Shown: piece by piece, positions 1-64,000 of the stretch
How the letters are laid out: each line of letters opens with the position of its first letter
How positions within the stretch are numbered: position 1 is the first letter of the stretch
Source of the DNA: a virus
Virus record (IMG/VR): IMGVR_UViG_3300045988_083782
Length of the DNA stretch: 64,000 nucleotides
Reading direction: 5' to 3' (one strand)
Notes under the pieces: model-generated
Seen by the model: the letters and a program-made list of their open reading frames with translations, nothing else
The model's database searches: none
Told to the model about the DNA's origin: nothing
Program-made: the position numbers and the translations under genes

Positions 1-2001
1 TTATCTGAAGATTCACAATTCTACAATAAGAATTATAATGAAAATTCAGATGAATACTATCAACCTAAATCTTCTTTATATGGCAATGAAAAGCAGTTCG
101 CTGAACTGATGAAAGACAAAGATCTAAAGGCTCTATATTCTGCTATATTAGAGACTATGCACGAATCCAACGAAAAATTACCATTCTTAACAAAGAATGA
201 TCCATACAAATTACCACAGATTAGTGGTAGTATGTATCAGTTTGTAAAGAGTTAGGACAATCTGATTAAAGGCATGTTAAAGTATACAGCAGATTCCTTT
301 GTAGCTAATTCTGATGACGTTGGTTTTGCTCCAGAAAAGATAACAACTAGACCTGATGGATCTCCATTACGTATGGTTCCTACTTACTATATTAAAGATT
401 TAGACGATGTAACCACAATGACTAATGACTTAGTAGGAGCTGTTGTTTCTTACTATAAAATGGCAGAGAATTTCAAGTAGAAGACAGCAATTGCTCCAGA
501 CCTTGAGATTATAAAGAATCAGTTAGGTTTAAGAAACTTTACTGGTACTAATACTACTATGGATAGAGCGAAGAAATGGTTATTGTAGAAACAAGATCCT
601 AAGAAAGGTACAGAAACGCGTGTATACGAGTTTGCTAAGAACTTTATAGATATGCAAGTATATGGGGAGCTTACTAAAGGTAACTTCTTTACTATAAAAG
701 GCAAACAGTATAATTTGTCTAAGTTACTTTCGAAACTGAAGAATTGGGGAACCACTATTAACTTGGGTTTGAATTTCATTAGTGCTTCTGTAGGTTTTAT
801 TACTGCTTTACATACTTCTTTCATGATGGCTGTGCAAGGTAGGTATTTCAATATGGGTAATTATATGCACGCTTGGAAAAACACTATAACTAATCTTCAT
901 AAATCTGCGTGGAACATAGGTGCTAACAATATTAATAATAAGTATATTAACCTAATGGAATACTTTGAGGTTGGTACTGAACAAGATAGATTGTTTAAAG
1001 AATCAAATCTTAATAGAGCGGTAAAAGTAGCTAAACGAGATTGGGCATTCGGAATTTACTCCATGTCTGATTTTATAATTAAAGGCACTATCTTAAATTC
1101 CGTTATGTTAAACTTTAGGTACTTCAATGGCGAATTTCTGACAATGGAATAGTTCATGTAGAACTATAAAAACAATGAAGCAGAAGGAAAAGCAGTTTGG
1201 AGTACGTTACCTACTTCTTATGATGTAGTAAGTGTAGAGAATGGCATAATTAAAGTAGATCCTAAGTATGCTAAAGCATTTGAAGCTAAGAAGTTTGTAA
1301 TTAAAAACACCGCAGCTACTATGGCAGCTACAGCAGATGGTATGTTAACTCCATTACAGAGAACATAGATGCAAGCAAATGCTTGGGGCGCATTGTGTAT
1401 GATGCATAGACAGTATCTTCCTAATATGATATAGGAAAGACTTACTATGAAAAAACACTATGACTATAATACTGGAACTACTAGAGAAGCTCTTTATAGA
1501 ACACCACTTAGAGTAGCTAAAATGCTAATAAAAGACTGGGGTCAAAAGAAACAAATACTAGAAAGTTTAGATGCTTCTGATAGAGCTAATTTAAGACAAA
1601 TAATGACAGAATTACCATTACTGTTTGTAGTATATCCATTAATCTCTATAGCATTATCAGCAGAAGCAGATGATGATAAAGATAATTGGTTGAAACAATT
1701 ATGTGCATTACTTGTAGTTAGGTCTAAATTCGAAGCAGGAGCTCCATATAATGTATTAGATATTGTAAATACAGTTAAATCTCCATCTGCTATATTTAGT
1801 ATGACAGATAATATTTCTACTGTAATTAACTATCCTATATACTTGTTTAATAATGGCGATAAAGTATCCAAGTATGGCCCATATAAAGGATGGACTAAAC
1901 TAGAAAAATCATTACTTAAATTAACACCATTTAAGAATGTATGGGAACTTCAAGATCCAGCTATTAAGCGAAGGTACTTCTAGACACAAATTGATAAATA
2001 A
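1..2001 (+). CDS. C-terminal part of a large late protein (5' end outside the window), translated through several in-frame TAG codons
   Basis: Frame 1 has no TAA or TGA from nt 1 to the TAA at 1999-2001. ORF-track pieces 274-480, 652-1152 and 1447-1983 share this frame and are separated only by TAG. A hairpin terminator follows. Confidence 0.6.
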
Positions 2002-2006
2002 AAGTA

Positions 2007-2040
2007 AAGGCTACTATCCTCACGGACGGTAGCCTTTTTA
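2007..2040 (+). terminator. Rho-independent terminator
   Basis: Stem AAGGCTAC / GTAGCCTT with a 14-nt loop, followed by TTTTTA, 6 nt after the TAA. Confidence 0.6.
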
Positions 2041-2068
2041 TTGCTATGTTAACTGTGATATGTTTAAT

Positions 2069-2581
2069 TTAGATTTCTTCTAGAAACTTAGTATAACTAG
2101 GCTCTAGAACGTCCTTTAATGGAACTGTTTCTATGCATTTGCCTGAATAGGAAATGTCATAGATATAATCTTCTATATCAATTCTGTTAGAATATTTCCA
2201 TAACTTAAAGATTGCGACTTTATGTTTTGGAGTAAGACATCTATTACCACTATTCTTAAGTGCTTTAAATTCATGTCTAAAACACATTGGAACAGTAAAG
2301 ATAGCTAAGTCATAAAATACTCCATCTATCCTAATAGAATATCTATTATAGAAATTTCTATTTCTTTCTAACATTTGATCTAGTTGATCTACTTGTTTTA
2401 TAGTGTTACACTTAAATAGGATAAACAAATGATTCTCAAACCATGGGTAGTCTTTACTTTCATTGTACATGTTAACAAACATAGGACATTCAAGTAATTC
2501 ATTATTATCCATAATCAACTGCGACATAAACATTGCAGTTTTATTTAAGTTCCTCAATTCCGTCATTCTCGTAGTATTCAC
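2069..2581 (-). CDS. hypothetical protein (start uncertain; 2533 would avoid overlap with the upstream gene)
   Basis: 170-aa ORF ending in TAA, co-oriented in the early block. Confidence 0.5.
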   Translation of the reverse strand: MNTTRMTELRNLNKTAMFMSQLIMDNNELLECPMFVNMYNESKDYPWFENHLFILFKCNTIKQVDQLDQMLERNRNFYNRYSIRIDGVFYDLAIFTVPMCFRHEFKALKNSGNRCLTPKHKVAIFKLWKYSNRIDIEDYIYDISYSGKCIETVPLKDVLEPSYTKFLEEI

Positions 2582-3524
2582 GAGTATGTTCCCAATTACC
2601 AGAATTGATATGATATGATATTCCTTTTAAAGCGTCTGATATTACTTCTGACCTTTTGGATAACTCCTCAGGGTTCAACATATTGAACACTCTAATTTGA
2701 TTATTACCATTTGTTTGAATAGCTATTATATATGCCCTCTTTTCATATTCAGACATATCAATACCTAGTTCATTAGTAAAATACCAATCTAGAGCTTCAA
2801 AGTAAAATTCAAGCTGCCTATAATAGTCGTACTCTTCTACAGAATGCTTAAAGTTAAAAGCATCTGAAGTAGTTTTAAGGTCAATAAGAGTAACTACTTT
2901 ATTCTTATGATCTAATATAACTCTATCAATAAGAGATTTACAGTCTATTCCTGAAGACGAATGCGTCCAGTTAATATGAAATTCATTATGACTTTCTACA
3001 TCTTCGGTCCATAACAATTTCTTAGCTGCTACATGATTTTCTAGATTTGATTTAATGTTCTTTAACATATTCAAATCTGCAAAGGATATAATATTCTTAA
3101 AGTTTCTAGTTCTAAGATATTTTATATAGTTAGTATAAGTATCTACTAATTTAGTAGCATCATCTAATACAACTTCATCCTTTTTACTGTTACTATAAGA
3201 GCTCCTATATGCTTTAATCTTTAAAGTATCTACTGATTCTAGTGGTTCTGTAGACAATAGATTAGCATAGCATTCGCAGAAGGTCTTCTGCTGAGGTGCC
3301 TTAGGTGTATCAAAATCAAGTATTTCATAGTCTTTCCAGAATTCCTCTGGCTGTAAAATGTACTCGTGGATCATAGTACCTCTTTCAAGAAACTTACCAC
3401 TAAGTCCTTCCTCTTTATTATCGAGCATATCTCTTAGATATTGAGGCCCCTTATTAAGAAACCAACCTATCGCAGAGTTCGAAATACGAGTATTATCTTC
3501 ATAATAAGGAATTATTATTTCCAT
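2541..3524 (-). CDS. PD-(D/E)XK family nuclease/exonuclease (putative)
   Basis: ORF 2541-3548; likely start is MEIIIPYY at 3524. Motifs GTMIHEY and ILD...LIDLKTT fit a RecB/Cas4-like nuclease core. Confidence 0.55.
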   Translation of the reverse strand: MEIIIPYYEDNTRISNSAIGWFLNKGPQYLRDMLDNKEEGLSGKFLERGTMIHEYILQPEEFWKDYEILDFDTPKAPQQKTFCECYANLLSTEPLESVDTLKIKAYRSSYSNSKKDEVVLDDATKLVDTYTNYIKYLRTRNFKNIISFADLNMLKNIKSNLENHVAAKKLLWTEDVESHNEFHINWTHSSSGIDCKSLIDRVILDHKNKVVTLIDLKTTSDAFNFKHSVEEYDYYRQLEFYFEALDWYFTNELGIDMSEYEKRAYIIAIQTNGNNQIRVFNMLNPEELSKRSEVISDALKGISYHINSGNWEHTREYYENDGIEELK

Positions 3525-3525
3525 A

Positions 3526-3795
3526 TTATGCAGCCTCACATTTTTCAAGAACAGAACTGTTCATGTAGTTATTAAAGTCTTTAACTTCCTTTAATTTTTC
3601 TTCCTACATTTTAATGCGTCTGTATGCAAAAAATGCACCTTTTGCATCACCATTGATTATGTTAGTCTCAAAATCTTCTCTAGCTTCTTCTAACATACGT
3701 TCTTGCTCGTTAAGAAAATTACACAATGATCTTCTGAACTTTACTTCAGATGCAAGGTTCTTTACCTTTTTAATAATACTTTGTAGTACATTCAT
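3526..3795 (-). CDS. small hypothetical protein, apparently extended through TAG at 3604-3606
   Basis: The 63-aa ORF ends in TAG. Read-through adds 26 protein-like codons (EEKLKEVKDFNNYMNSSVLEKCEAA) and ends at TAA 3526-3528, 1 nt before the next gene's ATG. Confidence 0.4.
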
Positions 3796-3897
3796 AATTT
3801 AAAATTTTTTCAACCTCTCAATTTTTCATCTTTCAAAAAACTGATTCCTCAGTTTACGTGTGAAATAGGGAGTAACCAAACTCCCTATTCCTATACT

Positions 3898-4839
3898 TTA
3901 ATTCATTCTTATATTCTGTAAAAACTCTTCAAAATTAATTACAGGAATATCTTCGTCGTCATCATCATCTTCGTAGTCATCAAAACTAGCTTCGCAATTA
4001 TCATCTTCTTCACAAGAAGTATCTTCACAATCATGAATTTCTTCTTCTTCAGTTGAATCAATTGGTTTTGAATTCTTAAGCTCAATATTCATATCCTGAG
4101 CAATTACTGTATTAGACAGTTCAGGGAACATAAGCTTTTCATCGATAAATGATAAAATGTTATCAATAGATAACAAACAGAAGTTATTAATAATGAAATT
4201 ATAAGTATTTTCAATTTCGTTCAAAGCAATACCTTTATCTCTAAGGATTTCCTTCAAGAAACGAGCATTATCGTTTGCTTCAAAGTGTCTCTTGTAACGA
4301 ATGCGAGAACAGCGATTCTGTAAGAATTCACTAATATTGTTTTCATTATTACAAGTAAAGAGTACTAGCTTTTTAGCATTAGTCTGTACACCATCTAACC
4401 ATCCTAACAGTTCCTCTGTATTCCAATGCTTATCCACTTCATCAAAGATAACTGCTACTGGAATAGAGAACTTACGGAAAAAATCATTGATTCTTCCTGT
4501 AGGGAAATCTTCATCAACGACAATAACTGGTAGATTCGAATTCTGTGCAATGACTTTAGCCATAACAGTCTTTCCGGTACCTTTAACACCAGAAAGCATT
4601 ACGCCAGTTGATAATTTATCAGTTTTCTCAAAGTAAGTATTTACACGTTTAATGAAGATTTTATCTTCATCTGTAGAATACACTTTAGAAGGCAAGTTTA
4701 GTGAACCATCCTCTTCAAAGTAAGACATACCTTCATACCGATTATACTTTAGATTATAGACTTTGCCATGCTCTAATTCATAATCTAATCCTTTGGGTTT
4801 ACTAATAATCTTATCACCTAGTTTAATAAATTCTGCCAT
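3898..4839 (-). CDS. AAA+ ATPase with highly acidic C-terminus
   Basis: Walker A GVKGTGKT, Walker B VIFDEVD, and a C-terminal run of D/E/C residues. Confidence 0.75.
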   Translation of the reverse strand: MAEFIKLGDKIISKPKGLDYELEHGKVYNLKYNRYEGMSYFEEDGSLNLPSKVYSTDEDKIFIKRVNTYFEKTDKLSTGVMLSGVKGTGKTVMAKVIAQNSNLPVIVVDEDFPTGRINDFFRKFSIPVAVIFDEVDKHWNTEELLGWLDGVQTNAKKLVLFTCNNENNISEFLQNRCSRIRYKRHFEANDNARFLKEILRDKGIALNEIENTYNFIINNFCLLSIDNILSFIDEKLMFPELSNTVIAQDMNIELKNSKPIDSTEEEEIHDCEDTSCEEDDNCEASFDDYEDDDDDEDIPVINFEEFLQNIRMN

Positions 4840-4845
4840 AATTTG

Positions 4846-5235
4846 TTATTTTTTTGAAAGTTCGTTGACCATCTCGTCAACTTGTTTCTGATTACGGACT
4901 AAAAACAACTTATAGTCCTTGTTTTCTTGTTTTAAATAATACTTAAAGATCTTCCATCTTAACGGAAAACTATCCGTTACAAGACCTTTACATTCTATGA
5001 TAAAGTTTTTTCCAACAAAATCGGGAAGATAAGTCATAGCTCTTACCTTTTCTCCATTATATTCAAACTTTGGAATAAGCTCAAAGTGAGTAGATTCATA
5101 TTCTGCATCTATTCCAGCTTCTTTAAGCTTTTTGTAGGTATAAGTTTCGAGTTTACTTCTAAACTTTATACCATCATATATATTTGGAGTAGCATTACGT
5201 ACTTTTCCCTACGATTTCTTCTTACTTTTATTCAT
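4846..5235 (-). CDS. DUF1064-like PD-(D/E)XK nuclease (putative Holliday-junction resolvase class), one in-frame TAG at 5209-5211
   Basis: ATG at 5233-5235. N-terminal DGIKFRSKLETYTYKKL and later LPDF...IECKG match the DUF1064 pattern only if the TAG is read as sense. Confidence 0.6.
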
Positions 5236-5464
5236 AACTAATATGAGTGTATGAAATATTTTTGTGAATAAGATATTCTGGTTCCTTTTTAGCAATATTA
5301 TTAATTGCCTTAGCTACACGTCGAGTATCTTCTTGAAGTGAAGACAGCATATATGCTAAATATAATTTCGGAAAGAACCGAATAATAAAAGGAACAAACA
5401 CAAAAATCTCAAGTAATGCTAATAGAAACGCTGCTAAGGTTAAGTATAAAATAAATGCTGTCAT
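5228..5464 (-). CDS. small membrane protein
   Basis: 78-aa ORF with a hydrophobic N-terminal half (FILYLTLAAFLLALLEIFVFVPFII). Confidence 0.4.
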   Translation of the reverse strand: MTAFILYLTLAAFLLALLEIFVFVPFIIRFFPKLYLAYMLSSLQEDTRRVAKAINNIAKKEPEYLIHKNISYTHISYE

Positions 5465-6438
5465 ATTTTTTTCTTTTTTAGTTCTTTATCTAGCCATTGG
5501 CTAACTTCTTGGAATGATGTACTCTTAATAGAATCAGAGACATCTTTAGAGTGAAATTTCTTATGCATTAACATGACTTCTAAGTCATATTGTTTACCTA
5601 TTTTACGACTATACTTAACACCAGCTTTATCTCTATCAAATAGTACGATAATACGCTTAAATCGCTTCTTTAGGTCCTCTAAGACTACATTAGGTATAAA
5701 TGTGGATTCACTTGATGGAGATATAGCACTATATCCCATTTCATGCAAACACATTACATCCTTCATACTCTTAGTAATAAACAGTATATCACCAGAATCT
5801 GGCAATTGTTTAAAACCTTGAATATCCATTTCGGTTAAGTTATTACGCCATTTCGTATACTTATCTCCTAATGGTCTATATATCTTAAAGTTGTTATATA
5901 CCTTATAGGCATACATAGGATTTTCATTCTTGTAAACTCCTTTAACAATACCATTACATAAATAGTATTTAATACTAAATACATCATATTTCTTTAGTGT
6001 ATCTAGGGAAATATTAAACTGAGCCCAGTAATTGATATCAATTTGTGTAAAGTCTTGCCTTACGATACCAATTACTGTCTCTGTTGACGGTATATATTGC
6101 TTAGAGCTAACGAGTTTTGTTTTGTTGGTAATCTTTAGTTTGTCTACTATATCCTTTAGGATTTCATTGTAATCTGTAATACCAGTATATAATGAAACAA
6201 ACTTTATTACATTACCACATTCACCTGTTCCATGATCCTTAAATAAGAGTTGTTTGGTACGCTTACTATAATATATTCCAAATGAAGGATTCTTATCCTT
6301 TCTAAATGGACTATTATAGATCATACCTACTTTAAAGCTACCAATATACTGAGCATATATGTCATACTCAGTTACTTTAGATAGTATATAATCTAAAGTA
6401 ATATTAGTAGGTAGTTTTACTCTTTTTTTATCGTACAT
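5461..6438 (-). CDS. DNA primase (Toprim type)
   Basis: SPFRKDKNPSFGIYY primase-like N-terminal motif; Toprim-like ILFITKSMKDV and VLFDRDKAG. Confidence 0.7.
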   Translation of the reverse strand: MYDKKRVKLPTNITLDYILSKVTEYDIYAQYIGSFKVGMIYNSPFRKDKNPSFGIYYSKRTKQLLFKDHGTGECGNVIKFVSLYTGITDYNEILKDIVDKLKITNKTKLVSSKQYIPSTETVIGIVRQDFTQIDINYWAQFNISLDTLKKYDVFSIKYYLCNGIVKGVYKNENPMYAYKVYNNFKIYRPLGDKYTKWRNNLTEMDIQGFKQLPDSGDILFITKSMKDVMCLHEMGYSAISPSSESTFIPNVVLEDLKKRFKRIIVLFDRDKAGVKYSRKIGKQYDLEVMLMHKKFHSKDVSDSIKSTSFQEVSQWLDKELKKKKI

Positions 6439-6439
6439 G

Positions 6440-6838
6440 TTATTTCTTTAATAAAGATAATTCCCTATCTAGTACTTTTCTGAAAACAGCTTCATCATCA
6501 ATTGAACAAACTCCACCATGTAGTGCATCATCACTAGGACTATATGGTTTAATTGTACGTATATATTTGTCTTCTTTACCACTTAATGAAAAGCTCCACA
6601 CTTCTCCTCCACGGATATCATATGATTCTTTGTAGTATAATAGATCTCTTTCATAGTCAAAACCTTTAACTAGAAACAATCTATTGAAATTAATATCTAC
6701 TACATATGTATTAGGTTTAATATCCTTAATATTAGGTATAATTAAATCTAACAGATCACTAATCATATAGTGTAAATGATCAAATCTATTTTTATTTCCA
6801 ATTTTAGTTAATTCTTTCTCTAAGAAACTTTTTTTCAT
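6440..6838 (-). CDS. hypothetical protein
   Basis: 132-aa ORF, tightly packed against the primase gene. Confidence 0.5.
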   Translation of the reverse strand: MKKSFLEKELTKIGNKNRFDHLHYMISDLLDLIIPNIKDIKPNTYVVDINFNRLFLVKGFDYERDLLYYKESYDIRGGEVWSFSLSGKEDKYIRTIKPYSPSDDALHGGVCSIDDEAVFRKVLDRELSLLKK

Positions 6839-7126
6839 TATCAGTAAGTTCTCGCTCTCGCTTAATCTTTCTGAATTTACGTAATTTTCTGATAGTCATA
6901 ACTATAGATTTTAATGTGATATGCAGAGAAACCAATCTCTGCATACCTAAACTAACTAATAGGAATCCAACCTATGTAATCATTGATCCAATGATTAATA
7001 TAACTAACATCGCAACTCTGGTCTACACGTGTACGGCGTGAGTACACTCGATTGAACATGATTAGTTATACTCGCTATCGCACTTGCGTATAGTTAGTCG
7101 ATTAACGCGCTAATCTAAAAAATATC

Positions 7127-7930
7127 TTAATCCTCTTCCTCTACATCATCATTAAACAAACGGGAAATACTCCGCAGTTTGTGTGCAGCATCTCCTGTGG
7201 TTAAACATTCACCTCTGCCGATATAAATATCTTGTTTGGTTTCTGTATATTTAACTGAAGCAGATGCTCCCATACAGGGATCTACGTAGAATTTAGCAGC
7301 TCTGAATTTGAACATCCAGAATCTAAACATCCACGAAGATACTGAAGTTAGAATTAATGGTTTAATTAGAGTTTCCTCTGGCTTCTTTACCATTACTTCT
7401 ACATGCAACAAGTCAATATCTTCACCTCTATAGGATCCAACGTTTTTAGTATCTGTATAAACAGAAATACCAATTCTATAACCTTGATCCTCTAGATAAT
7501 CAACAAGTCGCATTACTGTATAAGCTCTGATCATTAATGATTCAGAGCTACACCAGGAATTTTCACAAATACAAACATGTAAATTAATAAACTTACCTTG
7601 TCCAGCACCGTGATTTCGTATACGTTTTTTCATGGCAGGCATCCGTTCTAAGAACCGATCATAATTCATATCATCGCCATCAAATTCGTCATACTTATAT
7701 TTCTTTCTTGAACCTCCAAGAAATAAATCTTCTTCGATTTTCTTAAGATTATCTAGACCTTCTTTGTAAGAAAACTTACTTTCTAGAATCTTTTCTCTAG
7801 ATAGACCTACCCATTCTGGATCGTTTCGTCTATCCATTTCTTCCCATATATTCAGTCGACCGGTTTCTTCAACTTTGTCGGCTTCAATATAGAACTGTTC
7901 TACACTTGGTAACTTAATAGATAAATTCAT
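7127..7930 (-). CDS. hypothetical protein, translationally coupled to the upstream AAA ATPase
   Basis: 267-aa ORF. Its ATG overlaps the TAA of gene 7930-9219 by 1 nt. Confidence 0.5.
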   Translation of the reverse strand: MNLSIKLPSVEQFYIEADKVEETGRLNIWEEMDRRNDPEWVGLSREKILESKFSYKEGLDNLKKIEEDLFLGGSRKKYKYDEFDGDDMNYDRFLERMPAMKKRIRNHGAGQGKFINLHVCICENSWCSSESLMIRAYTVMRLVDYLEDQGYRIGISVYTDTKNVGSYRGEDIDLLHVEVMVKKPEETLIKPLILTSVSSWMFRFWMFKFRAAKFYVDPCMGASASVKYTETKQDIYIGRGECLTTGDAAHKLRSISRLFNDDVEEED

Positions 7931-9219
7931 TATGCTGCATATTTAACTTGATAACGATCATTAGTTGATAGTGGATTGTTTAAACGATCAAACACAATTC
8001 GTTTTTCATTATCAGACCAGTTAATAATTAATCGGTCTTTCCAATCAGCAAAATAGTTATTCTTCATTGTATGACCTGCTTGAATCATACGAGTAGAAGC
8101 AATACGGCGTAACTGTTCATCTTTAATGATGCAACGAAGTGAGTTAACATAACTAACAACCTCTTCATCATATTGAGATTCAAACTTGTCAGAGTAATTA
8201 ACATCAATAATACCTCCAACAAATCGGTCAATAGTTGATGCATCTAACTGGTTATTAGCTACATACTGACGATCAGCACCATTACCAAATGTATTTGAAG
8301 TAGCAATAATAATGCACTCCGGATGACGATGAACAAGACCTGTTGTAGTCTCAATTTCACCATTCGCTAGAGCGGCATTACATACCTGTGCTACAGCAGG
8401 ATCCAATGCAGTAAACTCGTCAATAAGAATTACAGACGGTTTATTATAATACTCGCTGAATTTCGTACTTTCTCGTTCCGGATACTTATATCCTACAAAC
8501 TCAGTTGCAGAAGTACCGATACCACAAGAAATACACAAGTAAGGAAGATTAAGTTGTTTTGCTACATTACGAGCAATAGTTGATTTACCACAACCTGCTG
8601 GTCCTACCATCCAAATGTTTGTTACACCAGATTCGATAGTCTTAAGTAGTTTTTCTTCAGGTTCAAGTTTAGCAAAGTCAATAGCTTTTGCTTTAAATTC
8701 TTCCTCTGCTTTACGCTTTTCTTCCTCTTTCTTCTTTCTTTCTTCTTCCTGTTTCTCAGCTTCTTCCATAGCTTTTTTCAATTCTTCGAGTTTAGACTGT
8801 AAATCACTATAACTACGTAACTGGATACCTGATTTAGAAGTTTTATATTCAGTTCCACTTTCACTACGTAATGTGAATTTGTATTCTCCTTTTGTTACAT
8901 TCTTATCTACAGCAACAACAAGAAAGAATCCTGTAGGATTTACTCGTATAGATTTTCCTTCTTTGTCTTTAATACTACTATTAATAGTAGCAAAGATAGT
9001 ATCACCTACTTTTAAATCTTTTATTGATGTTTTACTTTTTGCATCAATAAAATCATCACAGTTAGGTTTTTCCTTTCTGGAGTTAGGTTTTTTCTTTCTG
9101 GTAGGAGGAGTAGGATCTCCCGATCCATCTTCTCCATTAGTTGGTGTAGTACTAGCTTCTTCAAAAGGAGCGTTCCCTTGAAAAGTAGTTACATTACATA
9201 GTTTTTCAATCTCAATCAT
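7930..9219 (-). CDS. MoxR/AAA_5-like ATPase with basic N-terminus and charged coiled-coil linker
   Basis: Walker A GPAGCGKST and Walker B VILIDEF. The start is placed at MIEIEKL (9219) because the longer ORF would run into the tRNA-like element. Confidence 0.7.
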   Translation of the reverse strand: MIEIEKLCNVTTFQGNAPFEEASTTPTNGEDGSGDPTPPTRKKKPNSRKEKPNCDDFIDAKSKTSIKDLKVGDTIFATINSSIKDKEGKSIRVNPTGFFLVVAVDKNVTKGEYKFTLRSESGTEYKTSKSGIQLRSYSDLQSKLEELKKAMEEAEKQEEERKKKEEEKRKAEEEFKAKAIDFAKLEPEEKLLKTIESGVTNIWMVGPAGCGKSTIARNVAKQLNLPYLCISCGIGTSATEFVGYKYPERESTKFSEYYNKPSVILIDEFTALDPAVAQVCNAALANGEIETTTGLVHRHPECIIIATSNTFGNGADRQYVANNQLDASTIDRFVGGIIDVNYSDKFESQYDEEVVSYVNSLRCIIKDEQLRRIASTRMIQAGHTMKNNYFADWKDRLIINWSDNEKRIVFDRLNNPLSTNDRYQVKYAA

Positions 9220-9261
9220 GATATGATAAAATTTGTAAATAATTCGATAAATAAAAACGTG

Positions 9262-9384
9262 GAGAGAGTAGTGGAATCGAACCACTCCCTGTTTAAGCAT
9301 AATTTACTCAATTAATGAATTAAACTGTCCTAAATATGATACAGATTTTTTATAATCTTATCGCACCTTGCAGACGCACTCTCT
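9262..9384 (-). ncRNA. long tRNA-like element (acceptor stem and T-arm clear, body of about 90 nt unresolved)
   Basis: Minus strand: 5' AGAGAGT ... AGTGG TTCGATT CCACT ACTCTCT C 3'. It has a perfect 7-bp acceptor pairing and a canonical T-arm. Total length is 123 nt. Confidence 0.35.
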
Positions 9385-9403
9385 CGTTGCCGTTATTCTT
9401 CTA

Positions 9404-10057
9404 TTAGAACGGCAATTGATTAGGGTTTGAATCTTCTCCTGAAGTAAAATCATTTGTAGTAAATGAATTAACAGAAGAAGTACCCATAGCATTCAGTGTA
9501 AGTGAAGTAGCCAAATTTGTTACTGTCTTTTCACTGTCTGCTGTTACCGGTTTTGTGAATTGGTCAATACCTAATTCAACAATAGCGGATGCAGAACCTT
9601 CTGGTAATACCATAGGTTCGATAAATGTATACTTTGCATACGAAGGCAAAGTAGTATAACCATCTTTATTATAAACTACTTTAACACGTAAGAGCTTGGA
9701 CTTGTCTGCATTATTAAGATATGTTACTACCTCGTTTGCAAATTCTTCAAAGCTAGTACCATTAAAGACTAGTTCTTCATTCTTATAGAAACAAAGCAAA
9801 ATCTGCATCATACGCGAAAACTGAGTATCTTCTTTTGCTTGAAGCTGTTCGTCAGTCATACCTTCGAACTTAGTAGGCTTCCACTCTGTTTGCGTAAGAG
9901 TTGCTCCTTCCTTCTCGAAAGTGATTTCCAAGAAATCTTTTCCGGTAGGAGATTTGGCTACTCTTGCTGATTTTAATGTTACGTTTTCGATAATTCCTGT
10001 AGGAATAAACTTTACATCTTTCTTTGCTATTGTTAAGGCTCTTTCTTTACTATACAT
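9404..10057 (-). CDS. single-stranded DNA-binding protein (putative)
   Basis: Sits in the replication module. The acidic C-terminal tail ends ...GEDSNPNQLPF, like the SSB tip DDDIPF. Confidence 0.55.
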   Translation of the reverse strand: MYSKERALTIAKKDVKFIPTGIIENVTLKSARVAKSPTGKDFLEITFEKEGATLTQTEWKPTKFEGMTDEQLQAKEDTQFSRMMQILLCFYKNEELVFNGTSFEEFANEVVTYLNNADKSKLLRVKVVYNKDGYTTLPSYAKYTFIEPMVLPEGSASAIVELGIDQFTKPVTADSEKTVTNLATSLTLNAMGTSSVNSFTTNDFTSGEDSNPNQLPF

Positions 10058-10073
10058 GTTCTTTCTAATTTAT

Positions 10074-10814
10074 TTATTCTGGTAAAAATATTTTATCCCA
10101 ATGAACGGTTACTTCATTGTTTTCATTGCTATCTGCAATTGCTATTTTCTGTCCTCTAAGATGTGGAGCTCGTGCCTCTCTTACTGAGTTATCGCCACCT
10201 TCGAACGAAATTATAGTTTCATTCTTTTTACGGTATACATAACCTACAGCATCAGCTTCCCCGCAGACAATATCACCTAAACGTCCAACAAGGTCAATAG
10301 CCATTTCTGTGAGCTCTTCTCCATCTTTATTGATCATCTTATCTTTAGTATGACCAATTAGGATAAAGTTATCACATAGTTCCTTGAACATATTAATAAC
10401 TTTCTTTACAGCTTCTCTAATATAGAGATATCCAGCACCATTAGGTAACTGTCTAACATCTTCTCCTTTGAATGATTTACCCATTGGAGTTTGTCTATAT
10501 AGAGATGCTGCAAATGGTAAACATATCTCCTCTAAACGAGTAGCATTATCAATTGCAATATACTTGTAAGGTCTCTTACCAGTCTCTGCAATCTTCTGTC
10601 TAATAGCATTTGCGATTTCTCCAAGATCATTGACTGTTCTAGCCTGAATTGAGAGGGCTTCGAGAAACTCGGAGCCACCCTCTAAATCGACTATAAGACA
10701 GCCATCTAACTTAGAAATCAATGTAGTTTTACCAGATTTTGGTTTGCCAAATAAGATCAGAAATCTAGGATTCTGCACCTTTGGCGCATTCTTTTCAGTA
10801 GGTAGTACTAACAT
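10074..10814 (-). CDS. Sak4-like (AAA_24) RecA-fold recombination ATPase
   Basis: Walker A GKPKSGKTT near the N-terminus, Walker B-like ILIGH; size and context fit. Confidence 0.6.
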   Translation of the reverse strand: MLVLPTEKNAPKVQNPRFLILFGKPKSGKTTLISKLDGCLIVDLEGGSEFLEALSIQARTVNDLGEIANAIRQKIAETGKRPYKYIAIDNATRLEEICLPFAASLYRQTPMGKSFKGEDVRQLPNGAGYLYIREAVKKVINMFKELCDNFILIGHTKDKMINKDGEELTEMAIDLVGRLGDIVCGEADAVGYVYRKKNETIISFEGGDNSVREARAPHLRGQKIAIADSNENNEVTVHWDKIFLPE

Positions 10815-10840
10815 ATTTGTTTTGTTAGATACTGCTTTAC

Positions 10841-10886
10841 GTTATCTGAAAGAATCTGAAAAAGTTATCTGAAAGAATCTGAAAAA
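10841..10886. repeat. perfect tandem duplication of a 23-bp unit
   Basis: GTTATCTGAAAGAATCTGAAAAA occurs twice back to back, then GTTG, in the intergenic space between genes 10814 and 10906. Confidence 0.9.
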
Positions 10887-10905
10887 GTTGAGTAAAGTAG
10901 TATAA

Positions 10906-11406
10906 TTAAAGATTAATTACGGTTGTAGTTTTGTTTACCACCATGATGAAATTCAGAACGAATTTTCTTTGATATGATGATAGATTTTCCAAACAATAAA
11001 CATTGTTACGCTTCGGGATGATTGTATTACCAACCTGAACATACGAGTCATATTCTCGTACCGGAAGTCCTCCGATTTTATAGTCATACCCACGAGGTAG
11101 ATTACGCATCTCTGCATAATCGTGCAATTTCTTCAATGCACGTTCAAAATCCGTTGCAAGGTTATAATTACAACAGTTATTATTAAACGGACACATACAT
11201 TTAGATACGTGATAGCGCGGATTACATCCAAAGCCTACACGTTCTCCCGGACCGATATACTGATAACTTGTTTCAGTCTCAGGTCCATCAATACCATCGA
11301 TAGTCAATTCAGGATATGAATTATTCAGTTGATTCAACAAATACTGTTTGTATACGCCACGAGCGTCTGCTTTTTTATTCGGAAGTGTAATTGTAAAAGA
11401 TTTCAT
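10906..11406 (-). CDS. hypothetical Cys-rich protein
   Basis: 166-aa ORF containing CNPRYHVSKCMCPFNNNCCNYN. Confidence 0.5.
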   Translation of the reverse strand: MKSFTITLPNKKADARGVYKQYLLNQLNNSYPELTIDGIDGPETETSYQYIGPGERVGFGCNPRYHVSKCMCPFNNNCCNYNLATDFERALKKLHDYAEMRNLPRGYDYKIGGLPVREYDSYVQVGNTIIPKRNNVYCLENLSSYQRKFVLNFIMVVNKTTTVINL

Positions 11407-11444
11407 TTCAGCCTAATTTTAAAGTAAATAAATAATTTCTTGCG

Positions 11445-12371
11445 TTATTTTTCGACTAAGTTACCATATTTCAATTCATTCTCGAATTCTAGTATGAATG
11501 GTTCTCCATCTCTTACTTTAAGAAAATGAAGATACACTTTGTCTTTTACAGGTAGACGGTCTATACCATAAGCTGTTATATTTAACAACTCTGGTCGAGA
11601 TAGAGCTGTCACATAGTCGCTAGCCTGAAAAATAGCATCAGATGCTGCAAGATCACTACGCATTGGATAATGCATAGAAGGGTTGTTAATACGATCCGGT
11701 TGTTCAATATTTCGATTCATCTGTGAAATCTGTATAATACTCGTATTAGAAAGCTTCTTTTTACGAATAAACATTTTCTGTAAATCGACAATAGTACCTC
11801 TTTCAGATTCACCTTGGCCCTCTACAAGCAGGGCATGGTCAAGTATAACTATAAGCCATTTGCCTTTAGCTATGTTCTCGTGAAAGTAGTCAATAGTTTT
11901 TTCCATGTTCTCTACAGTACTTGGCGTATCAATATAATATATTGGATACTTTTTGATCTTATCTGCAACTTCTTCAATTTTATTGAATTCAGTATTAGAT
12001 AGACTTTGATCAGAACTATAGAGTTCTGCTGTAGTCTTTCTCAGTTTATTACTGAGCTTTCTACCTACCTGTCTGTAAGATAACATTTCATAACTAAAAG
12101 ATAGTATAACTATTTCCTGATCCGGATTTAAATCAATTAAGTCAGTTTCAAGCGTATTTGCAAATGCAGATTTACCACTACCACTGCCTCCAGCTATAGT
12201 AACAATCATATTTGGCTCAATACCACCACAACATACTTTATTAAATTTATTCCACCTAGTCTTAAGTGGAACAATCGTTTTGTCTTTTCTCTTGCGAATG
12301 TATTCTAATGATTCATCAGCTACTTCAGAGATAGACCTGAATGGTAAAGTATTAAAGGATTTTTGTTCCAT
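11445..12371 (-). CDS. DnaB-like replicative helicase (RecA-fold C-terminal domain)
   Basis: Walker A GGSGSGKSAF and Walker B IVILDH; size and replication context fit. Confidence 0.7.
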   Translation of the reverse strand: MEQKSFNTLPFRSISEVADESLEYIRKRKDKTIVPLKTRWNKFNKVCCGGIEPNMIVTIAGGSGSGKSAFANTLETDLIDLNPDQEIVILSFSYEMLSYRQVGRKLSNKLRKTTAELYSSDQSLSNTEFNKIEEVADKIKKYPIYYIDTPSTVENMEKTIDYFHENIAKGKWLIVILDHALLVEGQGESERGTIVDLQKMFIRKKKLSNTSIIQISQMNRNIEQPDRINNPSMHYPMRSDLAASDAIFQASDYVTALSRPELLNITAYGIDRLPVKDKVYLHFLKVRDGEPFILEFENELKYGNLVEK

Positions 12372-12918
12372 ACTGAACCTCCTTTGCTTGTTGTGATAGT
12401 TGCATTTCCTCCTCGTAACACTCCCACTCGTGTTGAGTGAGCCATTTCCACATCGTCTTCATATAACCTAACTTACCAGAAGTTACTTTATTGTCAATCT
12501 CCCACTTCAGACATCCTAATAGGTAGTCATGCATAGCTCTTGATTTTCCAATAATTTTATTATACTCTTTACGACATTTGTTTACATTAGCCCTTAAGAA
12601 TCCTTTAGTTCCATCAGGTCTTATAACATAAACTGGAAATACTTCATAGAATTCATCAAACATACTTTCTTTATCACTTTTAGTGACTTCAGCAAGTTGT
12701 TCAGATGCTCTATAAATTTTATTATCGTCAGTTATGGTCTCTACGATAATGTTACGTTGAATTAAATCTTGTATCTCTTCGTCACTTACTCGGCTGAGAA
12801 GTTCGTGAACGTCTTGATGATTATTTTGATTTTCGCTCAATACAAGATTAATAAATACTAACTGATTTATTGATATGTTGAATTTCTTCAACAGAGATGT
12901 ATCTAATTCTAGTATCAT
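12352..12918 (-). CDS. hypothetical replication-module protein
   Basis: 188-aa ORF overlapping the helicase start by 20 nt. Confidence 0.5.
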   Translation of the reverse strand: MILELDTSLLKKFNISINQLVFINLVLSENQNNHQDVHELLSRVSDEEIQDLIQRNIIVETITDDNKIYRASEQLAEVTKSDKESMFDEFYEVFPVYVIRPDGTKGFLRANVNKCRKEYNKIIGKSRAMHDYLLGCLKWEIDNKVTSGKLGYMKTMWKWLTQHEWECYEEEMQLSQQAKEVQYGTKIL

Positions 12919-12973
12919 AAAAGTTTCACTTTATGACATTTATCTAGATTCTGATACAGTATGATAAGTTATG

Positions 12974-15109
12974 TTAAAATAACGATAACTGTCTTGGTTT
13001 TAAATCTTCGATTATCTTATAGCATTCTCTTAAATAATATCTATAATTAATCTTACGATCTTCTATTGGTTTATCATCGAACATATTTAGTAGAGTAACA
13101 CCAGATGCCGTAAGCATATTCTGATACTGTTTAGTATCAGGTACTAAAGGTGGATTATACGGATCTTTACCTTCTTGAATTAAACTCCAATATGCCATAT
13201 CTGATAATTCGCTTGGATTCCAAGCATAGTGTTCTCCTATTCCTTTCCATTTCCATAAATATGCACCATCTGTAGATGCATAGAAACGATTCGTTCGCTG
13301 TATTTCTTGATTCATGTATTCAACATGCCACTGTTTACCAGTCTTTTCAGACATCAAGAATTTCTTAATATCTGTGCAACCTTTAACAGTGTCTTCAACA
13401 GGAATTCCATCTACAAAATACTTTATAATAGCTTCAGGTATGATTTTAGGTGATAAACCCTTACCTAGTAATACTTCGGTAATAAACATTCCTTTAGTTT
13501 TTATATAGTCTTTGCGAATTTCATCCATATTTCTGTATGTTTCTCCTTTTGCATTCGTAGCTCCATACTTAATATGATCTCCTGTTTTAGGATCCATTAC
13601 TGCTGTAAAATCTCTGAATTCATGCTTTTTCTTAGCATAACCTTCTTTTACTGCAATATAGTCATTGATCGCATATTGATACATAGCCTCAAAACGATCT
13701 TCTTCTAATGTTAGTTTAGTTAATTGTTCCCACTCTCTACATACGATGTTTACTTTATCATATACAGATTTCTTAAGTAAGACAAATAAACCATCAGTAT
13801 TTGCTTGTACTATTCGGCACCCTAGCTCTACTAATTTCTCTGCTAACATTAATAACAATAACTGTCCATTAATACGTATTTGCATTACTGCAAATGGACT
13901 ATAACAGAAGTTATGTTCATTTTGAAGATTACCACTCAAACCATTAAGTGCTAACTTCAATGTACTATCTTTAATTTTATCTCCGTTATGTTTAGCTTCT
14001 ATTCTTTCAGATCTAATCTGAGAATATACTTCTAAGAATTCTGGACCTAAATGTTTAGGATAAAATCCATATTCTATCAACATACTTGGATATAGTGACG
14101 CTACGTCAATATCGATAAGCATTTCATCTTCTGCTGGAATTATTATTTCAGGATCATTCTTAGAATGAATCCCACCAACTCCAACAGTATATCTCAATCC
14201 ACCAAATACAAAGTTCTTTTCATAACCTTTTCTGCCAGGAGAAACTACTTGAGTTTTCATTTCATCTAGTATAGATTTAAGTATAGGACTATCGTATTTA
14301 ATAAAAGGTAATATAACATCTTTCAGTGGTATATAGGCTTGAGGAGATCTTAAGTCTTTAATATCCCACCATGTTAAGCCTGTCTTTTCAAGATATTTGT
14401 GAGTTAGAATTTTCATTCCAATATTCACTCCATCTTTACTAAGAACTTTTACACCATACTCGTCTTCAATAGCTAATCGCAAATCAATATCTTTCTTACA
14501 CCTATCAAGTAATGCAGAAGTAGATTCAATATCATTGATATTATAATCTATCATACTGTCAAAATCTTCAATAGGCAAAGGCTTACTCCAATCACATACA
14601 AATTCCTGTACATTCTTGTATTGCATAGTAACCTGAATTTCTTTCAAGCCTACTCTAAGTTTATTAGAGTAAAGCATAGTGAGAATATCAAAGCTATCAA
14701 ACCATACTTGATATTTCCATCTTTTCCATTTTTCTATATTCTCTCCAGAGTTGGTAATCTCTCTACTTAGATTGAATATAGAATTAGTAATTACAGGTAC
14801 AGGATTTTCAGCAAGTACATGTTCATACTCTATAATGTAATTGATGACAGGATTATCATAATGTAAATTGTTATAACCGCAGAATATTTTATCTGAGTCG
14901 ATACTACAATTCGTAGTATAGTTATCATTCCATGAAACAGGCAAATTTACTTGTTTAAAGAACGATATAAGTTCAGATAACTGATTTTTACGAGGAGATA
15001 TTTCAAACTTATGTATTTCTTTTGTTTCTGTATTAATAGCAGAACAATGAAAGATATTTTGAAATACTTCGATATCATATACAAATACGGTTTTACCTCT
15101 GATTTGCAT
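12974..15109 (-). CDS. family B DNA polymerase
   Basis: Exo I VYDIEVF, Exo II HYDNPV, Exo III YNINDIEST, motif A DVASLYPS, motif B KLALNGLSGN, motif C QANTDGLFV. Confidence 0.9.
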   Translation of the reverse strand: MQIRGKTVFVYDIEVFQNIFHCSAINTETKEIHKFEISPRKNQLSELISFFKQVNLPVSWNDNYTTNCSIDSDKIFCGYNNLHYDNPVINYIIEYEHVLAENPVPVITNSIFNLSREITNSGENIEKWKRWKYQVWFDSFDILTMLYSNKLRVGLKEIQVTMQYKNVQEFVCDWSKPLPIEDFDSMIDYNINDIESTSALLDRCKKDIDLRLAIEDEYGVKVLSKDGVNIGMKILTHKYLEKTGLTWWDIKDLRSPQAYIPLKDVILPFIKYDSPILKSILDEMKTQVVSPGRKGYEKNFVFGGLRYTVGVGGIHSKNDPEIIIPAEDEMLIDIDVASLYPSMLIEYGFYPKHLGPEFLEVYSQIRSERIEAKHNGDKIKDSTLKLALNGLSGNLQNEHNFCYSPFAVMQIRINGQLLLLMLAEKLVELGCRIVQANTDGLFVLLKKSVYDKVNIVCREWEQLTKLTLEEDRFEAMYQYAINDYIAVKEGYAKKKHEFRDFTAVMDPKTGDHIKYGATNAKGETYRNMDEIRKDYIKTKGMFITEVLLGKGLSPKIIPEAIIKYFVDGIPVEDTVKGCTDIKKFLMSEKTGKQWHVEYMNQEIQRTNRFYASTDGAYLWKWKGIGEHYAWNPSELSDMAYWSLIQEGKDPYNPPLVPDTKQYQNMLTASGVTLLNMFDDKPIEDRKINYRYYLRECYKIIEDLKPRQLSLF

Positions 15110-15130
15110 ATAAATTAAAGATTAGTTTAG

Positions 15131-15243
15131 ATCCCGTAGAAGGATTCGAACCTTCGTCTTAAACCTTATTAGCTCAGTCGGATTTTACAAAGACTACTAC
15201 CTTGCTATACAGCTATATATGTCTAGCAGCTAAGTGTACGGGA
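15131..15243 (-). ncRNA. long tRNA-like element (113 nt)
   Basis: Minus strand: 5' TCCCGTA ... GAAGG TTCGAAT CCTTC TACGGGA T 3'. It has a perfect acceptor pairing and T-arm. I could not fold the interior into D and anticodon arms. Confidence 0.35.
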
Positions 15244-15290
15244 AACATCTCGTTTTTCCTAGAACGAGAAAACTACGTCTAAAGATAAAT

Positions 15291-15509
15291 TTATGAAGTT
15301 TGTAATTCTAGTAGAAATAAATCTATCCTAGAATCATCATAGTAACAATCATACTTTGTGTTTCGTAGATTGTTTGTGGCATCTGGGTACAAGCGATATG
15401 CTTCTGCAAATACTGCTTGCCCTAATCGTACTTGTCCATTTACTTTTATGGACTTCTCTGCATTCCTTTTAATCATAATGCAGTCAACTTGATCTGGATT
15501 ACGCGGCAT
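15291..15509 (-). CDS. hypothetical protein
   Basis: 72-aa ORF ending in TAA. Confidence 0.45.
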   Translation of the reverse strand: MPRNPDQVDCIMIKRNAEKSIKVNGQVRLGQAVFAEAYRLYPDATNNLRNTKYDCYYDDSRIDLFLLELQTS

Positions 15510-16113
15510 GTTTATATATATAATAACGTGGATAATCTTTCTTTATACCTTCTTGTGTATATATACGAATACTTGCAAAGTCTTCCCATTTCTGTTCTAA
15601 CTTGTCACGAAGTCCCTCTCCGATACGTCTAAGTTCCTCTACGCTCTTATTACTAGGGTTACTACTAAAAGCATACGGAAGCTTATTGCGATCTAATCGG
15701 TATACTACTAACCAATTAGTCTTTTCCTTCTTCTTTCGGGACTCTTGCGTCTTTTTAAAGCGAAAATCCTTCTGTTGCTCAATGATCTCCTTGATTCGTT
15801 TTTCATGAAGTGCGCGAGCAGTTTGTTGTTTAAGCAATCGGTTTTCCTTACCGTATACTTGTGCAACTAGTAAATTGTGTTTATTACTAAACGGCAATTT
15901 TTCATAACGTTCTGACTTCGGAGCCTTCTTAGTAAGCTCTTTCTTTACTGGTGTCGTAAACGTTAGTTCATCAAGTACTGGATGACGAAGCATATAATGA
16001 CGATTATTACTATCTCTCACTTTTTGTTCCTGATTAGCTTTCTTACTTGCTAAACCTTGTTCTGTCCAATAATTGATATATGTATTATTCTTCACTTGAA
16101 ATGTTTTATTCAT
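15499..16113 (-). CDS. hypothetical basic protein
   Basis: 204-aa Lys/Arg-rich ORF, preceded by the TTTGATAA leader motif. Confidence 0.5.
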   Translation of the reverse strand: MNKTFQVKNNTYINYWTEQGLASKKANQEQKVRDSNNRHYMLRHPVLDELTFTTPVKKELTKKAPKSERYEKLPFSNKHNLLVAQVYGKENRLLKQQTARALHEKRIKEIIEQQKDFRFKKTQESRKKKEKTNWLVVYRLDRNKLPYAFSSNPSNKSVEELRRIGEGLRDKLEQKWEDFASIRIYTQEGIKKDYPRYYIYKHAA

Positions 16114-16145
16114 TTTTTGATAAATTTAAATAGTTTGTAATAAGT
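16114..16145 (-). promoter_or_regulatory. recurrent early-gene leader motif
   Basis: Plus strand directly after CAT: TTTTTGATAAATTTAAATAGTTTGTAATAAG. Matches the consensus TTTGATAATG-Tn-TTAAATTGTTAA. Confidence 0.35.
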
Positions 16146-16152
16146 TTGTTAA

Positions 16153-16174
16153 GGGCGATTTCTCGCCCTTTTTT
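16153..16174. terminator. GC-rich hairpin with T-run (A-run on the other strand)
   Basis: GGGCGA TTTC TCGCCC TTTTTT between genes 16113 and 16186. Confidence 0.4.
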
Positions 16175-16185
16175 GTAATTGCTAC

Positions 16186-16692
16186 TTATGCAGCAAGGCA
16201 CATTGGTGCCTCGGAGAGATCAACCTCCATCTTACTATTGAACTCTTTAACTTTCTTATCGAGTTCGTTGATCACTAACTGACATTCAGCCTGACGGGCT
16301 TTGATGTAGTTGTGCGTTAACACTTCTGTTACCGGCAGTTTACGTTTCCCTTTCTTAGCCTTCTGAGTTGGATTGATAGTATTTACAAATCCAAGACGAA
16401 CGCTATATTCTTTCATGGCAGATAGACGATAGATATTAACTACATTAGCATCCGGAGATAACTCCTTCAGTTTCATCCCCATATTTACACATTGGATACG
16501 TAGTTTAACTATTACCTGCTCTTCATAAAGCTCTTTGATTTTCTCAAGTAGGTTTTTCATATCGTAATTACGACTGAACCCTTTCTTGATTACATTCTCA
16601 GTATTTATGATACGCCAATATTTGTTTATATCAGCAGTTAATTGGTCACGTTTTGCTATTAAATAGTCTACTTTTACTATATTGTTATTCAT
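16186..16692 (-). CDS. hypothetical protein
   Basis: 168-aa ORF ending in TAA. Confidence 0.5.
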   Translation of the reverse strand: MNNNIVKVDYLIAKRDQLTADINKYWRIINTENVIKKGFSRNYDMKNLLEKIKELYEEQVIVKLRIQCVNMGMKLKELSPDANVVNIYRLSAMKEYSVRLGFVNTINPTQKAKKGKRKLPVTEVLTHNYIKARQAECQLVINELDKKVKEFNSKMEVDLSEAPMCLAA

Positions 16693-17081
16693 TTGATTTC
16701 TTTTATATTTAGTTGATACTTATGTTGATTAAATATACTAGAAACCGTCACCTGTTGTGCTCGCATCTAAATCGATCTAGCAGCACACTTCTTCTTCTCG
16801 TGGCTTTCCTTATTATACGTCAGTTACGGCGTACGTATTGCGAGCGTGTAGAAAGTAAATTTAAGAAGCCTCGACCCATCGTCTTGAGGCTCTTAAAATT
16901 TACAGAATTTGTGCTTTATCTTTGTTACTCTGTATTTCATATACTTCATACATCATCCATATACTTCTTACTTTGTTACTTAGATATTGCAGAAATTTTG
17001 TTCAATTTTAAGTGTATAATAAAGCGTTACATCTGCTTAACGCTTAAAACTTGAACGAATTGTTGTTTTAGATTGTAGATA

Positions 17082-17618
17082 CTACTTTTCCTCGATATAA
17101 AGATCTACTGGAATACATCCTCCACCTAGATCAATTCCGATTGTAGTCTTACCTACTCTCCGGTAATTTGTCCCTTGGTCTTTACAGCTATTGTTGTCAG
17201 GTTGCCGTAATTCACCTCCACGTTTGAGTTTATATTCGCCTTCCGTTACACCTAGAATAGCGTTTAAAAACAATCTGTCCACGACGTAATCATAGTTCTT
17301 ACTGTCAATAGCATGATCTACAATCTCGTCCTTAATTGCATCCCGGAATCTACTCGAAGCCGGTGTATACCGAGCAAGTGCATCTCTAATAAGAAACGCT
17401 AGATCCGAAAATGACATAGTTCTTTTATGACCATAGCGGAAAAGCCATGCCCACCAAGTATCTGGAACAGATCTGAAAGTTGTCGACCCATCATCTTTGA
17501 TAACTACAGATGCTGCTTTTTCTCCATTTACAAGAACTAATTCACCAATGCGCGGATCCTCTAAGAGTAATCGAAGTAGTTTTTTACGGGATTCAGAAAT
17601 TAACTGTACTCCTTTCAT
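17082..17618 (-). CDS. hypothetical protein (annotated stop is TAG; read-through would add 15 codons to TAA at 17037)
   Basis: 178-aa ORF. The stop triplet on the plus strand is CTA. Confidence 0.5.
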   Translation of the reverse strand: MKGVQLISESRKKLLRLLLEDPRIGELVLVNGEKAASVVIKDDGSTTFRSVPDTWWAWLFRYGHKRTMSFSDLAFLIRDALARYTPASSRFRDAIKDEIVDHAIDSKNYDYVVDRLFLNAILGVTEGEYKLKRGGELRQPDNNSCKDQGTNYRRVGKTTIGIDLGGGCIPVDLYIEEK

Positions 17619-17625
17619 AGCCTAC

Positions 17626-18162
17626 TTACTCCTTCAATCCGAGTGACCGGTAATATTCGTCGTTGTTCGTTACAAGAATTTTGTTGATGTCGTCATAAGC
17701 CGAAGACCAGCCAACAATCTCTTCCAAGAGATCATCTGCTTTCTTCTTCTCGATCTTGTTCAGCTTAGTAACAACATCAGTCAGGCGATTGAGATCCCGG
17801 AAGAACGTAGTTTCCTTGGTATCTTCCATTTTCTTAATAGCAGCCGTAACGGTTTCCATAGATACTTCTTTAAACTCACACGGAGCAAGCGGGAACTGCA
17901 AGGTAGTATCACCATTCAGAGTAATAACCATACCGTTTTCATCCGGAAGTGGATCGAGTTTAGCAGAAGTAATGTCAATCATTTTGATTGAATATTTCCG
18001 TAAGGGCTTAGTAAGCCGTAAGAGACCTTCACGTACTTTGTCATTGTGACTCAGGTCCATATTGTCAGCTTCGATGCAACACAAAGTTTGACCAATAAGA
18101 TTCCAAGTAGCCAGAATAGCCCGGTACTTGTTCATGTCGAAATTAGAATTGTTAGTTGCCAT
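17626..18162 (-). CDS. hypothetical protein
   Basis: ORF 17626-18240; preferred start is MATNNSNF at 18162, preceded by AAGGAAC. Confidence 0.5.
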   Translation of the reverse strand: MATNNSNFDMNKYRAILATWNLIGQTLCCIEADNMDLSHNDKVREGLLRLTKPLRKYSIKMIDITSAKLDPLPDENGMVITLNGDTTLQFPLAPCEFKEVSMETVTAAIKKMEDTKETTFFRDLNRLTDVVTKLNKIEKKKADDLLEEIVGWSSAYDDINKILVTNNDEYYRSLGLKE

Positions 18163-20250
18163 AATTTTTTGTTCCTTTCTTGATTTATACCCTTTTTGAT
18201 GGGGTGGATTAATAACTAGTTTTACTTTTAAAATTCGCATGTTACTCTTTTCTCTTCAATTCAGTTAGTCTGCTCAGTCTCTTAGAGCCGCTTTAAAAAA
18301 GCTATGAAAGTAGACAGATGGAATTGGTCAATTCAATGACTTAGAGTAACACTACGCATCCAAAATCTGTAAATGTTTGATAATTTTGGTAATTTCTATT
18401 GCCGTAAAAATATCGAAAACAAAAATAAGATATGTAATGTCACTGTATAATAGCTGTGACACATGCCCGGATCAGACCTTCTTTTTACTGTAGCTGATCA
18501 ATCAATACGAAACAGTTTTTTGTGCCTAGTTCATATCACTATTAGATGCAATATAAACAACTTATCATCAATTCAACGAATCTCCAAGTATATTAGCATT
18601 ACAACAATCTAAGCGATTGAGGGACTTTTTATCTAAAAGTTGCAAAACTCACAAGCTGTCCGATTTTTCAGGACACCCACTTGACCTTATCAGGGATTCT
18701 TTATTTATAGTACTCGAATACTTAGGATTTCCACCTAATCAGCCTTAATGGAGGCCTCAGCGTTCTCTTACATATAATGTTGCGCATTATACTTTACGAG
18801 TTTCTTATGTCAGCGTAACGGTTGGTACTCAAAGAGTAAGGAATTACTCAAATTAGTTCTTTACAAATTCATCTATACTCGTAAGTATAAACTTCATGCA
18901 GGTGATTTACTAACAATACTCTTTAATGCTTTAAGTTAAACATGTTCATTCTCTCCTTATTTGGTATAGCTGTTCGTTTCAGCGTAGGCACTCTCCAACG
19001 AGTTCTTACAATCCTTATGTTACCTCACATACAGGAACGCTCGTCAGGGCAATACACAGAATTGCTTCTGCTTCGTGTCGGCCCCTTATGATCTCTTGCT
19101 TCGCTTCATACTGGATGTATGCGCTGCTCACTTGAGAAAACTTAGTTAAAGATACTTTGCTTACTTTGTCTGAAATTCATACGTAGTTCCAGTCCTACGG
19201 TCTCGCATTTCCTCTTACAAATATAATCCTTATACTAATCAGATTATACACAATTCAGACTTATTGCGGCCTCAAATCGCAAGTTAAGATTATATCCCTG
19301 TTGCAAAGCACTCTAGGGTTTTATAGTGACATCACTTAACATAGTCACTCTTTGCAGTTAAATACTTCAAATCACTTTGCCCTAATGGACAATACAGTGT
19401 TGCAACTGTAAGTATGAGCTGTAGACACGCAATTTACTTCTCAGACGCTAACTCTAGGTTCACATCATTACGTATAGGTTTGGCACCTAATCCGGGTAAC
19501 CTGTCATACACACTATCTAACAACGATAGTCTTGCATATGGGCCATAGCCACTCAGCCATGTCAATTTCTAGTGCTAATTTAACTTCAAAAATTCTACCT
19601 TCAGATGTATTACTTTAAATCTACCTTGTAGACTCACTTCCAATTAAATGATTTCAATCCAACGAGGTGCTATTACTCCTCTTATTAAACTATATAGACA
19701 GTATAGTCTAATATTTCATTAGTCAACGTGATAATACAGAAACACTGTAGTAGTATATGCTTTATGCTCTTACACCTAAGTAAGTGGGCAAAGGAGGGTT
19801 TGGAGCCAATCCTTAGAACGTTAGTCAGTTCATGATTACAAACATCTTTTTTTGTGACCACTCGTGTTATCGTTCCTTCTTGATTTCATCTTTGAGTTGA
19901 TCCACGAACGATTACGGAAGTTAACGATACTCCCTGCTTTGTTTAGTCTCTGCAATCTGCTCACTGCATATCACTGCGTCTTCAGTCACCAATCCGGTTC
20001 TCACTATGGGTTATGCACGCTCTCCCATTTTCCTATTATATTCTTCATGTAGATAAGTAATCAATCTACTATAATAGGTTATCATACTATAGTTATAACT
20101 TGTAGTGGTAGCTACTTATTAAACATTTCAGTATCATGTATTACTTATAATCTATCTGCAACTGATCAGGTCTAAACAGAATGTCGTAGCATTTACGATG
20201 CCCTTCGAATGTAATTCTATAGCTCTTATATACCGCTTAATTACTCTCTA

Positions 20251-20637
20251 TTAGCGGTCGCCGTTTCTCTTCGGGCTAAGATTTAATCCAAGTTGTGGAT
20301 TAGGAAGCGGCATAAGCCGATTAAGCAATTTTGTTGTCTTAATAGTATTTTCTACATAAACCTCCTTTTCTACTTCTTTTGTTATATACTCTAGACGTGT
20401 CTCAACATCTTTTGTTATGGTCACAGTAGCATCTGCGGATGTTTCTCCTACAGTTACTTTGTCAGTTCTGAGATCAATATTCAGAGCTAGGTTCTTTCCA
20501 TTGTTAGGTACGTCTACCACACGAGGAATAACCATTTCTCCGGCTTGAACTGCCTGACTTGGGGTAAATGGATCATATCCAATAAACCCTCCGAAAATTA
20601 CTGCAAATGCAGCAATTGCCAAATTTCTGAGCTTCAT
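20251..20637 (-). CDS. secreted or membrane-anchored protein
   Basis: N-terminal MKLRNLAIAAFAVIFGGFIG looks like a signal peptide or anchor. Confidence 0.5.
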   Translation of the reverse strand: MKLRNLAIAAFAVIFGGFIGYDPFTPSQAVQAGEMVIPRVVDVPNNGKNLALNIDLRTDKVTVGETSADATVTITKDVETRLEYITKEVEKEVYVENTIKTTKLLNRLMPLPNPQLGLNLSPKRNGDR

Positions 20638-20648
20638 TGATTGATGCT

Positions 20649-22142
20649 TTATTCGGCATACGCGGATTTGTCAACGTAATTAGTAAGACGATTAACCGGC
20701 GCGTTGTACAGTTTACTGATTTCTGCAATCTTGTCTTTCAGGATAGATTCAGAATCACCGTACGCAGCGGATAATTTCTTATAAACGTTGTCGCCATTGA
20801 CGGTTTCAAAGGGCTTTTTGTCCTCGTCTACAATCTGGATTTTCTTTTCCTTCTTGAGAACACCGTCAAGAACGTTCTGCTGCAATCCCAACTTAATATT
20901 ATGAGTTACGATTACTAAGTTATTAGCAACACCTGTTTCAGTTGCTGCAATGTCTAAACGTCCTTTAGCTTTTTCATTCCACGATGCACATTGTTTTTCA
21001 ACATGACGACTGATAAATACTTTTACCAGCTGTGAAATATTTTTATCATCTGCTGTAGGATTCCAAGCCTTCAACAGAGCATGAGGTGCAAGAACAGTAT
21101 GCTCAGAATTGAGACTACCATACATTGCACTGGTTACGGCATCAAGTGCGCCGTTCCAGGAGCTACCAACTTTAAGCATAATGAATGCAAGAATCTGTGC
21201 CGGAAGAGAATCTTCCATGCTATAAGCTACACGACACCATTCAATTGCTTGGTTGATCTTTCCAAATACACTTTTGTTCGTAGTTGACTGAACAAGAATT
21301 GCACGAAGGACCTTCTCCTTCTCTGATTCTTCCATATCCTTATTCGGTTCAGGAATTGCTGCTACCTCTGTACGGGCTCTAGCATCGGCTTTTGCAGCTT
21401 CCTTAACCTCTTTAGGAATGTTAGAACCAGTGAAGTCAATTACCATCTGCTGATCATTCTTTTTGTCAGGCAACGCTTTCAGTTCGATACCCCACATAGC
21501 TTTAGCTTCCTCTTGCAAGGCGTTAAATACATCGCGGTTAACACGAACACCGAACGTTTGCATGTCTGCTTCTACCTGAGCTCCGTACAAAAGGATTTCA
21601 GACATCAACAGACCACGATAGTACGTTTTAGCAGCTTTACGAGCGGGTTCGCTGAGAGTATCGTCTTTGACGAATTCATCTGCAAACATCTTCATCAACG
21701 TAATACCGCTATCATGACTAATGCGGTCATTGCCTCCGGCTTCTAACAGACCCTTACCAATGTCTACCGGTTTGTTTTTAGGATCCTCTACTTTGACTTC
21801 CGGAGCGGGGACTTCAACCTTTGTTTCCTCAGGTTTCACTTCCTCGGCTACAACAGTTTCAACTTTCTCAGCCTTCGGTTTGATATCAACCTTAGGCTTA
21901 TCTTTTGCTGCGGCTTTTTCCTGTTTTTTATCTTTTGCTTTCTCAGCCTTCGGTTTCTCTATTTTCGGAGTTTCCGGAGCTGGAGTTGGTGCCGGCGTAG
22001 GAGCAGGCTCTTCTACAGGTTTTTCCACTTTAGTTTCTACTTTTGTAGTTTCTACTTTATTAGTAGGTTCAGCTGTTGCTACTTTAGTTGCATTTGCTTT
22101 CTTAGCAGCTAATGTTGCTGCTTTCTTTCTGTTCTTAGACAT
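20649..22142 (-). CDS. protein with a Lys/Ala/Pro/Glu-rich low-complexity N-terminal third
   Basis: 497-aa ORF with APTPAPTPAPE and repeated KPKAEK/KVE units, followed by a globular C-terminal part. Confidence 0.55.
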   Translation of the reverse strand: MSKNRKKAATLAAKKANATKVATAEPTNKVETTKVETKVEKPVEEPAPTPAPTPAPETPKIEKPKAEKAKDKKQEKAAAKDKPKVDIKPKAEKVETVVAEEVKPEETKVEVPAPEVKVEDPKNKPVDIGKGLLEAGGNDRISHDSGITLMKMFADEFVKDDTLSEPARKAAKTYYRGLLMSEILLYGAQVEADMQTFGVRVNRDVFNALQEEAKAMWGIELKALPDKKNDQQMVIDFTGSNIPKEVKEAAKADARARTEVAAIPEPNKDMEESEKEKVLRAILVQSTTNKSVFGKINQAIEWCRVAYSMEDSLPAQILAFIMLKVGSSWNGALDAVTSAMYGSLNSEHTVLAPHALLKAWNPTADDKNISQLVKVFISRHVEKQCASWNEKAKGRLDIAATETGVANNLVIVTHNIKLGLQQNVLDGVLKKEKKIQIVDEDKKPFETVNGDNVYKKLSAAYGDSESILKDKIAEISKLYNAPVNRLTNYVDKSAYAE

Positions 22143-22170
22143 TTTGATAATGTTTTTTAAATTGTTAATT
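22143..22170 (-). promoter_or_regulatory. recurrent early-gene leader motif
   Basis: Plus strand after CAT: TTTGATAATGTTTTTTAAATTGTTAATT. Confidence 0.35.
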
Positions 22171-22213
22171 ACTCTAGTTATTTAAATGATGTTGCCCGTA
22201 TTTATAAATACAT

Positions 22214-22609
22214 TCAACTATCATCTATATAACCACATTTTTCTCTCACTGTAGGTAATCCTTCTGTTTCAGCGATAGAGTTGTCACTTTCTAATAATAT
22301 AGGCTCCTGACTCACAGAGTCTTGTTCAGCTAATTCTGCATTCCATACAACGGATGTAGAATTACTCTGTGTGGGATGATTAGAAATCTCTACTGCTACT
22401 ACAGCTTTCTCAGGAGTTTCCATTAATTTCTTAATGTGTTTTACTCCTGCACCTACAACTAAGCCTAATACTAGTAACATAATAGCTCTAGTAAAGACTT
22501 TTGGGTCCTTCATGCACATCGCGATTACATAAAGAACGACTATTGCAAAGAGCAATAATCCAACTACATTTGCCATAATTTGTAAGTATTGGTTATTTAT
22601 AATCTTCAA
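22214..22609 (-). CDS. membrane protein, candidate anti-sigma factor
   Basis: Two hydrophobic segments. It overlaps the 3' end of the sigma factor gene by 17 nt, the usual sigma/anti-sigma arrangement. Confidence 0.4.
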   Translation of the reverse strand: MKIINNQYLQIMANVVGLLLFAIVVLYVIAMCMKDPKVFTRAIMLLVLGLVVGAGVKHIKKLMETPEKAVVAVEISNHPTQSNSTSVVWNAELAEQDSVSQEPILLESDNSIAETEGLPTVREKCGYIDDS

Positions 22610-23144
22610 AAAGTTGTCTTAGTTTTGCTCTTGCCTTATTGAGACACGTTTTCACGGTTGCCTCAGGAATAGCAAGCTCTTCGGATATTTGATGGTAAGA
22701 CTTCCCATCTAGGCGAGCATAGATAAGATCCCTATACTTCTTACGAAGCAATGGAATACATTTCATAATAACTTCTACATTCTGACTTAAAATCATCTGT
22801 TCTTCAGGGCTCTTTGTATTAGAATCAAGTTGACCAGTATATTCATCATCATCAATATAGTTGTTAAGTTGCTCTTTTTTAGTTCTTCTTATATAGTCAA
22901 TTGAAGTATTAACAGCAATTGTTTTTAACCACATTTCAAATGAAATATGACTTACATAAGTTTGAAGCTTCTCGTAAACCTTTGTAAATACTACTGATGT
23001 TAAATCATCTGCTACATCACTGTTTTTAACAATGTTATAAATAGTAAACCAAATAGTTTTATTATACTTTTGATATAACTTTGAGAATGCTTTCTCAGAA
23101 CCGTCTCTAGCTTGCTCTACTAAAAGTTTTTCTTCCTCTTTCAT
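22593..23144 (-). CDS. ECF-type sigma-70 family RNA polymerase sigma factor
   Basis: Region 2: LVEQARDGSEKAFSKLYQKY...DLTSVVFTKVYEKL...WLKTIAVNTSIDYIRR. Region 4 HTH: SYHQISEELAIPEATVKTCLNKARAKLR. Confidence 0.75.
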   Translation of the reverse strand: MKEEEKLLVEQARDGSEKAFSKLYQKYNKTIWFTIYNIVKNSDVADDLTSVVFTKVYEKLQTYVSHISFEMWLKTIAVNTSIDYIRRTKKEQLNNYIDDDEYTGQLDSNTKSPEEQMILSQNVEVIMKCIPLLRKKYRDLIYARLDGKSYHQISEELAIPEATVKTCLNKARAKLRQLFEDYK

Positions 23145-23163
23145 AGTGCTAGATTATAGTGAT

Positions 23164-23187
23164 ATGCGGTCAACCCAATGACCGCAT
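23164..23187 (-). terminator. intergenic hairpin
   Basis: ATGCGGTCA ACCCAA TGACCGCAT between genes 23144 and 23194. Confidence 0.4.
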
Positions 23188-23193
23188 ACCGTA

Positions 23194-23712
23194 TTAGAAT
23201 GGTACTTTCTCGATGTTATCGATTCTCCACTCTGTAATTGCTCTCTTGCGGGCCCAATATAAATCTTGGATCCATTTACCGTATAGGAGCAATGTAGATT
23301 TGTCAATTGACTCTACAGACATAATCATACTATATCCAATTCGTAATCGAACTACTTCTGTCTTACTTTGCGTAGCAATAGTAGATAACATATAGTTGAA
23401 TAAGTTTCTTTCGAGCCAATCAATAATGTACTTAATAGTACGATTATTGCGACAAGTTAAATTAAGACCTGCAAGCAATGCACCGTCACCATTATTAACA
23501 TGCATAAGTCCATACCATGTTTCTCCCTCTTTCCATCTGCCAGTAAATACTGGAAATGGTGTTACTGTATTTTGGTCAATAACAATAGGTACACTAGCTG
23601 GATAATACTGACATTCTGCATTCAAGCGCTTGTTAATTTCTTTCTTTAACTCGTCAAAAGTAATTTGAGTATCTTTATACATACACAAATTTGGAGGTAC
23701 TTCTGTATTCAT
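23194..23712 (-). CDS. hypothetical protein
   Basis: 172-aa ORF. Confidence 0.5.
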   Translation of the reverse strand: MNTEVPPNLCMYKDTQITFDELKKEINKRLNAECQYYPASVPIVIDQNTVTPFPVFTGRWKEGETWYGLMHVNNGDGALLAGLNLTCRNNRTIKYIIDWLERNLFNYMLSTIATQSKTEVVRLRIGYSMIMSVESIDKSTLLLYGKWIQDLYWARKRAITEWRIDNIEKVPF

Positions 23713-24167
23713 TATTGTGCCATTTTAGTACGACGTATAATTTCCTTCAAAATAGTACCTACCTGCGACTTAGAATACCTTGTATTCTTAAGTAGATAGA
23801 TTGTGAATTTTGGTTCCCAATTGTCTTTATACAAAGACAAATATTCTTTGTATGTGCTAACCCATTCGTTGAATTGTTTGTCACTATACTCGACATTCTT
23901 GTTAACCTCTTTCTCAAATCCAGACTTTTCGATTGATTCGCTGATACTGGGTAATTCGTAGATATAATCATTAGGATTACAAATAATATCCTGAATTTCA
24001 GGATCATTTGGACCTAATACTACAACTTCACCACTTGGAGATGCCATTTTATTCAATAGCACTCCGCTCACAATGTTTAACATCGGAGCAGTTCCGACTA
24101 CACGGATTAATACGTTTGTTGTTGCTCCTTGAGCAATATACAAACCTGCTTTTGTTAATTCGACCAT
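23712..24167 (-). CDS. hypothetical protein
   Basis: 151-aa ORF; stop and start overlap with the next gene. Confidence 0.5.
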   Translation of the reverse strand: MVELTKAGLYIAQGATTNVLIRVVGTAPMLNIVSGVLLNKMASPSGEVVVLGPNDPEIQDIICNPNDYIYELPSISESIEKSGFEKEVNKNVEYSDKQFNEWVSTYKEYLSLYKDNWEPKFTIYLLKNTRYSKSQVGTILKEIIRRTKMAQ

Positions 24168-24170
24168 ATT

Positions 24171-24368
24171 TTACTCTTTATAGAATTGATTTGCTACAAA
24201 TAACGCATCATTCATTGACAAATTGAATTTGTCTTTAACTTTAGTTGCAAACGATGTTTTACTAGAACTTGATTGCATTAGTTCAAGCATCTTTTCCTTT
24301 GCACCTGGAGTATTGAATCTCACCCAACGAGTGACTTCAATTGCTGGCTTTTGTGTATTTACTTCCAT
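24171..24368 (-). CDS. hypothetical protein
   Basis: 65-aa ORF. Confidence 0.4.
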   Translation of the reverse strand: MEVNTQKPAIEVTRWVRFNTPGAKEKMLELMQSSSSKTSFATKVKDKFNLSMNDALFVANQFYKE

Positions 24369-24649
24369 TTCTGTTGATTTTCTAAAATAGTATTATATAC
24401 TTCATTCCATTTACTATAATCAGGGTCATTTGGACTGAATAAAGTTAGAAATCCAGTATTCTCAAATAAGTGCACTATTCGAGCTACAGAATGTCTGTGC
24501 ATATTCTTGGCAGCACTTTTCTTGCGCCATTCATATGGTACAAACCTAGTATACACATAATTAACAAACTTTGTCAACACTCTGTGTTGACGTAGAGCAA
24601 TATACCATTCTGATGGCATACGATCTTTAATTGCGTCTTTTACACCCAT
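24359..24649 (-). CDS. hypothetical protein, distant member of the MPY..LH..L / W.N small-protein family
   Basis: 96-aa ORF. MPSEWYIALRQHRVLTKFVNYV resembles the N-termini of 29187-29480 and 29477-29761. Confidence 0.45.
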   Translation of the reverse strand: MGVKDAIKDRMPSEWYIALRQHRVLTKFVNYVYTRFVPYEWRKKSAAKNMHRHSVARIVHLFENTGFLTLFSPNDPDYSKWNEVYNTILENQQKWK

Positions 24650-24704
24650 ACGCTTTTCATTTTTATTGATTAAAAATTTAATAATACTTTATAGATCAAA
24701 TAGG

Positions 24705-24929
24705 TCATAAATTTACTGCTCTTCTGCTGACATTAGAAATTATTTCATAAGCTATAAAGGGAGAAATCATCCCTATTCCGTGCAATCTATGAATTTCTTT
24801 TTTAATATCGCAAAGTAATGATAAATCGTCTATAGTGTTACAATAACTATTACTAATACAGCTCATTGCTTTACTAGTAAGATCTCCTTGTCTATATTTC
24901 TTACCATGTTTTTTCTTACCTCTTGCCAT
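24705..24929 (-). CDS. hypothetical protein
   Basis: 74-aa ORF with a basic N-terminus. Confidence 0.4.
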   Translation of the reverse strand: MARGKKKHGKKYRQGDLTSKAMSCISNSYCNTIDDLSLLCDIKKEIHRLHGIGMISPFIAYEIISNVSRRAVNL

Positions 24930-24930
24930 A

Positions 24931-25023
24931 TTACATATGATTTAGTAAATCAGTAATGATATACCATTCAATGAATATAACAATACCTAAAAACAGTAAG
25001 ATAAGATATTGATACCATTTCAT
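24931..25023 (-). CDS. 30-aa hydrophobic peptide (tentative)
   Basis: MKWYQYLILLFLGIVIFIEWYIITDLLNHM, ATG to TAA, immediately upstream of gene 24929. Confidence 0.3.
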   Translation of the reverse strand: MKWYQYLILLFLGIVIFIEWYIITDLLNHM

Positions 25024-25060
25024 AGTTTCTGTATTATTATGATTTAACAAGTTAAAGGAA

Positions 25061-25126
25061 GGACAAAGGGTGGGATTCGAACCCACCATCTCTATTTCTA
25101 GCGTATTACCACAATACTACTTTGTC
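25061..25126 (-). ncRNA. 66-nt tRNA-like RNA with no anticodon loop
   Basis: GACAAAG TA GTAT-TGTGGTA-ATAC G CTA-GAAA-TAG AGAT GGTGGG-TTCGAAT-CCCACC CTTTGTC C. Acceptor stem, D-arm with GG and T-arm are intact. The anticodon arm is a 3-bp stem capped by a GAAA tetraloop. Confidence 0.45.
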
Positions 25127-25440
25127 TTATTAAGTTCTAATATTTTACAGGGTCGAGAGCTTACAACAACACCTAACCAATTTATTACACGCAGGGATAT
25201 GACGTGGCTTTTTACGGCATTAGCTTAGCCGTTTGACTATTCTCAAGCACTCAGGCGAGTATAGTCAGATACGAAAGTTTTGCCAGTTATTGGCTTTATT
25301 GACCTATTCATTCTCTTCTTATCGCTGTCAAAAACCATAATGCCCCAGGTTTATACCGTTCAAAGATTTAAGAACTTGAAGCACGGTATCACACTATCAA
25401 AAACTCTAGTTCTATTTCCTTAGTAGCTTTTAATAAAGCG

Positions 25441-25553
25441 TGGAGCATGAGGGGGTCGAACCCTCGTCCAAACGACGAATCAAATGACCTAACAGTCAAT
25501 GTGAATAGGCAGTTAACCAAAACTACCTACTCTAATATAAACAAATACTCTCC
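25441..25553 (-). ncRNA. long tRNA-like element (113 nt)
   Basis: 5' GGAGAGT ... GAGGG TTCGACC CCCTC ATGCTCC A 3'. The acceptor pairs at 6 of 7 positions (one of them G-U, one A.G mismatch). The T-arm is canonical and the interior is unresolved. Confidence 0.3.
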
Positions 25554-25959
25554 TTGTTACATATGTTAGTCCAAAAAATTATTAATTAGGGGCACATGTA
25601 ACTCGCACAAAGCATAGATAATATTCATTTAAGATTTTGAAAATTCTGTCTGTATACGGCGCTCAGAATCCTACTCAAGAGCAGAAGAGCTATACTCGTA
25701 AGGGTACAAAGACCACTCAGACTCAAATTGATTTTGTGCTCCTTTATCGTCATTAGACTAGTATCAGATAATCTCTTATCATACGTAGTACAAGACCATT
25801 GTATTCGATACAAAAAGCGCACATGGCAAATTTTTCTTTACTTACTCTTAGTAGATATATATCTACACATGCTGTTAATTCAGCTAATCCTAGGATAACT
25901 ATGTCTATTTTGGACTTATTGACACTGCCTGCTGATCTCGTTCAATCCAATTCAGATAA

Positions 25960-25982
25960 GTAGCCTCTACAAGAGAGGCTAC
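25960..25982 (-). terminator. 9-bp hairpin downstream of gene 26011-26484
   Basis: GTAGCCTCT ACAAG AGAGGCTAC. Confidence 0.45.
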
Positions 25983-26010
25983 TCGAGTATTTTAATGTAA
26001 ATAGTTAATG

Positions 26011-26484
26011 TTACCAGTATAATCCGGCAGCATTACAATAGCTTTCACCTTTCGGGTAAGCTTTGTTGAGATTACGAATCTCAGAACGTCTTTGTTCACA
26101 AAGTTCAGACGCTTCTTTCTCTTTCTGTTCACGGAATGACATCAGTTTCTTACGGTGTTCTTCCGTATCCTTGTCACCGGCAGCATACGCGCGATTTTCC
26201 TCAGTTTGCAGTTTCAGATACTTGACTTCAAGCTCACCTGTTTTTCTCTTGTAACGAGCCTCGATGGCTGTACGACTCTGTGAGTATTCATCAATAATAA
26301 GCTGACGTTTTGCTTCATCTTTAGCAAGCTGTTCACGTTCTGTAGCCATCTCCTGTTTTGCAGCTTCTACTGCATTCTTTGAAGGTGATTTGAACGAATC
26401 TGCTGCGCCGCAAAAAGTTTCAGGGTTAAATTCTTCACACAACAACACTGTTGTCATTAGACAGAAAGATAAATTTGTTTTCAT
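26011..26484 (-). CDS. secreted coiled-coil protein (possible lipoprotein)
   Basis: Hydrophobic N-terminus ending in LLC, followed by a charged helical sequence. Confidence 0.5.
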   Translation of the reverse strand: MKTNLSFCLMTTVLLCEEFNPETFCGAADSFKSPSKNAVEAAKQEMATEREQLAKDEAKRQLIIDEYSQSRTAIEARYKRKTGELEVKYLKLQTEENRAYAAGDKDTEEHRKKLMSFREQKEKEASELCEQRRSEIRNLNKAYPKGESYCNAAGLYW

Positions 26485-26511
26485 ACTTTGATAGTTTTTA
26501 ATTGTTAATAA
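26485..26511 (-). promoter_or_regulatory. recurrent early-gene leader motif
   Basis: Plus strand after CAT: ACTTTGATAGTTTTTAATTGTTAATAA. Confidence 0.35.
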
Positions 26512-26908
26512 TATAGTTATTTAAACGAAATTCAAAAAGAAGACTACTCTACTTATTTCTAATACTTATTCGTAGATAACCCTTTTCCTTCTCCTGACCC
26601 TATTATAGGGTTGACCGTTGTATAGTCCATAGTACTCTAGCTCACGCTTGTGGCTTCCTTTAGGGGTTTGGTATATTTGTAGTCTTCGGGGGACTGGTTC
26701 ACCATTTACTAACATTTAGTTGAGTAAAAAACCTACAGTCTATCTGGCGGAAATCCTGTAGTTCAAAAATTGTAAACTGTAATCCGATCATTGATTGCAA
26801 TTCTGCAAAGCACTTCTACGGTCATACGGATCCATTTTACGGATCTTTTTAGTTGAACGTTTTCGTGCCTGAGCTTTCTGAGAAAGCTTTGAGCCTGGAT
26901 ATGAGTCC

Positions 26909-27334
26909 TTAAAGGTTTTTCCCATTTTTGTCAGTAGTAAGAATCGTTAATAATCCTTTTGCCAATTTACTGTAATAAGCACCATGTAAGTCCATACCTA
27001 TAACATGATCTCTTTTAGACATTGGTCCTGTGGCAAGTGCTTGCAGTATAGGCATCTCAATCAGATTACTGGTAACACATTCTAGAAATCTGTTTGTGAT
27101 GTCTGCACTGTGAAAATCAATCAATTCATTGACTGCTTTCAAAGCTTTGATAAACTTACTGTCTTCAATGTCTGTGCAAGCTCTTACACATTCACCTCCT
27201 GGCAGTAAATCTTCATCACTTAGTACATTAATACCAATTGTACTGACATTTAGCATTTCTGCTAATTTAGCCCCAAGCTCTGTTACTTGGTCTTCGCTAA
27301 TCCTGTTAGGAACAGCAATAATAATTAATTCCAT
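26909..27334 (-). CDS. hypothetical protein
   Basis: ORF 26909-27394; start set at MELIIIAVPN (27334) to avoid overlapping the upstream gene. The leader motif precedes it. Confidence 0.5.
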   Translation of the reverse strand: MELIIIAVPNRISEDQVTELGAKLAEMLNVSTIGINVLSDEDLLPGGECVRACTDIEDSKFIKALKAVNELIDFHSADITNRFLECVTSNLIEMPILQALATGPMSKRDHVIGMDLHGAYYSKLAKGLLTILTTDKNGKNL

Positions 27335-27357
27335 TTTGATAATGTAATTTAAGTTAT
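27335..27357 (-). promoter_or_regulatory. recurrent early-gene leader motif
   Basis: Plus strand after CAT: TTTGATAATGTAATTTAAGTTAT. Confidence 0.3.
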
Positions 27358-27594
27358 TTACTTGGAAATATTCTTTCCGATTTGATGCACACAATACTCG
27401 TGTTCATGATATTTCTGATGACAACGAGTGCAGTAAATTCTCTGCTTTAACTTCTTTCCATCAACATTCTCAGGATCAAAGTCATTAATCCAAGCATGAC
27501 CATGCCTTGCACAGTATGCTTCTTTACTTTTCTGAATACTAAAATAAGATTTAATCCATTTCAGTACAGATTTTAATTTGTTTGGTTTATCCAT
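27358..27594 (-). CDS. small Cys/His-rich (zinc-binding?) protein
   Basis: CARHGH...CTRCHQKYHEHEYCVH. Confidence 0.45.
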   Translation of the reverse strand: MDKPNKLKSVLKWIKSYFSIQKSKEAYCARHGHAWINDFDPENVDGKKLKQRIYCTRCHQKYHEHEYCVHQIGKNISK

Positions 27595-27627
27595 TTTACA
27601 TAATATTTAAAATTTTAATGTTAATAC
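27595..27627 (-). promoter_or_regulatory. recurrent early-gene leader motif (variant)
   Basis: Plus strand after CAT: TTTACATAATATTTAAAATTTTAATGTTAATAC. Confidence 0.3.
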
Positions 27628-27980
27628 TAATTTGATGACGTCTACTATTCTGCACCATAGTAGAATGTTAATAAAGACAACTCTTTGTCTTGGTATTATG
27701 CAGATACCACGTTTGCTACATACACTAACTTATTAAGCATGAAATCTTGTAACTAATTAATCTTAACTCCCACTAAGCACTTTTAAAGTTATGCAGAAAT
27801 CACGTGGAAATGAAATCTTACTAACTACCTGATTTTTACGTCCGCACGATCATAAGTATAGATGTAATAACTCTTTGCACGTCACGATACATCTACGTGA
27901 ACAGTGACTGATCTGAGTTTCTAATATACTTACTTACGCCCCACAGGTTTGTCATTTTCTGATGATTTAAAGTAATTTAA

Positions 27981-28000
27981 AGAGAGATCGCTATCTCTCT
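27981..28000 (-). terminator. 8-bp hairpin downstream of gene 28008-28409
   Basis: AGAGAGAT CGCT ATCTCTCT, followed on the minus strand by a T-rich tract. Confidence 0.45.
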
Positions 28001-28007
28001 TATGAAC

Positions 28008-28409
28008 TTAGAAATTTAAGCGAATATTATCCGCAAATCTATCGTCTTGTCCAATTATCCAATCACGGATTGTGTGAAATTCTTCAACAGTAACCCACTT
28101 ATTTAATATACATGGAGCACTGCCTACAGCATCTTTAGCTTCTTCTAATCCTAAGCCAAATGCATCTCGTATTAGTTTAACAAAGACTATTCTATCACAC
28201 TTTGGTGGAATAATAAGTACTTTATACTTGACATTACTAGATGATGAATTAGAATCTTTTTTGTTCTTTGTTTTTATAAGAGTACCAATAAACTCTGATG
28301 AACCGTAACCTTCAATTTTATCTAGATTGTCTAAAGCAGTAATAAGCATATCTAATGTTATGCCTTCTTTATGCAACTGTTCAAGTGCATATCTTGTAAT
28401 TATATCCAT
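28008..28409 (-). CDS. protein with ribosomal protein bL12 (L7/L12) C-terminal-domain-like region
   Basis: RIVFVKLIRDAFGLGLEEAKDAVGSAPCILNKWVTVEEFHTIRDWI aligns by eye with E. coli bL12 [46 protein letters not shown]. Confidence 0.65.
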   Translation of the reverse strand: MDIITRYALEQLHKEGITLDMLITALDNLDKIEGYGSSEFIGTLIKTKNKKDSNSSSSNVKYKVLIIPPKCDRIVFVKLIRDAFGLGLEEAKDAVGSAPCILNKWVTVEEFHTIRDWIIGQDDRFADNIRLNF

Positions 28410-28433
28410 TTTGATAATGTTTAAAGTTAATAC
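28410..28433 (-). promoter_or_regulatory. recurrent early-gene leader motif
   Basis: Plus strand after CAT: TTTGATAATGTTTAAAGTTAATAC. Confidence 0.35.
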
Positions 28434-28475
28434 TGAATACAGCTATTCTCACGAACCGCTGTATATAATCTGAAC

Positions 28476-28919
28476 TTAATTCAAATGAGCCGAATCTGTT
28501 TTGTGAATTACATTTTTCTGTATTTCCGAGCCCCAGATGACATTCTTATACAAGTCTGGATTAGCTTCATACTCCTGAACAATCTGTTCAATTGTAGATT
28601 CTGTACCAATCTTCATAAGAACTGCAATTAATGCAGCTTCCGGCATAGCCATAAATACTGAGTCTTTCCTTTGCGACTCTTTTGTAAGTTTACGAGCCTC
28701 TAATACCTCCTGTACAGTTGGCATTTTAATAGTGTCTCGTTTAATGACCGGTTCAACAGTCATAACTTCGTCCTGTTCCTGATGGAACATGTTGTTGATT
28801 TTGCGATTTACTTCACCTGATTTTCCCCATTGTAGTCCTAAAAATACAATAGCTCCAATCACGATAATAATAAATGCCCACAAACCTGCCCACTTATATG
28901 GGCTTCTTTTTTCATCCAT
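28476..28919 (-). CDS. membrane-anchored protein
   Basis: Start set at MDEKRSPYKW (28919); transmembrane segment WAGLWAFIIIVIGAIVFLGL. Confidence 0.5.
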   Translation of the reverse strand: MDEKRSPYKWAGLWAFIIIVIGAIVFLGLQWGKSGEVNRKINNMFHQEQDEVMTVEPVIKRDTIKMPTVQEVLEARKLTKESQRKDSVFMAMPEAALIAVLMKIGTESTIEQIVQEYEANPDLYKNVIWGSEIQKNVIHKTDSAHLN

Positions 28920-28947
28920 CTTTGATAATGGTTTTAAATTGTTAAAC
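28920..28947 (-). promoter_or_regulatory. recurrent early-gene leader motif
   Basis: Plus strand after CAT: CTTTGATAATGGTTTTAAATTGTTAAAC. Confidence 0.35.
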
Positions 28948-29190
28948 TTTATTGAACTTATCAAGCACAATACTTGTGCTCTTTTCTTTGATCTTGATTA
29001 GATGATTTAAAGCTTTCATAGCCCTCCGAATGTACTTAATTTCTTCATCAGTAAGTTCCATGAATTCACTTTCCTTATTGTGTTGAATTAAGTTATTTAG
29101 ATTACTATATACTAATGCATATCTACCACCTATTAGGTTTCGTTTGCACTGCATCCAAGATCTTGAATTCCAAACATGCTGCTTATTCAT
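28942..29190 (-). CDS. hypothetical protein
   Basis: 82-aa ORF. Confidence 0.45.
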   Translation of the reverse strand: MNKQHVWNSRSWMQCKRNLIGGRYALVYSNLNNLIQHNKESEFMELTDEEIKYIRRAMKALNHLIKIKEKSTSIVLDKFNKV

Positions 29191-29480
29191 AGGCTATCAC
29201 GATGTTCACGAAGCCAATCAGAAATATTCATCCAATACTTAAGTCCTTCTTCAGTACGACCCCAAGGAAACATTCTATTTAACCATATATATCCATTTCC
29301 ATTCCATTCTTTGTATTTACAATCATAATTCTCTGGAAAGAAAGTAGGATAATATATTAAAGAATATTCTAAGAATTTACTTAGAACCTTAAAGTGCAAC
29401 AAAGTATGTAATAGACTATACGGCATATTTACAATTAAATCATGCCTTAATTGCTGTTTTCTTTTTTTTGTTAGTTTCAT
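29187..29480 (-). CDS. hypothetical protein, tandem paralog A
   Basis: MPYSLLHTLLHFKVL...WLNRMFPWGRTEEGLKYWMNI is clearly similar to the next gene. Confidence 0.55.
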   Translation of the reverse strand: MKLTKKRKQQLRHDLIVNMPYSLLHTLLHFKVLSKFLEYSLIYYPTFFPENYDCKYKEWNGNGYIWLNRMFPWGRTEEGLKYWMNISDWLREHRDSL

Positions 29481-29761
29481 AAGCCTCGTTTTATTTTTAT
29501 GGCAGCTTGTTCAAAGATATTTACCCAAAATTCTCTTCCTTCAGGAGTGTATTTCCAATAGAATGCACTATTTAGCCATACTAATGGATTGTTACTACAT
29601 GTATAGTAAATGCTACTAAAAAAGTCAGCTTTAGTAGAAAGTACATTATTACAGTACAAACCTAATGCTTTGTTTTTTAGAAGTACATGTAATATTACAT
29701 ATGGCATATATACTAACAATTTGTGTTTATACTCCTTTCTGGTTAGTTCCTTTCTTTTCAC
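29477..29761 (-). CDS. hypothetical protein, tandem paralog B
   Basis: MPYVILHVLLKNKAL...WLNSAFYWKYTPEGREFWVNI. Confidence 0.55.
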   Translation of the reverse strand: MKRKELTRKEYKHKLLVYMPYVILHVLLKNKALGLYCNNVLSTKADFFSSIYYTCSNNPLVWLNSAFYWKYTPEGREFWVNIFEQAAIKIKRGL

Positions 29762-30048
29762 TTGATTGTATCTCCTATGAATTTATTGAAATAAATATAG
29801 TCCTTAACAAGTATAACATAATCTACTCTTAATTCATTCTCGTGTATATACGGATTGTATAATTTCAATTTGTATGTATTATCCTTGTTTTCTTTTCCTA
29901 CTATTATACAATTCTTATAGGTATTCTTCATCTCAATATAATTATACACTTTCGGATGACGATCGTGTAAATATATAAGACCTAGAGTAATAATAAGAAT
30001 CAGTATAATTGTAGTACTAATATTATTCAGGATATAACTCCCTTTCAT
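29758..30048 (-). CDS. membrane-anchored protein
   Basis: N-terminal transmembrane segment ISTTIILILIITLGLIYL. Confidence 0.45.
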   Translation of the reverse strand: MKGSYILNNISTTIILILIITLGLIYLHDRHPKVYNYIEMKNTYKNCIIVGKENKDNTYKLKLYNPYIHENELRVDYVILVKDYIYFNKFIGDTIK

Positions 30049-30260
30049 AGTGGTTCTACATTTAATCCAAGATGTTGCAATTTATTAATAGCAGTCTCAC
30101 TATCAACAGTTAAAGTTATTTCTTCTCCTGCTTGTAGTTTAGACATCATAAGAGTATAACCAAAGTTAGAGATACCAGCAGTTGCATGTTGGTTAAATAC
30201 TTTGATCGGCTCGAGTCTGTTTTTACAGTCTCCAATTTTGATTTTGATAATCTTTTCCAT
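30045..30260 (-). CDS. hypothetical protein
   Basis: Start set at MEKIIKIKIG (30260). Confidence 0.4.
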   Translation of the reverse strand: MEKIIKIKIGDCKNRLEPIKVFNQHATAGISNFGYTLMMSKLQAGEEITLTVDSETAINKLQHLGLNVEPL

Positions 30261-30395
30261 AATATCTGTATATTTATAATTATAAATGTTTACAAATAAA
30301 AATAGCAATACCTACTTCACAGTAGCATTTGCTATTAAGAGTTCTCCTTCTATCGAGTTAATAAAACGAATACATACAATCACGCTTGATTGTAG

Positions 30396-30477
30396 TGCTA
30401 GTTCAAGGATTCGAACCTCGATGGATTCCTCCACATTCTCAATGAGAATGCGCGTCTACCAATTCCGCCAAACTAGC
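30396..30477 (-). tRNA. type II (Leu-like) tRNA-like gene with aberrant, fully self-complementary anticodon arm (formal anticodon AUU, C33)
   Basis: GCTAGTT TG GCG-GAATTGGTAGA-CGC G CATTC-TCATTGA-GAATG TGGA-GGAA-TCCA T CGAGG-TTCGAAT-CCTTG AACTAGC A. The D-arm is that of tRNA-Leu. The segment CATTCTC ATT GAGAATG can close to a 7-bp stem with a 3-nt loop. Confidence 0.55.
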
Positions 30478-30530
30478 ATATGCTACTGCTATAAAAATAA
30501 CAGTAGCTAAATTAATTTTTTTGTCTTGAC

Positions 30531-31148
30531 TTACTTTTCAAACCACTCTTTAGCAGCATGATCTATACTGTAATATTTGTCCAGTGTATATATAATCATA
30601 CAGTCATCCCAAAATTTACTAGGAACTTTGGATATTATCTTAGCAAAGATAGTCTCGCAGTCTTTTAATGTAAATAGACGGTTAATATTTTTTCCACGTA
30701 TATTAACATTGATACTTTGCATAAAAAGATTTGAGAATCTACAGGTATTCTGCATAATATTATATATATCCGCTTCAGTAATACCTGTCCATATAGGTAA
30801 ACGGATGTATAGATGGTATTTTCCCATACTACTTGAATTCTTTATGTAACGATAAGCTGTATTAGTAATATAATTTTCCAAATCAGCCTCTGTTTTAGCT
30901 GCTAGCTTTGACATAAATTCATATGCCTTTGTTCTGCCAGAGTTGTAAGTATTAGAGTCAAGTACAGTTTGTTGATGTAACTCTTCTTCATATATTACAC
31001 CATCTAACAATATCTCTATAGCCTGCTCAGGTGTCAAGATATTGTCTCTCGTCTGATTCTCGATCGCTTTAACCAGACTCTTAATGTGTTCCTTTGAAAT
31101 ACCTTGTTCTATAAGGCAATTCAATGCGTAATTTGTTATTCGTTTCAT
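30531..31148 (-). CDS. hypothetical protein; N-terminus paralogous to that of 28008-28409
   Basis: MKRITNYALNCLIEQGISKEHIKSL versus MDIITRYALEQLHKEGITLDMLITAL. Confidence 0.5.
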   Translation of the reverse strand: MKRITNYALNCLIEQGISKEHIKSLVKAIENQTRDNILTPEQAIEILLDGVIYEEELHQQTVLDSNTYNSGRTKAYEFMSKLAAKTEADLENYITNTAYRYIKNSSSMGKYHLYIRLPIWTGITEADIYNIMQNTCRFSNLFMQSINVNIRGKNINRLFTLKDCETIFAKIISKVPSKFWDDCMIIYTLDKYYSIDHAAKEWFEK

Positions 31149-31172
31149 ATTTTGATAATATTAAATTATAGG
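31149..31172 (-). promoter_or_regulatory. recurrent early-gene leader motif
   Basis: Plus strand after CAT: ATTTTGATAATATTAAATTATAGG. Confidence 0.3.
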
Positions 31173-31180
31173 CTTTCGCC

Positions 31181-31399
31181 TTACCTAAAGATAGCTTCAA
31201 ATATACATTTGATTAGAGCGTATACTCCTAATAAAAAAGGAGCAGCACAAATAATTACTGCAAAGGTTTCCCATAGAAGCTCTAATATCTCTTCTAGGAT
31301 AGACTGTTTGTTGTCTTTGTTCTCTTCCATATCACTTTGAATTAAATTGTATTTTACATCTAAAACCTGAACACAAATACACGAGTTTTCATATATCAT
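31181..31399 (-). CDS. small membrane protein
   Basis: 72-aa ORF with C-terminal hydrophobic segment FAVIICAAPFLLGVYALI. Confidence 0.4.
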   Translation of the reverse strand: MIYENSCICVQVLDVKYNLIQSDMEENKDNKQSILEEILELLWETFAVIICAAPFLLGVYALIKCIFEAIFR

Positions 31400-32169
31400 T
31401 GTGTTGATATAATAGTTAGATACCTAAAGAAATTTGACACTTATTGTTCAGTTAGTGTCAGACTGTCAAGCACCTCATTAAGCATATCGAGGTAATAGCT
31501 TATTCCCATCTATACTTGCTTTGGTTAGTTGCTACTAAAGGATGCACTCACAGCGAACCTAACTGTGTCCTTACCATATGGTTTTACTATTATAATCTAT
31601 TAATGTGCATTTTACACCTAAAACTTAAAACTAAAGGAATTCTCTACTCTGGCATTATGACCCTAGGGATCAATGTTGTAGTAGCTAAGTATTTATGTGG
31701 ATAGTCCACAACCTTTAGATTCACATAAGAAACTGGTGCCCTCAATGTCTTGGGAAGTTATTGAGTTTTTTAGAGTGAGATACACATTAGGCAAAGCTCT
31801 CGAGTTTGTACGTGAGAGAGTACACAGATTTATAAAGGTCTTATATGCCCTTTTGACCTATAAATTCAATATAAGGCTTTGTAATTTCATCAAAAGCCTT
31901 TAGAAAACTTCCAGTATTTCACTATGACTGCATTTCACATAGTGTTACTTGAATCTCGCTCAAGTGCAAAGTTCTAATCTCGTAGAACACAATATAGACT
32001 ATTATTCTCTGGTCTATAAGCAGATAGTAACAAGCTCTTCGCTTCGGTGGTCTATGTTACCTAACCACGCTAAGACTTACATAGATTTTCACTATCGCTT
32101 AGTTTTCTATTAAATGATCATGATTATGAAAGTTTAGAGTATATACGCTTTCAACTTTTTAAATGATAC

Positions 32170-32373
32170 TTAATGTAAGAATTTCCAATCCCAATTTGTA
32201 TAAGGTTGAATATCAGCGTAATCATTTTCGTTATTACTTCCTGATACTAATGTATATACATATTCTGGACTGATTTCTTTCAATTCGGATATCACTTTTT
32301 CTCCTATTTGAAAGTTAGGAACTGTCATTATAGGAATGTAAGTAACTAATGATGTTGCTATTGATACTACCAT
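32170..32373 (-). CDS. hypothetical protein
   Basis: 67-aa ORF. Confidence 0.4.
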   Translation of the reverse strand: MVVSIATSLVTYIPIMTVPNFQIGEKVISELKEISPEYVYTLVSGSNNENDYADIQPYTNWDWKFLH

Positions 32374-32589
32374 GATTATATATGATTTAAATTAAATAAA
32401 ATCAAATAAATTGGAATTGGAATACTCGTAGGTATCCAAAAAAGTGCTATGTCGACATATAGCTATTGTGAGGAACGTAGAGAACAAGAGCCATATATTG
32501 AGTTGTCAACATTTTTTGCGTTTGTCGATAATGTTAAAAGGTGTGGAGTGAAAGACAGTCTTACCCACTCACTCACACACCTAAATTTT

Positions 32590-33306
32590 TTAACGTCTAC
32601 GATTGTTACCGCTTTGAGAATTGTTTTTGTTGCGCACGTTTGCTCTATCCGCAAATTCAGAACCGCCGTCGTTGTTATTGCCACGTTTACGGGCTTCTTT
32701 TTCGGCTTTCTCTTTTTCTTCTTCTAAATAATCGTCGTACGTTTGCCACACAGCAAAACCGAATTCGTCGTCAAACTTCGTGTTTTGTTTGTAGCGGTTA
32801 CGAGCTTTTCGTACAGCATTTTCTACTGGTTCGTCGTCGTCGTTGCAAAGCAAAACAACTGTAACTTGGTCAAAAAGTTTAACTTTCCCGTCGTCGTCCA
32901 ATATAACGTCGCCCGTTTGAAAATTACCGTCGTCGTCGTCTCGTGTATAGCGCATAATGTACTCAGAGCCGGAAATATCACTAACCGGTACATTTTCCTT
33001 ACACAAGTGAATCATTGGATAATCACGTTCGTTTTCTTCTTTGTCCTCGTTTTCTTCGACGATTTCGCGAAACATTTCGACAAGTTCCTCGTTTTCAGGA
33101 AATAATACCGTATGAAAAACGTTCGGAAACATAGATTTATTTAACACATTAGCATTAAATATCCTACGTCCTTTAGCGTCTTTCTTTACAAGTTCTTTTT
33201 TTTCTGAACTGCTTGCGGTTTCTTCAACGGCTTTAATATAAACCGCTTGCGAAACACTGGAATTTTGCAAATCTACCATCCTTGCGTCTACGATTCTTGT
33301 TAACAT
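32590..33306 (-). CDS. acidic protein in a compositionally atypical (visibly GC-richer) segment
   Basis: 238-aa ORF with DDDD/EEE runs encoded by GACGACGAC and a basic Asn/Arg tail. Several shadow ORFs overlap it on other frames, as expected for a stop-poor GC-rich gene. Confidence 0.55.
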   Translation of the reverse strand: MLTRIVDARMVDLQNSSVSQAVYIKAVEETASSSEKKELVKKDAKGRRIFNANVLNKSMFPNVFHTVLFPENEELVEMFREIVEENEDKEENERDYPMIHLCKENVPVSDISGSEYIMRYTRDDDDGNFQTGDVILDDDGKVKLFDQVTVVLLCNDDDEPVENAVRKARNRYKQNTKFDDEFGFAVWQTYDDYLEEEKEKAEKEARKRGNNNDGGSEFADRANVRNKNNSQSGNNRRR

Positions 33307-33437
33307 AGCTTTGAAAGGGAAGAATTTTTACCCTCTGTTTAGATACCTACGGATGTTCCTCCCATTACTATATCCCGGGGAGTGATTTATGTGCAGGTCT
33401 CCCCACACACAAAATAACTCGTAAAAATTTTTTTATA

Positions 33438-33704
33438 TTAGAAAAATCCATAATCTACTACTCCAAAAGGTAAATAGTCACAAGGAACAAAATATAGTGT
33501 CACATCAAAATCATTGAGTTTATAAGTAAAGGAACTAACTCCTAATTTAGGATTACTCAATAACGCTTTTATAAGTGCACTATCAGCATAACAGTATATC
33601 ATCCTTGGTAATTCTAAATTTTGCTCTGCTTTTTCATGTAATTTATTAGTTATGTCATCTACTACTGTACTAAGTAATTCTTTACCTTTAATTAATTTTA
33701 TCAT
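33438..33704 (-). CDS. hypothetical protein (first gene of the minus-strand block)
   Basis: 88-aa ORF next to the divergent intergenic region. Confidence 0.45.
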   Translation of the reverse strand: MIKLIKGKELLSTVVDDITNKLHEKAEQNLELPRMIYCYADSALIKALLSNPKLGVSSFTYKLNDFDVTLYFVPCDYLPFGVVDYGFF

Positions 33705-33963
33705 ATCAATCTTGGTTGGTTACACATATAAAACGTAGTAAAGTAGATGGTATATCTACACATTAACAAGCATTAACTATTATATAAAAGGCAATAAGTA
33801 AATAGTTAAAAACTGTTAATTATAGTACAAGTTAGTACAACCTAAGTAAGAACTTATACGTTTATAGGGGAGTAAGAGGGGTTAGTAATTACATAGTATA
33901 TACATACTAATTAACTAATAATCTACTCTTACTTTACTAATTACTTTATAATAATTATATACT
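33705..33963. promoter_or_regulatory. divergent intergenic control region between the minus- and plus-strand blocks
   Basis: 259 bp of very AT-rich non-coding DNA from which genes run outward in both directions. Confidence 0.35.
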
Positions 33964-34185
33964 ATGGCAAATAAGATATTAAATACTAGTAAGAGACGAC
34001 CAATTGCATATCCGGGTAAATATGTAGATGTAAATGGTAAAGACTTTTTCTTAGCAATGGAGACAGATCAAAGTAGCTGTAAAGGGTGTGCTTTCCTGAA
34101 TACAGGATGTGATGCAAATAGAACTGCTTACTGTACTCAGGGTTATATTTTCAAAGAAGTAATTTTAGATTTAAATAAAAAGTAA
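33964..34185 (+). CDS. small Cys-rich protein, tandem paralog 1
   Basis: SSCKGCAFLNTGCDANRTAYCTQGYIFKEV. Confidence 0.5.
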   Translation: MANKILNTSKRRPIAYPGKYVDVNGKDFFLAMETDQSSCKGCAFLNTGCDANRTAYCTQGYIFKEVILDLNKK

Positions 34186-34397
34186 TGTACATATACGATA
34201 AAGAGTTAGCTGAGATTATTAAGAATAATATACCAGTTGAGATAAATAGTAAACAGTACTTAATTGAAGCTAATAAGTCTGGTAGTTGTGATGGCTGTGC
34301 ATTTGGTGATCTAACAAAGTGTCCTTCTAGAGCTGTGCATTTTTGTTGCTCAAATGGTGGCAATATCCTTAAAGAAGTGAAACATACTAAGAAATAA
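34185..34397 (+). CDS. small Cys-rich protein, tandem paralog 2
   Basis: GSCDGCAFGDLTKCPSRAVHFCCSNGGNILKEV; ATG overlaps the previous stop. Confidence 0.5.
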   Translation: MYIYDKELAEIIKNNIPVEINSKQYLIEANKSGSCDGCAFGDLTKCPSRAVHFCCSNGGNILKEVKHTKK

Positions 34398-34412
34398 TAC
34401 GTTTATAATTAC

Positions 34413-34778
34413 ATGGAAGATAAAATACTAGAAACAGTTGTAAACAACTTGGAATATACATTTGAGAAAGATGTATTAGTTAAGCCTTTAGAACCAGTAA
34501 TGGTTAAGAAAGATATCACTACACAGATTCCAACAGGTGAGAAAGATGAAGATGGATTTGAGAAGTATGAAACTAAGACAGAGACTAAAGATGTTGAATC
34601 TGAATTCTTAAAGGGTGTGGTACTTGCGTTACCTACTTGTCTAACTACTCCTGAAGAGTCTACATATAAGGTTGGAAGTACTATAGTATATAACAAGAAG
34701 TTTGCAAAAGACTTTGATTTATATAAGAATAGTCAGTTGGTTAAACCTTACGACGTGATTGCCGTAGTTAATAAATAA
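34413..34778 (+). CDS. GroES/gp31-like co-chaperonin (tentative)
   Basis: Pattern VLVKPLEP ... KGVVLALP ... VGSTIVYNKK ... LVKPYDVIAVV parallels GroES IVKR ... GEVLAVG ... VGDIVIF ... LIMSESDILAIV. Confidence 0.4.
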   Translation: MEDKILETVVNNLEYTFEKDVLVKPLEPVMVKKDITTQIPTGEKDEDGFEKYETKTETKDVESEFLKGVVLALPTCLTTPEESTYKVGSTIVYNKKFAKDFDLYKNSQLVKPYDVIAVVNK

Positions 34779-34826
34779 TGACACAAAATTAAATTGTGTT
34801 TTTCATAAAATAAAAATTAATTATTT

Positions 34827-34856
34827 AAAGGTAGCTTTCAAGGCTACCTTTTATTT
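34827..34856 (+). terminator. Rho-independent terminator
   Basis: AAAGGTAGC TTTCAAG GCTACCTTT TATTTT. Confidence 0.55.
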
Positions 34857-35012
34857 TATCTATACTTTAAATGTTAAAATGTGTTAACTAAAATTAACAT
34901 CATTGTTACACCTCCGTTTTATAGTCAGTTATGGAAGACATACTAGTAGTACTGTTATGTGCTCTTATGATCACACTAGCAGTCAAAGGTTTAAATAAAA
35001 AAGATTAATAAT

Positions 35013-35390
35013 ATGAATAGTTATAAAGTAATTAAATCATTTGCAGCAGCGCGTAAAGGTGATATGCTTGAGCCTAATGAAAAAGGTTTGTTGGTTCTTA
35101 ATGTTCAGGATAAATTCAGTAGTAGATTTGTTGCTGTAGATGAAGATACCGCAAATGAATTGGTTGAGAAAGGTTACTTGCTTGAAATGAAATCATCTAA
35201 CAATGATACTAGACTTGAAGCTATCAAAGATTTCTGTGATACAATGCTTCAGAAATATGATAGTGATTTAGATGAAGTATTGAGTAAGTATAATGAAGGT
35301 CTTATCCCTACTTGTGTTAAAGTAGAAGCAGAGACTGTTTATTATAATATGACCAAATTGCTTGATAAAATTAAGGAATTAGCAAAATGA
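35013..35390 (+). CDS. hypothetical protein
   Basis: 125-aa ORF. Confidence 0.5.
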   Translation: MNSYKVIKSFAAARKGDMLEPNEKGLLVLNVQDKFSSRFVAVDEDTANELVEKGYLLEMKSSNNDTRLEAIKDFCDTMLQKYDSDLDEVLSKYNEGLIPTCVKVEAETVYYNMTKLLDKIKELAK

Positions 35391-35764
35391 ATAAACTGGT
35401 AAAGCAAGTCAATAAGACTGACCTTTACAAAGAATTCCTTACTTCTCTAAATGGAGTATTGCAACTTACTGACAGGGAGCTAGAACTTATGACTACTTTG
35501 GTCGAGCTAGACGTTAATTACGAAAAGCTCCCTGGTCATAGTAAGAATGTAATTAATACAGAGAATAGAAAATATATCAGACAAAAACTTGGAATTACTC
35601 CAGACAATTTAAGTCGATATATAGGGAGATTCAAAGAAAAAGGTCTGTTAGTGCAAGGAAAAGTGGAGGATGAAATTACTGTTAATAAGGCAATTATACC
35701 CGAAATAATTGGTGATAGAGTTCAAATCACTTTAATATTAAGATTGAAAAATGAAACAAATTGA
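35387..35764 (+). CDS. putative helix-turn-helix DNA-binding protein
   Basis: NRKYIRQKLGITPDNLSRYIGRFKEKGLL resembles a winged-helix/HTH segment. Confidence 0.4.
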   Translation: MNKLVKQVNKTDLYKEFLTSLNGVLQLTDRELELMTTLVELDVNYEKLPGHSKNVINTENRKYIRQKLGITPDNLSRYIGRFKEKGLLVQGKVEDEITVNKAIIPEIIGDRVQITLILRLKNETN

Positions 35765-36152
35765 AGTTAAACCAGGAACTATATTCTTAGGTAAAGAATA
35801 TAAATGGTATGAAAAGATTTGGTCATTTATTACTAGAAAAAAGTTAGATTATAATAAGTTTTACGTATTCGACGAAACAATGTCAATGATTGGTAATCCA
35901 AGAACATCTCGCCTAGTACTGTTAGAACCGAAGAAGAAATACTCTAACAAAGAAGTAACCAAATTACGGTTACTTAACCGTCTAGGTTGGATAGACAGAG
36001 CTGAAGATGTTTTAGCTACTATTAATACTATCAGACCAAATACAGTAGATGGCAATAAAGGATTAAATCAATTACTTACTAATAGATTCTACAATATTAG
36101 ACATCTTTCTGATGAAAAAGAATACATAGAATATATACCAGCAACTAAGTAA
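35751..36152 (+). CDS. hypothetical protein
   Basis: 133-aa ORF. Confidence 0.5.
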   Translation: MKQIEVKPGTIFLGKEYKWYEKIWSFITRKKLDYNKFYVFDETMSMIGNPRTSRLVLLEPKKKYSNKEVTKLRLLNRLGWIDRAEDVLATINTIRPNTVDGNKGLNQLLTNRFYNIRHLSDEKEYIEYIPATK

Positions 36153-36361
36153 GAAATATAACCTACCACATCAAGTAATAGAAGTAATATGTAATCATCC
36201 TTTTATGTTTGCTAATAAGGTAATCTCAGATGAAGAAGATACTAGAACACTGATGTTCTCTTACTTAGGTAAGATAAAGATTAAGAAGAAGTATGAAGAC
36301 GATAAGAAGAGTGAAAGTAAAAGACCTAAATTAGGATCTGCGGACACAGCTAGTTGAGTTA

Positions 36362-36559
36362 ATGGTCTATTACAAAATGTCTTATCCTATAGGCTTACAT
36401 AAAGAATGTGAGATACAATTAGATGATAAAAGTAATAGGATAATTACTCCTGATGAAGAATACCATCTTGATGATTACACTTACTGTTACTTATATATGT
36501 TAAGTAATGAAGTAATAGCAAATATATATAGAAGATTAAATGAAGAAAACGAAGGCTAA
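36362..36559 (+). CDS. hypothetical protein
   Basis: 65-aa ORF. Confidence 0.4.
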   Translation: MVYYKMSYPIGLHKECEIQLDDKSNRIITPDEEYHLDDYTYCYLYMLSNEVIANIYRRLNEENEG

Positions 36560-37004
36560 AATAGTTGCATACGATCCTGAGATATATCCGGTGTATTTAT
36601 ATGTTGGTACAGTAGAATGTTTGAATGAAGCTAATAAGTTGTTTGATGGTTATGATACAATGCAAGATGCTTCAAATGATCAAAATTCAGGAGATATCGT
36701 AGTATCAAATGATAATGTAGATGGCATAACAGTATGTGTTAGAGAAAAGAAAACAGGAGCAGTTGGCTTACTTGTTTTGATTAATACTAAATTAGCTGAG
36801 AACACGGTATCTGAAGTAGTTCCCCATGAATCAGTTCATGTCGCAGACGGTATATTCGATTACTTGGGAATAGTTAAAAGTAATTATGAAGCAGGTAATG
36901 AACATTATGCTTACTTAGTTGGTTGGGTTGCAGGAAGAATTAGTAATTACTTAATTAATTACACAAATAAAGAAAATAATAATGGAACAGACAATGAAAT
37001 TTGA
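36540..37004 (+). CDS. putative zinc metallopeptidase-like protein
   Basis: HExxH motif (VPHESVHVADG). Confidence 0.4.
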   Translation: MKKTKAKIVAYDPEIYPVYLYVGTVECLNEANKLFDGYDTMQDASNDQNSGDIVVSNDNVDGITVCVREKKTGAVGLLVLINTKLAENTVSEVVPHESVHVADGIFDYLGIVKSNYEAGNEHYAYLVGWVAGRISNYLINYTNKENNNGTDNEI

Positions 37005-37638
37005 AGAACCAGTATTGAAATTTAAGAAACTTAATTATGTTGAAGGAGTGGATGAAAATAATACTCCAATTATCAAAGAATCTAACGGTGTATTACCTGT
37101 TAAAGCTCACGCAACAGATGCAGGCTATGATCTTACGGCTACTAGGTTAACACAGGAGTTAGACGAAGCTAACAAAGTAATTCTAGTATATCATACTGAT
37201 GTTGCAGTAGAGATCCCTAGAGGATATGTAGGTCTACTTATGATGCGTAGTTCTGTAGCAAAGAGATCAATGATGCTGACTAATTGTGTTGGTGTAATTG
37301 ATGAAGGATACAGAGGTGAACTGATGATGAAGTTTAAACTTACTACTGATGCATTGCCTAGAGTATACCAGATTGGTGAGAAGATTGGTCAGCTTGTAAT
37401 AGTACCTTGTTTCCATGGAGAACCAGTATTTGTAGATGAACTAAGTAATACAGATAGAGGTGAAGGTGGCTACGGTAGCACTGGAAACACAGTAGAAGAT
37501 AAAGGTACAGATTTGATTTTAGAACCAGAAAAACTGCAACACAATGAACATAACACAGGAGAGTCTACAACAGGAGATAATGTATTATCAGCAGATAATT
37601 CAGAAGTATCGAATGAATCCGGAGTATGTGAATCCTAA
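36982..37638 (+). CDS. dut: dUTP diphosphatase (trimeric dUTPase) with C-terminal extension
   Basis: Motifs AGYDL, MMRSS, GVIDEGYRGE and TDRGEGGYGSTG. Confidence 0.85.
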   Translation: MEQTMKFEEPVLKFKKLNYVEGVDENNTPIIKESNGVLPVKAHATDAGYDLTATRLTQELDEANKVILVYHTDVAVEIPRGYVGLLMMRSSVAKRSMMLTNCVGVIDEGYRGELMMKFKLTTDALPRVYQIGEKIGQLVIVPCFHGEPVFVDELSNTDRGEGGYGSTGNTVEDKGTDLILEPEKLQHNEHNTGESTTGDNVLSADNSEVSNESGVCES

Positions 37639-37710
37639 CTGCTCTTTAGATAATGCAATTGAACTAGTAGATAGACTTACTAGAGAGTTTTATTTAAATA
37701 CTAGGAAGAT

Positions 37711-37803
37711 ATGATAATCATAACAGAAAGCATGATGTATTTATGGATTGCTATGATAATAGGTTGTGGATTATTCTACTTATGTAATAAAATACTAAAA
37801 TAA
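37711..37803 (+). CDS. 30-aa hydrophobic peptide (tentative)
   Basis: MIIITESMMYLWIAMIIGCGLFYLCNKILK, ATG to TAA. Confidence 0.3.
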   Translation: MIIITESMMYLWIAMIIGCGLFYLCNKILK

Positions 37804-37808
37804 ACAAT

Positions 37809-38126
37809 ATGAAAAATATAATTGACGGTAAATTAAAAGTATGTATTACTGGTGACAATATGGAAAACATACAGGTAAGAGAACTAGAGAAAAAGTGCGG
37901 TTTCTATATTGATGAAACATACATTGCTGAAGAAGACGGAGAAGTACTTATCGATGGAGAACTAGTTCCGTTTAAAGCAGGTGATATACTAGCAATATAT
38001 GGTACATGGGTTAGAGGTAACAGCGATAGATTAGAGTATCAAACAGTTGTTATTCCTAGTACAGATCAGTTAGCTATTTCGTTAAAAAAGACTATAAAAA
38101 AGACTGTTAATGAAGCTGCTTCATGA
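37809..38126 (+). CDS. hypothetical protein
   Basis: 105-aa ORF. Confidence 0.5.
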   Translation: MKNIIDGKLKVCITGDNMENIQVRELEKKCGFYIDETYIAEEDGEVLIDGELVPFKAGDILAIYGTWVRGNSDRLEYQTVVIPSTDQLAISLKKTIKKTVNEAAS

Positions 38127-38183
38127 AGAAAATCCACCAATTGAAGAGGATTTTAACCCCTGAAGTGATAAAGATAGAGCCGT

Positions 38184-38711
38184 ATGAAGCTATTTGACAT
38201 ACTTGGAGGTAAAGTAGTAATACATTCAGATGCTTTAGGTATCCCATGCTTTAAAAAGGTGTGGGATGCTGACAAACCTGATAAAGAGCATGCTACTAAT
38301 ATAATCAGTTACATTGTATTAAAGAATAAATGGGATAGTCCATATGTACTTAGTTCTGATAAAGAGAATATTGAACCAAGGCTTAAGAAACAACTACTAG
38401 GTGATGCTAATTATAAGCTGACTACAGATGAAATACAATGTGAAAAAGAATTCATAGGATTTCAAAATACTAATACTTTACAGATGCTAACTAATATGCG
38501 TTTGAAGTTAGATAGTATTAGTAAGTACTATAGAGATTCACTAGATGAAATACTAGACGAGAAGAAGATTAAAGATATTCTAGCTGGTATGACAAGCGTA
38601 GGTAATGTCTATAAATCATTAGACTTACTTGAGAAAGCAGTTAAGAGTGAAGAGTTATCTAGTACTAAAGTAAAAGGTAATGCTGAGATTAATCCTTATG
38701 AATTAAATTAA
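38184..38711 (+). CDS. hypothetical protein
   Basis: 175-aa ORF. Confidence 0.5.
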   Translation: MKLFDILGGKVVIHSDALGIPCFKKVWDADKPDKEHATNIISYIVLKNKWDSPYVLSSDKENIEPRLKKQLLGDANYKLTTDEIQCEKEFIGFQNTNTLQMLTNMRLKLDSISKYYRDSLDEILDEKKIKDILAGMTSVGNVYKSLDLLEKAVKSEELSSTKVKGNAEINPYELN

Positions 38712-38732
38712 TTTGTTTAAAAAAAACATTAC

Positions 38733-38951
38733 ATGGAAACTAGTATAAAGTTAAGCGTTTTATTGAGTATTAACACTGAAAATAATATGAAGAACAATTT
38801 TACAATGCCAGATGTAGTTCTGGATCTTACAGACGAGAATAAAGATATTTTTGAAGCTATTGCAGAATGTGAAGCTAAACGCCAAGATCTATTGCATTCT
38901 CCGTGGTATAAGAGAATCTTTAAACCTGTAAAACGTAGTTTGAAGAAATAA
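38733..38951 (+). CDS. hypothetical protein
   Basis: 72-aa ORF. Confidence 0.4.
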   Translation: METSIKLSVLLSINTENNMKNNFTMPDVVLDLTDENKDIFEAIAECEAKRQDLLHSPWYKRIFKPVKRSLKK

Positions 38952-39015
38952 CTATTCAATAGTAAAGTTATGACTAGACATAGCTTGAGTGTCTTAAAAG
39001 AAGTCAAGCATACAT

Positions 39016-39090
39016 TCTCCTATGGTGTAATGGTTAGCACAGGAGGCTCTAACCCTCTTAGTCTGAGTTCGAATCTTAGTGGGAGTACCA
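39016..39090 (+). tRNA. amber suppressor tRNA, anticodon CUA (reads UAG), probably Gln-type
   Basis: TCTCCTA TG GTGT-AATGGTTA-GCAC A GGAGG-CTCTAAC-CCTCT TAGT CTGAG-TTCGAAT-CTTAG TGGGAGT A CCA. The anticodon loop CU-CUA-AC has U33 and A37. The D-arm UGGUGUAAUGGUUAGCAC resembles tRNA-Gln genes as I recall them. CCA is encoded. Confidence 0.85.
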
Positions 39091-39226
39091 ATAAATATTG
39101 AAGATGAGCGCGCATCAACGTAACCACCTAAGTCACTTACTATTTGATCCAATAGTAAACACAGCTAATGATGGTCCTAATCGTAAGTAGGCACTTTTAT
39201 AGAGTTAAGTGGTATAACTCTATTAT

Positions 39227-39299
39227 GGCGGGATGTAGCAGTTGGTAGCTAGTCAGGCTCATAACCTGAAGGTCGTTGGTTCGAGTCCAACTCCCGCAA
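39227..39299 (+). tRNA. tRNA with anticodon CAU (Met, or Ile2 if lysidine-modified)
   Basis: GGCGGGA TG TAGC-AGTTGGTA-GCTA G TCAGG-CTCATAA-CCTGA AGGTC GTTGG-TTCGAGT-CCAAC TCCCGCA A. Position 1:72 is a G.A mismatch. Confidence 0.8.
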
Positions 39300-39304
39300 C
39301 ATTT

Positions 39305-39328
39305 AGGGAGGTTAAATACCTCCCTTTT
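39305..39328 (+). terminator. Rho-independent terminator after the tRNA pair
   Basis: GGGAGG TTAAATA CCTCCC TTTT. Confidence 0.55.
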
Positions 39329-39347
39329 CAATTCGGAAAAGAAGATA

Positions 39348-41432
39348 ATGGAAGACAGATAGATAGTAAGCAAGATTGATTTTTATAAGCCTATTAAGAA
39401 TAGCAATAAGTTCAGAAAGCCAGCTCTATAGTACATAGAGACTGGCTCTTATTGTTCCTACCCTAAGAATACTACAGAGTATTTTCAATTCTGGGATAAG
39501 GAAATTAGATATTGTATAGATGGTTATACTGCTGAAGACGGTGATTGGATAAGCGGGTATAACTATTTTTATTTGAACTATTGTCCTATCTCTAGAGTAG
39601 TGTATGAAACATATACAGATAGATTTGGCAATCAAAAGAAACGCAAAGTAAAGAAAGTAGAATTTGCTGATTTCTGGGATTATGATTACTATTACTTTAC
39701 TGCTATATAGGAAGCTGAAGAATCAGGTACACATATGTGTGTATTAAAAGCCAGACGTCGTGGTTACTCCTTTAAAGGTGCAGCTATGGCTTGCCGTAAC
39801 TATTATCTAATACCAGATAGTAAGACATATATATATGCATCAAATAAACAGTATCTTACTGAAGATGGTATTCTTACTAAAGCGTGGGACTACATGGACT
39901 TTATTGATAAGAATACAGCTTGGGGTAAGAAAAGATCTGTTAATACTTAGATGCGTAAACGTGCAGCTGTTAATGTTAAAGACGAGTATGGTAATGAAAT
40001 AGAATTGGGTTACAAATCTGAAATCATTGGTGTTACTCTAAAAGACAATCCTGACGTAGTACGTGGTAAATCAGGTAAGCTTATCTTATTTGAGGAAGCA
40101 GGTTCATTCAGTGAATTAGGTGCAGCATGGCAGATTGCTAGACCTTCTGTAGAACAAGATGGTGTAGCGTATGGTCTTATGTTAGCATTTGGTACTGGTG
40201 GTGACCCTTCTTCAGCATTTGATACACTGAAGGACATGTTCTATAATCCTAAAGGCTATAATTGTTTAGGCTTCTAGAATATATGGGATGAAAACCCAGG
40301 AGATAAACCGTGTGGATTCTTTGTGCCACAGTATACTAATATATCTGACATGGACGATAATGGCAATCGTCTGTATATGGATGTAGATGGTAATACTTTG
40401 CATAAAAAGTCAATAGACAGAATATTAGACTTACGTAGAGATGTAATAGAAAATGCTACTAGCACTACAGCTGTAGATAGATATGTAGCAGAGCGACCTA
40501 TTACACCTGCTGAAGCAATGCTCGAATTTAATGGTAACATCTTCCCTAAGAAAGAATTACAAGCACATTTAGCTATGATTCGTACCAATCGTAGTCTACA
40601 AAATCACAAACAAGTAGGTGACTTGGTGTTTGGTGATGATGGCTTACTTAAGTGGATACCTAAGAAGAGAGGCGACATTACTAAATATCCGTTAAGTAAA
40701 GATGATGACCCTACTGGTTCAATAGTAATATGGGAACACCCAGTATAGGACGCACCTGTTGGATTGTACATAGCGGGTATGGACCCGTATGACCATGATT
40801 AGGCTGGTACTAATTCATTAGGCTCTATGTTCATTTACAAGCGATTCTAGAGCTTTGAAGAATATTATGATATAATTGTTGCTGAGTATACTGGAAGGCC
40901 TTCTACAGCAGAGGAATACTACGAGAATGCACGTAAACTATTGCTTTACTATAATGCTAGATTGATGTACGAAAATGAACGTAAAGGCATATTCCCATAC
41001 TTTACTGCTAAACATTGTGATTACTTACTAGCAGATCAACCTGATATCATTAACGACATTGTTGGTAACTCAAAAGTATAGCGTAGAAAGGGTTGCCATA
41101 TCAATAAGTAGATTAAGGACTGGGGTGAAGGTATGATAAAAGATTGGCTTAACGAAGAGTATGCTCCAGGCAAAAAGAACTTAACCAAGATACTATCAGA
41201 ACCGCTATTGGAAGAACTTATAGGTTATAATGACAAAGGAAATTTCGATAGAGTGTGTGCGTTAATATAGCTAATGATTTATAAAGAACAACTACATAAT
41301 TTAGTTGTTAAAGAAAAGACTAAAGAGAATAGGAATAGGATATTATTTGATGGGCCAATATTTGCGCAACAGTGGTCAGATGAACCAAGTATGCCTAACC
41401 TATTTAATGATTCAAATACGTATACGTTTTAA
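39348..41432 (+). CDS. terL: terminase large subunit, at least 10 in-frame TAG sense codons
   Basis: Single frame from ATG 39348 to TAA 41430. ORF-track pieces 39735-39950, 39951-40277 and 40323-40748 are all in this frame. ATPase region VLKARRRGYSFKG and nuclease-domain GMDPYDHD. Sits directly upstream of the portal gene. Confidence 0.8.
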
Positions 41433-41434
41433 TT

Positions 41435-43936
41435 ATGAATAACATTAACATATTTCCTGCATAGAAAGTACCTATGTCTAAAAAGACCAAGGAATGGAAA
41501 GAAAGCTGCGTGGATTATATTATTGGTCACAGTGCCTCTTCCAGAAATGGTAATAGTAGGAGTAGGGAAGAAGAGATGCAGACATACTATGATCTGTATA
41601 ATAGTATATACAATGAAAAAGATCTAAAGTATGTTACTAACCCATTTAAACAAGATGATGGGTTTCCTGCAACTGCTTAGGATTATAATATTATTAAACC
41701 AAAGATAGATCTATTACTTGGAGAAGAGACTAAGCGCCCATTCAACTTTAGAGTAGTAAGAACTAGTGATATTGCTACTAGTGATCTATAGGATAAAGCT
41801 AAACAATTACTTATTGATTATGTATAGGCATCTATTATGTCTAAACTTGGTCCCGAAGAGTAGGCTAGATATCAAGAGGCTTTACAGTCTGGTGAGATAA
41901 TGACACCTGAGTAGATACAGAAATACTTAACAAAAGATTATAAAGATATTGCAGAAATTGCAGCACAACATAGTCTAAACTATTTGAAGCAGAAGTTAAA
42001 TGTTACACATGAATTCTTCAAGGGGTGGAAGGATGCATTGATAGCTGGAGAAGAGATTTACTATGTAGGGGTAATTAATGGGGAACCTTATGTTGAAAGA
42101 GTAAATCCACTAAGTTTCAGTTATGAACAATCTGCTGATTTAGAATTCATTCACGAAGCATCTTGGTGCTGTCGTAAAATGAATATGTCTGCTACTGAGA
42201 TCTATGACAGATTCTATGATAAAATGTCAGAGAAGTAGTTAAACGAATTGCTGGATATGATGGATGATGGTACCAGAGGAGGACTTAATCCACAGGTTCG
42301 TAAGACATCTTTAGACTATCCGCATATTAAAACTAGAACTATTAATGGTTTTAGTTCTAACCCATTTCAAAATGCAGATAATATCAATGTATGGCATTGT
42401 TGTTGGAAATCGTTTAAGAAGATTGGATTTGTTACTATCTTTAACCCTGAAACTGGGGCAGAAGAGGAATTTGAAGTAGATGAAAGTTATAAAGTTACAG
42501 GTAGGGAAGTTAACGTAGAATGGACATGGATTATCGAAGTATGGGAAGGATACAGAGTTGGAGAAGACCTATATATAGGTATACAGCCAGTTGAGTATCA
42601 ACATATCTCAGCTGATAACCCTAATTCGCAAAAACTGCCTTATACTGGCGTAGTATACAACAATACCAATAGTTCTCCTAGGTCCTTAGTTAGTATGATG
42701 AAACCATTACAGTATATGTATATTGTAATATGGTATAGACTTGAGCTAGCAATGGCTAGAGATAAAGGTAAAGTAGTAACTATGGATATTACTTAGATAC
42801 CTAAAAGCATGAATATTGATGTAGCAAAGTGGATGCATTACTTAGGAGCTTTAGGTGTTAACTTTGTAAACCCATATGAAGAAGGTTGGGATATACCTGG
42901 TAGAGAAGGTGGTAAGCCATCACAGTTCAATCAGATTACCGCATTAGATCTTACTATGGCTAATACTATTGATCAATACATTAACCTGATGGATAAGATT
43001 GAATCAATGGTATCCGAGATTACTGGTGTTACTAAACAAAGAGAAGGAGCAATTTCATCTAATGAATTAGTAGGTAATGTTGAAAGATCTGTAGTACAAT
43101 CCGCTCACATTACTGAACCGTTATTCTGGGTTCACAATCAAGTAAAGAAAGAAGTATTAAGTATGTTACTCAATACTGCCAAGTTTGCATGGAAAGATGG
43201 CGATAAGAGATGTATACATTATGTATTAGATGATGCTACACGTGCATTCTTGACTCTTAATGATGACTTCTTCTATGAAGATATGGATATCTTTTTGGAT
43301 GATTCTACTAAGAATCAGCAACAGTTAGAAGCACTTAAACAGCTTATGCAGCCTGCTATGCAGAATGGTGCTAGTCTATTAGATATCGCCGAAATCATTA
43401 CAATGGATAACATTAATATGATTAAGAATCGCTTAGAAGACATTGAACAGAAGCGTATGGAACAGCAGCAAGCTTTGGAAGAGCAACAGGCTCAGAGAGA
43501 ACAGCAGATGATCCAAATGCAGAATGAAGTTAAGGAAGAGGAATTGATGATAAAAGAAGCAGAGATGGATCTTGAAAAGTATAAGATAGATTCAGATAAC
43601 GCTACTAGGATTACAGTTGCTCAACTTCAGGCTTACAGAGGATTAGAAGATCAAGATTAGAATGATAATGGTATTCCAGATACTATGGAAATCGCTGCAC
43701 AAGCTTTAGCTGAACGTAAACAGGCATCTGAAGAAGCTGGTAAACAATTTGAATTCAATGCTAAACTTCGTGAACAATAGATGAAGAAAGAGATTGAAGA
43801 CAAGAAGATTCAGCTTGAAAGAGAGAAATTAACAGCTGCTTAGAAACTACAAAAACAAAAGGATGAAGCGGCTATGCAAAGAGAAAAACTTAAAGCAAAG
43901 ACATCCCTAAAAAATAAAGTAGTAGGAGAGAAGTAA
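41435..43936 (+). CDS. portal protein (putative), TAG-recoded
   Basis: Single frame. Pieces 41474-41680, 41984-42238, 42248-42796 and 42809-43660 are joined only by TAG, with real stop TAA 43934. About 830 aa, immediately after TerL. The alternative start is 41474. Confidence 0.65.
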
Positions 43937-44349
43937 TGGAAAAACTAGATCAATAGATAAGTGTAGTAAATAATAGATTATTACTACCTTTAAAAGTAAA
44001 TGGTAAATCTGTATACTTCTTAGTAGATACTGGCGCTTCTATTGCTTTAGTGGATATAACAAAAACTAAAGAATTAGGATATAAACTTGGCAGTAAACTA
44101 TCTTCTACTATTGTAGGAGCTGGTGGAGAAGCATCAGAAGTTTATCATACTAAAGATTTAGACGTAGATTTAAATGGTCATAAGTTGTATCAGTTTGTAG
44201 CTACTAATATAGATAATATAAAGAAGTCTATTAAACAAAATACAGATTATGAAATATTTGGTATACTTAGTCTGAAACAGATGCAAGATATTGGTATGAT
44301 TATCGATACTGCATCCGGTAATATTTACTTTAAAGAAAAGGAGAATTAA
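43936..44349 (+). CDS. retropepsin-like aspartic protease (one TAG)
   Basis: Catalytic motif YFLVDTGASIALV, then ILSLKQM and GMIIDTASG, typical of the clan AA fold. The ATG overlaps the portal TAA. Confidence 0.65.
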
Positions 44350-44351
44350 TT

Positions 44352-44882
44352 ATGGCATGCGGAAATAATTATTATGTTTACAAACATAGTACTCCTAACA
44401 ATAAAGTATACATCGGAATAACTAAGTAGAATCCAAACCGTAGATGGAGAAATGGGCATGGATATAAAGATTCTCATCTATTTTTCAACGCTATTATTAA
44501 ATACGGATGGTTAAATATAACACATGAAATACTAAAGGAAGGTTTATCTTTTGAAGATGCGTGTAAATATGAAAAATATTACATAGATTTATATAAATCT
44601 AACGATAGAGAATTCGGTTATAATTTAACTAAAGGAGGCGGAAGAAAGTCAGACCAGATCAATAAAACTGAATTTATCAAAATTGGTACTGGTAAAAATA
44701 AAGGGAAAGAAATATTAGTATATAATGTTAACGGTGAATATATTGGTGAATTTATATCATCATATCAAGCAGCCAAGGTATTAAATTGCGATTAGGGGCA
44801 TATTCGTAAATGTTGTCAACATAAAGAAGGGAGAACTAAACATAAAGGTTACATTTTTAAATATAAGGAGGAAATACAATGA
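44352..44882 (+). mobile_element. free-standing GIY-YIG homing endonuclease gene (two TAG codons)
   Basis: YYVYKHSTPNNKVYIGITK, RRWRNGHGY, YEKYYIDLY and FGYNLTKGG. The C-terminal NUMOD-like segment is ILVYNVNGEYIGEFISSYQAAKVLN. Confidence 0.75.
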
Positions 44883-44965
44883 GTTGCGGAGGAAAGAAAT
44901 CCAGCTCTACCAAAGGTAAAGGTGGAAAGAAAAGCAAATAATATTAGTAATTAAAATTAAACAAT

Positions 44966-45199
44966 ATGGAATGGGTGAAAGGAACAGATAAACAAGAATA
45001 CATTGATGAATTACTTAAGTCTGGATTTGTAGATAGCGGTATAACTGCAATCATAGATGTTGATGATATGAAGTATTACGAACAGCTTGAAACTACTCTT
45101 TATCACCCAGAATTCCATATATTTGTAGACATTTACACCAAACACGCTACTATTAGAACAACAAAAACATATCTTGGCAAAGAATATTTTGAACAATGA
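44966..45199 (+). CDS. hypothetical protein
   Basis: 77-aa ORF. Confidence 0.45.
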   Translation: MEWVKGTDKQEYIDELLKSGFVDSGITAIIDVDDMKYYEQLETTLYHPEFHIFVDIYTKHATIRTTKTYLGKEYFEQ

Positions 45200-45237
45200 A
45201 TAGATAGGCATTTAAACAAAGAATACAATAGTATAAG

Positions 45238-46554
45238 ATGTATAAAGAACAGAATCCAAATACATCTTATATAGACTGGAAGAATTTATAGAAGTATGAA
45301 GATGGTGGAGAAGTAGGTGGTAAAAAAGAACCACCTTATCCTTCTTTCTATAATGGTCGTAGAGTAAATAGATGGACAGGTGAACCTCTAGCTACAGGTG
45401 CGGTTAAAGCTGCTTTTGACATAGAGGATGCCGCTAATCTTACTCCTGTGGGCGATGCCATTACTGTCAAAGATATGTCTCAAGCAGTATTAAACAAAGA
45501 CTGGGCTGGTTTAGGTATTGCATCATTGGGTCTTATACCAGTAGTAGGAACTGGATTAGGCAAAGTTATTACTAGAGGTGTACGTGGAATTGCTAAGAAT
45601 ATTGAAAGAGAGTCTACAGATGCTGTTCGTAGATCAGTGCCTACTGTTAATAAGGATAGATTTACTAGACAGTTAAATAAAGTAATAGAGAAAATGCAAT
45701 AGGAGAAAAGTTCATTGCGTGATCCTAATTACAAAATCTCAGACATTAGTGATGCTAACAATGCTAGAAATGAAGTACTAGGAGATTTAAATAAAGAGTA
45801 TTTTGATAAAGCTAGAGCAGTAGATGCTCAATATGGTACAGACTACGAGAATACTTATAAGAAAATACTTGATGCTTATAATGATCCAGTTGAATACATG
45901 CAAAATACTCCTTATGTGAAATATGAAGATCTAGGAATAGACAATTAGGGTAAAATTAACTTTGCTCCAGATGATGAAAGAGCATTTGAAATAGCTGTAG
46001 AAAACAGTCCTGCAAAACTAAAAGACTATGTAGTAACAGCTGGAAAAGACAATGCTACTAAAGGAACTATTTACCATGAAATGTCTCACTTAGTTGATGG
46101 TATGTAGAATCCAGGAGGTACTTTTGATATTAAAGATAACAAGCTGTTGTGGGAAGCAGGCAAAGAAAAGCATTTCAAATTATTTAAAGAATACAATAAT
46201 GCAGTCAGTAATGCTGAAAAGATATCTGAGTATAATTATAGGTATCTCACTAATCCTTTTGAAATGAAAGCATTTGTAAATACTGCTAGAAGTGATATGG
46301 CCTAGTTAGGCATACTTAATAAAAGAACATAGAGTGCTACTAAGGAACAGATTAATAGTTATCTACAACACCCTGAAGCACATGGTTCATTAAAGAAATT
46401 ATTTAAATTACATAAAGACCCTGATCAATTTTACAAAATGTTTAATGCTATGCCATATCTTGGATTAACTGGTCTTGGAGTATATAATCTTTACCAATAC
46501 GATACTAAGAACAATGGACAGTATATACCCAATATATCCGATACCAACTTATAA
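45238..46554 (+). CDS. late protein with HExxH zincin motif, TAG-recoded
   Basis: One frame joins 45448-45702 and 45715-45948 and runs to TAA 46552. Contains GTIYHEMSHLVDG. Confidence 0.5.
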
Positions 46555-46729
46555 AAGTGGTGGTATCCATATAAAGAAGAAAAACAGGGGCAAATTTAAT
46601 GCTTTAAAGAAAAGAACAGGAAAATCTACTGAAGAGTTAACTCACAGTAAGAATCCCCTAACAAGAAAAAGAGCAATCTTTGCACAGAATGCGAAGAAAT
46701 GGAATAAAGGTAGAAAAAAGAAAAAATAA
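46514..46729 (+). CDS. small highly basic protein (start uncertain)
   Basis: ORF 46475-46729. Lys/Arg-rich: IHIKKKNRGKF...KWNKGRKKKK. Confidence 0.35.
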   Translation: MDSIYPIYPIPTYKSGGIHIKKKNRGKFNALKKRTGKSTEELTHSKNPLTRKRAIFAQNAKKWNKGRKKKK

Positions 46730-46741
46730 AACAATATAGTT

Positions 46742-47929
46742 ATGGAAAAAAACACATTGAATGGATTTGAAGTATTTAGTAGTTTCAATCCTAATGTAGG
46801 TAAAAATTCTGATGATATTGACATAGATCCCAGCAAGATTGAAGAGTCTTTTGAAGAGATGTCTGACGAAGAGTTAGAGCAAGTAAAAAATATTGCTAAA
46901 CAAAAGAAGACTCCTAAAATCGAAGATGATGAAGAGGAAGAAGTAATAGAGGACGAAGAGGATACTGAAGAAAAGGAGGAACCTAAGAAATCTAAGAAAG
47001 CTTCTAAACAAAAAGAAAAAGAAGTTGAAGAGGAAGAGGAAGAGGAAGACGAAGAAGATGACTCTGATGATGACAATGAAGAAGGAGATGTATAGGTTAC
47101 TTCTTTCTTCAAAGCATTAGCTGAAAAGATGAACTGGGAAATTGACGATGAAGACGAAGTTCCTCAAACAGCGGAAGAGTTAATTGAGTACTTCCAAGAA
47201 GTAATTGAAGAAGCATCTGTACCTACTTATGCTAATGAAGAAGTAGCTAAGTTAGACGAATTTGTAAAGAATGGTGGAGATATTCGTGATTACTTATCTA
47301 TTGACGCTCCTCTGGATTTGGATGACATTGATATTGAAGATGATGAAGTAAATCAGAAAGCTGTACTTAAAGAATTCCTTAAAGAGAAAGGATTCAATAG
47401 TAAACAGATTGAGAAGAAACTGACTAAATATGATGAAGCTGGTATTCTTTCAGATGAAGCTGAAGACGCTTTAGAGGCTCTTAAAGGCATTAGAGAAGAA
47501 AAGAAACAACAGCTATTGGAGGATCAGAAAAAGCAGGCAGAGACTGCTAGAAAGAACCAACAGGCATTTTTTGACAACGTTGTCAAGGAAATAAAAGGCC
47601 TAGATAATATACGTGGTATTGCTATTCCTGCAAAGGATAAACATGTTCTGCTGGAATACATATTTAGACCTGAAGCTGATGGCAAAACTAGATACCAAAA
47701 GGATTATGCTAAGAGTATCAAGAACTTGATCGAGTCAGCTTATTTTACTATGAAGGGTGATACATTGCTAGACATAGCTAAAAAAGAAGGTAAAAAGAAA
47801 GCTATAGACAGTTTCAAGAACTCATTGAAGAATAATAGTGGTATCAATAAGAAATCACAGAAACAAGTAAAATCATCGGAAGATGATACTTCATTATGGT
47901 CATCCTTTACACGCAAACTTCGTGTATAA
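46742..47929 (+). CDS. scaffolding-like acidic coiled-coil protein (one TAG at 47093)
   Basis: 46742-47095 and 47129-47929 share a frame. Long D/E runs and a helical charged sequence, directly upstream of the putative capsid gene. Confidence 0.5.
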
Positions 47930-47965
47930 TGATATTAATAAATAAATAAAAATTACTAGTATTTT

Positions 47966-49435
47966 ATGGATAATAATATTCTTAATAATTTAGTACTATA
48001 CAAAGGCAAAAGATTTTCTGATCTGATTGACACAAATAAGATCTCTTATGCTTCACAGCAAAGTCCTTATCAGGTATCTACTGTATTGTCTTATGTATTT
48101 GGTACAAAAGACAATGGTTATAGTACTTCTTTAGACATGCTTACCGGTGGTCTTGGAAACGTAATGACTATCGACAAAGCATCTTGGGAATGGCCTGTAA
48201 TGATTGATGCAGATAGAGCTGTAACAATTAGAGATGCAAAATGGCAGGGAGAAGCTATCAGCGCTACTTCAACAGCTGGTTTAGGTAATACACCTATCAT
48301 GTTGTGGTTAGAAGAGAACATGTTTGCTTCTGGTGCTATTCTTGAATTTGATAACAAAGAATTCCAGGTACGTGTTTCTGGAGCTCCTTATCAGGATGGT
48401 AACCTGTGGGTTTATACTTGCTTTGTAGCAGATGGTAAACCTTCTTCTTATATTCCTGCTGATCTGTTAACAGCTGGTTGTCAAGTATCTCGTCTTGCTT
48501 CTGCTTACGAAGAGTACTCAGAAGAAGGTGATATCCTGAACTACAGCACTCACTTCAAGATGCGTAACTACCTGACTACTATTCGTATCAACTACGATAT
48601 CACAGGTTCTGCTTATTCAGATGTAATGGCAATTGCTCTGAGAGATCCTGCAACAGGTAAAACATCTTATTTGTGGGCTGACTATCAGGAATGGCTTGCA
48701 CTTCGTGAATGGTATAAGAGAACTGAAAGAATGTTGGTTTACATGAAGAGTAATGTAAACAAAGATGGTTCTTGTAACTTGAAGGGTACTAACGGTCGTC
48801 CGGTATTTATTGGTGCTGGTCTGCTCGAACAGATTGCTCCGTCTAACAGACGTTACTATACTCGTCTTTCTGCTGAACTGTTGGAAGATTTCTTAGCTGA
48901 CCTGTCTTATAACTGTCTTGGTACTAACGAACGTAAGTTTGTTGCTTTGACTGGTGAAATGGGTATGCGTGAATTCGACCGTGTATTGAAAGAAAAAGCA
49001 ACAACTATGAACTTGATCGATACAGTATTCGTAACAGGTTCTGGTGATAACTTGACTTTCGGTGGTCAGTTCAAGACTTATAAGATGACTAATGGTATCG
49101 AATTGACGTTGAAATACTTCCCGTTGTATGATGATACTACTTATAATCGTCAGTTGCATCCGGTTACTCTGAAACCGCTGGAATCATATCGTATGACATT
49201 CCTGGATCTGGGTAGACGTGATGGTGAAGCTAACATTGTTAAGGTAGTTCGTAAAGACCGTGAATTCGTTACTTGGTATACTGGTGGTGCTGTTGCTCCG
49301 TCTGGATATGCTAAATCTAAAGATACTCTGAGATCTAATGGTAAGGACGGTTATACTGTATACTTCCTTGGTGAAATGGGTATCATGCTGAGAGATCCTA
49401 GAGCTTGTGGTGAGCTGATCATGGAGGCTGAGTAA
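47966..49435 (+). CDS. major capsid protein (putative)
   Basis: 489-aa uninterrupted ORF after the scaffold-like gene. Codon usage looks biased (GGT/GCT/CGT). It has no TAG and is followed by a strong terminator. Confidence 0.65.
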   Translation: MDNNILNNLVLYKGKRFSDLIDTNKISYASQQSPYQVSTVLSYVFGTKDNGYSTSLDMLTGGLGNVMTIDKASWEWPVMIDADRAVTIRDAKWQGEAISATSTAGLGNTPIMLWLEENMFASGAILEFDNKEFQVRVSGAPYQDGNLWVYTCFVADGKPSSYIPADLLTAGCQVSRLASAYEEYSEEGDILNYSTHFKMRNYLTTIRINYDITGSAYSDVMAIALRDPATGKTSYLWADYQEWLALREWYKRTERMLVYMKSNVNKDGSCNLKGTNGRPVFIGAGLLEQIAPSNRRYYTRLSAELLEDFLADLSYNCLGTNERKFVALTGEMGMREFDRVLKEKATTMNLIDTVFVTGSGDNLTFGGQFKTYKMTNGIELTLKYFPLYDDTTYNRQLHPVTLKPLESYRMTFLDLGRRDGEANIVKVVRKDREFVTWYTGGAVAPSGYAKSKDTLRSNGKDGYTVYFLGEMGIMLRDPRACGELIMEAE

Positions 49436-49462
49436 GCAAAGTAAATAAATAAAACAAAGTAA

Positions 49463-49493
49463 GGGGAGCTTGGCTAGTGCTCCCCAAGCTTTT
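49463..49493 (+). terminator. Rho-independent terminator after the capsid gene
   Basis: GGGGAGC TTGGCTAGT GCTCCCC, or the alternative AGCTTGG...CCAAGCT, followed by TTTT. Confidence 0.6.
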
Positions 49494-49522
49494 ACTAACT
49501 TGATAATCTAATATTAAATATT

Positions 49523-50275
49523 ATGGAAATAATCGTTAGAATTGTAAAACAGAATCCTTGGACAAACCTTACTAAATGGAGTAAGTGTTTTGATTATATA
49601 GGCTCATACTGGACTAGATCAGGAAACTTATACACAGGATTAACAGCTGAAGACGCTGAAAGATTAGAAAAAGAATTAAGATACGAACCGGGTACATTAT
49701 CACCAAGTAGTTCTTTCTGGGAAACATATGCAATCAAAGTAGGTAAGAACGACACTATTTTGAGAACAGAAAAACCTGAAGATGAACTTAAATATCTGTT
49801 CCTGAAAGGACACAAAAGAGTTGCAGATGGTCTTAACAAACAGAATGCAGCTACAGATTACTTGCTGATTAATGCTACTAGTGAAGCTGAAGAGACTAAC
49901 AAGTTCAATAAGATTAAGCGTGAGGCTTATAGAGAACTTGATAAGATGTCTATCGAAGATATGCGTAAGTGTTTACGTCTGTATGGTATTAAATCAGATA
50001 ACCTTTCTAATGAACTTGTTGAGGCTAAGATGAATGAACAGATCGAATTGTCTCCGAATAAGTTTATGTTGAAATGGGTTAACAATCCTAATAAGGAAAC
50101 TCAGTTCTTGATTGAGAACGCTCTTTCTAAGAACATCCTTAGACGTAACCGTACACAATACTTCTACGGTACAGAAATGATTGGAAATGGAATTGATGAT
50201 GCTATTGCTTATCTGAATGATAAGAAGAATCAGGATATTAAGATGTCCATTCTCCAAGAAACAAAATCTAAGTAA
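49523..50275 (+). CDS. hypothetical structural-module protein
   Basis: 250-aa ORF with no TAG. Confidence 0.5.
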   Translation: MEIIVRIVKQNPWTNLTKWSKCFDYIGSYWTRSGNLYTGLTAEDAERLEKELRYEPGTLSPSSSFWETYAIKVGKNDTILRTEKPEDELKYLFLKGHKRVADGLNKQNAATDYLLINATSEAEETNKFNKIKREAYRELDKMSIEDMRKCLRLYGIKSDNLSNELVEAKMNEQIELSPNKFMLKWVNNPNKETQFLIENALSKNILRRNRTQYFYGTEMIGNGIDDAIAYLNDKKNQDIKMSILQETKSK

Positions 50276-50277
50276 AT

Positions 50278-50970
50278 ATGACAATAAAGGATTTACATAT
50301 TGCTTTTAAAACTGGTGCTGATAAGAATGAAAAGGCAGTTGCGTTTGGTGGCTGCCCAGCATTCACACCAGAAGAAATTGATCAATTCCTGATGCAGGGA
50401 TATGTTGAAGTATTATGCAATAAGTTTACTGGATCTAATACTAGACAGGAAGCATTTGAAGGTAGTGTCAAAAGAATAGCAGATTTAGAAAGATTAGTAA
50501 AAACTGATAATGCTGTAGCTGTTACTTTTGACTCTAGTTCTAATGTACTTACTATGTCTGATTTCTTTAAAGATTCAAGCAATACTAACAACAGATTGTT
50601 CTTTGTAAATGCTGTATTACACTTTGGCAATAATCAGGCAAATGTAGATCTAGTAGATCATAAAACAGCTGATAGGTTCCGTAAAACTTATAATAACGAT
50701 CCCTGGATTCCAACACCTAAGGCTACTATTGCTGATAACTAGTTAAAGATATATATAGATACAACTAGCATGAAAGCTCCTTATACTGTTGACATTACTT
50801 ATGTTAAATATCCTGATAAGATCAATTATAAAGAATATAATAAGGATATTACAGAAGTACCTGAATACGTATTATATGAAGCAGTAAATAGAGCTGTAGT
50901 AATTGCTCTGGAAAATATTGAGTCTAGGCGTACAGAAACTAAGCTACAAATAAATAATTTACAAGAATAA
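50278..50970 (+). CDS. hypothetical structural-module protein (one TAG at 50740)
   Basis: 50278-50742 and 50770-50970 are in the same frame; the stop is TAA. Confidence 0.55.
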
Positions 50971-51008
50971 TATATTGTAGTTGCTACAAATAAATAATTT
51001 ACAAGAAT
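50943..51008 (+). repeat. 26-bp perfect direct repeat flanking the junction with the homing endonuclease gene
   Basis: GCTACAAATAAATAATTTACAAGAAT at 50943-50968 and again at 50983-51008. Confidence 0.9.
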
Positions 51009-51747
51009 GGATTACACTAAGTTTTTAATAGATGATAATTATTCTGTAGATTATGTCATTTACAGATTTAAAAATAATGTAAATGGAAAAGTCTATATAG
51101 GACAAACTACTAAAAGTTTACATAAACGAGTAATCTAGCATTTAACTAATAGTAGACCTACTACAAAAGCTCATAAAACTTATTTTCATAACGCGTTGAA
51201 CAAATACGGAATTGAAAATTTTAGTTTGGATATTATTGAGCGTTGTTCTTCGCAAAAAGAACTAAACGAAAGAGAAATATATTGGATCGCTTATTATAAA
51301 TCTACTGATAAAAAATATGGATACAATATAGATTCTGGAGGAAATCTAGGAAAGTCTACATCTAAGTTAAGTAAAGAACATAGACAAGCATTACTTGCTG
51401 CTAATCTTGGAAAACAAAGATCTAAAACTACTAAATAGAGACTTAAACAAGTTCATAAATAGTTATGGGAAGATCCTGAATTTAAAGCTAAACATATTGG
51501 TAATATTTTAAAAGTGGCAGGAATAAATAAAAAACCTGTATATCAATACGATTTAGATGGTAAGTTTATAAAGGAATGGCAATGTATTTCTGATGTACAA
51601 GAAGCTCTATATGGAAATAAAAGAAACGGAAACATGACTAGAAATATTATTAACAGCAATAACAAAAATATGTTGGGTTTTATGAAAAATATGTCCATTT
51701 GGTCATTTACTTCACCAGCGGAAAGGAGGGCTTATCAGCGCACGTGA
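51007..51747 (+). mobile_element. free-standing GIY-YIG homing endonuclease gene (three TAG codons)
   Basis: YVIYRFKNNVNGKVYIGQTTKSL, NALNKYGIENF, REIYWIAYYKS and YGYNIDSGG. Pieces 51196-51438 and 51514-51747 share the frame. The stop is TGA. Confidence 0.75.
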
Positions 51748-51748
51748 A

Positions 51749-52462
51749 ATGCAAGTAGAGTTCGAAAGACGAATTACATTGATGAATCCAGACTTTGAGT
51801 TGAAAGAAAAACTCACTTCTGATACTATCTTTTCTTTCTTAAATGCCTATACTGAAAGATATGTAAGAATAAATTACTTACAAGAGGACTAGGTATTAGA
51901 TGGAACTAGAGCTCAGAAGAAGAATGCAGATGCATTGAAAGGATTGATTGTAAGAGGTCTTTATGAAGTAGATACTAAAGACGCTAATAATACTGATAAA
52001 GTATCTGATAGAGTCAAATTACCTGAAGACTACTTCCTGTATATCAGAAGTAACAGCATGATCTCTAAAAACTATAAAATAGAAACTGAGATCAGCAATC
52101 CAACAGATTATGTTATTACTCCTAATAAGACTATTAGAGAGGATGATGTAGAGAAGATAATCTCTACTTATTATAACAAGGCAATTATGCTTAATCCGTA
52201 TGTAGTGCTTAATGCTGGTAATAATGCTGATACACAGAAAAGTATTTACATTAATATTATACATGATGAATATACTGTAATTAAGAAGCTTGATTTAGTA
52301 TATTATCGTAAACCAAAGAAATTTGATGTAATTGGCGTTGATGGCGTTAATGTATTAAATAAATGTGAATTACCTGATAACGTACATATGGAGATTGTAG
52401 AAGGCGCAGTAGAAATGTTTATTACTGAGGCTAGATATCGTCTTAACATGAAACAAGACTAA
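51749..52462 (+). CDS. hypothetical structural-module protein (one TAG)
   Basis: ATG at 51749 is in frame with 51935-52462 and starts 2 nt after the endonuclease stop. Confidence 0.5.
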
Positions 52463-52464
52463 TT

Positions 52465-53190
52465 ATGAAATACATTGCCCTGCAAGAAGCATTTGAATTA
52501 GAGATTAATAAGTTAGATGATAACTTAAGTAAACCTACTACAAATACTACTGAATACTTTTTAAATGCTGGTCTAGATAAGTTCTGGAAGACTCGTTACT
52601 CTGCTATGAATTATAAAAGAGAAGGGTTTGAATAGACTGAAAAGCGTATTGATGATCTTCGTACTTTAGTACAAGAAGAATCATTTGAAGATGCTGCTAT
52701 TACTACAGTAAATCCTTCACTATATACAGTGACATTACCAGAAAACTATGTACTGTTACTTGGTGATACTGCTGGTATACAGCCTGCTGATGGAGTAGAG
52801 ATACCTTGCTGGGAAAAAGATGAAGAAGGTAATTATATAGTACATTATACAGATACTATAGAAGGTACCATAGAAACTGTAGATAGAATCAAAGAGAATT
52901 CACTATCAGAGTATCATCTACATTATACTAAAGCTAGACCTATTAAGTTGATCGCTAGAGACTTAATTAAACTATATACGGATGGTAAATATAAAGTAAG
53001 TAAATATACTATTAGTTACATCCGCAAACCAAACAAAATAGATATTCACAAAGAACCATTTGCTGAATATACAGATATGCCTGAACATACATAGTTAGAG
53101 ATAGTAAAGTTAGCAGCTTAGCTATACTTAGAGAATCAGGCTAATCCAAGATACCAGTCATATAACAATGAAGTTAATGTGATGGAATAA
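52465..53190 (+). CDS. hypothetical structural-module protein (TAG-recoded)
   Basis: ATG 52465 is in frame with 52729-53094. It continues through TAGs to TAA 53188. Confidence 0.5.
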
Positions 53191-53295
53191 AGAATAAGCG
53201 CTTACTAACGTGGAAATCTGAAATAATGAAAGTAGAAGGTAAGCATGTTAAACAAGAAAGCGCTTAATTAATGTTTAACTAAACAAATATAAACT

Positions 53296-54279
53296 ATGAT
53301 TACAAGAGTTGATACCGTACTTATCGGTAAAAATTGTCCTGCTTCTTATACTACAGCTGACGATTTGGCTGCTGGTGATGTTGCAATGTTTGACCAAGAT
53401 AGAAAAATCATCAAAACAGCTGCTGATGCGGTAAAAGCTAGTGCGTTGTATATCGGTGTAGCACAGGATAAAGTAACTGTAACTAAACCTGATGGTACTA
53501 CTGAACAAAAAGCTAACATTGAATTTTCTAATGCAATTCAGAAAGACTCTAAACCGTCTGCTGTAATTGGTACTTATGTTGCTCCTGTTCAGGAAAAGAT
53601 TGTTATTACTTTGACGAATGCTACAATCGTTGCTGGAAACCGTTACGTTCTTCGTATTGTTTACAAAGACATGTTTGAAGATCCGGGACAGTTTACTCAC
53701 ACTTACGAAGTATTTGCTGAATCTGCAACTGCTGCTGATCTGGCTACTGCTATCGTTAAGAAGATTAATAAACACGCTAATCGTCGCGTTTAGGCATCTG
53801 CTTCTGCTGCTGTTATTACTTTAACTGCTATGGAAAAAGATGACAACGAAGGTGTATATTCTATCAATGAATATAGCGTTGTATCTATGGACGCTAGCTT
53901 GTATGAAACAATTCCGGGCGCTTTATTGAGCAACTACCCGAAAGCAGTTGCTGGTGCAACTATTGTTAAAACTCCAGGTAACCCAGGTAAAGGTTATTGG
54001 AAACAAGTTAGAGACAGAGAAGCACGTCAGATGGGTTACAAAGGACATGTATTTACAGGTGCATATCCTGAAGTAGAACAGGTTAGAAAAGTAGTTGCTG
54101 GTGATACTTATGACTATGCTACTATTGAAAATGATAACTTGTATCTGAGCAATGATAACCAGTATATTAAGACTACTCCGATCTTGACTGAATTATATGT
54201 TAAGGCTGGTACTCTTAATAACTCTGTACTTGCAAAAGGTTTGCAAGCATTTATCAGCGGTGTTGCTCCGTCTGTATAA
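53296..54279 (+). CDS. abundant-looking structural protein (one TAG at 53791)
   Basis: 53296-53793 and 53830-54279 share a frame. Codon usage resembles the capsid gene and a strong terminator follows. Confidence 0.55.
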
Positions 54280-54300
54280 TATTAAATTTCAGTGTACCGT

Positions 54301-54337
54301 AAAGGGGGTTGGGGGTAAAACCCTGACTCCCTTTTTT
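54301..54337 (+). terminator. Rho-independent terminator
   Basis: AAAGGGGG...CTCCCTTT with an inner GGGT-AAA-ACCC, then TTTTTT. Confidence 0.55.
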
Positions 54338-54348
54338 ATTTAAGTAAT

Positions 54349-54894
54349 ATGGAAATAACTAAAACAGAAACAACAATTGAGATCAAGCTGAAGTCAGCCA
54401 TGAATGTAACAGCAGTATATGTAGATAACTTAGATAACTTTAAGAATGCTTATTCAACTGTAGTTACTAATCATACTCAAGCAACTGTAAAAGAATTTGG
54501 TAGTGTAACTGAAATCAGTATACCATTTGAAGAAGGTACTTCTACAAGTGCATTTACTGTTACTATTAGTACTGCTGATGGAGTATAGGAAGTTGGTTTT
54601 TACTACGATAAAGATCAATTATATTATGCAGAGATTGATGTTCTAACTAATCATTGTAATACTTGTTTAGATAAACAGTAGAAAGAAAGAATGACATTGT
54701 TTATACTTAAGAAAGATCTGTTAGAATATGCAGAGCAGAATAATATGATAGACAATGCTGTTAACTTCTACATAGACTTAGACAGAATGCTAAATTTAAG
54801 TAAGCTATCTAGATCAGTAGATACTTATAATACTGTAATTAGAGGTTGTAATAAACAGTGTAAATGCTGTTGTAATGGATCTTGTGCAATATGA
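54349..54894 (+). CDS. hypothetical structural protein with Cys-rich C-terminus (two TAG)
   Basis: 54349-54588 and 54691-54894 share a frame. Ends in CNKQCKCCCNGSCAI. Confidence 0.5.
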
Positions 54895-55118
54895 ATAAAG
54901 ACACATATATAATCGGTGCAGGTCTAAATTATGAAACTAAAGTAAATCTAAACTATAAGAAATGGTATATGCTTAATTTCGTATGTGCTGAGCATATAAT
55001 GTAGTTATTAGATGATTCTAGGAGTAGTAATCTTTCATATGAATAGATTGAAAGACTTAGAGCTCACATTAAAAAACTAATAAGATATGACTATAGACGA
55101 ACTTTACCAGTTAGTTAA
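54891..55118 (+). CDS. small hypothetical protein (two TAG); 3' end overlaps the next gene
   Basis: ATGA start/stop overlap with the previous gene; open to TAA 55116. Confidence 0.35.
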
Positions 55119-55806
55119 GTAGATTCAGGCACAAGTAGAACTTAATACACTTGCAGTTCAAAGTATATCTAATCAGCTTAATACCTATACTCCATTATCA
55201 CAATTCTATAATGTGAATAATAAAGTAAATGGTTATGATGCTACTCTAACTGATATAGCTAACAAGGTAGCCACATTGTCTTTAGATCTATCTAAAGTGA
55301 ATAAACTATCTACTATGCTAGACACTAATATCAAGAATGCAGCCATAGATGACATACTATAGTTTGATGGTGATAGGTGGACTAATGTTAAAGCAAGTGG
55401 AATTGTAGGTGGTGGTGGAGTTAACAAACTAGAAGATTTGTCAGACGTTAGAATAAGTAACAAATTAGATAAACAATCTCTAGTATGGGACAATACTACT
55501 AGTAAATGGATCAACTATACTGTATCAAGCGGTGGTGGAGGAGAAGGTGGAGGATTAGATGTTACTGCTATGTGGCAAGAATTAGCTAAAGCAGACTCTA
55601 GTAAAACTATAGATCCAAGCCACATTACTGGATTTGTACAGTCTACAAATGGAACTGCTACTAATCTAACAGTAAATACTTTAACTACTAGTGGAAATGT
55701 AAGAATGACTAACGGTAGTAAACAGCTTAGCTTGACTACTTCTGGAGTAAGTGTTAATGGAGATCTTACTTCGACTGGAGAAATAACAGCATACAAACTA
55801 GCGTAA
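55087..55806 (+). CDS. tail fibre-like protein (two TAG)
   Basis: ATG 55087 is in frame with 55438-55806. Gly runs (GGGGEGGG), Thr/Ser/Asn-rich, ends in GEITAYKLA. Confidence 0.55.
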
Positions 55807-55809
55807 AAA

Positions 55810-58800
55810 ATGAATAGAAATAACATATATACAGTTAATCCATTATATAATGGTTCTACTACTTAGACTACAGAAGATGGTTCTGTACAAAGTGGTGGAA
55901 CCACTATTATTTACCAATAGGGTGGTGGAACTGGTCTAACAGATGCTTAGAAATAGAAACTAGATGGTATTTAGGAAGGAGCTGAAGTAAATCAGAATGC
56001 TTACTCAAAAGTAAGATTAAATGGTTCTGATGCTTTAATAGTAGAAGCAAAGAATAAAACTGATATACTTAACATGTCAGGAGTATATCCTATTGCTATT
56101 GCTATTAATGACAATGGAGGACTTGATTTTACAGTATCATCAGACCAATCTAATACTAATTCTGTAGTAACACAAGCATAGTTAAAAGCTGCTCTAGATT
56201 AGTTAGAAAAAGATCAGTATTGGAAAGTAGATGCAGATGGTAAGTTATATACTGAATTAGATGTATATTCTCACAAAGAAATCTCAGCGTATGGAGCTGG
56301 TACTGGTGGAGGAGGTACAGGTGGTGCAGGTGCATTATATGAATGTGCCGATGTACTTAGAGATGGTGATAAAGTAAAAGGAGCAGAAGTAGGCTCTGTA
56401 TTATCATACAATGGTACACACTGGTATGCTATTCCACAATCAGCAATTGTTCCAGATCTTAGTGGTTACGCTACTAAATCATATGTATCATAGGAGATTA
56501 ATGACCTAATAGGTGGAGCTCCTGGTACATTAGATACTTTAAAAGAGATTGCAGAAGCATTAGGCAACGATCCTAACTTTGCAACTACTATTACCAATAT
56601 GATAAACAATATTGGTCTTAGAGTAGATGACATAGAAGCTAGAGTAGTATCTCTAGAAGATATGTTTGAATGGGATAAATCTGCTAGTGCTAGCGATTCA
56701 TCTCTTTGGCGTATTAAGGCAAAGAGAGATTTATTTGGAGTAGGAGAAATCTCAGCGTATGGGTATTCAGCAGGCACAGTACCAACTGGTGCACAATACT
56801 TATATGAATTAAAGGATGTACAACTAACAGATTTAGCTACAGGTCAATTACTACAGTATAATGGAAGTAAGTGGGTAAACATAGATAAGAATGCAGTAGG
56901 TCTTAATGAAACAGAATTAGGTAGATATCTTACTAATAATAACTATGCTAAGAAAACTGATATTACTTGGGCTAACTTACTAAACAAACCTACTACTTGG
57001 GCATGGGCTGATATTACTGGTAAACCTACTACATTAGCTGGATATGGTATTACAGATGCTGTAATTAGTTCTAGATAGGTATTAGCAGGTAATGGATTAA
57101 CTGGTGGAGGAGCATTAACCTCTGATGTTACTTTATCATTAAATACTATTGGAACTGCTGGTACATATACTAAAATAACTACAGATCAATATGGTAGAGT
57201 AGTATCTGGTACTATACTATCTGAAGGTGATATACCTACTTTACAAATAAGTAAGATTAGTGGGTTGTAGTCTGCATTAGATAGTAAACTCAATATAAGT
57301 GATTTCAATACTTGGTTTACTATTAATAGAGATACATCTGGTAATATAGTTAGTATATAGGCTAATTACAATCTATTCTCTGTGGGAGAAGTATCTGCAT
57401 ATGGATTAGGTGGAACTCAACCTTCTATTACCACATTAGCTGGATTAGATGATGTTAATATTAGTAACCCACAAAATAAGTAGGCACTAATATATGATTC
57501 TGCATCAGGTAAATGGATAAATGGAGCAAGTGTTGGAGGAGGTAATATATCTCTTAATGGTACTGTTTATACAGCAGTGGATGGACTTATTACTTTACCT
57601 AATTTATATGAAAAAGTTGCAGGAGGTACTTCTTCTCAATTCCTCAAAGCAGATGGGAGTGTAGATGGGAATAGATACTGGGAATACAGTCATGTGTCTG
57701 TTCCAGAATCTATAGACTTTACATATCATGATGGAAAGCTACGATTAATACAGAATAATTCTGGTACATCCGTTGGACCAACTATGTATTGGGGAGGTCT
57801 ATCTGCAATTAGTAATTACAATGGTTTTCAGCTTGTAGTATATGGAGGTACTACTGAAGCGTATTATATCAGAAAAACAGCTGATAATAATACTTGGAGT
57901 GATTGGTCATAGCTAATAACATCTAGAAATTATGAAGGTATTGTAGGTAATAAGTTTGTATTAAAAGCAGGTGACACTATGACCGGACGTCTTACTGCGC
58001 CTTTTTTTAGAGCGAACAATATGATCTCTGTCGGAGTTCCTGTAGAACAATTATCTTCGTCTAGAGCTGAATTAAACATAATCACATTAACAAATAATCC
58101 TTGTGATATATGGATGGGAGCTAATAATCAAAGACATTGGTCTATTACAGCTAGAGATTCTACCGAAAATTATCAATTAGGTATATACAATAGTAAAGTA
58201 TCTAGTTGGAACGCTATCTTTAGAGACAATATTAATGACTTTTATGTTAAGACAGAAGTACGTGATACTTTCTTGGTCTTACCGACAACAGGTGGTGGTT
58301 ATAATGAGGGCATTAGAATAGGAAATGCTTCAAACGGATGGTCTAATATTCAATTCGGATCTCAAAATGCTTGGAACGGTAAAGTTGATGGGCAATGGAT
58401 TATAGGAAGAAATCCGGTGAAGTATTTCCAGATTTGTCTAGCTGGAACTGAAACTGCCAACACTTCAAAACCGGGTAAAGGAATCTCCATAGATATTAAT
58501 GGTTATCTGGATACTGGTTATATCCGTCCTAATATAGATACTGAATATAAAGCGAATTATTTCTATGCTTCAGATGATAGTTTCATAAGAAGAACTACTT
58601 GGAATTACGCTCTAAACTGTTTAAACCAAAATCAATTAACTTTAGACCTTTCAAGCCTTGATTCTAATAAGTGGTATCCCTGTACTATCAATGCTCCGGC
58701 TTACGGAGGAACCCCATTGAGAATCACTATATTTAATGGTCTTAGAGGTAATAAACCATCGTGGGCATCACACTCTTCCGGATTCTCTTTGTTACTGGAT

Positions 58801-60429
58801 TATTATGTGACGGGTTCCGGTTGGGGAACGTTAAGTGCTGTTTCTAAGTTAGATTGGTATCATGGATCTTATGGTGGGGAAACTGCTTTTGGCGGTAGAC
58901 AACAAAACACGATGGGATCTGCTGAGATTGTTTATTTGCGTGGTGGAGGTGTCTATTATTATAGAACTACTAATCACGGACAGTTAACTGTTCATCCAAA
59001 TGGGTATTCTTGGGCTAGCGGATCTTATACGTATAGTGCGGCAGTAAAAACCTCACAAGATAATTCTCCAATGGAGAAAACATTTGATCAGGTATATTGG
59101 GCACCTGCAAATCTAAGAACAACAAGAAATTTATGGGGACAACCTTTTAATGGCACAAGCGATGTATCTGGAGCTTTGCAATATGTGACTACCATTAATG
59201 CTTCTAGCACTATCTATACAGGTGGTGATATTATTGCTTACAGTAGACTGTTTTGTGGAGGTTATTTATATGTTCATAGAAACGCACATAGTAGTAGTGC
59301 AGCTCCTGCTATATCCTTAGCAATCGGAGACACTGATACCGGATTTAATTGGTATTCAGATGGTGCTGTACAGATTTATTCTAACGGGTCTGCTGTAGGA
59401 ATGTGGACAGGTAGTGAGTTTAGATATGGTCACGGGTATTTTAAACAAGCTAGTGGAAACGACTATTCTCAATTAGGTATAATGGTCAACGGTAACGGTA
59501 CTGCCAATACTATTAAACCTGGAATCGGTTTTCACCAACCAGGAGTATTTGCAGGATCTATAAGAATGAATGATGGTTCTACATTTGGACTCTATGCTCA
59601 GGGTGGTAGTGGTCTAGCAAACCTTAGTTTGAATGGATGGTATACAAATTTCGGTTATATAAATGGTGACGGAATACACCTTTCATCAGGTTGGCTTAGG
59701 ACTGTTGGGGCTACAGGCTGGTATAATGAAACCTATGCTGGTGGTATGTACATGGCAGATGGTACTTGGATAAGAACTTATAACGGTCGAAAGTTCTATG
59801 TTGATAATGCAGAGGTAGATGCTATATTAACTCAGGGAGGTTTTAGAAGCAATGGCAATAGTCAAGTTGGCTTACAAATTGATGGTTCTGAATCTACTAG
59901 GACTATTATCTATGGAAAAATTGGTTCTACTGTAAATTCAGTAGTTGCCAGATATGCTGTAAACTGGTATTCTGAATGGGCACGCTTTGATGTACATCGA
60001 GGAGGAGGAACAGATATTCTAAAATTTAGCTGGAAACATAATGATACAGAATTAATGTATCTAGGTATGGGAGGTTATTTCCAAGTTAACGGTACTATTG
60101 TTTCTACAGGTGAAGTTACAGCATATTCTGATATAAGACTTAAAACCAATATTAAACCTCTAGATTATAAGGGAAGGTTAGCTCCTAAATGGTTTATCAA
60201 AGATAATAAGCCTAGTATTGGCTTCATTGCACAAGAGGTGTAGGCTTTATACCCTGAACTTGTTAAAGTAAACACAAGTACTATAGAGAATTACCTGAGC
60301 TTAAACTACGGTGCAATTACCGCAGTTCTCTCAGCTCAAGTAAATAAAGTAGAGGATGAAGTAGAAGTACTTAAAAATAGAATCAGATAGCTTGAGAATG
60401 AAGTTGCTCTGTTAAAACAGAAACCTTGA
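55810..60429 (+). CDS. large tail fibre protein (1539 aa, about 20 TAG sense codons) with C-terminal peptidase S74 intramolecular chaperone domain
   Basis: I translated frame 1 codon by codon from 55810 to 60429 and found no TAA or TGA. Fibre motifs LAGYGITDA, GTYTKITTDQYGRVVSG, FLKADGS and LKAGDTMTGRL. The S74 signature is GEVTAYSDIRLKTNI...IGFIAQEV...ALYPELV, followed by a coiled coil. Confidence 0.8.
57640..57672 (+). repeat. left copy of 33-bp perfect inverted repeat (candidate recombination site)
   Basis: TTCCTCAAAGCAGATGGGAGTGTAGATGGGAAT, in frame inside the fibre gene (FLKADGSVDGN). Confidence 0.9.
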
Positions 60430-63127
60430 TCTCTAGCTCTCTTACTTTGTTTTTCAACGTAGTTACTTCATCTTCAACATGATTCAACTATGCGGACAAT
60501 ACAGCAGTACATCCATTGTAGTTCAGAGATAAATATGGGCGATTCTTATCCTAGCCTAATACTAACTCTGGATACAATGCTTGTACTTCTTGTGCTATAA
60601 AACCTATTGATTGCTTACCATCCTTTACATAGTGTCTAGGTATAAGTCTTCCTCTATAGTTTAATGTATGTATATTACTTTTTAATCTAGCATCTGAGTA
60701 TGCAGTTACCTCACCAGATGCAACCACACTGCCAGTTACTGATAGAGTACTTCCAGTAATTGTTACAACATAACTTCCTGTAGTATTGTTTACATCTCCA
60801 TTTCTTCTACCTATATACATGTTTCCATCCTAATTAGAGTATATTCCCCATGTATAACTACGGTTAGCTAAATTAATTCCTATGTGATTAGTGTTGTATA
60901 GCTTTATACCACAATAATGACCGCCAATACCCCAAGATCTGTAACCAGAGTTATATAACACTTTATTATTGTATACCTAAACCATATCAGAATCAGTCAT
61001 ATAGATCCCACCTCCATAAGATTGAGAGTACCATCCGGTAGCACCGTCTGTACGTATCCAAGACGAAGCTCGAATATCACCAGATACATTTAATTTATAA
61101 TCAGGACTAATTCCTCCAATTGCAACATTACCACCTCCATTACACATCTGTAAATGTTGACCTGATTTATGCTGTAAGTACAATCTAGAGTTCCAGTTAT
61201 TTATCTCAGAAGAACATCCTCCGTCATTACCAGAATTATCAGTTTCTATACAAATATTTCTACTTTTTAAACCAATACTTGAAAAGAAGGTTTGCGCTGA
61301 CCAATTGACGCCATCTTTATTACTATTATAAGCAGTCCATACTTCATAGTTTGTACCATAAGAAGTCCCATTAGAATTTTGGGTGCTTATACCAAATCTA
61401 GGTGTCCCATTTCTAATAAAATGTAAGGCACACATTGGAAGTACATCACCACCTGAGTATCCATTAATCCATAAGGTATCAGACCAAGGTCCTCCAAAAC
61501 CAATACCAGTCATAGCAACTCTTAACCCCATGTGTTGAGAGAAATAAGTTTGCGGATTAGCTTGCGTTCCACCATTATATCTAGTAGGTAAATACGTAGC
61601 ATACCCATCTATATTTCCAGTAATTGTATTCTTAGAGGTCAAGTTGGTAAATACCGCAGCTCCATTTGTTCTTATACTCCAATAAGCTTCCGCAGCTCCA
61701 TCAGCAGAGCAAAGGTCTTGACAATATACCCATCCGGAATTCCCCGAAGATCCTATATACAGATTATGATTTAAAGAACAAACTCTTTGCCCATATATTA
61801 TCGCACCAAAGATTTTACCAAATTGCCATGTTTCAGTACCTAAGAAAGAATTGCCTGAAGAAGATCCTTGCTCAAATGGAATTAATCCGGGTTTTGCTGT
61901 TCGTATCCAATCCGTATCAATATTTCCAACTTTACCCATTCCATAGTATCCATTCTTGTTTATAGCTCTGATGTAGTTATCATCATATCTATTCATAGAA
62001 GTCTTAGGAACAAGTACAGCTCTTGATAGTCCTGTTTCTGCTGTTATAATAGATATACTAAATGAATTAATGACATAATGATTTGTAGTATTCTGACCAC
62101 CAAATATTTGATATAAAAATACTTTAGGATAATGCCATTCATAAGTTAAACTCCCTAGTAATATACAACATCTACCTGCATTATCATCGTAAGCAACTCT
62201 AACATCTCCACTAAATTCTCCATTAACTTGATAACTATAATTATAATAACCTGGACTAGCTGTATAATTATAAAAACTTACAGTTATTTCAGAGCTACCT
62301 TTATTATCGTATTCATAAAGCATTATCTTATACACAGCCATAGTATTACTCCAAGTAATAGGCAATACTATCTTTATAGTTCCGGTCATAGTACTACCGG
62401 TTCCATCAAACATAGAACCATTCCCAAAATAATTTGCTACAAATTTACCTCCTGACATATTTTGTGTAGACAAAACATCTGCGCTAAATTTATTGCTTAT
62501 AATCCAAGGAGCTTCAAACCATTCACCGCCTTGATTACCCATAAGTATTATTCCAGCTGTTGCACGATAAGCATCAAAATCAGTGTAAACAAATGCTACT
62601 TGTTGTGATCCATTTGCAGCAGAAAATACTAGTTTAGGAGGAGCAGAAAGAGATGGAGGATTGACAGCATCTGCTGAAATGAATAGAGAACCAGTCATGG
62701 TATCTCCAGTTTTTCTCACATACAATCCATCTGCATAATCTTTATCTAATACCATCTTCCATCCATTCCAAGAAGTGCCTATGCCTGTACGAAAACGAAG
62801 GTTAGCATTAGGATTATTTGTAGACGATGGTCCCGCTAATTGCCATGTTACATAGTCTACATTTGACCATCCACTTACAGATATACCACTCCACCAAGTA
62901 CCAGAAGGCATATCGTTTAGATTAAAGAAAGTGCTAATAGTTCTAGATTCAAAGTCTGTGGGAGCTGGGAAAGATTCTCTTCTATCAATAACATGTAGAG
63001 AATTACTAACATTAGATTCTAAGACTTTATTCTAATTACCATTATATGCTAAGGCATACAAATTCCCATCTACACTCCCATCTGCTTTGAGGAACTAAGT
63101 TAAACAAATATAAATATGTATAAAATA
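60383..63127 (-). CDS. alternative tail-fibre distal cassette with S74 chaperone domain; no start codon upstream of the repeat
   Basis: The minus-strand frame is open for 915 codons from just after TAA 63128-63130 to TGA 60383-60385. Pieces 60977-62911 and 60551-60820 are joined by TAG codons. It begins ...TQ(TAG)FLKADGSVDGN. The first ATG is at 62911. It ends GEVTAYSDARLKSNI...IGFIAQEVQALYPELV. Confidence 0.7.
63062..63094 (-). repeat. right (inverted) copy of the 33-bp repeat
   Basis: The reverse complement of 63062-63094 is identical to 57640-57672. Flanks diverge immediately on both sides. Confidence 0.9.
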
Positions 63128-63356
63128 TTAGAAAATATAAGTAGTAGAGATCTATTAGAACACATATATGTAATGTAGTTATAGATACTAAATAAACTAA
63201 ATAAAATGGATGATGATGGTAAAGAATTTGCCTTAAATCTATTAGCTGATTTAATAGGTTCTAAGATAGTAGAGCGATAGGATTCTGTAATATTTGATTC
63301 TATCAATACTACAACTCGTAGTTAATTACGTTAAATATACATAAATTATATTAATA

Positions 63357-63800
63357 ATGGAAAGAAAATAGATTATACAAGAGCTTAAACAGTACTTTAG
63401 TATTAAAGAACTAGTATGCCCACATGTATATAGTAAGTTTGGTGAGACAGCTTGGATGTTCTTATCAACCCCTTTACTTCATACTCTACTAGTAATACGT
63501 AGAGATATATTACAGAAACCTATGACAATAAACAACTCATCTAACTATGCACAAAGAGGTCTAAGATGCAACATGTGTTAGATAGTAAAGAGTAAGAATT
63601 CAGCATACTTGTCTGCACACGTATTAGGAGAAGGATGTGATTTCACATCGCCTAATGTATCTGCTGAAGATATTAGAAATTTAATTGCAGAGAATGAAGA
63701 CAAATTGCCTTATAAGATTAGATTAGAGAAAGATGTGAACTGGGTTCATGTTGATTGCTATGATAATTCAGATAATAAAATAAGTTACTTTAAAGCATAA
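63357..63800 (+). CDS. peptidase M15 family cell-wall hydrolase (endolysin candidate), two TAG codons
   Basis: ATG 63357 is in frame with 63609-63800. Contains SAHVLGEGCDF and WVHVD zinc-ligand motifs (H-x6-D ... H). Confidence 0.65.
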
Positions 63801-63825
63801 TAATAACTGCTCCCAACTCGTAATC

Positions 63826-63838
63826 GGGGGGGGGGGGG
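63826..63838. repeat. G13 homopolymer followed by A6
   Basis: CGGGGGGGGGGGGGAAAAAA, 16 nt upstream of the ATG at 63855. Confidence 0.9.
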
Positions 63839-63854
63839 AAAAAATACTCCGAAT

Positions 63855-64000
63855 ATGAAAAACAATATACAAAATGCAAATGGTGTAGACAACTCACTAC
63901 AAGTAAGTCGTCTAAATGATGTCACTGGTACTAACTTCAAATTAGATGGAGATAGACCTTTCTTAATTAAGAATATTACTGATTCTAATATAACATGTAC
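63855..64000 (+). CDS. hypothetical protein, 5' part (continues beyond the window)
   Basis: ATG 63855, open to the end of the window. Confidence 0.4.
   Translation, partial: MKNNIQNANGVDNSLQVSRLNDVTGTNFKLDGDRPFLIKNITDSNITC

What the first reader, a model, noticed from the sequence alone, without database searches (positions are those of the whole stretch)
18241..20250. 2-kb ORF-free island inside the early block
No ORF of 60 aa or more lies on the minus (transcribed) strand, and only one 62-aa plus-strand ORF is present. I checked the first 60 nt on the minus strand and found TAA or TGA in all three frames, so TAG read-through does not rescue coding. The sequence is of ordinary complexity with no obvious tandem repeats, and it looks less AT-rich than the flanking genes. 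It contains many short hairpins. Two kilobases of non-coding DNA is unusual for a tightly packed phage. Candidates are a large structured ncRNA (phage-associated large RNAs such as GOLLD or ROOL are a precedent), a replication origin region, or a decayed gene.
Basis: seen in the sequence. Interest (0 to 1): 0.65.

Follow-up and report, generated by a model that had tools for sequence, protein, structure and literature searches.

The report
Giant conserved RNA in crAss-like phages
The 2-kb gene-free stretch is not junk or a dead gene but a very large folded non-coding RNA gene, kept at the same spot in a whole family (Suoliviridae) of abundant gut crAss-like phages, matching no catalogued RNA family and of unknown function.

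Summary
Window 18241-20250 has no ORF of 60 aa or more on the minus strand, one 62-aa ORF on the plus strand, and stays closed under any single stop-codon reassignment.

The window is a crAss-like phage of the family Suoliviridae. A gap of 2.0-2.8 kb sits at the same syntenic position (sigma factor, three hypothetical genes, gap, two hypothetical genes, then DNA polymerase) in every relative examined. These are 15 GenBank genomes from all subfamilies, 120 IMG/VR contigs and 7 phage contigs mis-binned in MAGs.

The gaps are collinear homologues. Their nucleotide identity (59-82%) is far above that of third codon positions in the flanking genes (39-49%), and substitutions show no 3-base periodicity.

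Twenty helices (96 pairs) spread over about 1.5 kb are 94% canonical, against 35-44% in slid controls. Sixty-four pairs show compensatory changes. G-U outnumbers A-C 191 to 26, which places the RNA on the window's minus strand.

No Rfam 15 family matches (GOLLD, ROOL, group I and II introns included). There are no repeats and no GC-skew switch. I found no mention in the searchable literature.

Verdict: a new, very large (about 1.6-1.9 kb) structured ncRNA class. Its function is not known. It may be one RNA or a fixed array of several RNAs.

The parts
18241..20250 (-). ORF-free interval between two conserved hypothetical genes; contains the RNA gene
   Evidence: no ORFs under any code; a single collinear nhmmer match of the 27-sequence profile at 20274-18170.
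18530..20150 (-). Conserved core of the RNA (about 1.6 kb): islands of 75-96% nucleotide identity across subfamilies, and 20 covarying helices from 20134 to 18625
   Evidence: Conservation profile; collinear blastn blocks; helix list; covariation controls.
19979..20141 (-). 5' domain. It contains helices ATAC/GTAT (20134-20131 with 20087-20084), GTAG/CTAC with a CUAMCA loop, and AUGGG/CCCAU (20028-20024 with 20010-20006), plus the invariant GAGAACCG (20002-19995).
   Evidence: Covariance model R1 gives 110.5 bits, E about 5e-18, and is the only hit in the window.
19472..19493 (-). The most conserved hairpin, GGAUUAGG-UGCCAAA-CCUAUAC. The stem covaries (AGGU/ACCU to AGGA/UCCU). The 7-nt loop resembles a T-loop (my inference).
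   Evidence: the motif retrieved 120 of 120 true homologues; helix at 19489-19475.
18723..18740 (-). Second hairpin of the same type, GAUUAGG-UGGAAAU-CCUA, inside the 3' domain
   Evidence: repeat D2; pairs 237-239 with 247-249.
18625..18829 (-). 3' domain. A long-range helix AGUAC/GUACU (18829-18825 with 18713-18709) encloses several hairpins. It is followed by hairpins at 18683-18652 and 18639-18625.
   Evidence: 23 of 25 pairs with compensatory change.
20232..20258 (-). Hairpin ACCGC...GCGGU overlapping the stop codon of the upstream gene. The stem covaries in relatives (CAGCGG/CCGCU, CAGUGG/CCACU). It may be the 5' boundary or a processing signal.
   Evidence: Sequence; alignment columns 101-150. 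Its role is an inference.
18406..18462 (-). Candidate intrinsic terminator: hairpin GUGUCAC...GUGACAU followed by a U-rich tract. It would give an RNA of about 1.75-1.85 kb.
   Evidence: The consensus terminator scan did not call it. Conservation in relatives was not examined, so this is an inference.
18327..18340 (-). Conserved hairpin GUCA-UUGAAU-UGAC (GUGA/UCAC in other subfamilies) in the 3' tail
20251..20637 (-). Upstream neighbour: a 128-aa hypothetical protein with an N-terminal hydrophobic segment. It is syntenic with the RNA in all relatives.
   Evidence: no Pfam or PHROG match.
20649..22142 (-). A 497-aa hypothetical protein with a roughly 150-aa Lys/Pro/Glu-rich disordered N-terminus. 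It is syntenic with the RNA. A role as RNA partner is possible but untested.
   Evidence: no family, no fold match.
17626..18240 (-). Downstream neighbour: a 204-aa hypothetical protein, syntenic with the RNA

Best explanation
The interval is the gene for a very large, highly structured non-coding RNA. Its core is about 1.6 kb and the whole is probably 1.75-1.9 kb. It is read from the window's minus strand, the same direction as the surrounding replication and transcription-module genes. It is a signature element of the crAss-like phage family Suoliviridae.

Shown: the sequence is under strong purifying selection, it is non-coding, and it folds into at least 20 helices that are maintained by compensatory substitutions. 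These helices are interspersed with invariant single-stranded stretches.

Inferred: the transcript accumulates as a stable folded RNA that acts through its three-dimensional shape. It would serve as a scaffold or ribonucleoprotein core, possibly self-assembling like the phage-associated GOLLD and ROOL RNAs, and it would serve phage genome expression or replication during infection. It would not act as an antisense regulator or a DNA site. The specific biochemical activity is unknown.

My confidence that it is a structured ncRNA gene is about 0.9. My confidence in the scaffold/RNP mode of action is about 0.35.
For: (1) Synteny and ubiquity. The same 2.0-2.8 kb annotation-free gap sits between the same genes in cr115_1, cr114_1, cr125_1, cr55_1, cr50_1, cr52_1, cr4_1, cr53_1, cr6_1 and cr131_1. 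All gaps lack long ORFs under the standard code and with TAG or TGA read through.

(2) Homology. The conserved blocks are collinear. The nhmmer profile gives one full-length hit in each of 120 IMG/VR loci and 7 MAG contigs. CM R1 gives exactly one full-length hit in each of 90 sources.

(3) Selection. Gap identity is 82, 80 and 59% against 49, 47 and 39% at third codon positions of the neighbouring gene. The flanking protein is only 19-34% identical.

(4) Non-coding. None of 20-31 windows shows 3-nt periodicity, against 11-25 of 26-39 windows in the flanks.

(5) Covariation.
- 24 pairs are 97% paired against 34-49% when slid, with 118 compensatory cells against 3-27, and 0 of 500 shuffles reach this.
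- 23 of 25 pairs are compensatory.
- 96 pairs are 94.4% paired against 35-44%. 64 pairs are compensatory against 12-23 when slid and 38.8±2.9 when shuffled.
- with 54 distinct sequences, 99.3% are paired against 37-54%.

(6) Strand. G-U outnumbers A-C 191 to 26. The same helices are only 87% canonical on the other strand. The consensus energy is -119 for the sense strand and -101 for the antisense strand.

(7) No antisense targets were found in the window.
Against: There is no direct evidence of transcription, ends or abundance.

The single-sequence folding energies are only weakly better than shuffles (z = -1.97 and -0.92).

I found no convincing helix linking the 5' and 3' halves. The long-range 4-bp stacks are at chance level, so the element could be several adjacent RNAs.

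The alignments have about 25 independent lineages in a handful of clades, so shuffle statistics overstate significance. The slid controls do not have this weakness.

The scaffold/RNP function rests on analogy only. The neighbouring proteins gave no clue.
Confidence: 0.85

Rival explanations
1. The interval is a fixed array of several independent smaller structured RNAs, each about 100-400 nt. They would be transcribed together and processed, and would not form one giant RNA.
For: All well-supported helices are local or close domains of 250 nt or less. No credible pairing between the 5' and 3' halves was found. The same early block carries other small ncRNAs and self-cleaving ribozymes: tmRNA, RAGATH-7, RAGATH-9 and Hatchet. 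A 22-nt motif occurs twice, 531 nt apart.
Against: Order, number and total length (2.0-2.8 kb) are invariant in more than 130 genomes. No gene is ever inserted between blocks and no block is ever lost. No internal promoter, terminator or ribozyme is detectable. The 22-nt duplicate is specific to the window's lineage.
Confidence: 0.25
2. The interval is a replication origin, or a primer-RNA region for the nearby DNA polymerase module.
For: It lies about 3 kb upstream of the DNA polymerase gene inside the replication block. A transcript could in principle prime replication.
Against: There are no iterons, no tandem or inverted repeat families and no AT-rich unwinding element. The GC-skew slope is unchanged across the region, and the only skew switch in this part of the window is at about 34 kb. 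Strand-specific compensatory changes that include G-U pairs are a signature of RNA, not of DNA sites.
Confidence: 0.05
3. The interval is a very long structured 5' leader that regulates the downstream 204-aa gene in cis.
For: It is on the same strand as that gene and immediately upstream of it. Most relatives have a conserved hairpin next to that gene's ribosome-binding site.
Against: A leader of about 1.9 kb with at least 20 conserved helices and no known riboswitch or leader motif would be without precedent. A terminator-like hairpin with a U-tract lies about 165 nt before the gene. The RBS-proximal hairpin is missing in the window's own lineage.
Confidence: 0.05
4. The interval is a decayed gene, or a protein gene hidden by recoding, introns or frameshifts.
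For: The phage recodes TAG in its late genes. Group I introns are reported to be common in this ('Delta') phage group (PMC7886860).
Against: No relative has an ORF here under the standard code or with TAG or TGA read through. Substitutions show no codon periodicity. The region evolves much more slowly than neutral sites. No intron family matches. The flanking ORFs are complete genes with their own start and stop codons.
Confidence: 0.02

Closest known systems
GOLLD RNA (Rfam RF01998)
   Same: It is a large, intricately folded ncRNA carried by phages or prophages, with unknown function and many conserved helices alongside conserved unpaired nucleotides. tRNA genes lie nearby in some relatives. 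That GOLLD forms RNA-only multimeric assemblies comes from the abstract of PMC12286853, seen.
   Different: There is no sequence or structure homology. No Rfam hit appears at E<=10 in the window region or at E<=1 in six relatives. The element here is about twice as long as GOLLD (about 800 nt, from my own knowledge). The host phage group is different (Crassvirales of Bacteroidota). Oligomerisation was not tested.
ROOL RNA (Rfam RF03087)
   Same: It is a gut or rumen-associated, phage-linked, large ornate RNA of unknown function.
   Different: It is not homologous. ROOL is about 580 nt (my own knowledge), so the element here is about three times longer.
Group II introns, including ORF-less and circularly permuted forms
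   Same: They are large multi-domain RNAs with conserved unpaired core nucleotides. Introns are reported to be frequent in this phage group (PMC7886860).
   Different: No match to the domain V/VI or D1-D4 models was found. The element does not interrupt a gene, because the flanking ORFs are complete and separate in all relatives.
RAGATH-7, RAGATH-9 and Hatchet RNAs in the same genome
   Same: They are structured RNAs in the same early, minus-strand block of this phage. This shows that the lineage invests heavily in ncRNAs.
   Different: They are small (140-200 nt), catalogued families located 6-13 kb away. None overlaps the element.

Membership tests
Structured non-coding RNA (general) | Base pairs maintained by compensatory substitutions beyond what controls give | tested here: met
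   94-99% canonical against 34-54% when slid. There are 118, 339 and 141 compensatory cells against at most 59 when slid, and 0 of 500 shuffles reach the observed values.
Structured non-coding RNA (general) | No protein-coding signal | tested here: met
   no ORFs; no 3-nt periodicity.
Structured non-coding RNA (general) | The RNA is transcribed and accumulates | not testable with these tools
   No RNA-seq was available. The strand was inferred from the G-U over A-C excess, 191 to 26.
GOLLD (RF01998) | Match to the family covariance model | tested here: not met
   No hit at E<=10 in 17500-21000, and none at E<=1 in six diverse homologues.
ROOL (RF03087) | Match to the family covariance model | tested here: not met
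GOLLD/ROOL-like RNA nanocages | Homo-oligomeric RNA-only assembly | not testable with these tools
   This needs cryo-EM or native gels of the transcript.
Group II intron | Catalytic domain V/VI or the D1-D4 core | tested here: not met
   No RF00029 or group-II-D1D4 hits.
Group II or group I intron | Interrupts a host gene whose exons join into one ORF | tested here: not met
   The flanking ORFs have their own stop and start codons and are separate genes in all annotated relatives.
Phage replication origin | Iterons, repeats or an AT-rich unwinding element | tested here: not met
   GC is 0.364, above the window mean of 0.34.
Phage replication origin | Inflection of cumulative GC skew | tested here: not met
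   The skew is monotonic across 14-25 kb. The switch is at about 34 kb.
Pseudogene | Intact orthologous gene in relatives, with neutral decay | tested here: not met
   No relative has an ORF here. The region evolves far more slowly than third codon positions.

The most novel reading that the evidence does not exclude
The interval encodes a single RNA of about 1.8 kb. That would make it the largest non-ribosomal structured RNA known from bacteria or phages. It would have its own biochemical activity: catalysis, or self-assembly into an RNA-only or RNP particle. Such an activity would manipulate host translation or tRNA/RNA metabolism, or would be required for replication of Suoliviridae phages. 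The T-loop-like hairpins and the long invariant single-stranded segments are consistent with a tertiary core or a substrate-binding site.
Probability: 0.3. Interest if true: 0.92.

Novelty: new member of a known kind. Interest (0 to 1): 0.8.

Why it matters
Large, ornately folded non-coding RNAs are rare. A few bacterial and phage classes are known (OLE, GOLLD, ROOL, HEARO, raiA), and each has opened new biology or structural principles.

This element is two to three times longer than those classes (sizes from my own knowledge). [quoted passage not shown] It has been left blank in all annotated genomes I inspected.

It takes up about 2% of a tightly packed 97-kb genome. It evolves as slowly as first and second codon positions, so it is presumably important for the phage.

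It gives RNA structural biologists a ready target, because more than 130 natural variants are available for covariation analysis and cryo-EM. It gives phage biologists a new handle on the poorly understood early and middle programme of Crassvirales. It also provides a specific nucleotide marker (the covariance model or the 22-nt hairpin motif) for detecting Suoliviridae.

Tried and rejected
(1) Rfam 15. The gathering and permissive scans of the window region and of six homologues gave only noise (miRNA-like and Parabacteroides-1 hits at E about 1-7).

(2) Stop-codon reassignment and hidden ORFs: rejected.

(3) Protein-anchored retrieval of loci. An alignment of the 497-aa neighbour was too divergent to use. 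A single-protein query found only near-identical contigs. I replaced this with a DNA motif scan.

(4) Promoter and terminator consensus scans gave nothing above chance. Bacteroidota and phage-specific promoters are not covered by that tool.

(5) The 22-nt duplicated motif as a possible phage promoter. It occurs only twice, both copies are inside the region, and it is not conserved in other subfamilies.

(6) Long-range helices linking distant domains. The 4-bp stacks found are at the level expected by chance among 2345² column pairs, so I do not claim them.

(7) Thermodynamic z-scores are weak.

(8) Function of the neighbours. There are no Pfam, PHROG or PDB sequence matches. The 177 homologues are all 'hypothetical'. 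The AlphaFold model has pLDDT 56.7 and no Foldseek match at E<0.3.

(9) Bacterial chromosomal copies. The three non-phage motif hits (including a Bacteroidaceae chromosome) were chance matches with no profile or CM hit.

(10) Antisense targets within the window: none beyond chance.

(12) Literature. Eight full-text searches and three papers read (PMC7886860, PMC10136315, PMC8040213) gave no mention of a non-coding element in crAss-like phages.

Full report
**1. The observation**

ORF listing of 16-23 kb shows that between the minus-strand genes ending at 20251 and starting at 18240 the longest minus-strand ORF is 58 aa. The only ORF of 60 aa or more is a 62-aa plus-strand one at 19864-20052.

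Each minus-strand frame contains 24-26 TAA, 10-15 TAG and 18-25 TGA. Reading through any single stop gives at most about 100 codons. This matters because the phage has a tRNA with a CUA anticodon, and its plus-strand late block does close up when TAG is read through.

The stretch is the longest ORF-free interval of the window under either code. It has no tandem repeats or repeat families of note.

Its GC content (0.364) is above the window mean (0.34) but not above the immediately flanking genes (0.385 and 0.37). That detail of the finding is therefore only half right.

**2. What genome this is, and what relatives have at this position**

blastn against GenBank phages hit only crAss-like phages. 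The annotated neighbourhoods show the same gene order in every one. That order is an ECF-type sigma factor, a small hypothetical gene, a hypothetical gene of about 460-570 aa and one of about 130 aa. An unannotated gap of 2.0-2.5 kb follows, then two hypothetical genes of about 180-210 aa and, a few kb on, the DNA polymerase.

This holds for:
- cr115_1, cr114_1 and cr125_1 (Uncouvirinae)
- cr55_1 and cr50_1 (Boorivirinae)
- cr52_1, cr4_1 and cr53_1 (Loutivirinae)
- cr6_1 (Bearivirinae)
- macaque phage cr131_1, which its record labels Oafivirinae

. That is every subfamily of Suoliviridae.

A second blastn added cr60_1, cr113_1, cr109_1 and cr56_1.

All ten extracted gaps lack long ORFs under the standard code and with TAG or TGA read through.

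The window's own sigma factor (22593-23144) and DNA polymerase (12974-15109) were confirmed by Pfam and PHROGs. The four genes that bracket the gap have no family.

**3. The gaps are homologous and under strong selection**

Pairwise blastn of the window's gap against the others gives collinear blocks along the whole length. Short islands reach 81-96% identity even with other subfamilies. The adjacent 497-aa protein is only 19-34% identical.

I used the most conserved island as an IUPAC pattern.

An nhmmer profile of 27 non-redundant gaps then gave one full-length, collinear hit in every IMG/VR locus. It also hit 7 of the 10 'genome' stretches. Of those seven, five lie on contigs of about 98-100 kb and two on short contigs (3.6 and 7.8 kb), in MAGs labelled Bacilli, Sphaerochaeta, Gastranaerophilaceae, Clostridium and Thauera. 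I take them to be phage contigs that were mis-binned. The three others, including a Bacteroidaceae chromosome, are chance motif matches. So there is one copy per phage genome and no evidence of a cellular copy.

For moderately diverged genome pairs, gap identity is well above third-codon-position identity in the neighbouring gene:

| Genome pair | Gap identity | Third-position identity |
|---|---|---|
| L010 / L023 | 82% | 49% |
| L001 / L002 | 80% | 47% |
| window / L001 | 59% | 39% |

The gap evolves about as slowly as first and second codon positions.

Substitutions in the gap show no 3-base periodicity: 0 of 20-31 windows at p<0.01. In the flanking genes 11-25 of 26-39 windows do. The region is therefore constrained, but not as a protein.

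**4. The constraint is RNA secondary structure on the minus strand**

RNAalifold on the 27-sequence alignment favours the sense strand (-119 against -101 kcal/mol). It predicts many helices with several pair types.

Tool-verified counts:

- 5' domain (23 sequences). 24 pairs in 6 helices are 97.0% canonical against 34-49% when the 3' partner is slid by 1-3 columns. There are 118 cells with changes on both sides against 3-27, and no shuffle of 500 reaches the observed values.
- 3' domain. 23 of 25 predicted pairs show compensatory change. These include a long-range helix (AGUAC/GUACU in the window, CUGC/GCAG and CAAGC/GCUUG elsewhere) that closes a sub-domain of about 120 nt in the window and up to 230 alignment columns.
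- Whole element (26 full-length sequences, alignment A4). 20 helices with 96 pairs run from window 20134 to 18625.
  - They are 94.4% canonical against 35-44% (slid) and 79.9±0.5% (shuffled).
  - 64 pairs have compensatory changes against 12-23 (slid) and 38.8±2.9 (shuffled, maximum 46).
  - 339 cells are compensatory against 30-59 (slid) and 97±8 (shuffled).
- Strand. G-U pairs outnumber A-C mismatches 191 to 26. Read on the other strand, the same helices drop to 87% canonical.
- Covariance model of the 162-position 5' domain. It finds exactly one full-length hit in each of 90 sources, including the window (19979-20141, minus strand, 110.5 bits) and the divergent Oafivirinae genome (61 bits, E about 4e-9). 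On its alignment (54 distinct sequences) the four helices are 99.3% paired against 37-54%.

Between the helices lie invariant unpaired stretches:
- GAGAACCG (20002-19995)
- CUCCAAA (19805-19799)
- CAGUGUU in the window (UAGUGUU in most relatives) (19747-19741)
- CCAACCG (18825-18819)
- AGAGAACGCUGA (18768-18757)

There are also two similar hairpins with 7-nt UGNNA-type loops, at 19493-19472 and 18740-18723. Their resemblance to T-loops is my inference and was not tested.

**5. What it is not**

No Rfam 15 family reaches even E<=1 in the gap of the window or of six diverse homologues. That rules out GOLLD, ROOL, OLE, HEARO, group I and II introns, RNase P, tmRNA and rRNA fragments.

It does not interrupt a gene. 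It has no repeats, and the cumulative GC skew runs straight through it. The only switch in this part of the window is at about 34 kb, where transcription diverges.

It has no significant complementarity to the rest of the window.

**6. Extent and ends (inferred)**

The profile match spans 20274-18170. A covarying hairpin overlaps the stop codon of the upstream gene (20258-20232). The conserved core runs from about 20150 to about 18530.

A hairpin with a U-tract at 18462-18406 could terminate an RNA of about 1.8 kb. The simple terminator scan did not call it. One more conserved hairpin lies at 18340-18327. No promoter could be assigned.

**7. One RNA or several?**

All secure helices are local or close domains of 250 nt or less. 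The apparent long-range stacks are at chance level. The invariant order, copy number and total length in more than 130 genomes argue for a single functional unit, but a co-transcribed array of smaller RNAs is not excluded. I give that rival 0.25.

**8. Function**

Nothing in the neighbourhood helps.
- The four bracketing proteins have no Pfam or PHROG match, and the three I searched against the PDB (497, 204 and 178 aa) have no sequence relatives there either.
- The 177 homologues of the 497-aa protein are all 'hypothetical' on contigs of about 95-102 kb.
- Its AlphaFold model is poor (pLDDT 56.7, N-terminal 150 residues disordered and Lys/Pro/Glu-rich) and has no PDB fold match.

The best-supported mechanistic statement is therefore generic. 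A stable, intricately folded RNA acts through its tertiary structure as a scaffold or RNP, or possibly as a self-assembling particle or catalyst, during the early or middle phase of infection. I rate that specific reading at about 0.35.

**9. Novelty**

Eight full-text searches and a reading of the main crAss-like genomics paper, the 2023 Crassvirales review and the human-microbiome structured-RNA survey found no mention of this element. Those two crAss papers contain no occurrence of 'non-coding', 'ncRNA' or 'intergenic'.

GenBank annotations leave the region blank or place one spurious 53-aa ORF at its edge.

I class it as a new member of the known kind 'large ornate phage-associated ncRNAs'. 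The caveat is that, if it is a single molecule, it is far larger than any of them.

Noticed in passing
window 25152-25532, 26537-26697, 27827-27966, 30395-30477, 31435-31633 (all minus strand): The early block carries a string of other RNA genes: a tmRNA, RAGATH-9, a Hatchet self-cleaving ribozyme, an odd tRNA that ARAGORN calls Asn (anticodon ATT), and RAGATH-7. tmRNA and RAGATH-9 are also found upstream of the big RNA in relatives.
   Followed up: partly
window 39016-39090 (tRNA with CUA anticodon); plus-strand gaps 40749-41983, 44350-45447, 45703-46474, 54280-55232, 62912-63999: There is a suppressor-type tRNA reading UAG. The ORF-free gaps of the late, plus-strand block disappear when TAG is read through. 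This fits TAG recoding of late genes, as described for crAss-like phages (PMC7886860).
   Followed up: partly
window 33705-34408: This is the only other stretch with no ORF under either code. It sits exactly at the strand and GC-skew switch (the cumulative skew minimum at about 34 kb). It is a better candidate than the studied region for a divergent promoter region or a replication origin.
   Followed up: no
window 19605-19626 and 20136-20157: A 22-nt motif, AGRUAGAUUWWAAGUAAUACAU, occurs twice in the RNA, 531 nt apart, and nowhere else in the window (expected 0.02). The duplicate is only partly conserved in other subfamilies. Its meaning is unknown.
   Followed up: partly
L009 about 7190-7222, L011 about 5790-5819 and equivalents in other relatives: Most relatives have a conserved hairpin (CCGUAGGUGGAAUCAACCACGG) directly 5' of the ribosome-binding site of the gene downstream of the RNA. 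The window's own lineage lacks it. It could be a processing or translational control element.
   Followed up: no
L013 7031-7456 (cr53_1): An HNH endonuclease gene is inserted two genes downstream of the RNA in cr53_1, and the first downstream gene is doubled in length. Gene content around the RNA changes between genomes while the RNA locus itself is never interrupted.
   Followed up: no
Genome-contig loci L136, L139, L140, L141, L144: Complete crAss-like genomes of about 98-100 kb are binned into MAGs labelled Gastranaerophilaceae, Bacilli and Sphaerochaeta, including rabbit-gut samples. These look like binning artefacts, and they could mislead host assignment.
   Followed up: partly

What the first reader, a model, noticed from the sequence alone, without database searches (positions are those of the whole stretch)
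25061..25126. 66-nt tRNA-shaped RNA with a GAAA-capped mini-helix in place of the anticodon arm
On the minus strand there is a perfect 7-bp acceptor stem (GACAAAG/CTTTGTC). There is also a D-arm with the GG dinucleotide (GTAT-TGTGGTA-ATAC) and a canonical T-arm (TTCGAAT loop). Where the anticodon arm should be, the sequence is only CTA-GAAA-TAG. The elbow and acceptor needed for recognition by RNase P, RNase Z or the CCA-adding enzyme are kept, but decoding is impossible. The element lies in an ORF-free island 315 nt downstream of another tRNA-like element. Possible roles are a processing signal (mascRNA-like), a decoy for tRNA-targeting host defences, or a decayed tRNA gene.
Basis: partly seen in the sequence, partly recalled or inferred. 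Interest (0 to 1): 0.7.

Follow-up and report, generated by a model that had tools for sequence, protein, structure and literature searches.

The report
Anticodon-less tRNA mimic ending phage tmRNA
A 66-base tRNA look-alike that cannot read codons sits exactly at the end of a gut-phage gene for a two-piece ribosome-rescue RNA (tmRNA), and every related phage has some tRNA or stripped-down tRNA stub at that spot, so it most likely marks where the host's tRNA-trimming enzymes cut the RNA free.

Summary
Window 25061-25126 (- strand) folds into a cloverleaf with a 7-bp acceptor stem, a D arm, a T arm and only CTA-GAAA-TAG where the anticodon arm should be. Rfam tRNA scores it 31.7 bits; ARAGORN does not call it.

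The "other tRNA-like element" 315 nt upstream is the acceptor piece of a circularly permuted, two-piece tmRNA in a crAss-like phage (Suoliviridae). The 66-nt element directly follows the tmRNA coding piece.

In about 150 related phage contigs, an acceptor-stem plus T-arm module always follows the coding piece. The part between the two varies from an 11-nt linker to a full tRNA. ARAGORN calls only 16 of 125 as tRNAs. Acceptor and T stems covary strongly.

A second site, 15-21 nt upstream of the DNA polymerase gene, shows the same tRNA-to-stub series.

Best explanation (confidence about 0.6, no expression data): a tRNA-derived processing module. RNase P would cut at its 5' end to make the tmRNA coding piece's 3' end, and RNase Z would free the downstream mRNA. 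This resembles mascRNA or plant mitochondrial t-elements. It is a new variant of a known kind.

The parts
25061..25126 (-). 66-nt tRNA-like element: acceptor, D arm, 3-bp GAAA-capped mini-helix, T arm and discriminator C
   Evidence: Sequence; cloverleaf MFE with z = -3.1; Rfam tRNA 31.7 bits with a truncated anticodon arm; RNAalifold cloverleaf on 4 variants.
25120..25126 (-). Acceptor stem 5' strand, GACAAAG. It pairs with CTTTGTC at 25062-25068.
   Evidence: Seven Watson-Crick pairs. At the same position in relatives there are 21 different acceptor helices, all complementary.
25103..25117 (-). D arm, GTAT-TGTGGTA-ATAC, with GG in the loop
   Evidence: In variants the U-A pair becomes U.G and the loop changes G>A and A>T.
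25092..25101 (-). Mini-helix CTA-GAAA-TAG in place of the anticodon arm
   Evidence: Invariant in all window-type copies. The sister cassette has GTA-GACAA-TAC or GCA-GACAA-TGC at the same place, a compensatory change.
25069..25087 (-). T arm: a 5-bp (6-bp with G25087-C25069) stem and a TTCGAAT loop
   Evidence: Variants change G-C to G.U only. T loop is TTCGANT in 46 of 49 unique relatives.
25126..25127 (-). Predicted RNase P cleavage site, between 25127 and 25126. Cutting here would give the 3' end of the tmRNA coding piece and the 5' end of the tRNA-like RNA.
   Evidence: Inference from the structure. No cleavage data.
25441..25500 (-). tmRNA acceptor piece: T arm GAGGG-TTCGACC-CCCTC (25465-25449), acceptor 3' strand ATGCTCC (25448-25442), discriminator A at 25441.
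   Evidence: ARAGORN tmRNA*; Rfam tmRNA_permuted 36.3 bits; tmRNA annotated at the homologous place in cr52_1, cr60_1, cr114_1 and cr125_1.
25347..25440 (-). Intervening segment of the permuted tmRNA gene, removed on maturation
   Evidence: Rfam alignment. In the cr114_1 type this segment holds a tRNA-His.
25127..25346 (-). tmRNA coding piece. It contains GGGGCAT (25346-25340; G3.U70 with ATGCTCC), the tag ORF GKTFVSDYTRLSA* (25284-25243), the conserved 3' pseudoknot motif CGGCTAAGCTAATGCCGTAAAAAGC (25231-25207), and an extra 80-nt 3' domain (25206-25127) found only in this subclade.
   Evidence: Tag peptides are conserved across 51 ARAGORN calls. The motif and insert were compared.
24931..25023 (-). 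First downstream ORF (30 aa, hydrophobic). Its ATG lies 37 nt after the tRNA-like element.
15132..15243 (-). Second tRNA-like element (112 nt; acceptor TCCCGTA/TACGGGA, T arm GAAGG-TTCGAAT-CCTTC). It ends 22 nt before the ATG of the DNA polymerase gene (12974-15109).
   Evidence: Relatives carry a tRNA-Arg(TCT) or a 47-118-nt tRNA-like at this same place.
9263..9384 (-). Third tRNA-like element (122 nt). It ends 43 nt before the ATG (9219) of an AAA ATPase gene.
   Evidence: (z = -2.7). Conserved in 7 close relatives, with one internal hairpin replaced.

Best explanation
The 66-nt element is a tRNA-derived, non-decoding processing module at the 3' end of a phage-encoded two-piece tmRNA gene.

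Proposed mechanism:
1. The tmRNA gene (acceptor piece, intervening segment, coding piece), the tRNA-like element and the downstream ORFs are transcribed together on the - strand.
2. Host RNase P recognises the stacked acceptor and T-arm helices and the D/T elbow of the element. It cuts at the element's 5' end (25127|25126). This creates the 3' end of the 220-nt tmRNA coding piece, just as the same enzyme creates that piece's 5' end at G25346.
3. RNase Z, or an equivalent 3' processing route, cuts after the discriminator (25061) and frees the downstream mRNA.
4. The released tRNA-like RNA may receive CCA. It cannot decode, because the anticodon arm is a 3-bp helix with a GAAA loop.

Shown here: the structure, its position, its universal presence, and the fact that selection acts only on the acceptor/T-arm module.
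Inferred: co-transcription, the enzymes, and the cleavage sites.
For: 1. Structure and tRNA-model match.

2. The upstream gene is a real permuted tmRNA. ARAGORN calls it. Rfam tmRNA_permuted scores 36.3 bits here and 50.9 bits (above the gathering score of 47) in cr114_1. RefSeq annotates a tmRNA at the homologous place in relatives. GGGGCAT/ATGCTCC gives a G3.U70 pair. Tag peptides are conserved.

3. Of 142 loci found through the tmRNA 3' motif, 141 carry an acceptor plus T-arm element right after it; the exception is cut by a contig end. In 34 of 49 unique variants the element starts 3 nt after the motif.

4. Retrieval anchored on the resume-codon region is independent of the element. It found 149 loci, and all of them have the element.

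5. Only the acceptor and T arm are constrained. There are 21 distinct acceptor helices and 20 distinct T stems, 98.9% of cells are paired against 62% in shuffles, and 11 of 12 pairs show double changes. The body ranges from 11 nt (no D or anticodon arm) to 48 nt or more. ARAGORN calls only 16 of 125 as tRNAs.

6. The same pattern appears at a second site. A tRNA-Arg(TCT) or a 47-118-nt uncallable tRNA-like ends 15-21 nt before the DNA polymerase ATG in 14 of 14 loci.

7. No terminator-like hairpin lies between the element and the next ORF.

8. Established knowledge. Acceptor/T-arm minihelices are substrates of bacterial RNase P (McClain, Guerrier-Takada and Altman 1987; from my own knowledge). 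Permuted tmRNA precursors are cut by tRNA-processing enzymes (PMC11915505).
Against: - There are no transcript or cleavage data of any kind.
- Synteny alone would also be expected for a trans-acting RNA gene.
- The helices used for the covariation counts were picked by a script that required pairing, so the percentage paired is inflated. The alignment was not picked that way.
- The window type differs from most relatives. Its discriminator and trailer are C-TTC rather than A-CAA, there is one extra nucleotide or pair between the T stem and the acceptor, and N-1 is A.
- Between otherwise 100% identical phages the cassette is the one diverged block (62-82% identity). That turnover could reflect selection on a trans function.
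- The host's RNase P and RNase Z were not examined.
Confidence: 0.6

Rival explanations
1. A trans-acting tRNA mimic. The released RNA would act as a decoy or sponge for a host factor that recognises the acceptor/T-arm half of tRNA. Candidates are a tRNA-targeting defence toxin, the CCA-adding enzyme, T-loop modification enzymes, or EF-Tu. Its position next to the tmRNA would then be only inherited gene order.
For: - The cassette is the single diverged block between otherwise identical phages, as expected under an arms race.
- Several non-decoding tRNA-likes exist in one genome.
- The tRNA elbow is kept in the window type.
Against: - Known anticodon nucleases need the anticodon loop, which is missing here.
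- The body is almost unconstrained, from an 11-nt linker to a 91-nt insert, which does not fit mimicry of a particular tRNA.
- The element abuts the tmRNA 3' pseudoknot at +3 nt in most lineages.
- At the second site it ends a fixed 15-21 nt before a start codon. These are cis features that a decoy does not need.
Confidence: 0.15
2. A 3'-terminal tRNA-like cap that stays attached to the tmRNA coding piece. Like a plant-virus TLS, it would be trimmed and CCA-tailed at its 3' end and would protect the coding piece from 3' exonucleases such as RNase R.
For: - It is always at the extreme 3' end of the coding piece.
- Two-piece tmRNA is known to be an RNase R target in Caulobacter (my own knowledge).
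Against: - A complete 7-bp acceptor with a T arm is a standard RNase P substrate, so it would be expected to be cut off.
- The same kind of element stands in front of protein genes, where no cap role applies.
- In some lineages it is an ordinary tRNA (Ile, Leu).
Confidence: 0.1
3. A functionless relic of a tRNA gene that once lay downstream of the tmRNA and is decaying.
For: Some relatives still have a callable tRNA-Ile or tRNA-Leu at this place.
Against: - Every one of about 150 loci keeps a paired acceptor and T arm with compensatory changes.
- In window-type copies, all 8 variable columns preserve the structure.
- Indels are confined to the body, while the acceptor and T arm stay identical.
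Confidence: 0.05
4. A copy of a host tRNA 3' end serving as a phage attachment site, or an intrinsic terminator formed by the T-arm hairpin and the CTTTGTCCTT tail.
For: - tRNA and tmRNA 3' ends are common att sites.
- The simple scan lists the T-arm hairpin as terminator-like.
Against: - The T arm plus acceptor 3' strand has no exact match in 185,579 species-representative genomes.
- The 5' acceptor strand is conserved and covaries, which an att site does not need.
- In most lineages the trailer is A-rich (ACAA...), not a U tract.
Confidence: 0.03
5. A tag-less mini-tmRNA (tRNA-like domain only, as in mycobacteriophage DS6A) that competes with host tmRNA.
For: - Its size of about 65 nt and its lack of an anticodon arm resemble the CDS-less forms mentioned in PMC11915505.
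- It lies next to a tmRNA gene.
Against: - It has C3-G70, not the G3.U70 needed for alanine charging.
- It has a normal D stem.
- No tmRNA model matches it.
Confidence: 0.02

Closest known systems
mascRNA / MEN-beta tRNA-like elements at the 3' ends of MALAT1 and NEAT1 (Rfam RF01684)
   Same: - A tRNA-shaped element with a reduced anticodon arm lies directly at the 3' end of a stable non-coding RNA.
- The proposed logic is the same: RNase P cutting at the mimic's 5' end makes the upstream RNA's 3' end, and RNase Z plus the CCA enzyme finish the small RNA.
   Different: - Here the setting is a dsDNA phage of gut bacteria, not a vertebrate nucleus, and the upstream RNA is a two-piece tmRNA.
- There is no sequence or model match.
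- Cleavage has not been shown here.
- The form varies from a real tRNA to a bare minihelix.
Plant mitochondrial t-elements and the mitochondrial tRNA punctuation model (Forner et al. 2007, PMC1920247, listed; Ojala et al. 1981, from my own knowledge)
   Same: - tRNAs or degenerate tRNA-like structures sit in intergenic positions and define the ends of neighbouring transcripts through RNase P and RNase Z.
- The second and third sites here lie 22 and 43 nt before start codons.
   Different: - The system is a phage genome, not an organelle.
- Processing is inferred, not mapped.
Synthetic acceptor/T-arm minihelix substrates of RNase P, RNase Z and the CCA-adding enzyme (my own knowledge)
   Same: Relatives with an 11-24-nt linker in place of the D and anticodon arms (L004, L008, L002, L029) are natural versions of these minimal substrates.
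   Different: - These are natural and evolutionarily maintained.
- The window copy still keeps a D arm and a mini-helix.
Two-piece (circularly permuted) tmRNA of Alphaproteobacteria, some Betaproteobacteria and Cyanobacteria (RF04321; PMC11915505)
   Same: The neighbouring gene has the same permuted order, G3.U70, a tag ORF, and maturation by tRNA-processing enzymes.
   Different: - It is phage-encoded (Crassvirales, Suoliviridae).
- A tRNA-like module ends the coding piece. I found no description of this in the searchable literature.
SpF41 sRNA of streptococci (RF02435)
   Same: Its consensus is also tRNA-like, with a short tetraloop-capped hairpin in place of the anticodon arm and a GGUUCGAAUCC T arm. 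It gave a weak match of 29.0 bits, E = 0.029.
   Different: - The score is far below its gathering score of 52.
- SpF41 carries its own terminator and is uncharacterised.
- This is a resemblance only.

Membership tests
Decoding tRNA (Rfam RF00005) | 7-bp acceptor stem, D arm with GG, T arm with a TTCRANY loop | tested here: met
Decoding tRNA (Rfam RF00005) | 5-bp anticodon stem with a 7-nt loop, U33 and an anticodon | tested here: not met
   Only CTA-GAAA-TAG is present. ARAGORN makes no call.
Decoding tRNA (Rfam RF00005) | Score at or above the Rfam gathering score (29 bits) | tested here: met
   31.7 bits with permissive filters. Not listed by the default gathering scan.
mascRNA-type tRNA-like 3'-end processing element | tRNA-like fold with a reduced anticodon arm directly at the 3' end of a stable ncRNA on the same strand | tested here: met
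   It follows the tmRNA coding piece. This is universal in relatives.
mascRNA-type tRNA-like 3'-end processing element | RNase P cleavage at its 5' end generates the upstream RNA's mature 3' end; RNase Z and CCA addition finish the small RNA | not testable with these tools
   No RNA-end data or enzyme assays are available.
mascRNA-type tRNA-like 3'-end processing element | Match to the RF01684 model | tested here: not met
   No hit at E <= 10 in the region.
t-elements / tRNA punctuation | tRNA or tRNA-like structures placed in intergenic spacers next to mRNA ends | tested here: met
   The three elements end 37, 22 and 43 nt before same-strand start codons. At the polymerase site the distance is 15-21 nt in 14 of 14 loci.
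t-elements / tRNA punctuation | Transcript ends mapped to the borders of the element | not testable with these tools
   No transcript data.
tmRNA tRNA-like domain / CDS-less mini-tmRNA | G3.U70 alanine identity pair and a match to a tmRNA model | tested here: not met
   C3-G70. No tmRNA model hit on 25061-25126.
SpF41 sRNA (RF02435) | Score at or above the gathering score (52 bits) | tested here: not met
   29.0 bits.
Permuted two-piece tmRNA (for the neighbouring gene, RF04321) | Acceptor piece before coding piece, G3.U70, and a tag ORF after a resume codon | tested here: met
   ARAGORN tmRNA*; sequence; conserved tags; RefSeq annotation in relatives.
Permuted two-piece tmRNA (for the neighbouring gene, RF04321) | Score at or above the gathering score (47 bits) | tested here: inconclusive
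   The window scores 36.3 bits. Relatives score 38.9-50.9 bits and only cr114_1 passes. The model was built from bacterial sequences only.

The most novel reading that the evidence does not exclude
Suoliviridae crAss-like phages would use a mitochondrion-like "tRNA punctuation" system. tRNA-derived modules, reduced in many lineages to anticodon-less mimics or bare acceptor/T-arm minihelices, would be cut by host RNase P and RNase Z. That cutting would excise a phage-encoded two-piece tmRNA and set the 5' ends of replication-gene mRNAs (DNA polymerase, AAA ATPase). The fast cassette turnover would then hint that the released mimics have a second, trans-acting role.
Probability: 0.45. Interest if true: 0.72.

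Novelty: new variant of a known kind. Interest (0 to 1): 0.6.

Why it matters
If this reading is right:
- It explains how the outer 3' end of a two-piece tmRNA is made when the gene is embedded in a phage operon.
- It shows that the tRNA-like processing signals known from vertebrate lncRNAs and organelles also operate in abundant human-gut phages.
- It provides a natural evolutionary series, from real tRNA through anticodon-less cloverleaf to minihelix, at two genomic sites. That series marks the minimum of a tRNA that the processing enzymes need in vivo.

There is also a practical point. Phage annotation pipelines miss most of these elements or mislabel them, for example as "tRNA-Leu" overlapping the tmRNA in cr60_1.

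Tried and rejected
- **Covariance model.** I built a model from the sister cassette (R1). It scored ordinary tRNAs higher than the window element (18.7 bits) and shifted the acceptor register, so it was useless for a specific search or a structural alignment, and I dropped it.
- **MAFFT alignment.** Aligning the window type with the sister types (A1) misaligned the mini-helix and the acceptor 3' strand. I did not use it for pair counts.
- **BLAST of the cassette against 50,697 phage genomes.** This gave only generic T-arm hits.
- **Exact search of the T arm plus acceptor 3' strand in 185,579 genomes.** No hits. This rejects the host-tRNA copy / att-site idea.
- **An upstream GGAGNNT that can pair with the tmRNA's ATGCTCC**. 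I judged it chance: about 1.6 such 6-of-7 matches are expected per 120 nt.
- **The shared GCTAGAAATAG between the window element and the L052 polymerase-site element.** It may be convergence on a stable GNRA hairpin. The 10-mer also occurs in unrelated contexts, and 5.6 chance hits are expected in 1.33 Mb.
- **Coding potential under TAG-as-sense.** Stop-free frames do cross the region, but the substitution pattern preserves RNA structure.
- **Literature searches** for tmRNA with crAss, Crassvirales, RAGATH, or tRNA-like plus RNase P found no description of this arrangement. The supplements of the tmRNA database paper held nothing on phages.

Full report
**Observation**

On the - strand, 25126-25061 reads GACAAAG-TA-GTAT-TGTGGTA-ATAC-G-CTA-GAAA-TAG-AGAT-(G)GTGGG-TTCGAAT-CCCAC(C)-CTTTGTC-C. 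RNAfold gives exactly this cloverleaf: -19.6 kcal/mol, z = -3.1, and no shuffle out of 200 folds as well. The Rfam tRNA model matches end to end at 31.7 bits (gathering score 29), with the anticodon arm collapsed to 3 bp plus 4 nt. ARAGORN does not call it, and the default Rfam gathering scan did not list it. The described structure is therefore real, and the element cannot decode.

ARAGORN calls a permuted tmRNA at 25152-25532 on the same strand, with tag GKTFVSDYTRLSA*. Rfam tmRNA_permuted matches 25243-25500 at 36.3 bits.

- The T arm and acceptor 3' strand ATGCTCC-A end at 25441.
- The partner strand GGGGCAT (25346-25340) starts the coding piece and forms G3.U70.
- BLAST places the window among crAss-like phages of the family Suoliviridae. 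Structural genes are about 77% identical to those of cr114_1, cr60_1 and others.
- RefSeq annotates a tmRNA at the homologous place in these relatives.
- Rfam tmRNA_permuted scores 50.9 bits in cr114_1.
- Tag peptides are conserved as G(N/K)..V.DYTR(L/I).A.

The "ORF-free island" is therefore a two-piece tmRNA gene. The 66-nt element begins where its coding piece ends.

**Comparative evidence at this site**

The conserved 3' pseudoknot motif of the coding piece (CGGCTAAGCTAATGNCGTAAAAAGC; window 25231-25207) retrieved 125 viral contigs, later 142 loci.

- In 141 of 142 loci an acceptor helix plus T arm follows the motif. The exception is cut by a contig end.
- In 34 of 49 unique variants the element starts 3 nt after the motif.
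- In the window's subclade an extra 80-nt domain is inserted first.
- Across the 49 unique elements there are 21 different acceptor helices and 20 different T stems, all complementary.
- T loops are TTCGANT in 46 of 49. The trailer is A-CAA in 34 of 49.
- A pair count on 29 unique acceptor/T-arm modules gives 98.9% paired cells against 62% in shuffles and 45-53% when slid. Eleven of 12 pairs show changes on both sides. The caveat is that these helices were located by a script that demanded pairing. Chance would give a perfect 7-bp partner in roughly 8% of loci (my estimate), not in nearly all.
- The segment between the acceptor 5' strand and the T stem is almost free. It is an 11-24-nt linker with no arms in the L004, L008, L002, L029, L012 and L049 types, 33 nt in the window type, 39-48 nt in tRNA-sized types, and 91 nt with an insertion in L031/L042.
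- ARAGORN accepts only 16 of 125 as tRNAs: Ile-GAT 9, Leu-TAA 3, and 4 with odd loops.
- A second retrieval was anchored on the resume-codon region and so is blind to the element. It gave 149 loci, 65 of them with variant 3' motifs. All carry the module.
- More distant genera (cr4_1, cr53_1) have it too.

**The window type itself**

Eight sequence variants from more than 12 assemblies share the element.

- All variable columns are in loops or linkers, or convert a pair to G.U (D stem U-A to U.G; T stem G-C to G.U).
- CTA-GAAA-TAG and the acceptor stem never change.
- Phages that are 100% identical to the window over the whole tmRNA carry a different cassette at the same spot (62-82% identity over 25040-25159 only). 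It reads GTGTGAG-TC-GTGC..CAC-AG-GTA-GACAA-TAC-..-GTGGG-TTCGAAT-CCCAC-CTCACAT-A.
- That cassette has the same architecture: a D arm and a short helix with a GNRA-like loop.
- In this sister class all 18 pairs are 100% paired and 9 show double changes. One of them is in the short helix, U-A to C-G.

The mini-helix is thus a maintained feature of one cassette class, but other classes dispense with it.

**A second and a third site**

I scanned the window for acceptor/T-arm modules; shuffled windows give 0.76 hits. The scan found two more on the - strand, at 15132-15243 and 9263-9384. Neither matches any Rfam family.

- Both are intergenic. They end 22 nt before the ATG of the DNA polymerase gene (phrog_1252, E = 5.6e-143) and 43 nt before the ATG of an AAA ATPase gene.
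- In all 14 loci that include the polymerase start, a tRNA or tRNA-like ends 15-21 nt before the ATG.
- That element is a callable tRNA-Arg(TCT) in some loci. In the others it is an uncallable element of 47-118 nt, including a 58-nt form without an anticodon arm and a 72-nt form whose anticodon loop is replaced by GAAA.
- Window, L134 and L093 share an identical acceptor and T arm but have bodies of 112, 86 and 92 nt.
- The ATPase-site element is conserved in seven close relatives, with one internal hairpin swapped.

**Interpretation**

What is selected at these sites is the acceptor/T-arm half of a tRNA, often with a GG-containing linker (7 of 8 arm-less linkers). It always lies at a junction between two functional RNAs. 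The enzymes that recognise this half are RNase P, RNase Z and the CCA-adding enzyme (established knowledge). Permuted tmRNA precursors are already matured by tRNA-processing enzymes (PMC11915505).

The most economical reading is a processing module. RNase P cutting at 25127|25126 releases a 220-nt coding piece (25346-25127), and 3' processing after 25061 frees the downstream mRNA. The closest analogues are mascRNA and plant mitochondrial t-elements (PMC1920247). I put this at about 0.6, because no RNA-end data exist.

**Rivals**

- A trans-acting decoy (0.15) is suggested by the cassette turnover. It is hard to square with an almost unconstrained body and with the fixed cis positions.
- An attached protective cap (0.1) conflicts with the element being a good RNase P substrate.
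- A dead relic (0.05) is contradicted by the universal pairing.
- An att site or terminator (0.03) is contradicted by zero matches in 185,579 genomes and by A-rich trailers in most lineages.
- A tag-less mini-tmRNA (0.02) fails because the element has C3-G70.

**Membership and novelty**

The element is not a decoding tRNA, because the anticodon arm test fails. It is not a member of RF01684 or of SpF41 (29 bits against 52), and it is not a tmRNA domain. It works like a mascRNA or t-element, but that is inferred.

I found no description of tRNA-like modules ending phage two-piece tmRNAs in the searchable literature. I rate it a new variant of a known kind, interest 0.6.

Noticed in passing
window 15132-15243 (-): A 112-nt tRNA-like element (perfect acceptor and T arm, no Rfam hit) ends 22 nt before the DNA polymerase ATG. 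Relatives have a tRNA-Arg(TCT) or a 47-118-nt degenerate tRNA-like at the same place.
   Followed up: yes
window 9263-9384 (-): A 122-nt tRNA-like element (fold z = -2.7) ends 43 nt before the ATG of an AAA ATPase gene. It is conserved in 7 close relatives, with one internal hairpin replaced.
   Followed up: partly
window 30396-30477 (-): ARAGORN calls this "tRNA-Asn(att)" (type II, long variable arm; Rfam 45 bits). Its anticodon arm can form a perfect 7-bp hairpin with a 3-nt loop (CATTCTC-ATT-GAGAATG). Relatives are called Arg(cct) or Asn(att), so it may be another non-decoding tRNA-like.
   Followed up: no
window 26537-26697, 27827-27966, 31435-31633 (all -): RAGATH-9, a Hatchet ribozyme and RAGATH-7 lie on the same strand as the tmRNA. 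In relatives, RAGATH-9 or RAGATH-20 lies just upstream of the tmRNA. They could define the acceptor piece's 5' end.
   Followed up: no
window 39016-39090 and 39227-39300 (+): A suppressor tRNA with anticodon CTA (CCA encoded) and a tRNA-Met. Together they suggest TAG reassignment in part of this phage's genes.
   Followed up: no
L142 (cr6_1) ~490-515; L143 (cr113_1); L144 (cr4_1) ~590-610: The tmRNA acceptor piece is interrupted inside the T loop or T stem. Only the 3' half (..CCCGT ATGCTCC A) lies near the coding piece, and an opposite-strand ORF sits beside it, annotated "endonuclease" in cr6_1 and cr113_1. This looks like an intron or homing-endonuclease insertion in a permuted tmRNA. It probably explains why ARAGORN called a tmRNA in only 51 of 126 loci.
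   Followed up: no
L004 1571-1643 (cr114_1), and two other loci: A normal tRNA-His (tRNA-Ile in two further loci) lies inside the tmRNA intervening segment, between the acceptor piece and the coding piece.
   Followed up: partly
L066 and L118, 15 nt upstream of the DNA polymerase ATG: A 118-nt element has the acceptor GGGGTAT/ATACTCC-A (G3.U70, tmRNA/alanine-like) and a T arm CATGGG-TTCGATT-CCCAT. It could be a second, one-piece tmRNA-like or alanine-accepting RNA.
   Followed up: no
L031, L042, L154, L180 (tmRNA-downstream element): A 123-nt variant carries a G+C-rich insertion of about 50 nt (GGGGGCGG.GGGAAAGGA.CTGATACCCAATCCCCTCAG...) where the anticodon arm would be. Its nature is unknown.
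   Followed up: no
L005, L025, L031, L035, L144: start of the tmRNA intervening segment: A T-arm-like hairpin, GTTCG-TTCGACT-CGAAC, lies 4 nt after the tmRNA discriminator.
   Followed up: no
window 25040-25159 compared with L011: The cassette region is the only diverged block (62-82% identity) between phages that are 100% identical across the whole tmRNA. This points to recombinational replacement of the tRNA-like cassette.
   Followed up: partly
L007, L036, L043, L082, L099 and L145 (cr53_1) ~490-570, upstream of the tmRNA: A conserved non-coding stretch, TAAGTCTGAGATCGCGACAATAAGATTGTCCTCTAGAAATAGAG...GTCGTGACATCAAGTT, contains the same CUAGAAAUAG hairpin. I did not identify it.
   Followed up: no

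What the first reader, a model, noticed from the sequence alone, without database searches (positions are those of the whole stretch)
57640..63094. Candidate invertible tail-fibre switch: 33-bp perfect inverted repeats bracket two convergent alternative distal-fibre cassettes
TTCCTCAAAGCAGATGGGAGTGTAGATGGGAAT (FLKADGSVDGN) lies in frame inside the 1540-codon plus-strand fibre gene at 57640-57672. It recurs, inverted, at 63062-63094. The inverted copy sits at the very start of a 915-codon minus-strand open frame. That frame has a TAA only 11 codons upstream of the repeat, AT-rich non-coding-looking sequence before it, and no ATG until codon 73. Identity ends abruptly on both sides of both copies. 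Each downstream part is about 900 codons (919 and 893), fibre-like, and ends in its own S74 chaperone domain. The two parts meet tail to tail. This is the Mu G / P1 C / shufflon architecture. Inversion of the 5.4-kb segment would fuse the constant N-terminal 621 codons (55810-57672) to the other distal region and change receptor specificity. No invertase gene is visible in the window; next to the right repeat there is only a 39-codon ORF. The recombinase would therefore be encoded elsewhere in the genome, supplied by the host, or replaced by the phage Sak4/SSB/exonuclease system. I am not aware of such a switch being described for crAss-like phages.
Basis: partly seen in the sequence, partly recalled or inferred. 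Interest (0 to 1): 0.9.

Follow-up and report, generated by a model that had tools for sequence, protein, structure and literature searches.

The report
Invertible tail-fibre cassettes in crAss-like phage
A gut crAss-like phage carries two alternative outer halves for its tail fibre on a 5.4-kb DNA segment, and public metagenomes hold this segment in both orientations, so the phage can probably swap its host-recognition tip, apparently without a dedicated invertase enzyme.

Summary
A perfect 33-bp inverted repeat (57640-57672 / 63062-63094) lies in frame in a 1539-codon fibre gene that is readable only if TAG is a sense codon; a suppressor tRNA is present. The second copy sits at the start-less 5' end of a 903-codon antisense cassette. 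Both cassettes end in a Peptidase_S74 chaperone domain.

Public metagenome contigs contain both reciprocal inversion junctions, constant|B and flank|A, with 100% identical flanks. Cassette types A, B and C each occur in the expressed and in the silent position. A second cassette pair (D/E) in related genomes is inverted as a whole, at least twice independently.

The complete ~100-kb genome, screened mostly on a 98-99% identical relative, has no serine or tyrosine recombinase. It does encode a Sak4-like annealase, an exonuclease VIII-like nuclease and a Holliday junction resolvase.

Sister genomes use different perfect repeats of 35-55 bp at another conserved fibre motif. These differ between genomes but the two copies are identical in most genomes.

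Most likely this is a homology-driven, invertase-free flip-flop of receptor-binding cassettes. I found no earlier description for Crassvirales. No read-level evidence of switching within one population was available.

The parts
55810..60429 (+). Tail-fibre gene as currently assembled (constant part + repeat + cassette A); 1539 aa with TAG read as Gln, TGA stop
   Evidence: all 15 in-frame stops are TAG; Pfam Peptidase_S74; PDB hits to a long tail fibre distal subunit (6F45) and tail collar fibres (9D93)
55810..57639 (+). Constant N-terminal part of the fibre (610 codons before the repeat), presumed virion-attachment and shaft region
   Evidence: Collinear and conserved in all relatives whichever cassette follows
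57640..57672 (+). Left inverted repeat (IR-L), 33 bp, in frame, encodes FLKADGSVDGN
57673..63061 (.). Invertible segment (5389 bp) holding the two convergent cassettes
   Evidence: Both reciprocal junctions found in other assemblies; whole-segment inversions in sister genomes
57673..60429 (+). Cassette A (918 codons + stop), expressed in this orientation; central ~600 aa unrelated to B
   Evidence: Found in the silent position in L152/L015 (95%) and L016 (97%). dN/dS 0.20 against the silent copy in L152
60127..60267 (+). Peptidase_S74 intramolecular chaperone domain of cassette A
   Evidence: Pfam PF13884, E 7e-9, aa 1440-1486
60383..60429 (.). 47-nt tail-to-tail overlap of the 3' ends of the two cassettes on opposite strands
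   Evidence: overlaps of the same kind in the two-cassette relatives' gene calls (47 nt in most, 53 nt in some)
60383..63061 (-). Cassette B (892 codons + stop), silent in this orientation: no start codon, contains 4 in-frame TAG
   Evidence: Expressed (fused to the constant part) in L014 at 99.3% identity. dN/dS 0.22
60557..60697 (-). Peptidase_S74 intramolecular chaperone domain of cassette B
   Evidence: Pfam PF13884, E 6e-7; PDB 6F45
63062..63094 (-). Right inverted repeat (IR-R), exact reverse complement of IR-L, preceded in frame by TAG (Gln)
63095..63130 (-). Short AT-rich stretch upstream of IR-R: a TAA stop 11 codons upstream and no start codon. The plus-strand 69-aa ORF begins at 63116, so there is almost no intergenic room for a promoter
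   Evidence: promoter-like motifs at chance level
39016..39090 (+). Suppressor tRNA (anticodon CTA) that makes TAG a sense codon in late genes, including both cassettes
   Evidence: ARAGORN; Rfam tRNA; the corresponding tRNA in cr114_1 is annotated tRNA-Gln
10074..10814 (-). Sak4-like ssDNA-annealing protein (AAA_24), candidate catalyst of homology-driven inversion
   Evidence: Pfam PF13479, E 2e-26; phrog_124, E 2e-28
2541..3524 (-). Exonuclease VIII-like PD-(D/E)XK nuclease, a partner in recombination
   Evidence: phrog_412, E 8e-24; weak Pfam PDDEXK_1
4846..5235 (-). Holliday junction resolvase-like protein (DUF1064 / endonuclease I-like)
   Evidence: Pfam PF06356; phrog_190, E 1e-14

Best explanation
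This is a flip-flop host-recognition switch in a virulent crAss-like phage (Crassvirales, Suoliviridae).

The fibre gene has a constant N-terminal 621 codons followed by one of two alternative ~900-codon distal cassettes. Each cassette has its own receptor-binding centre and its own C-terminal S74 self-cleaving chaperone. The second cassette lies antisense, without a start codon or room for a promoter.

Recombination between the two perfect 33-bp inverted repeats, which encode the conserved fibre motif FLKADGSVDGN, inverts the 5.4-kb segment. That puts the other cassette in frame behind the constant part and changes the fibre tip.

The inversion is most likely not made by a site-specific invertase. 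It is more likely homologous (identity-dependent) recombination between the short repeats during phage replication, catalysed by the phage's own Sak4-like annealase / exonuclease VIII / Holliday-junction-resolvase module or by host RecA. The repeats would be kept identical by gene conversion.

Shown: the anatomy, both junction types and whole-segment inversions among natural genomes, recurrent events, the lack of a recognisable recombinase, and the variable repeat sequence. Inferred: the enzyme, the rate of flipping, and the change of host range.
For: Anatomy.

Both reciprocal junctions, with 100% identical flanks, occur in independent assemblies: L014 constant|B and L016 flank|A. Cassette types A, B and C each occur in the expressed and in the silent position.

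In sister genomes the D/E pair is inverted as a whole (L144 vs L173: 4831 of 4896 nt on the minus strand). The two flipped genomes fall in different D sub-clades (97.2% and 93.5% to unflipped neighbours, ~77% between sub-clades), so there were at least 2 independent inversions.

These assemblies used k = 55-141, longer than the repeats, so the orientation is supported by reads (contig names).

Cassettes stay under purifying selection across the silent and expressed states (omega 0.20-0.22).

No Ser/Tyr recombinase or transposase was found by Pfam among all ORFs of at least 70-100 aa across the ~100.3-kb genome. A homologous-recombination module is present.

The repeat is not a fixed site. It is 33-39 bp at FLKADGSVDGN in 6 genomes, and 35-55 bp at ..RYVLKTGDTM.G, about 50-65 nt further in, in 8 genomes. 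Five positions vary between genomes, yet the two copies are identical within each of those genomes. The 33-mer has no dyad symmetry.

Single-cassette relatives carry 4-9 mostly synonymous differences in the motif DNA.

Mosaic breakpoints at the motif and in the S74 region show that homologous exchange is active at this locus.
Against: No read-level data were available, so switching inside one phage population is not shown. The only hint is a k=55 graph branch at the repeat in assembly OGRS01.

Four assemblies of the window's own A/B genotype, 98-100% identical (L116, L141, L142 and the window), all have the same orientation. Flipping is therefore either not fast or is strongly selected.

33 bp is short for efficient homologous recombination.

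Many phage proteins have no annotation and could hide a new recombinase. A host invertase acting in trans cannot be excluded.

The two repeat classes share a partial core, TCCTCAAARCAG, which could be a binding site rather than a codon coincidence.

Two genomes (L146, L180) keep intact silent cassettes without any detectable repeat, and three have imperfect repeats.
Confidence: 0.6

Rival explanations
1. This is a classical site-specific inversion. A serine or tyrosine invertase, supplied in trans by the Bacteroidales host (which encodes many, some acting genome-wide such as Mpi) or by an unrecognised phage protein, recognises the repeats and flips the segment as Gin does in Mu.
For: The architecture is the same as Mu G / P1 C. 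The repeats are short (33-55 bp), perfect and sharply bounded, like recombinase sites. The two repeat classes share TCCTCAAARCAG. Several phage ORFs have no family match.
Against: No Resolvase, Recombinase, Phage_integrase or transposase domain occurs anywhere in the ~100-kb genome. Nothing of the kind lies next to the segment; the neighbours are a 69-aa unknown ORF and the endolysin.

The repeat position and sequence differ between sister genomes. In L144 the shared core is changed at 4 of 12 positions and the repeat is still a perfect 51-bp one.

There is no dyad symmetry. Co-variation of the two copies over 30-55 bp is more than a recombinase's 2-8-bp overlap would enforce. The 33-mer is absent from 185,579 bacterial species genomes.
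Confidence: 0.25
2. This is not a working switch. The inversions are rare evolutionary accidents of a recombination-prone locus. The antisense cassette is either a relic on its way to deletion or an independently expressed, N-terminally shorter fibre protein translated from an internal start (ATG 62911).
For: Many relatives have a single cassette or truncated remnants of the antisense one (about 110-610 nt; in L132 cassette A with a 2.1-kb internal deletion). The four assemblies of the window's genotype share one orientation. Gene callers do predict an 842-aa ORF from the internal ATG. Some genomes lack a repeat.
Against: 903 codons stay open (P about 3e-21) and dN/dS is 0.2 across silent and expressed copies. 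Silent cassettes keep in-frame TAG codons like late genes.

The 61 codons between the repeat and the first ATG are conserved and are translated in genomes where B is fused to the constant part.

There were at least 2 independent inversions of one cassette pair, and three cassette types occur in both positions.

A product from the internal ATG would lack the constant part that presumably anchors the fibre. There is no intergenic promoter space, and promoter-like motifs are at chance level.
Confidence: 0.1
3. The apparent opposite orientations are assembly artefacts: assemblers orient a segment flanked by inverted repeats arbitrarily.
For: Contigs do break at the repeat in low-k assemblies (Logan, k=31: L135 and L138 start about 35 nt before the right flank). 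Three further contigs end at or within 22 nt of the repeat (L006, L008, L017).
Against: The flipped contigs come from SPAdes (k=55) and MEGAHIT (k119-k141) assemblies, whose k-mers span the 33-55-bp repeats. The flipped states come with different partner cassettes and with sequence divergence. Single-cassette genomes carry each cassette type fused directly to the constant part.
Confidence: 0.03

Closest known systems
Phage Mu G segment / Gin (and D108)
   Same: An invertible segment inside the tail-fibre gene. A constant N-terminal part is fused to one of two alternative C-terminal parts. The inverted repeats are ~34 bp and lie in the coding sequence. The outcome is alternative host range.
   Different: Mu encodes the serine invertase Gin beside the segment and uses dyad-symmetric 26-bp gix sites plus an enhancer and Fis (from my own knowledge of the Mu system). 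Each Mu orientation also brings its own separate chaperone gene (U/U'). Here no invertase was found, the repeat has no dyad symmetry and varies between genomes, and the chaperone is an intramolecular S74 domain. The phage is virulent rather than temperate.
P1/P7 C segment (Cin), e14 (Pin), p15B multiple inversion system (Min)
   Same: Fibre distal parts are exchanged by inversion. p15B shows a library of cassettes, which resembles the A/B/C/D/E diversity seen across this lineage.
   Different: All of these depend on a Din-family serine invertase and conserved crossover sites (from my own knowledge). Here the library is spread over the population, two cassettes per genome, and is probably exchanged by homologous recombination.
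R64 shufflon (Rci tyrosine recombinase, PilV tips)
   Same: Alternative C-terminal adhesin tips are joined to a constant N-terminus by inversion. Cassette B even has a local Pfam Shufflon_N match.
   Different: There is no Rci-like gene, only two repeat copies in the genome, and no multi-segment array. The Shufflon_N match covers only ~65 residues of a shared fibre/pilin motif.
Recombinase-independent flip-flop isomerisation between inverted repeats (herpes simplex virus L/S segments, plastid genome large inverted repeats)
   Same: The inversion is driven by the replication/recombination machinery acting on sequence identity, without a site-specific enzyme. The repeats are homogenised by gene conversion.
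   Different: Those repeats are kilobases long and the inversion has no known coding consequence (from my own knowledge). Here the repeats are 33-55 bp, lie inside a reading frame, and the flip changes the protein.
Diversity-generating retroelements in crAss-like phage tail fibres
   Same: Another way for Crassvirales to vary the receptor-binding tip (PMC12386605).
   Different: A DGR needs a reverse transcriptase and template/variable repeats and mutates a few codons. No RT was found here, and whole ~900-codon modules are exchanged.
Gene-altering programmed inversions / intragenic invertons of bacteria (including prophage tail fibres)
   Same: Coding-sequence inversion producing alternative alleles. 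Tail fibre proteins are an enriched class (PMC9881135).
   Different: Those were catalogued in bacterial chromosomes and prophages, and recombinase families are enriched near the inversion loci (PMC9881135). This one lies in a lytic Crassvirales genome with none.

Membership tests
Din-type (Gin/Cin/Pin/Min/Hin) invertible tail-fibre segments | Segment flanked by inverted repeats inside the fibre gene; constant N-terminus, alternative C-termini | tested here: met
Din-type (Gin/Cin/Pin/Min/Hin) invertible tail-fibre segments | Serine DNA invertase gene adjacent to the segment, or at least in the genome | tested here: not met
   Pfam found no Resolvase/HTH_7/Recombinase domain in any ORF of at least 70-100 aa across the ~100-kb genome. 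The neighbours are a 69-aa unknown ORF and the endolysin.
Din-type (Gin/Cin/Pin/Min/Hin) invertible tail-fibre segments | Conserved 26-bp crossover site with imperfect dyad symmetry | tested here: not met
   Best self-complementarity of the 33-mer is 12/32, which is chance level. Sister genomes use different repeats.
Din-type (Gin/Cin/Pin/Min/Hin) invertible tail-fibre segments | Recombinational enhancer and Fis dependence | not testable with these tools
   Needs biochemistry
Din-type (Gin/Cin/Pin/Min/Hin) invertible tail-fibre segments | Both orientations occur in nature | tested here: met
   Reciprocal junctions and whole-segment inversions among assemblies. Mixture within one population was not tested.
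Shufflon (Rci) | Rci-type tyrosine recombinase and several segments separated by 19-bp sfx repeats | tested here: not met
   No Phage_integrase domain. Only two repeat copies in the genome.
Homology-driven (recombinase-independent) inversion between inverted repeats | Perfect identity tract; sequence and position not fixed across related systems | tested here: met
   14 of 19 two-cassette genomes have perfect repeats of 33-55 bp, in two positions, with between-genome variation.
Homology-driven (recombinase-independent) inversion between inverted repeats | Concerted evolution (gene conversion) of the two copies | tested here: met
   Five variable sites in the class-2 repeat co-vary between the two copies within each genome. 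Single-cassette relatives drift at synonymous sites.
Homology-driven (recombinase-independent) inversion between inverted repeats | General recombination functions available | tested here: met
   Sak4-like annealase, exonuclease VIII-like nuclease and Holliday junction resolvase
Homology-driven (recombinase-independent) inversion between inverted repeats | Inversion depends on repeat identity and on Sak4/RecA | not testable with these tools
   Needs genetics
Diversity-generating retroelement | Reverse transcriptase plus template/variable repeat pair | tested here: not met
   No RT domain in the Pfam screens. The repeats are inverted and identical.
Tail fibres/spikes with C-terminal intramolecular chaperone (Peptidase_S74) | PF13884 domain at the C-terminus of the fibre | tested here: met
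   Both cassettes score above the gathering threshold. PDB 6F45 long tail fibre distal subunit.
Crassvirales (Suoliviridae) | crAss major capsid, muzzle and ring proteins; similarity to classified genomes | tested here: met
   Crass_capsid E 1e-215, crAss_MUZ, CrAss_Ring_1/2. Major capsid protein 90% identical to Aurodevirus cr114_1, Suoliviridae.

The most novel reading that the evidence does not exclude
A virulent crAss-like phage runs a true bet-hedging host-range switch with no dedicated invertase. Short perfect repeats embedded in conserved fibre-motif codons are flipped by the phage's general recombination machinery and kept identical by gene conversion. The same motifs serve as docking points for swapping cassettes between co-infecting phages. 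Together this forms a population-wide library of receptor-binding modules that counters the phase-variable surfaces of Bacteroidales.
Probability: 0.45. Interest if true: 0.85.

Novelty: new variant of a known kind. Interest (0 to 1): 0.8.

Why it matters
crAss-like phages are among the most abundant viruses of the human gut. How these strictly lytic phages persist for years alongside hosts that constantly vary their capsules and surface proteins is an open question. So far the phage-side answers have been point mutation, DGRs and recombination.

A reversible exchange of the whole receptor-binding half of the fibre would be a phage counterpart to host phase variation. It would also explain why metagenomic assemblies of these phages break or differ at the fibre locus.

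Mechanistically, it would show that a coding-sequence inversion switch can work on 33-55 bp of homology without a site-specific recombinase. That widens what genome scans should look for, since most inverton searches expect or prioritise a nearby invertase.

Practically, the conserved motifs FLKADGSVDGN and RYVLKTGDTMxG mark natural splice points for engineering crAss-like fibre tips. The finding is directly testable with existing read archives.

Tried and rejected
Standard-code ORF calling gave only fragments. This was resolved once TAG recoding was recognised.

GenBank phages (megablast of 54-64 kb) gave no close relative, only short hits to cr112_1 and cr106_1.

Exact-protein look-ups of the standard-code fragments of A, B and an upstream gene found nothing. 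I got round this with a homology search and cluster members.

A scan of 185,579 bacterial/archaeal species genomes for the 33-mer found nothing, so there is no host or prophage clue.

A DGR was considered and rejected because there is no RT.

I first suspected that the 33-mer itself was a conserved recombinase site, because it is exact in relatives with ~82% identical flanks. That was ascertainment bias from an exact-match search. Relatives fetched by protein homology show 4-9 differences, and other genomes invert at another repeat.

A similarity to gix/hix half-sites recalled from memory did not survive the dyad-symmetry check.

A Bacteroidetes -7-like motif TATATTTG, 10 nt upstream of IR-R, is at chance frequency (87 observed, 80 expected). 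Sigma-70-like promoters are not enriched.

Literature searches found no earlier report of fibre inversion in Crassvirales. The library held is not exhaustive.

Full report
**1. The observation**

The 33-mer TTCCTCAAAGCAGATGGGAGTGTAGATGGGAAT occurs exactly twice in the window, at 57640-57672 (+) and 63062-63094 (-). None is expected in shuffled sequence. The similarity extends only 5 nt further on the outer side (3 of 5 matches). It stops at once on the cassette side.

However, every in-frame stop in both frames is TAG. Treating TAG as sense also opens many other plus-strand late genes, while the minus-strand early genes are standard. A tRNA with anticodon CTA lies at 39016-39090.

With TAG as sense:
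- The fibre gene is 55810-60429 (1539 aa).
- The antisense frame is open for 903 codons from the repeat to the TGA at 60385-60383.
- A TAA lies 11 codons upstream of the repeat (63130), with no ATG/GTG/TTG before the repeat. The first ATG is at 62911.
- The codon before the antisense copy is TAG, so both copies encode QFLKADGSVDGN.

Both cassettes end in Peptidase_S74 and resemble a solved long-tail-fibre distal subunit at their C-termini. They share only the last ~280 residues (41% identity). The central ~600 residues are unrelated.

**2. What phage this is**

The window encodes the crAss major capsid protein. A 98-99% identical relative contig, used to complete the genome, encodes the muzzle protein and ring proteins 1 and 2. 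The capsid protein is 90% identical to that of Aurodevirus cr114_1 (Crassvirales, Suoliviridae).

By tiling three loci of that relative contig I closed the genome into a circle of ~100.3 kb.

**3. Is the segment found in both orientations?**

Scans of the viral and metagenome collections for the 33-mer gave 17 loci. I aligned 45 nt to the left and 60 nt to the right of every copy.

- The window and its near-twins have constant|A and flank|B.
- L014 (ERZ773169, 98.8-kb contig) has constant|B, with both flanks 100% identical to the window.
- L016 (ERZ839823) has flank|A, again 100% identical.

These are the two reciprocal products of a crossover inside the repeat. The fused frames are open.

A third cassette type, C, appears fused to the constant part (L007, L012) and also in the silent position (L010, the same contig as L014). 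So A, B and C each occur in both positions.

The flipped contigs come from assemblies with k-mers of 55-141, longer than the repeats. The orientation is therefore supported by reads and was not chosen arbitrarily.

**4. A wider sample**

Using a TAG-free 86-aa protein just right of the segment as a handle, I collected about 50 genomes of the lineage and extracted 48 fibre-to-flank regions.

- 19 regions have two full convergent cassettes.
- Others have one cassette.
- Many keep remnants of an antisense cassette. In L132, for example, cassette A carries a 2.1-kb internal deletion in the silent position.

A second cassette pair, D/E, is present in 11 genomes: nine with D expressed and two (L144, L149) with E expressed. 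The whole segment is inverted between them; L144 vs L173 aligns over 4831 of 4896 nt on the minus strand.

The two flipped genomes belong to different sub-clades of D. L149's silent D is 97.2% identical to L143's expressed D. L144's silent D is 93.5% identical to L170's. The sub-clades are only ~77% alike. At least two independent inversions are therefore needed.

Cassettes remain under purifying selection across silent and expressed states: omega is 0.20 for A and 0.22 for B.

**5. Who does the inversion?**

Pfam screens covered every ORF of at least 100 aa in the early/middle region and at least 70-80 aa in the late region, across the whole genome. They found no serine or tyrosine recombinase, transposase or reverse transcriptase. 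The only nucleases outside the recombination module are two GIY-YIG homing endonucleases, located elsewhere. The ORFs next to the right repeat are a 69-aa unknown protein and the endolysin.

The phage does encode a Sak4-like annealase, an exonuclease VIII-like nuclease and a Holliday junction resolvase.

The decisive clue is that the repeat is not a fixed site:
- Six genomes use the 33-39-bp repeat at FLKADGSVDGN.
- Eight use perfect repeats of 35-55 bp at the next conserved fibre motif (..RYVLKTGDTM.G), about 50-65 nt further in. Their DNA differs between genomes at five positions while the two copies in each genome are identical.
- Three genomes have imperfect repeats.
- Two have no detectable repeat.

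The 33-mer has no dyad symmetry and occurs only twice per genome. Relatives fetched without relying on the exact 33-mer, all with a single cassette, carry 4-9 mostly synonymous differences in the motif DNA. Exact DNA identity therefore goes with having two cassettes, not with the motif as such.

Identity maintained over 30-55 bp is what heteroduplex repair during homologous recombination produces. It is more than the 2-8-bp overlap of a site-specific enzyme would enforce. Mosaic breakpoints at the motif and in the S74 region (for example L003, L009, L121) show that homologous exchange between phages also operates here.

**6. Limits**

I could not map reads, so a mixture of orientations within one population is not shown. 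The only hint is that in assembly OGRS01 two contigs overlap by exactly 55 nt at the repeat. That marks a k=55 graph branch, meaning the constant part plus repeat is followed by more than one sequence in that sample.

The four assemblies of the window's own A/B genotype all have A expressed. A host invertase acting in trans, or an unrecognised phage recombinase, remains possible. The two repeat classes share a partial core, TCCTCAAARCAG, although L144 departs from it at 4 of 12 positions. The change in host range is inferred from the fibre annotation, not tested.

**7. Comparison and novelty**

Architecture and outcome match the Mu G, P1 C and p15B systems and resemble the shufflon. Membership fails on the defining enzyme and site, and the chaperone arrangement differs (an intramolecular S74 domain instead of U/U'). 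The nearest mechanistic analogues are recombinase-independent flip-flops between inverted repeats (herpesvirus segments, plastid genomes), but those repeats are kilobases long and non-coding.

Searches of the paper library found DGRs, recoding and host phase variation described for crAss-like phages, and tail-fibre inversions in bacterial prophages, but no fibre inversion in Crassvirales.

I rate it a new variant of a known kind, of high interest, and directly testable with public read data.

Noticed in passing
window 1-2001 and 39348-64000 (+) versus 2069-33704 (-); tRNA at 39016-39090: TAG is used as a sense codon only in the plus-strand late/structural genes (up to 15 per gene). The minus-strand early genes use the standard code. 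The suppressor tRNA(CTA) sits at the head of the late block, just upstream of the terminase-position ORF (synteny). This fits the published idea of recoding as a lytic-stage timer.
   Followed up: partly
window 31435-31633 (-), 26537-26697 (-), 27827-27966 (-): Rfam gathering-level matches to RAGATH-7 (148 bits), RAGATH-9 (128 bits) and a Hatchet self-cleaving ribozyme (87 bits), lying between early genes.
   Followed up: no
window 44352-44882 (+) and 51007-51747 (+); relatives L146, L153, L156, L025: Two GIY-YIG/NUMOD homing endonuclease genes are inserted among the structural genes. Relatives carry HNH/NUMOD endonucleases at other places (next to DUF7841, and in the primase region), so homing-endonuclease content varies within the lineage.
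   Followed up: no
relative contig IMGVR_UViG_3300045988_026326, reconstructed sequence S 27237-40457 and 40469 onward (runs into window 1-2001): There is a 4406-codon ORF followed by one of about 1900 codons. Neither has any Pfam match. They are presumably the virion-packaged RNA polymerase/cargo proteins typical of crAss-like phages.
   Followed up: no
window 60383-60429: The last ~15 codons of cassettes A and B are encoded on opposite strands of the same 47 nt. Most two-cassette relatives show the same 47-nt overlap, some 53 nt. Several single-cassette genomes keep 66-68 nt after the stop; in L003 this is a remnant of the other cassette's 3' end.
   Followed up: partly
window 18240-20251: A 2-kb stretch with no ORF of 70 aa or more under either code, inside the early region. 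No tRNA or Rfam family was found there.
   Followed up: no
window 25152-25532 (-) and 30395-30477 (-): ARAGORN calls a permuted 'tmRNA*' that Rfam does not support. It also calls a tRNA with the unusual anticodon ATT (labelled Asn) and an 83-nt length; Rfam confirms that one as a tRNA.
   Followed up: no
window 22593-23144 (-): An early-region ORF has sigma-70 region 2 and region 4 domains, so the phage encodes its own sigma-like factor.
   Followed up: no
loci L146 and L180: These two-cassette genomes have an intact ~680-800-codon silent cassette, but no inverted repeat of 11 nt or more was detected between the fibre's motif region and the silent cassette's 5' end. They may be locked states or may use a repeat elsewhere.
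   Followed up: partly
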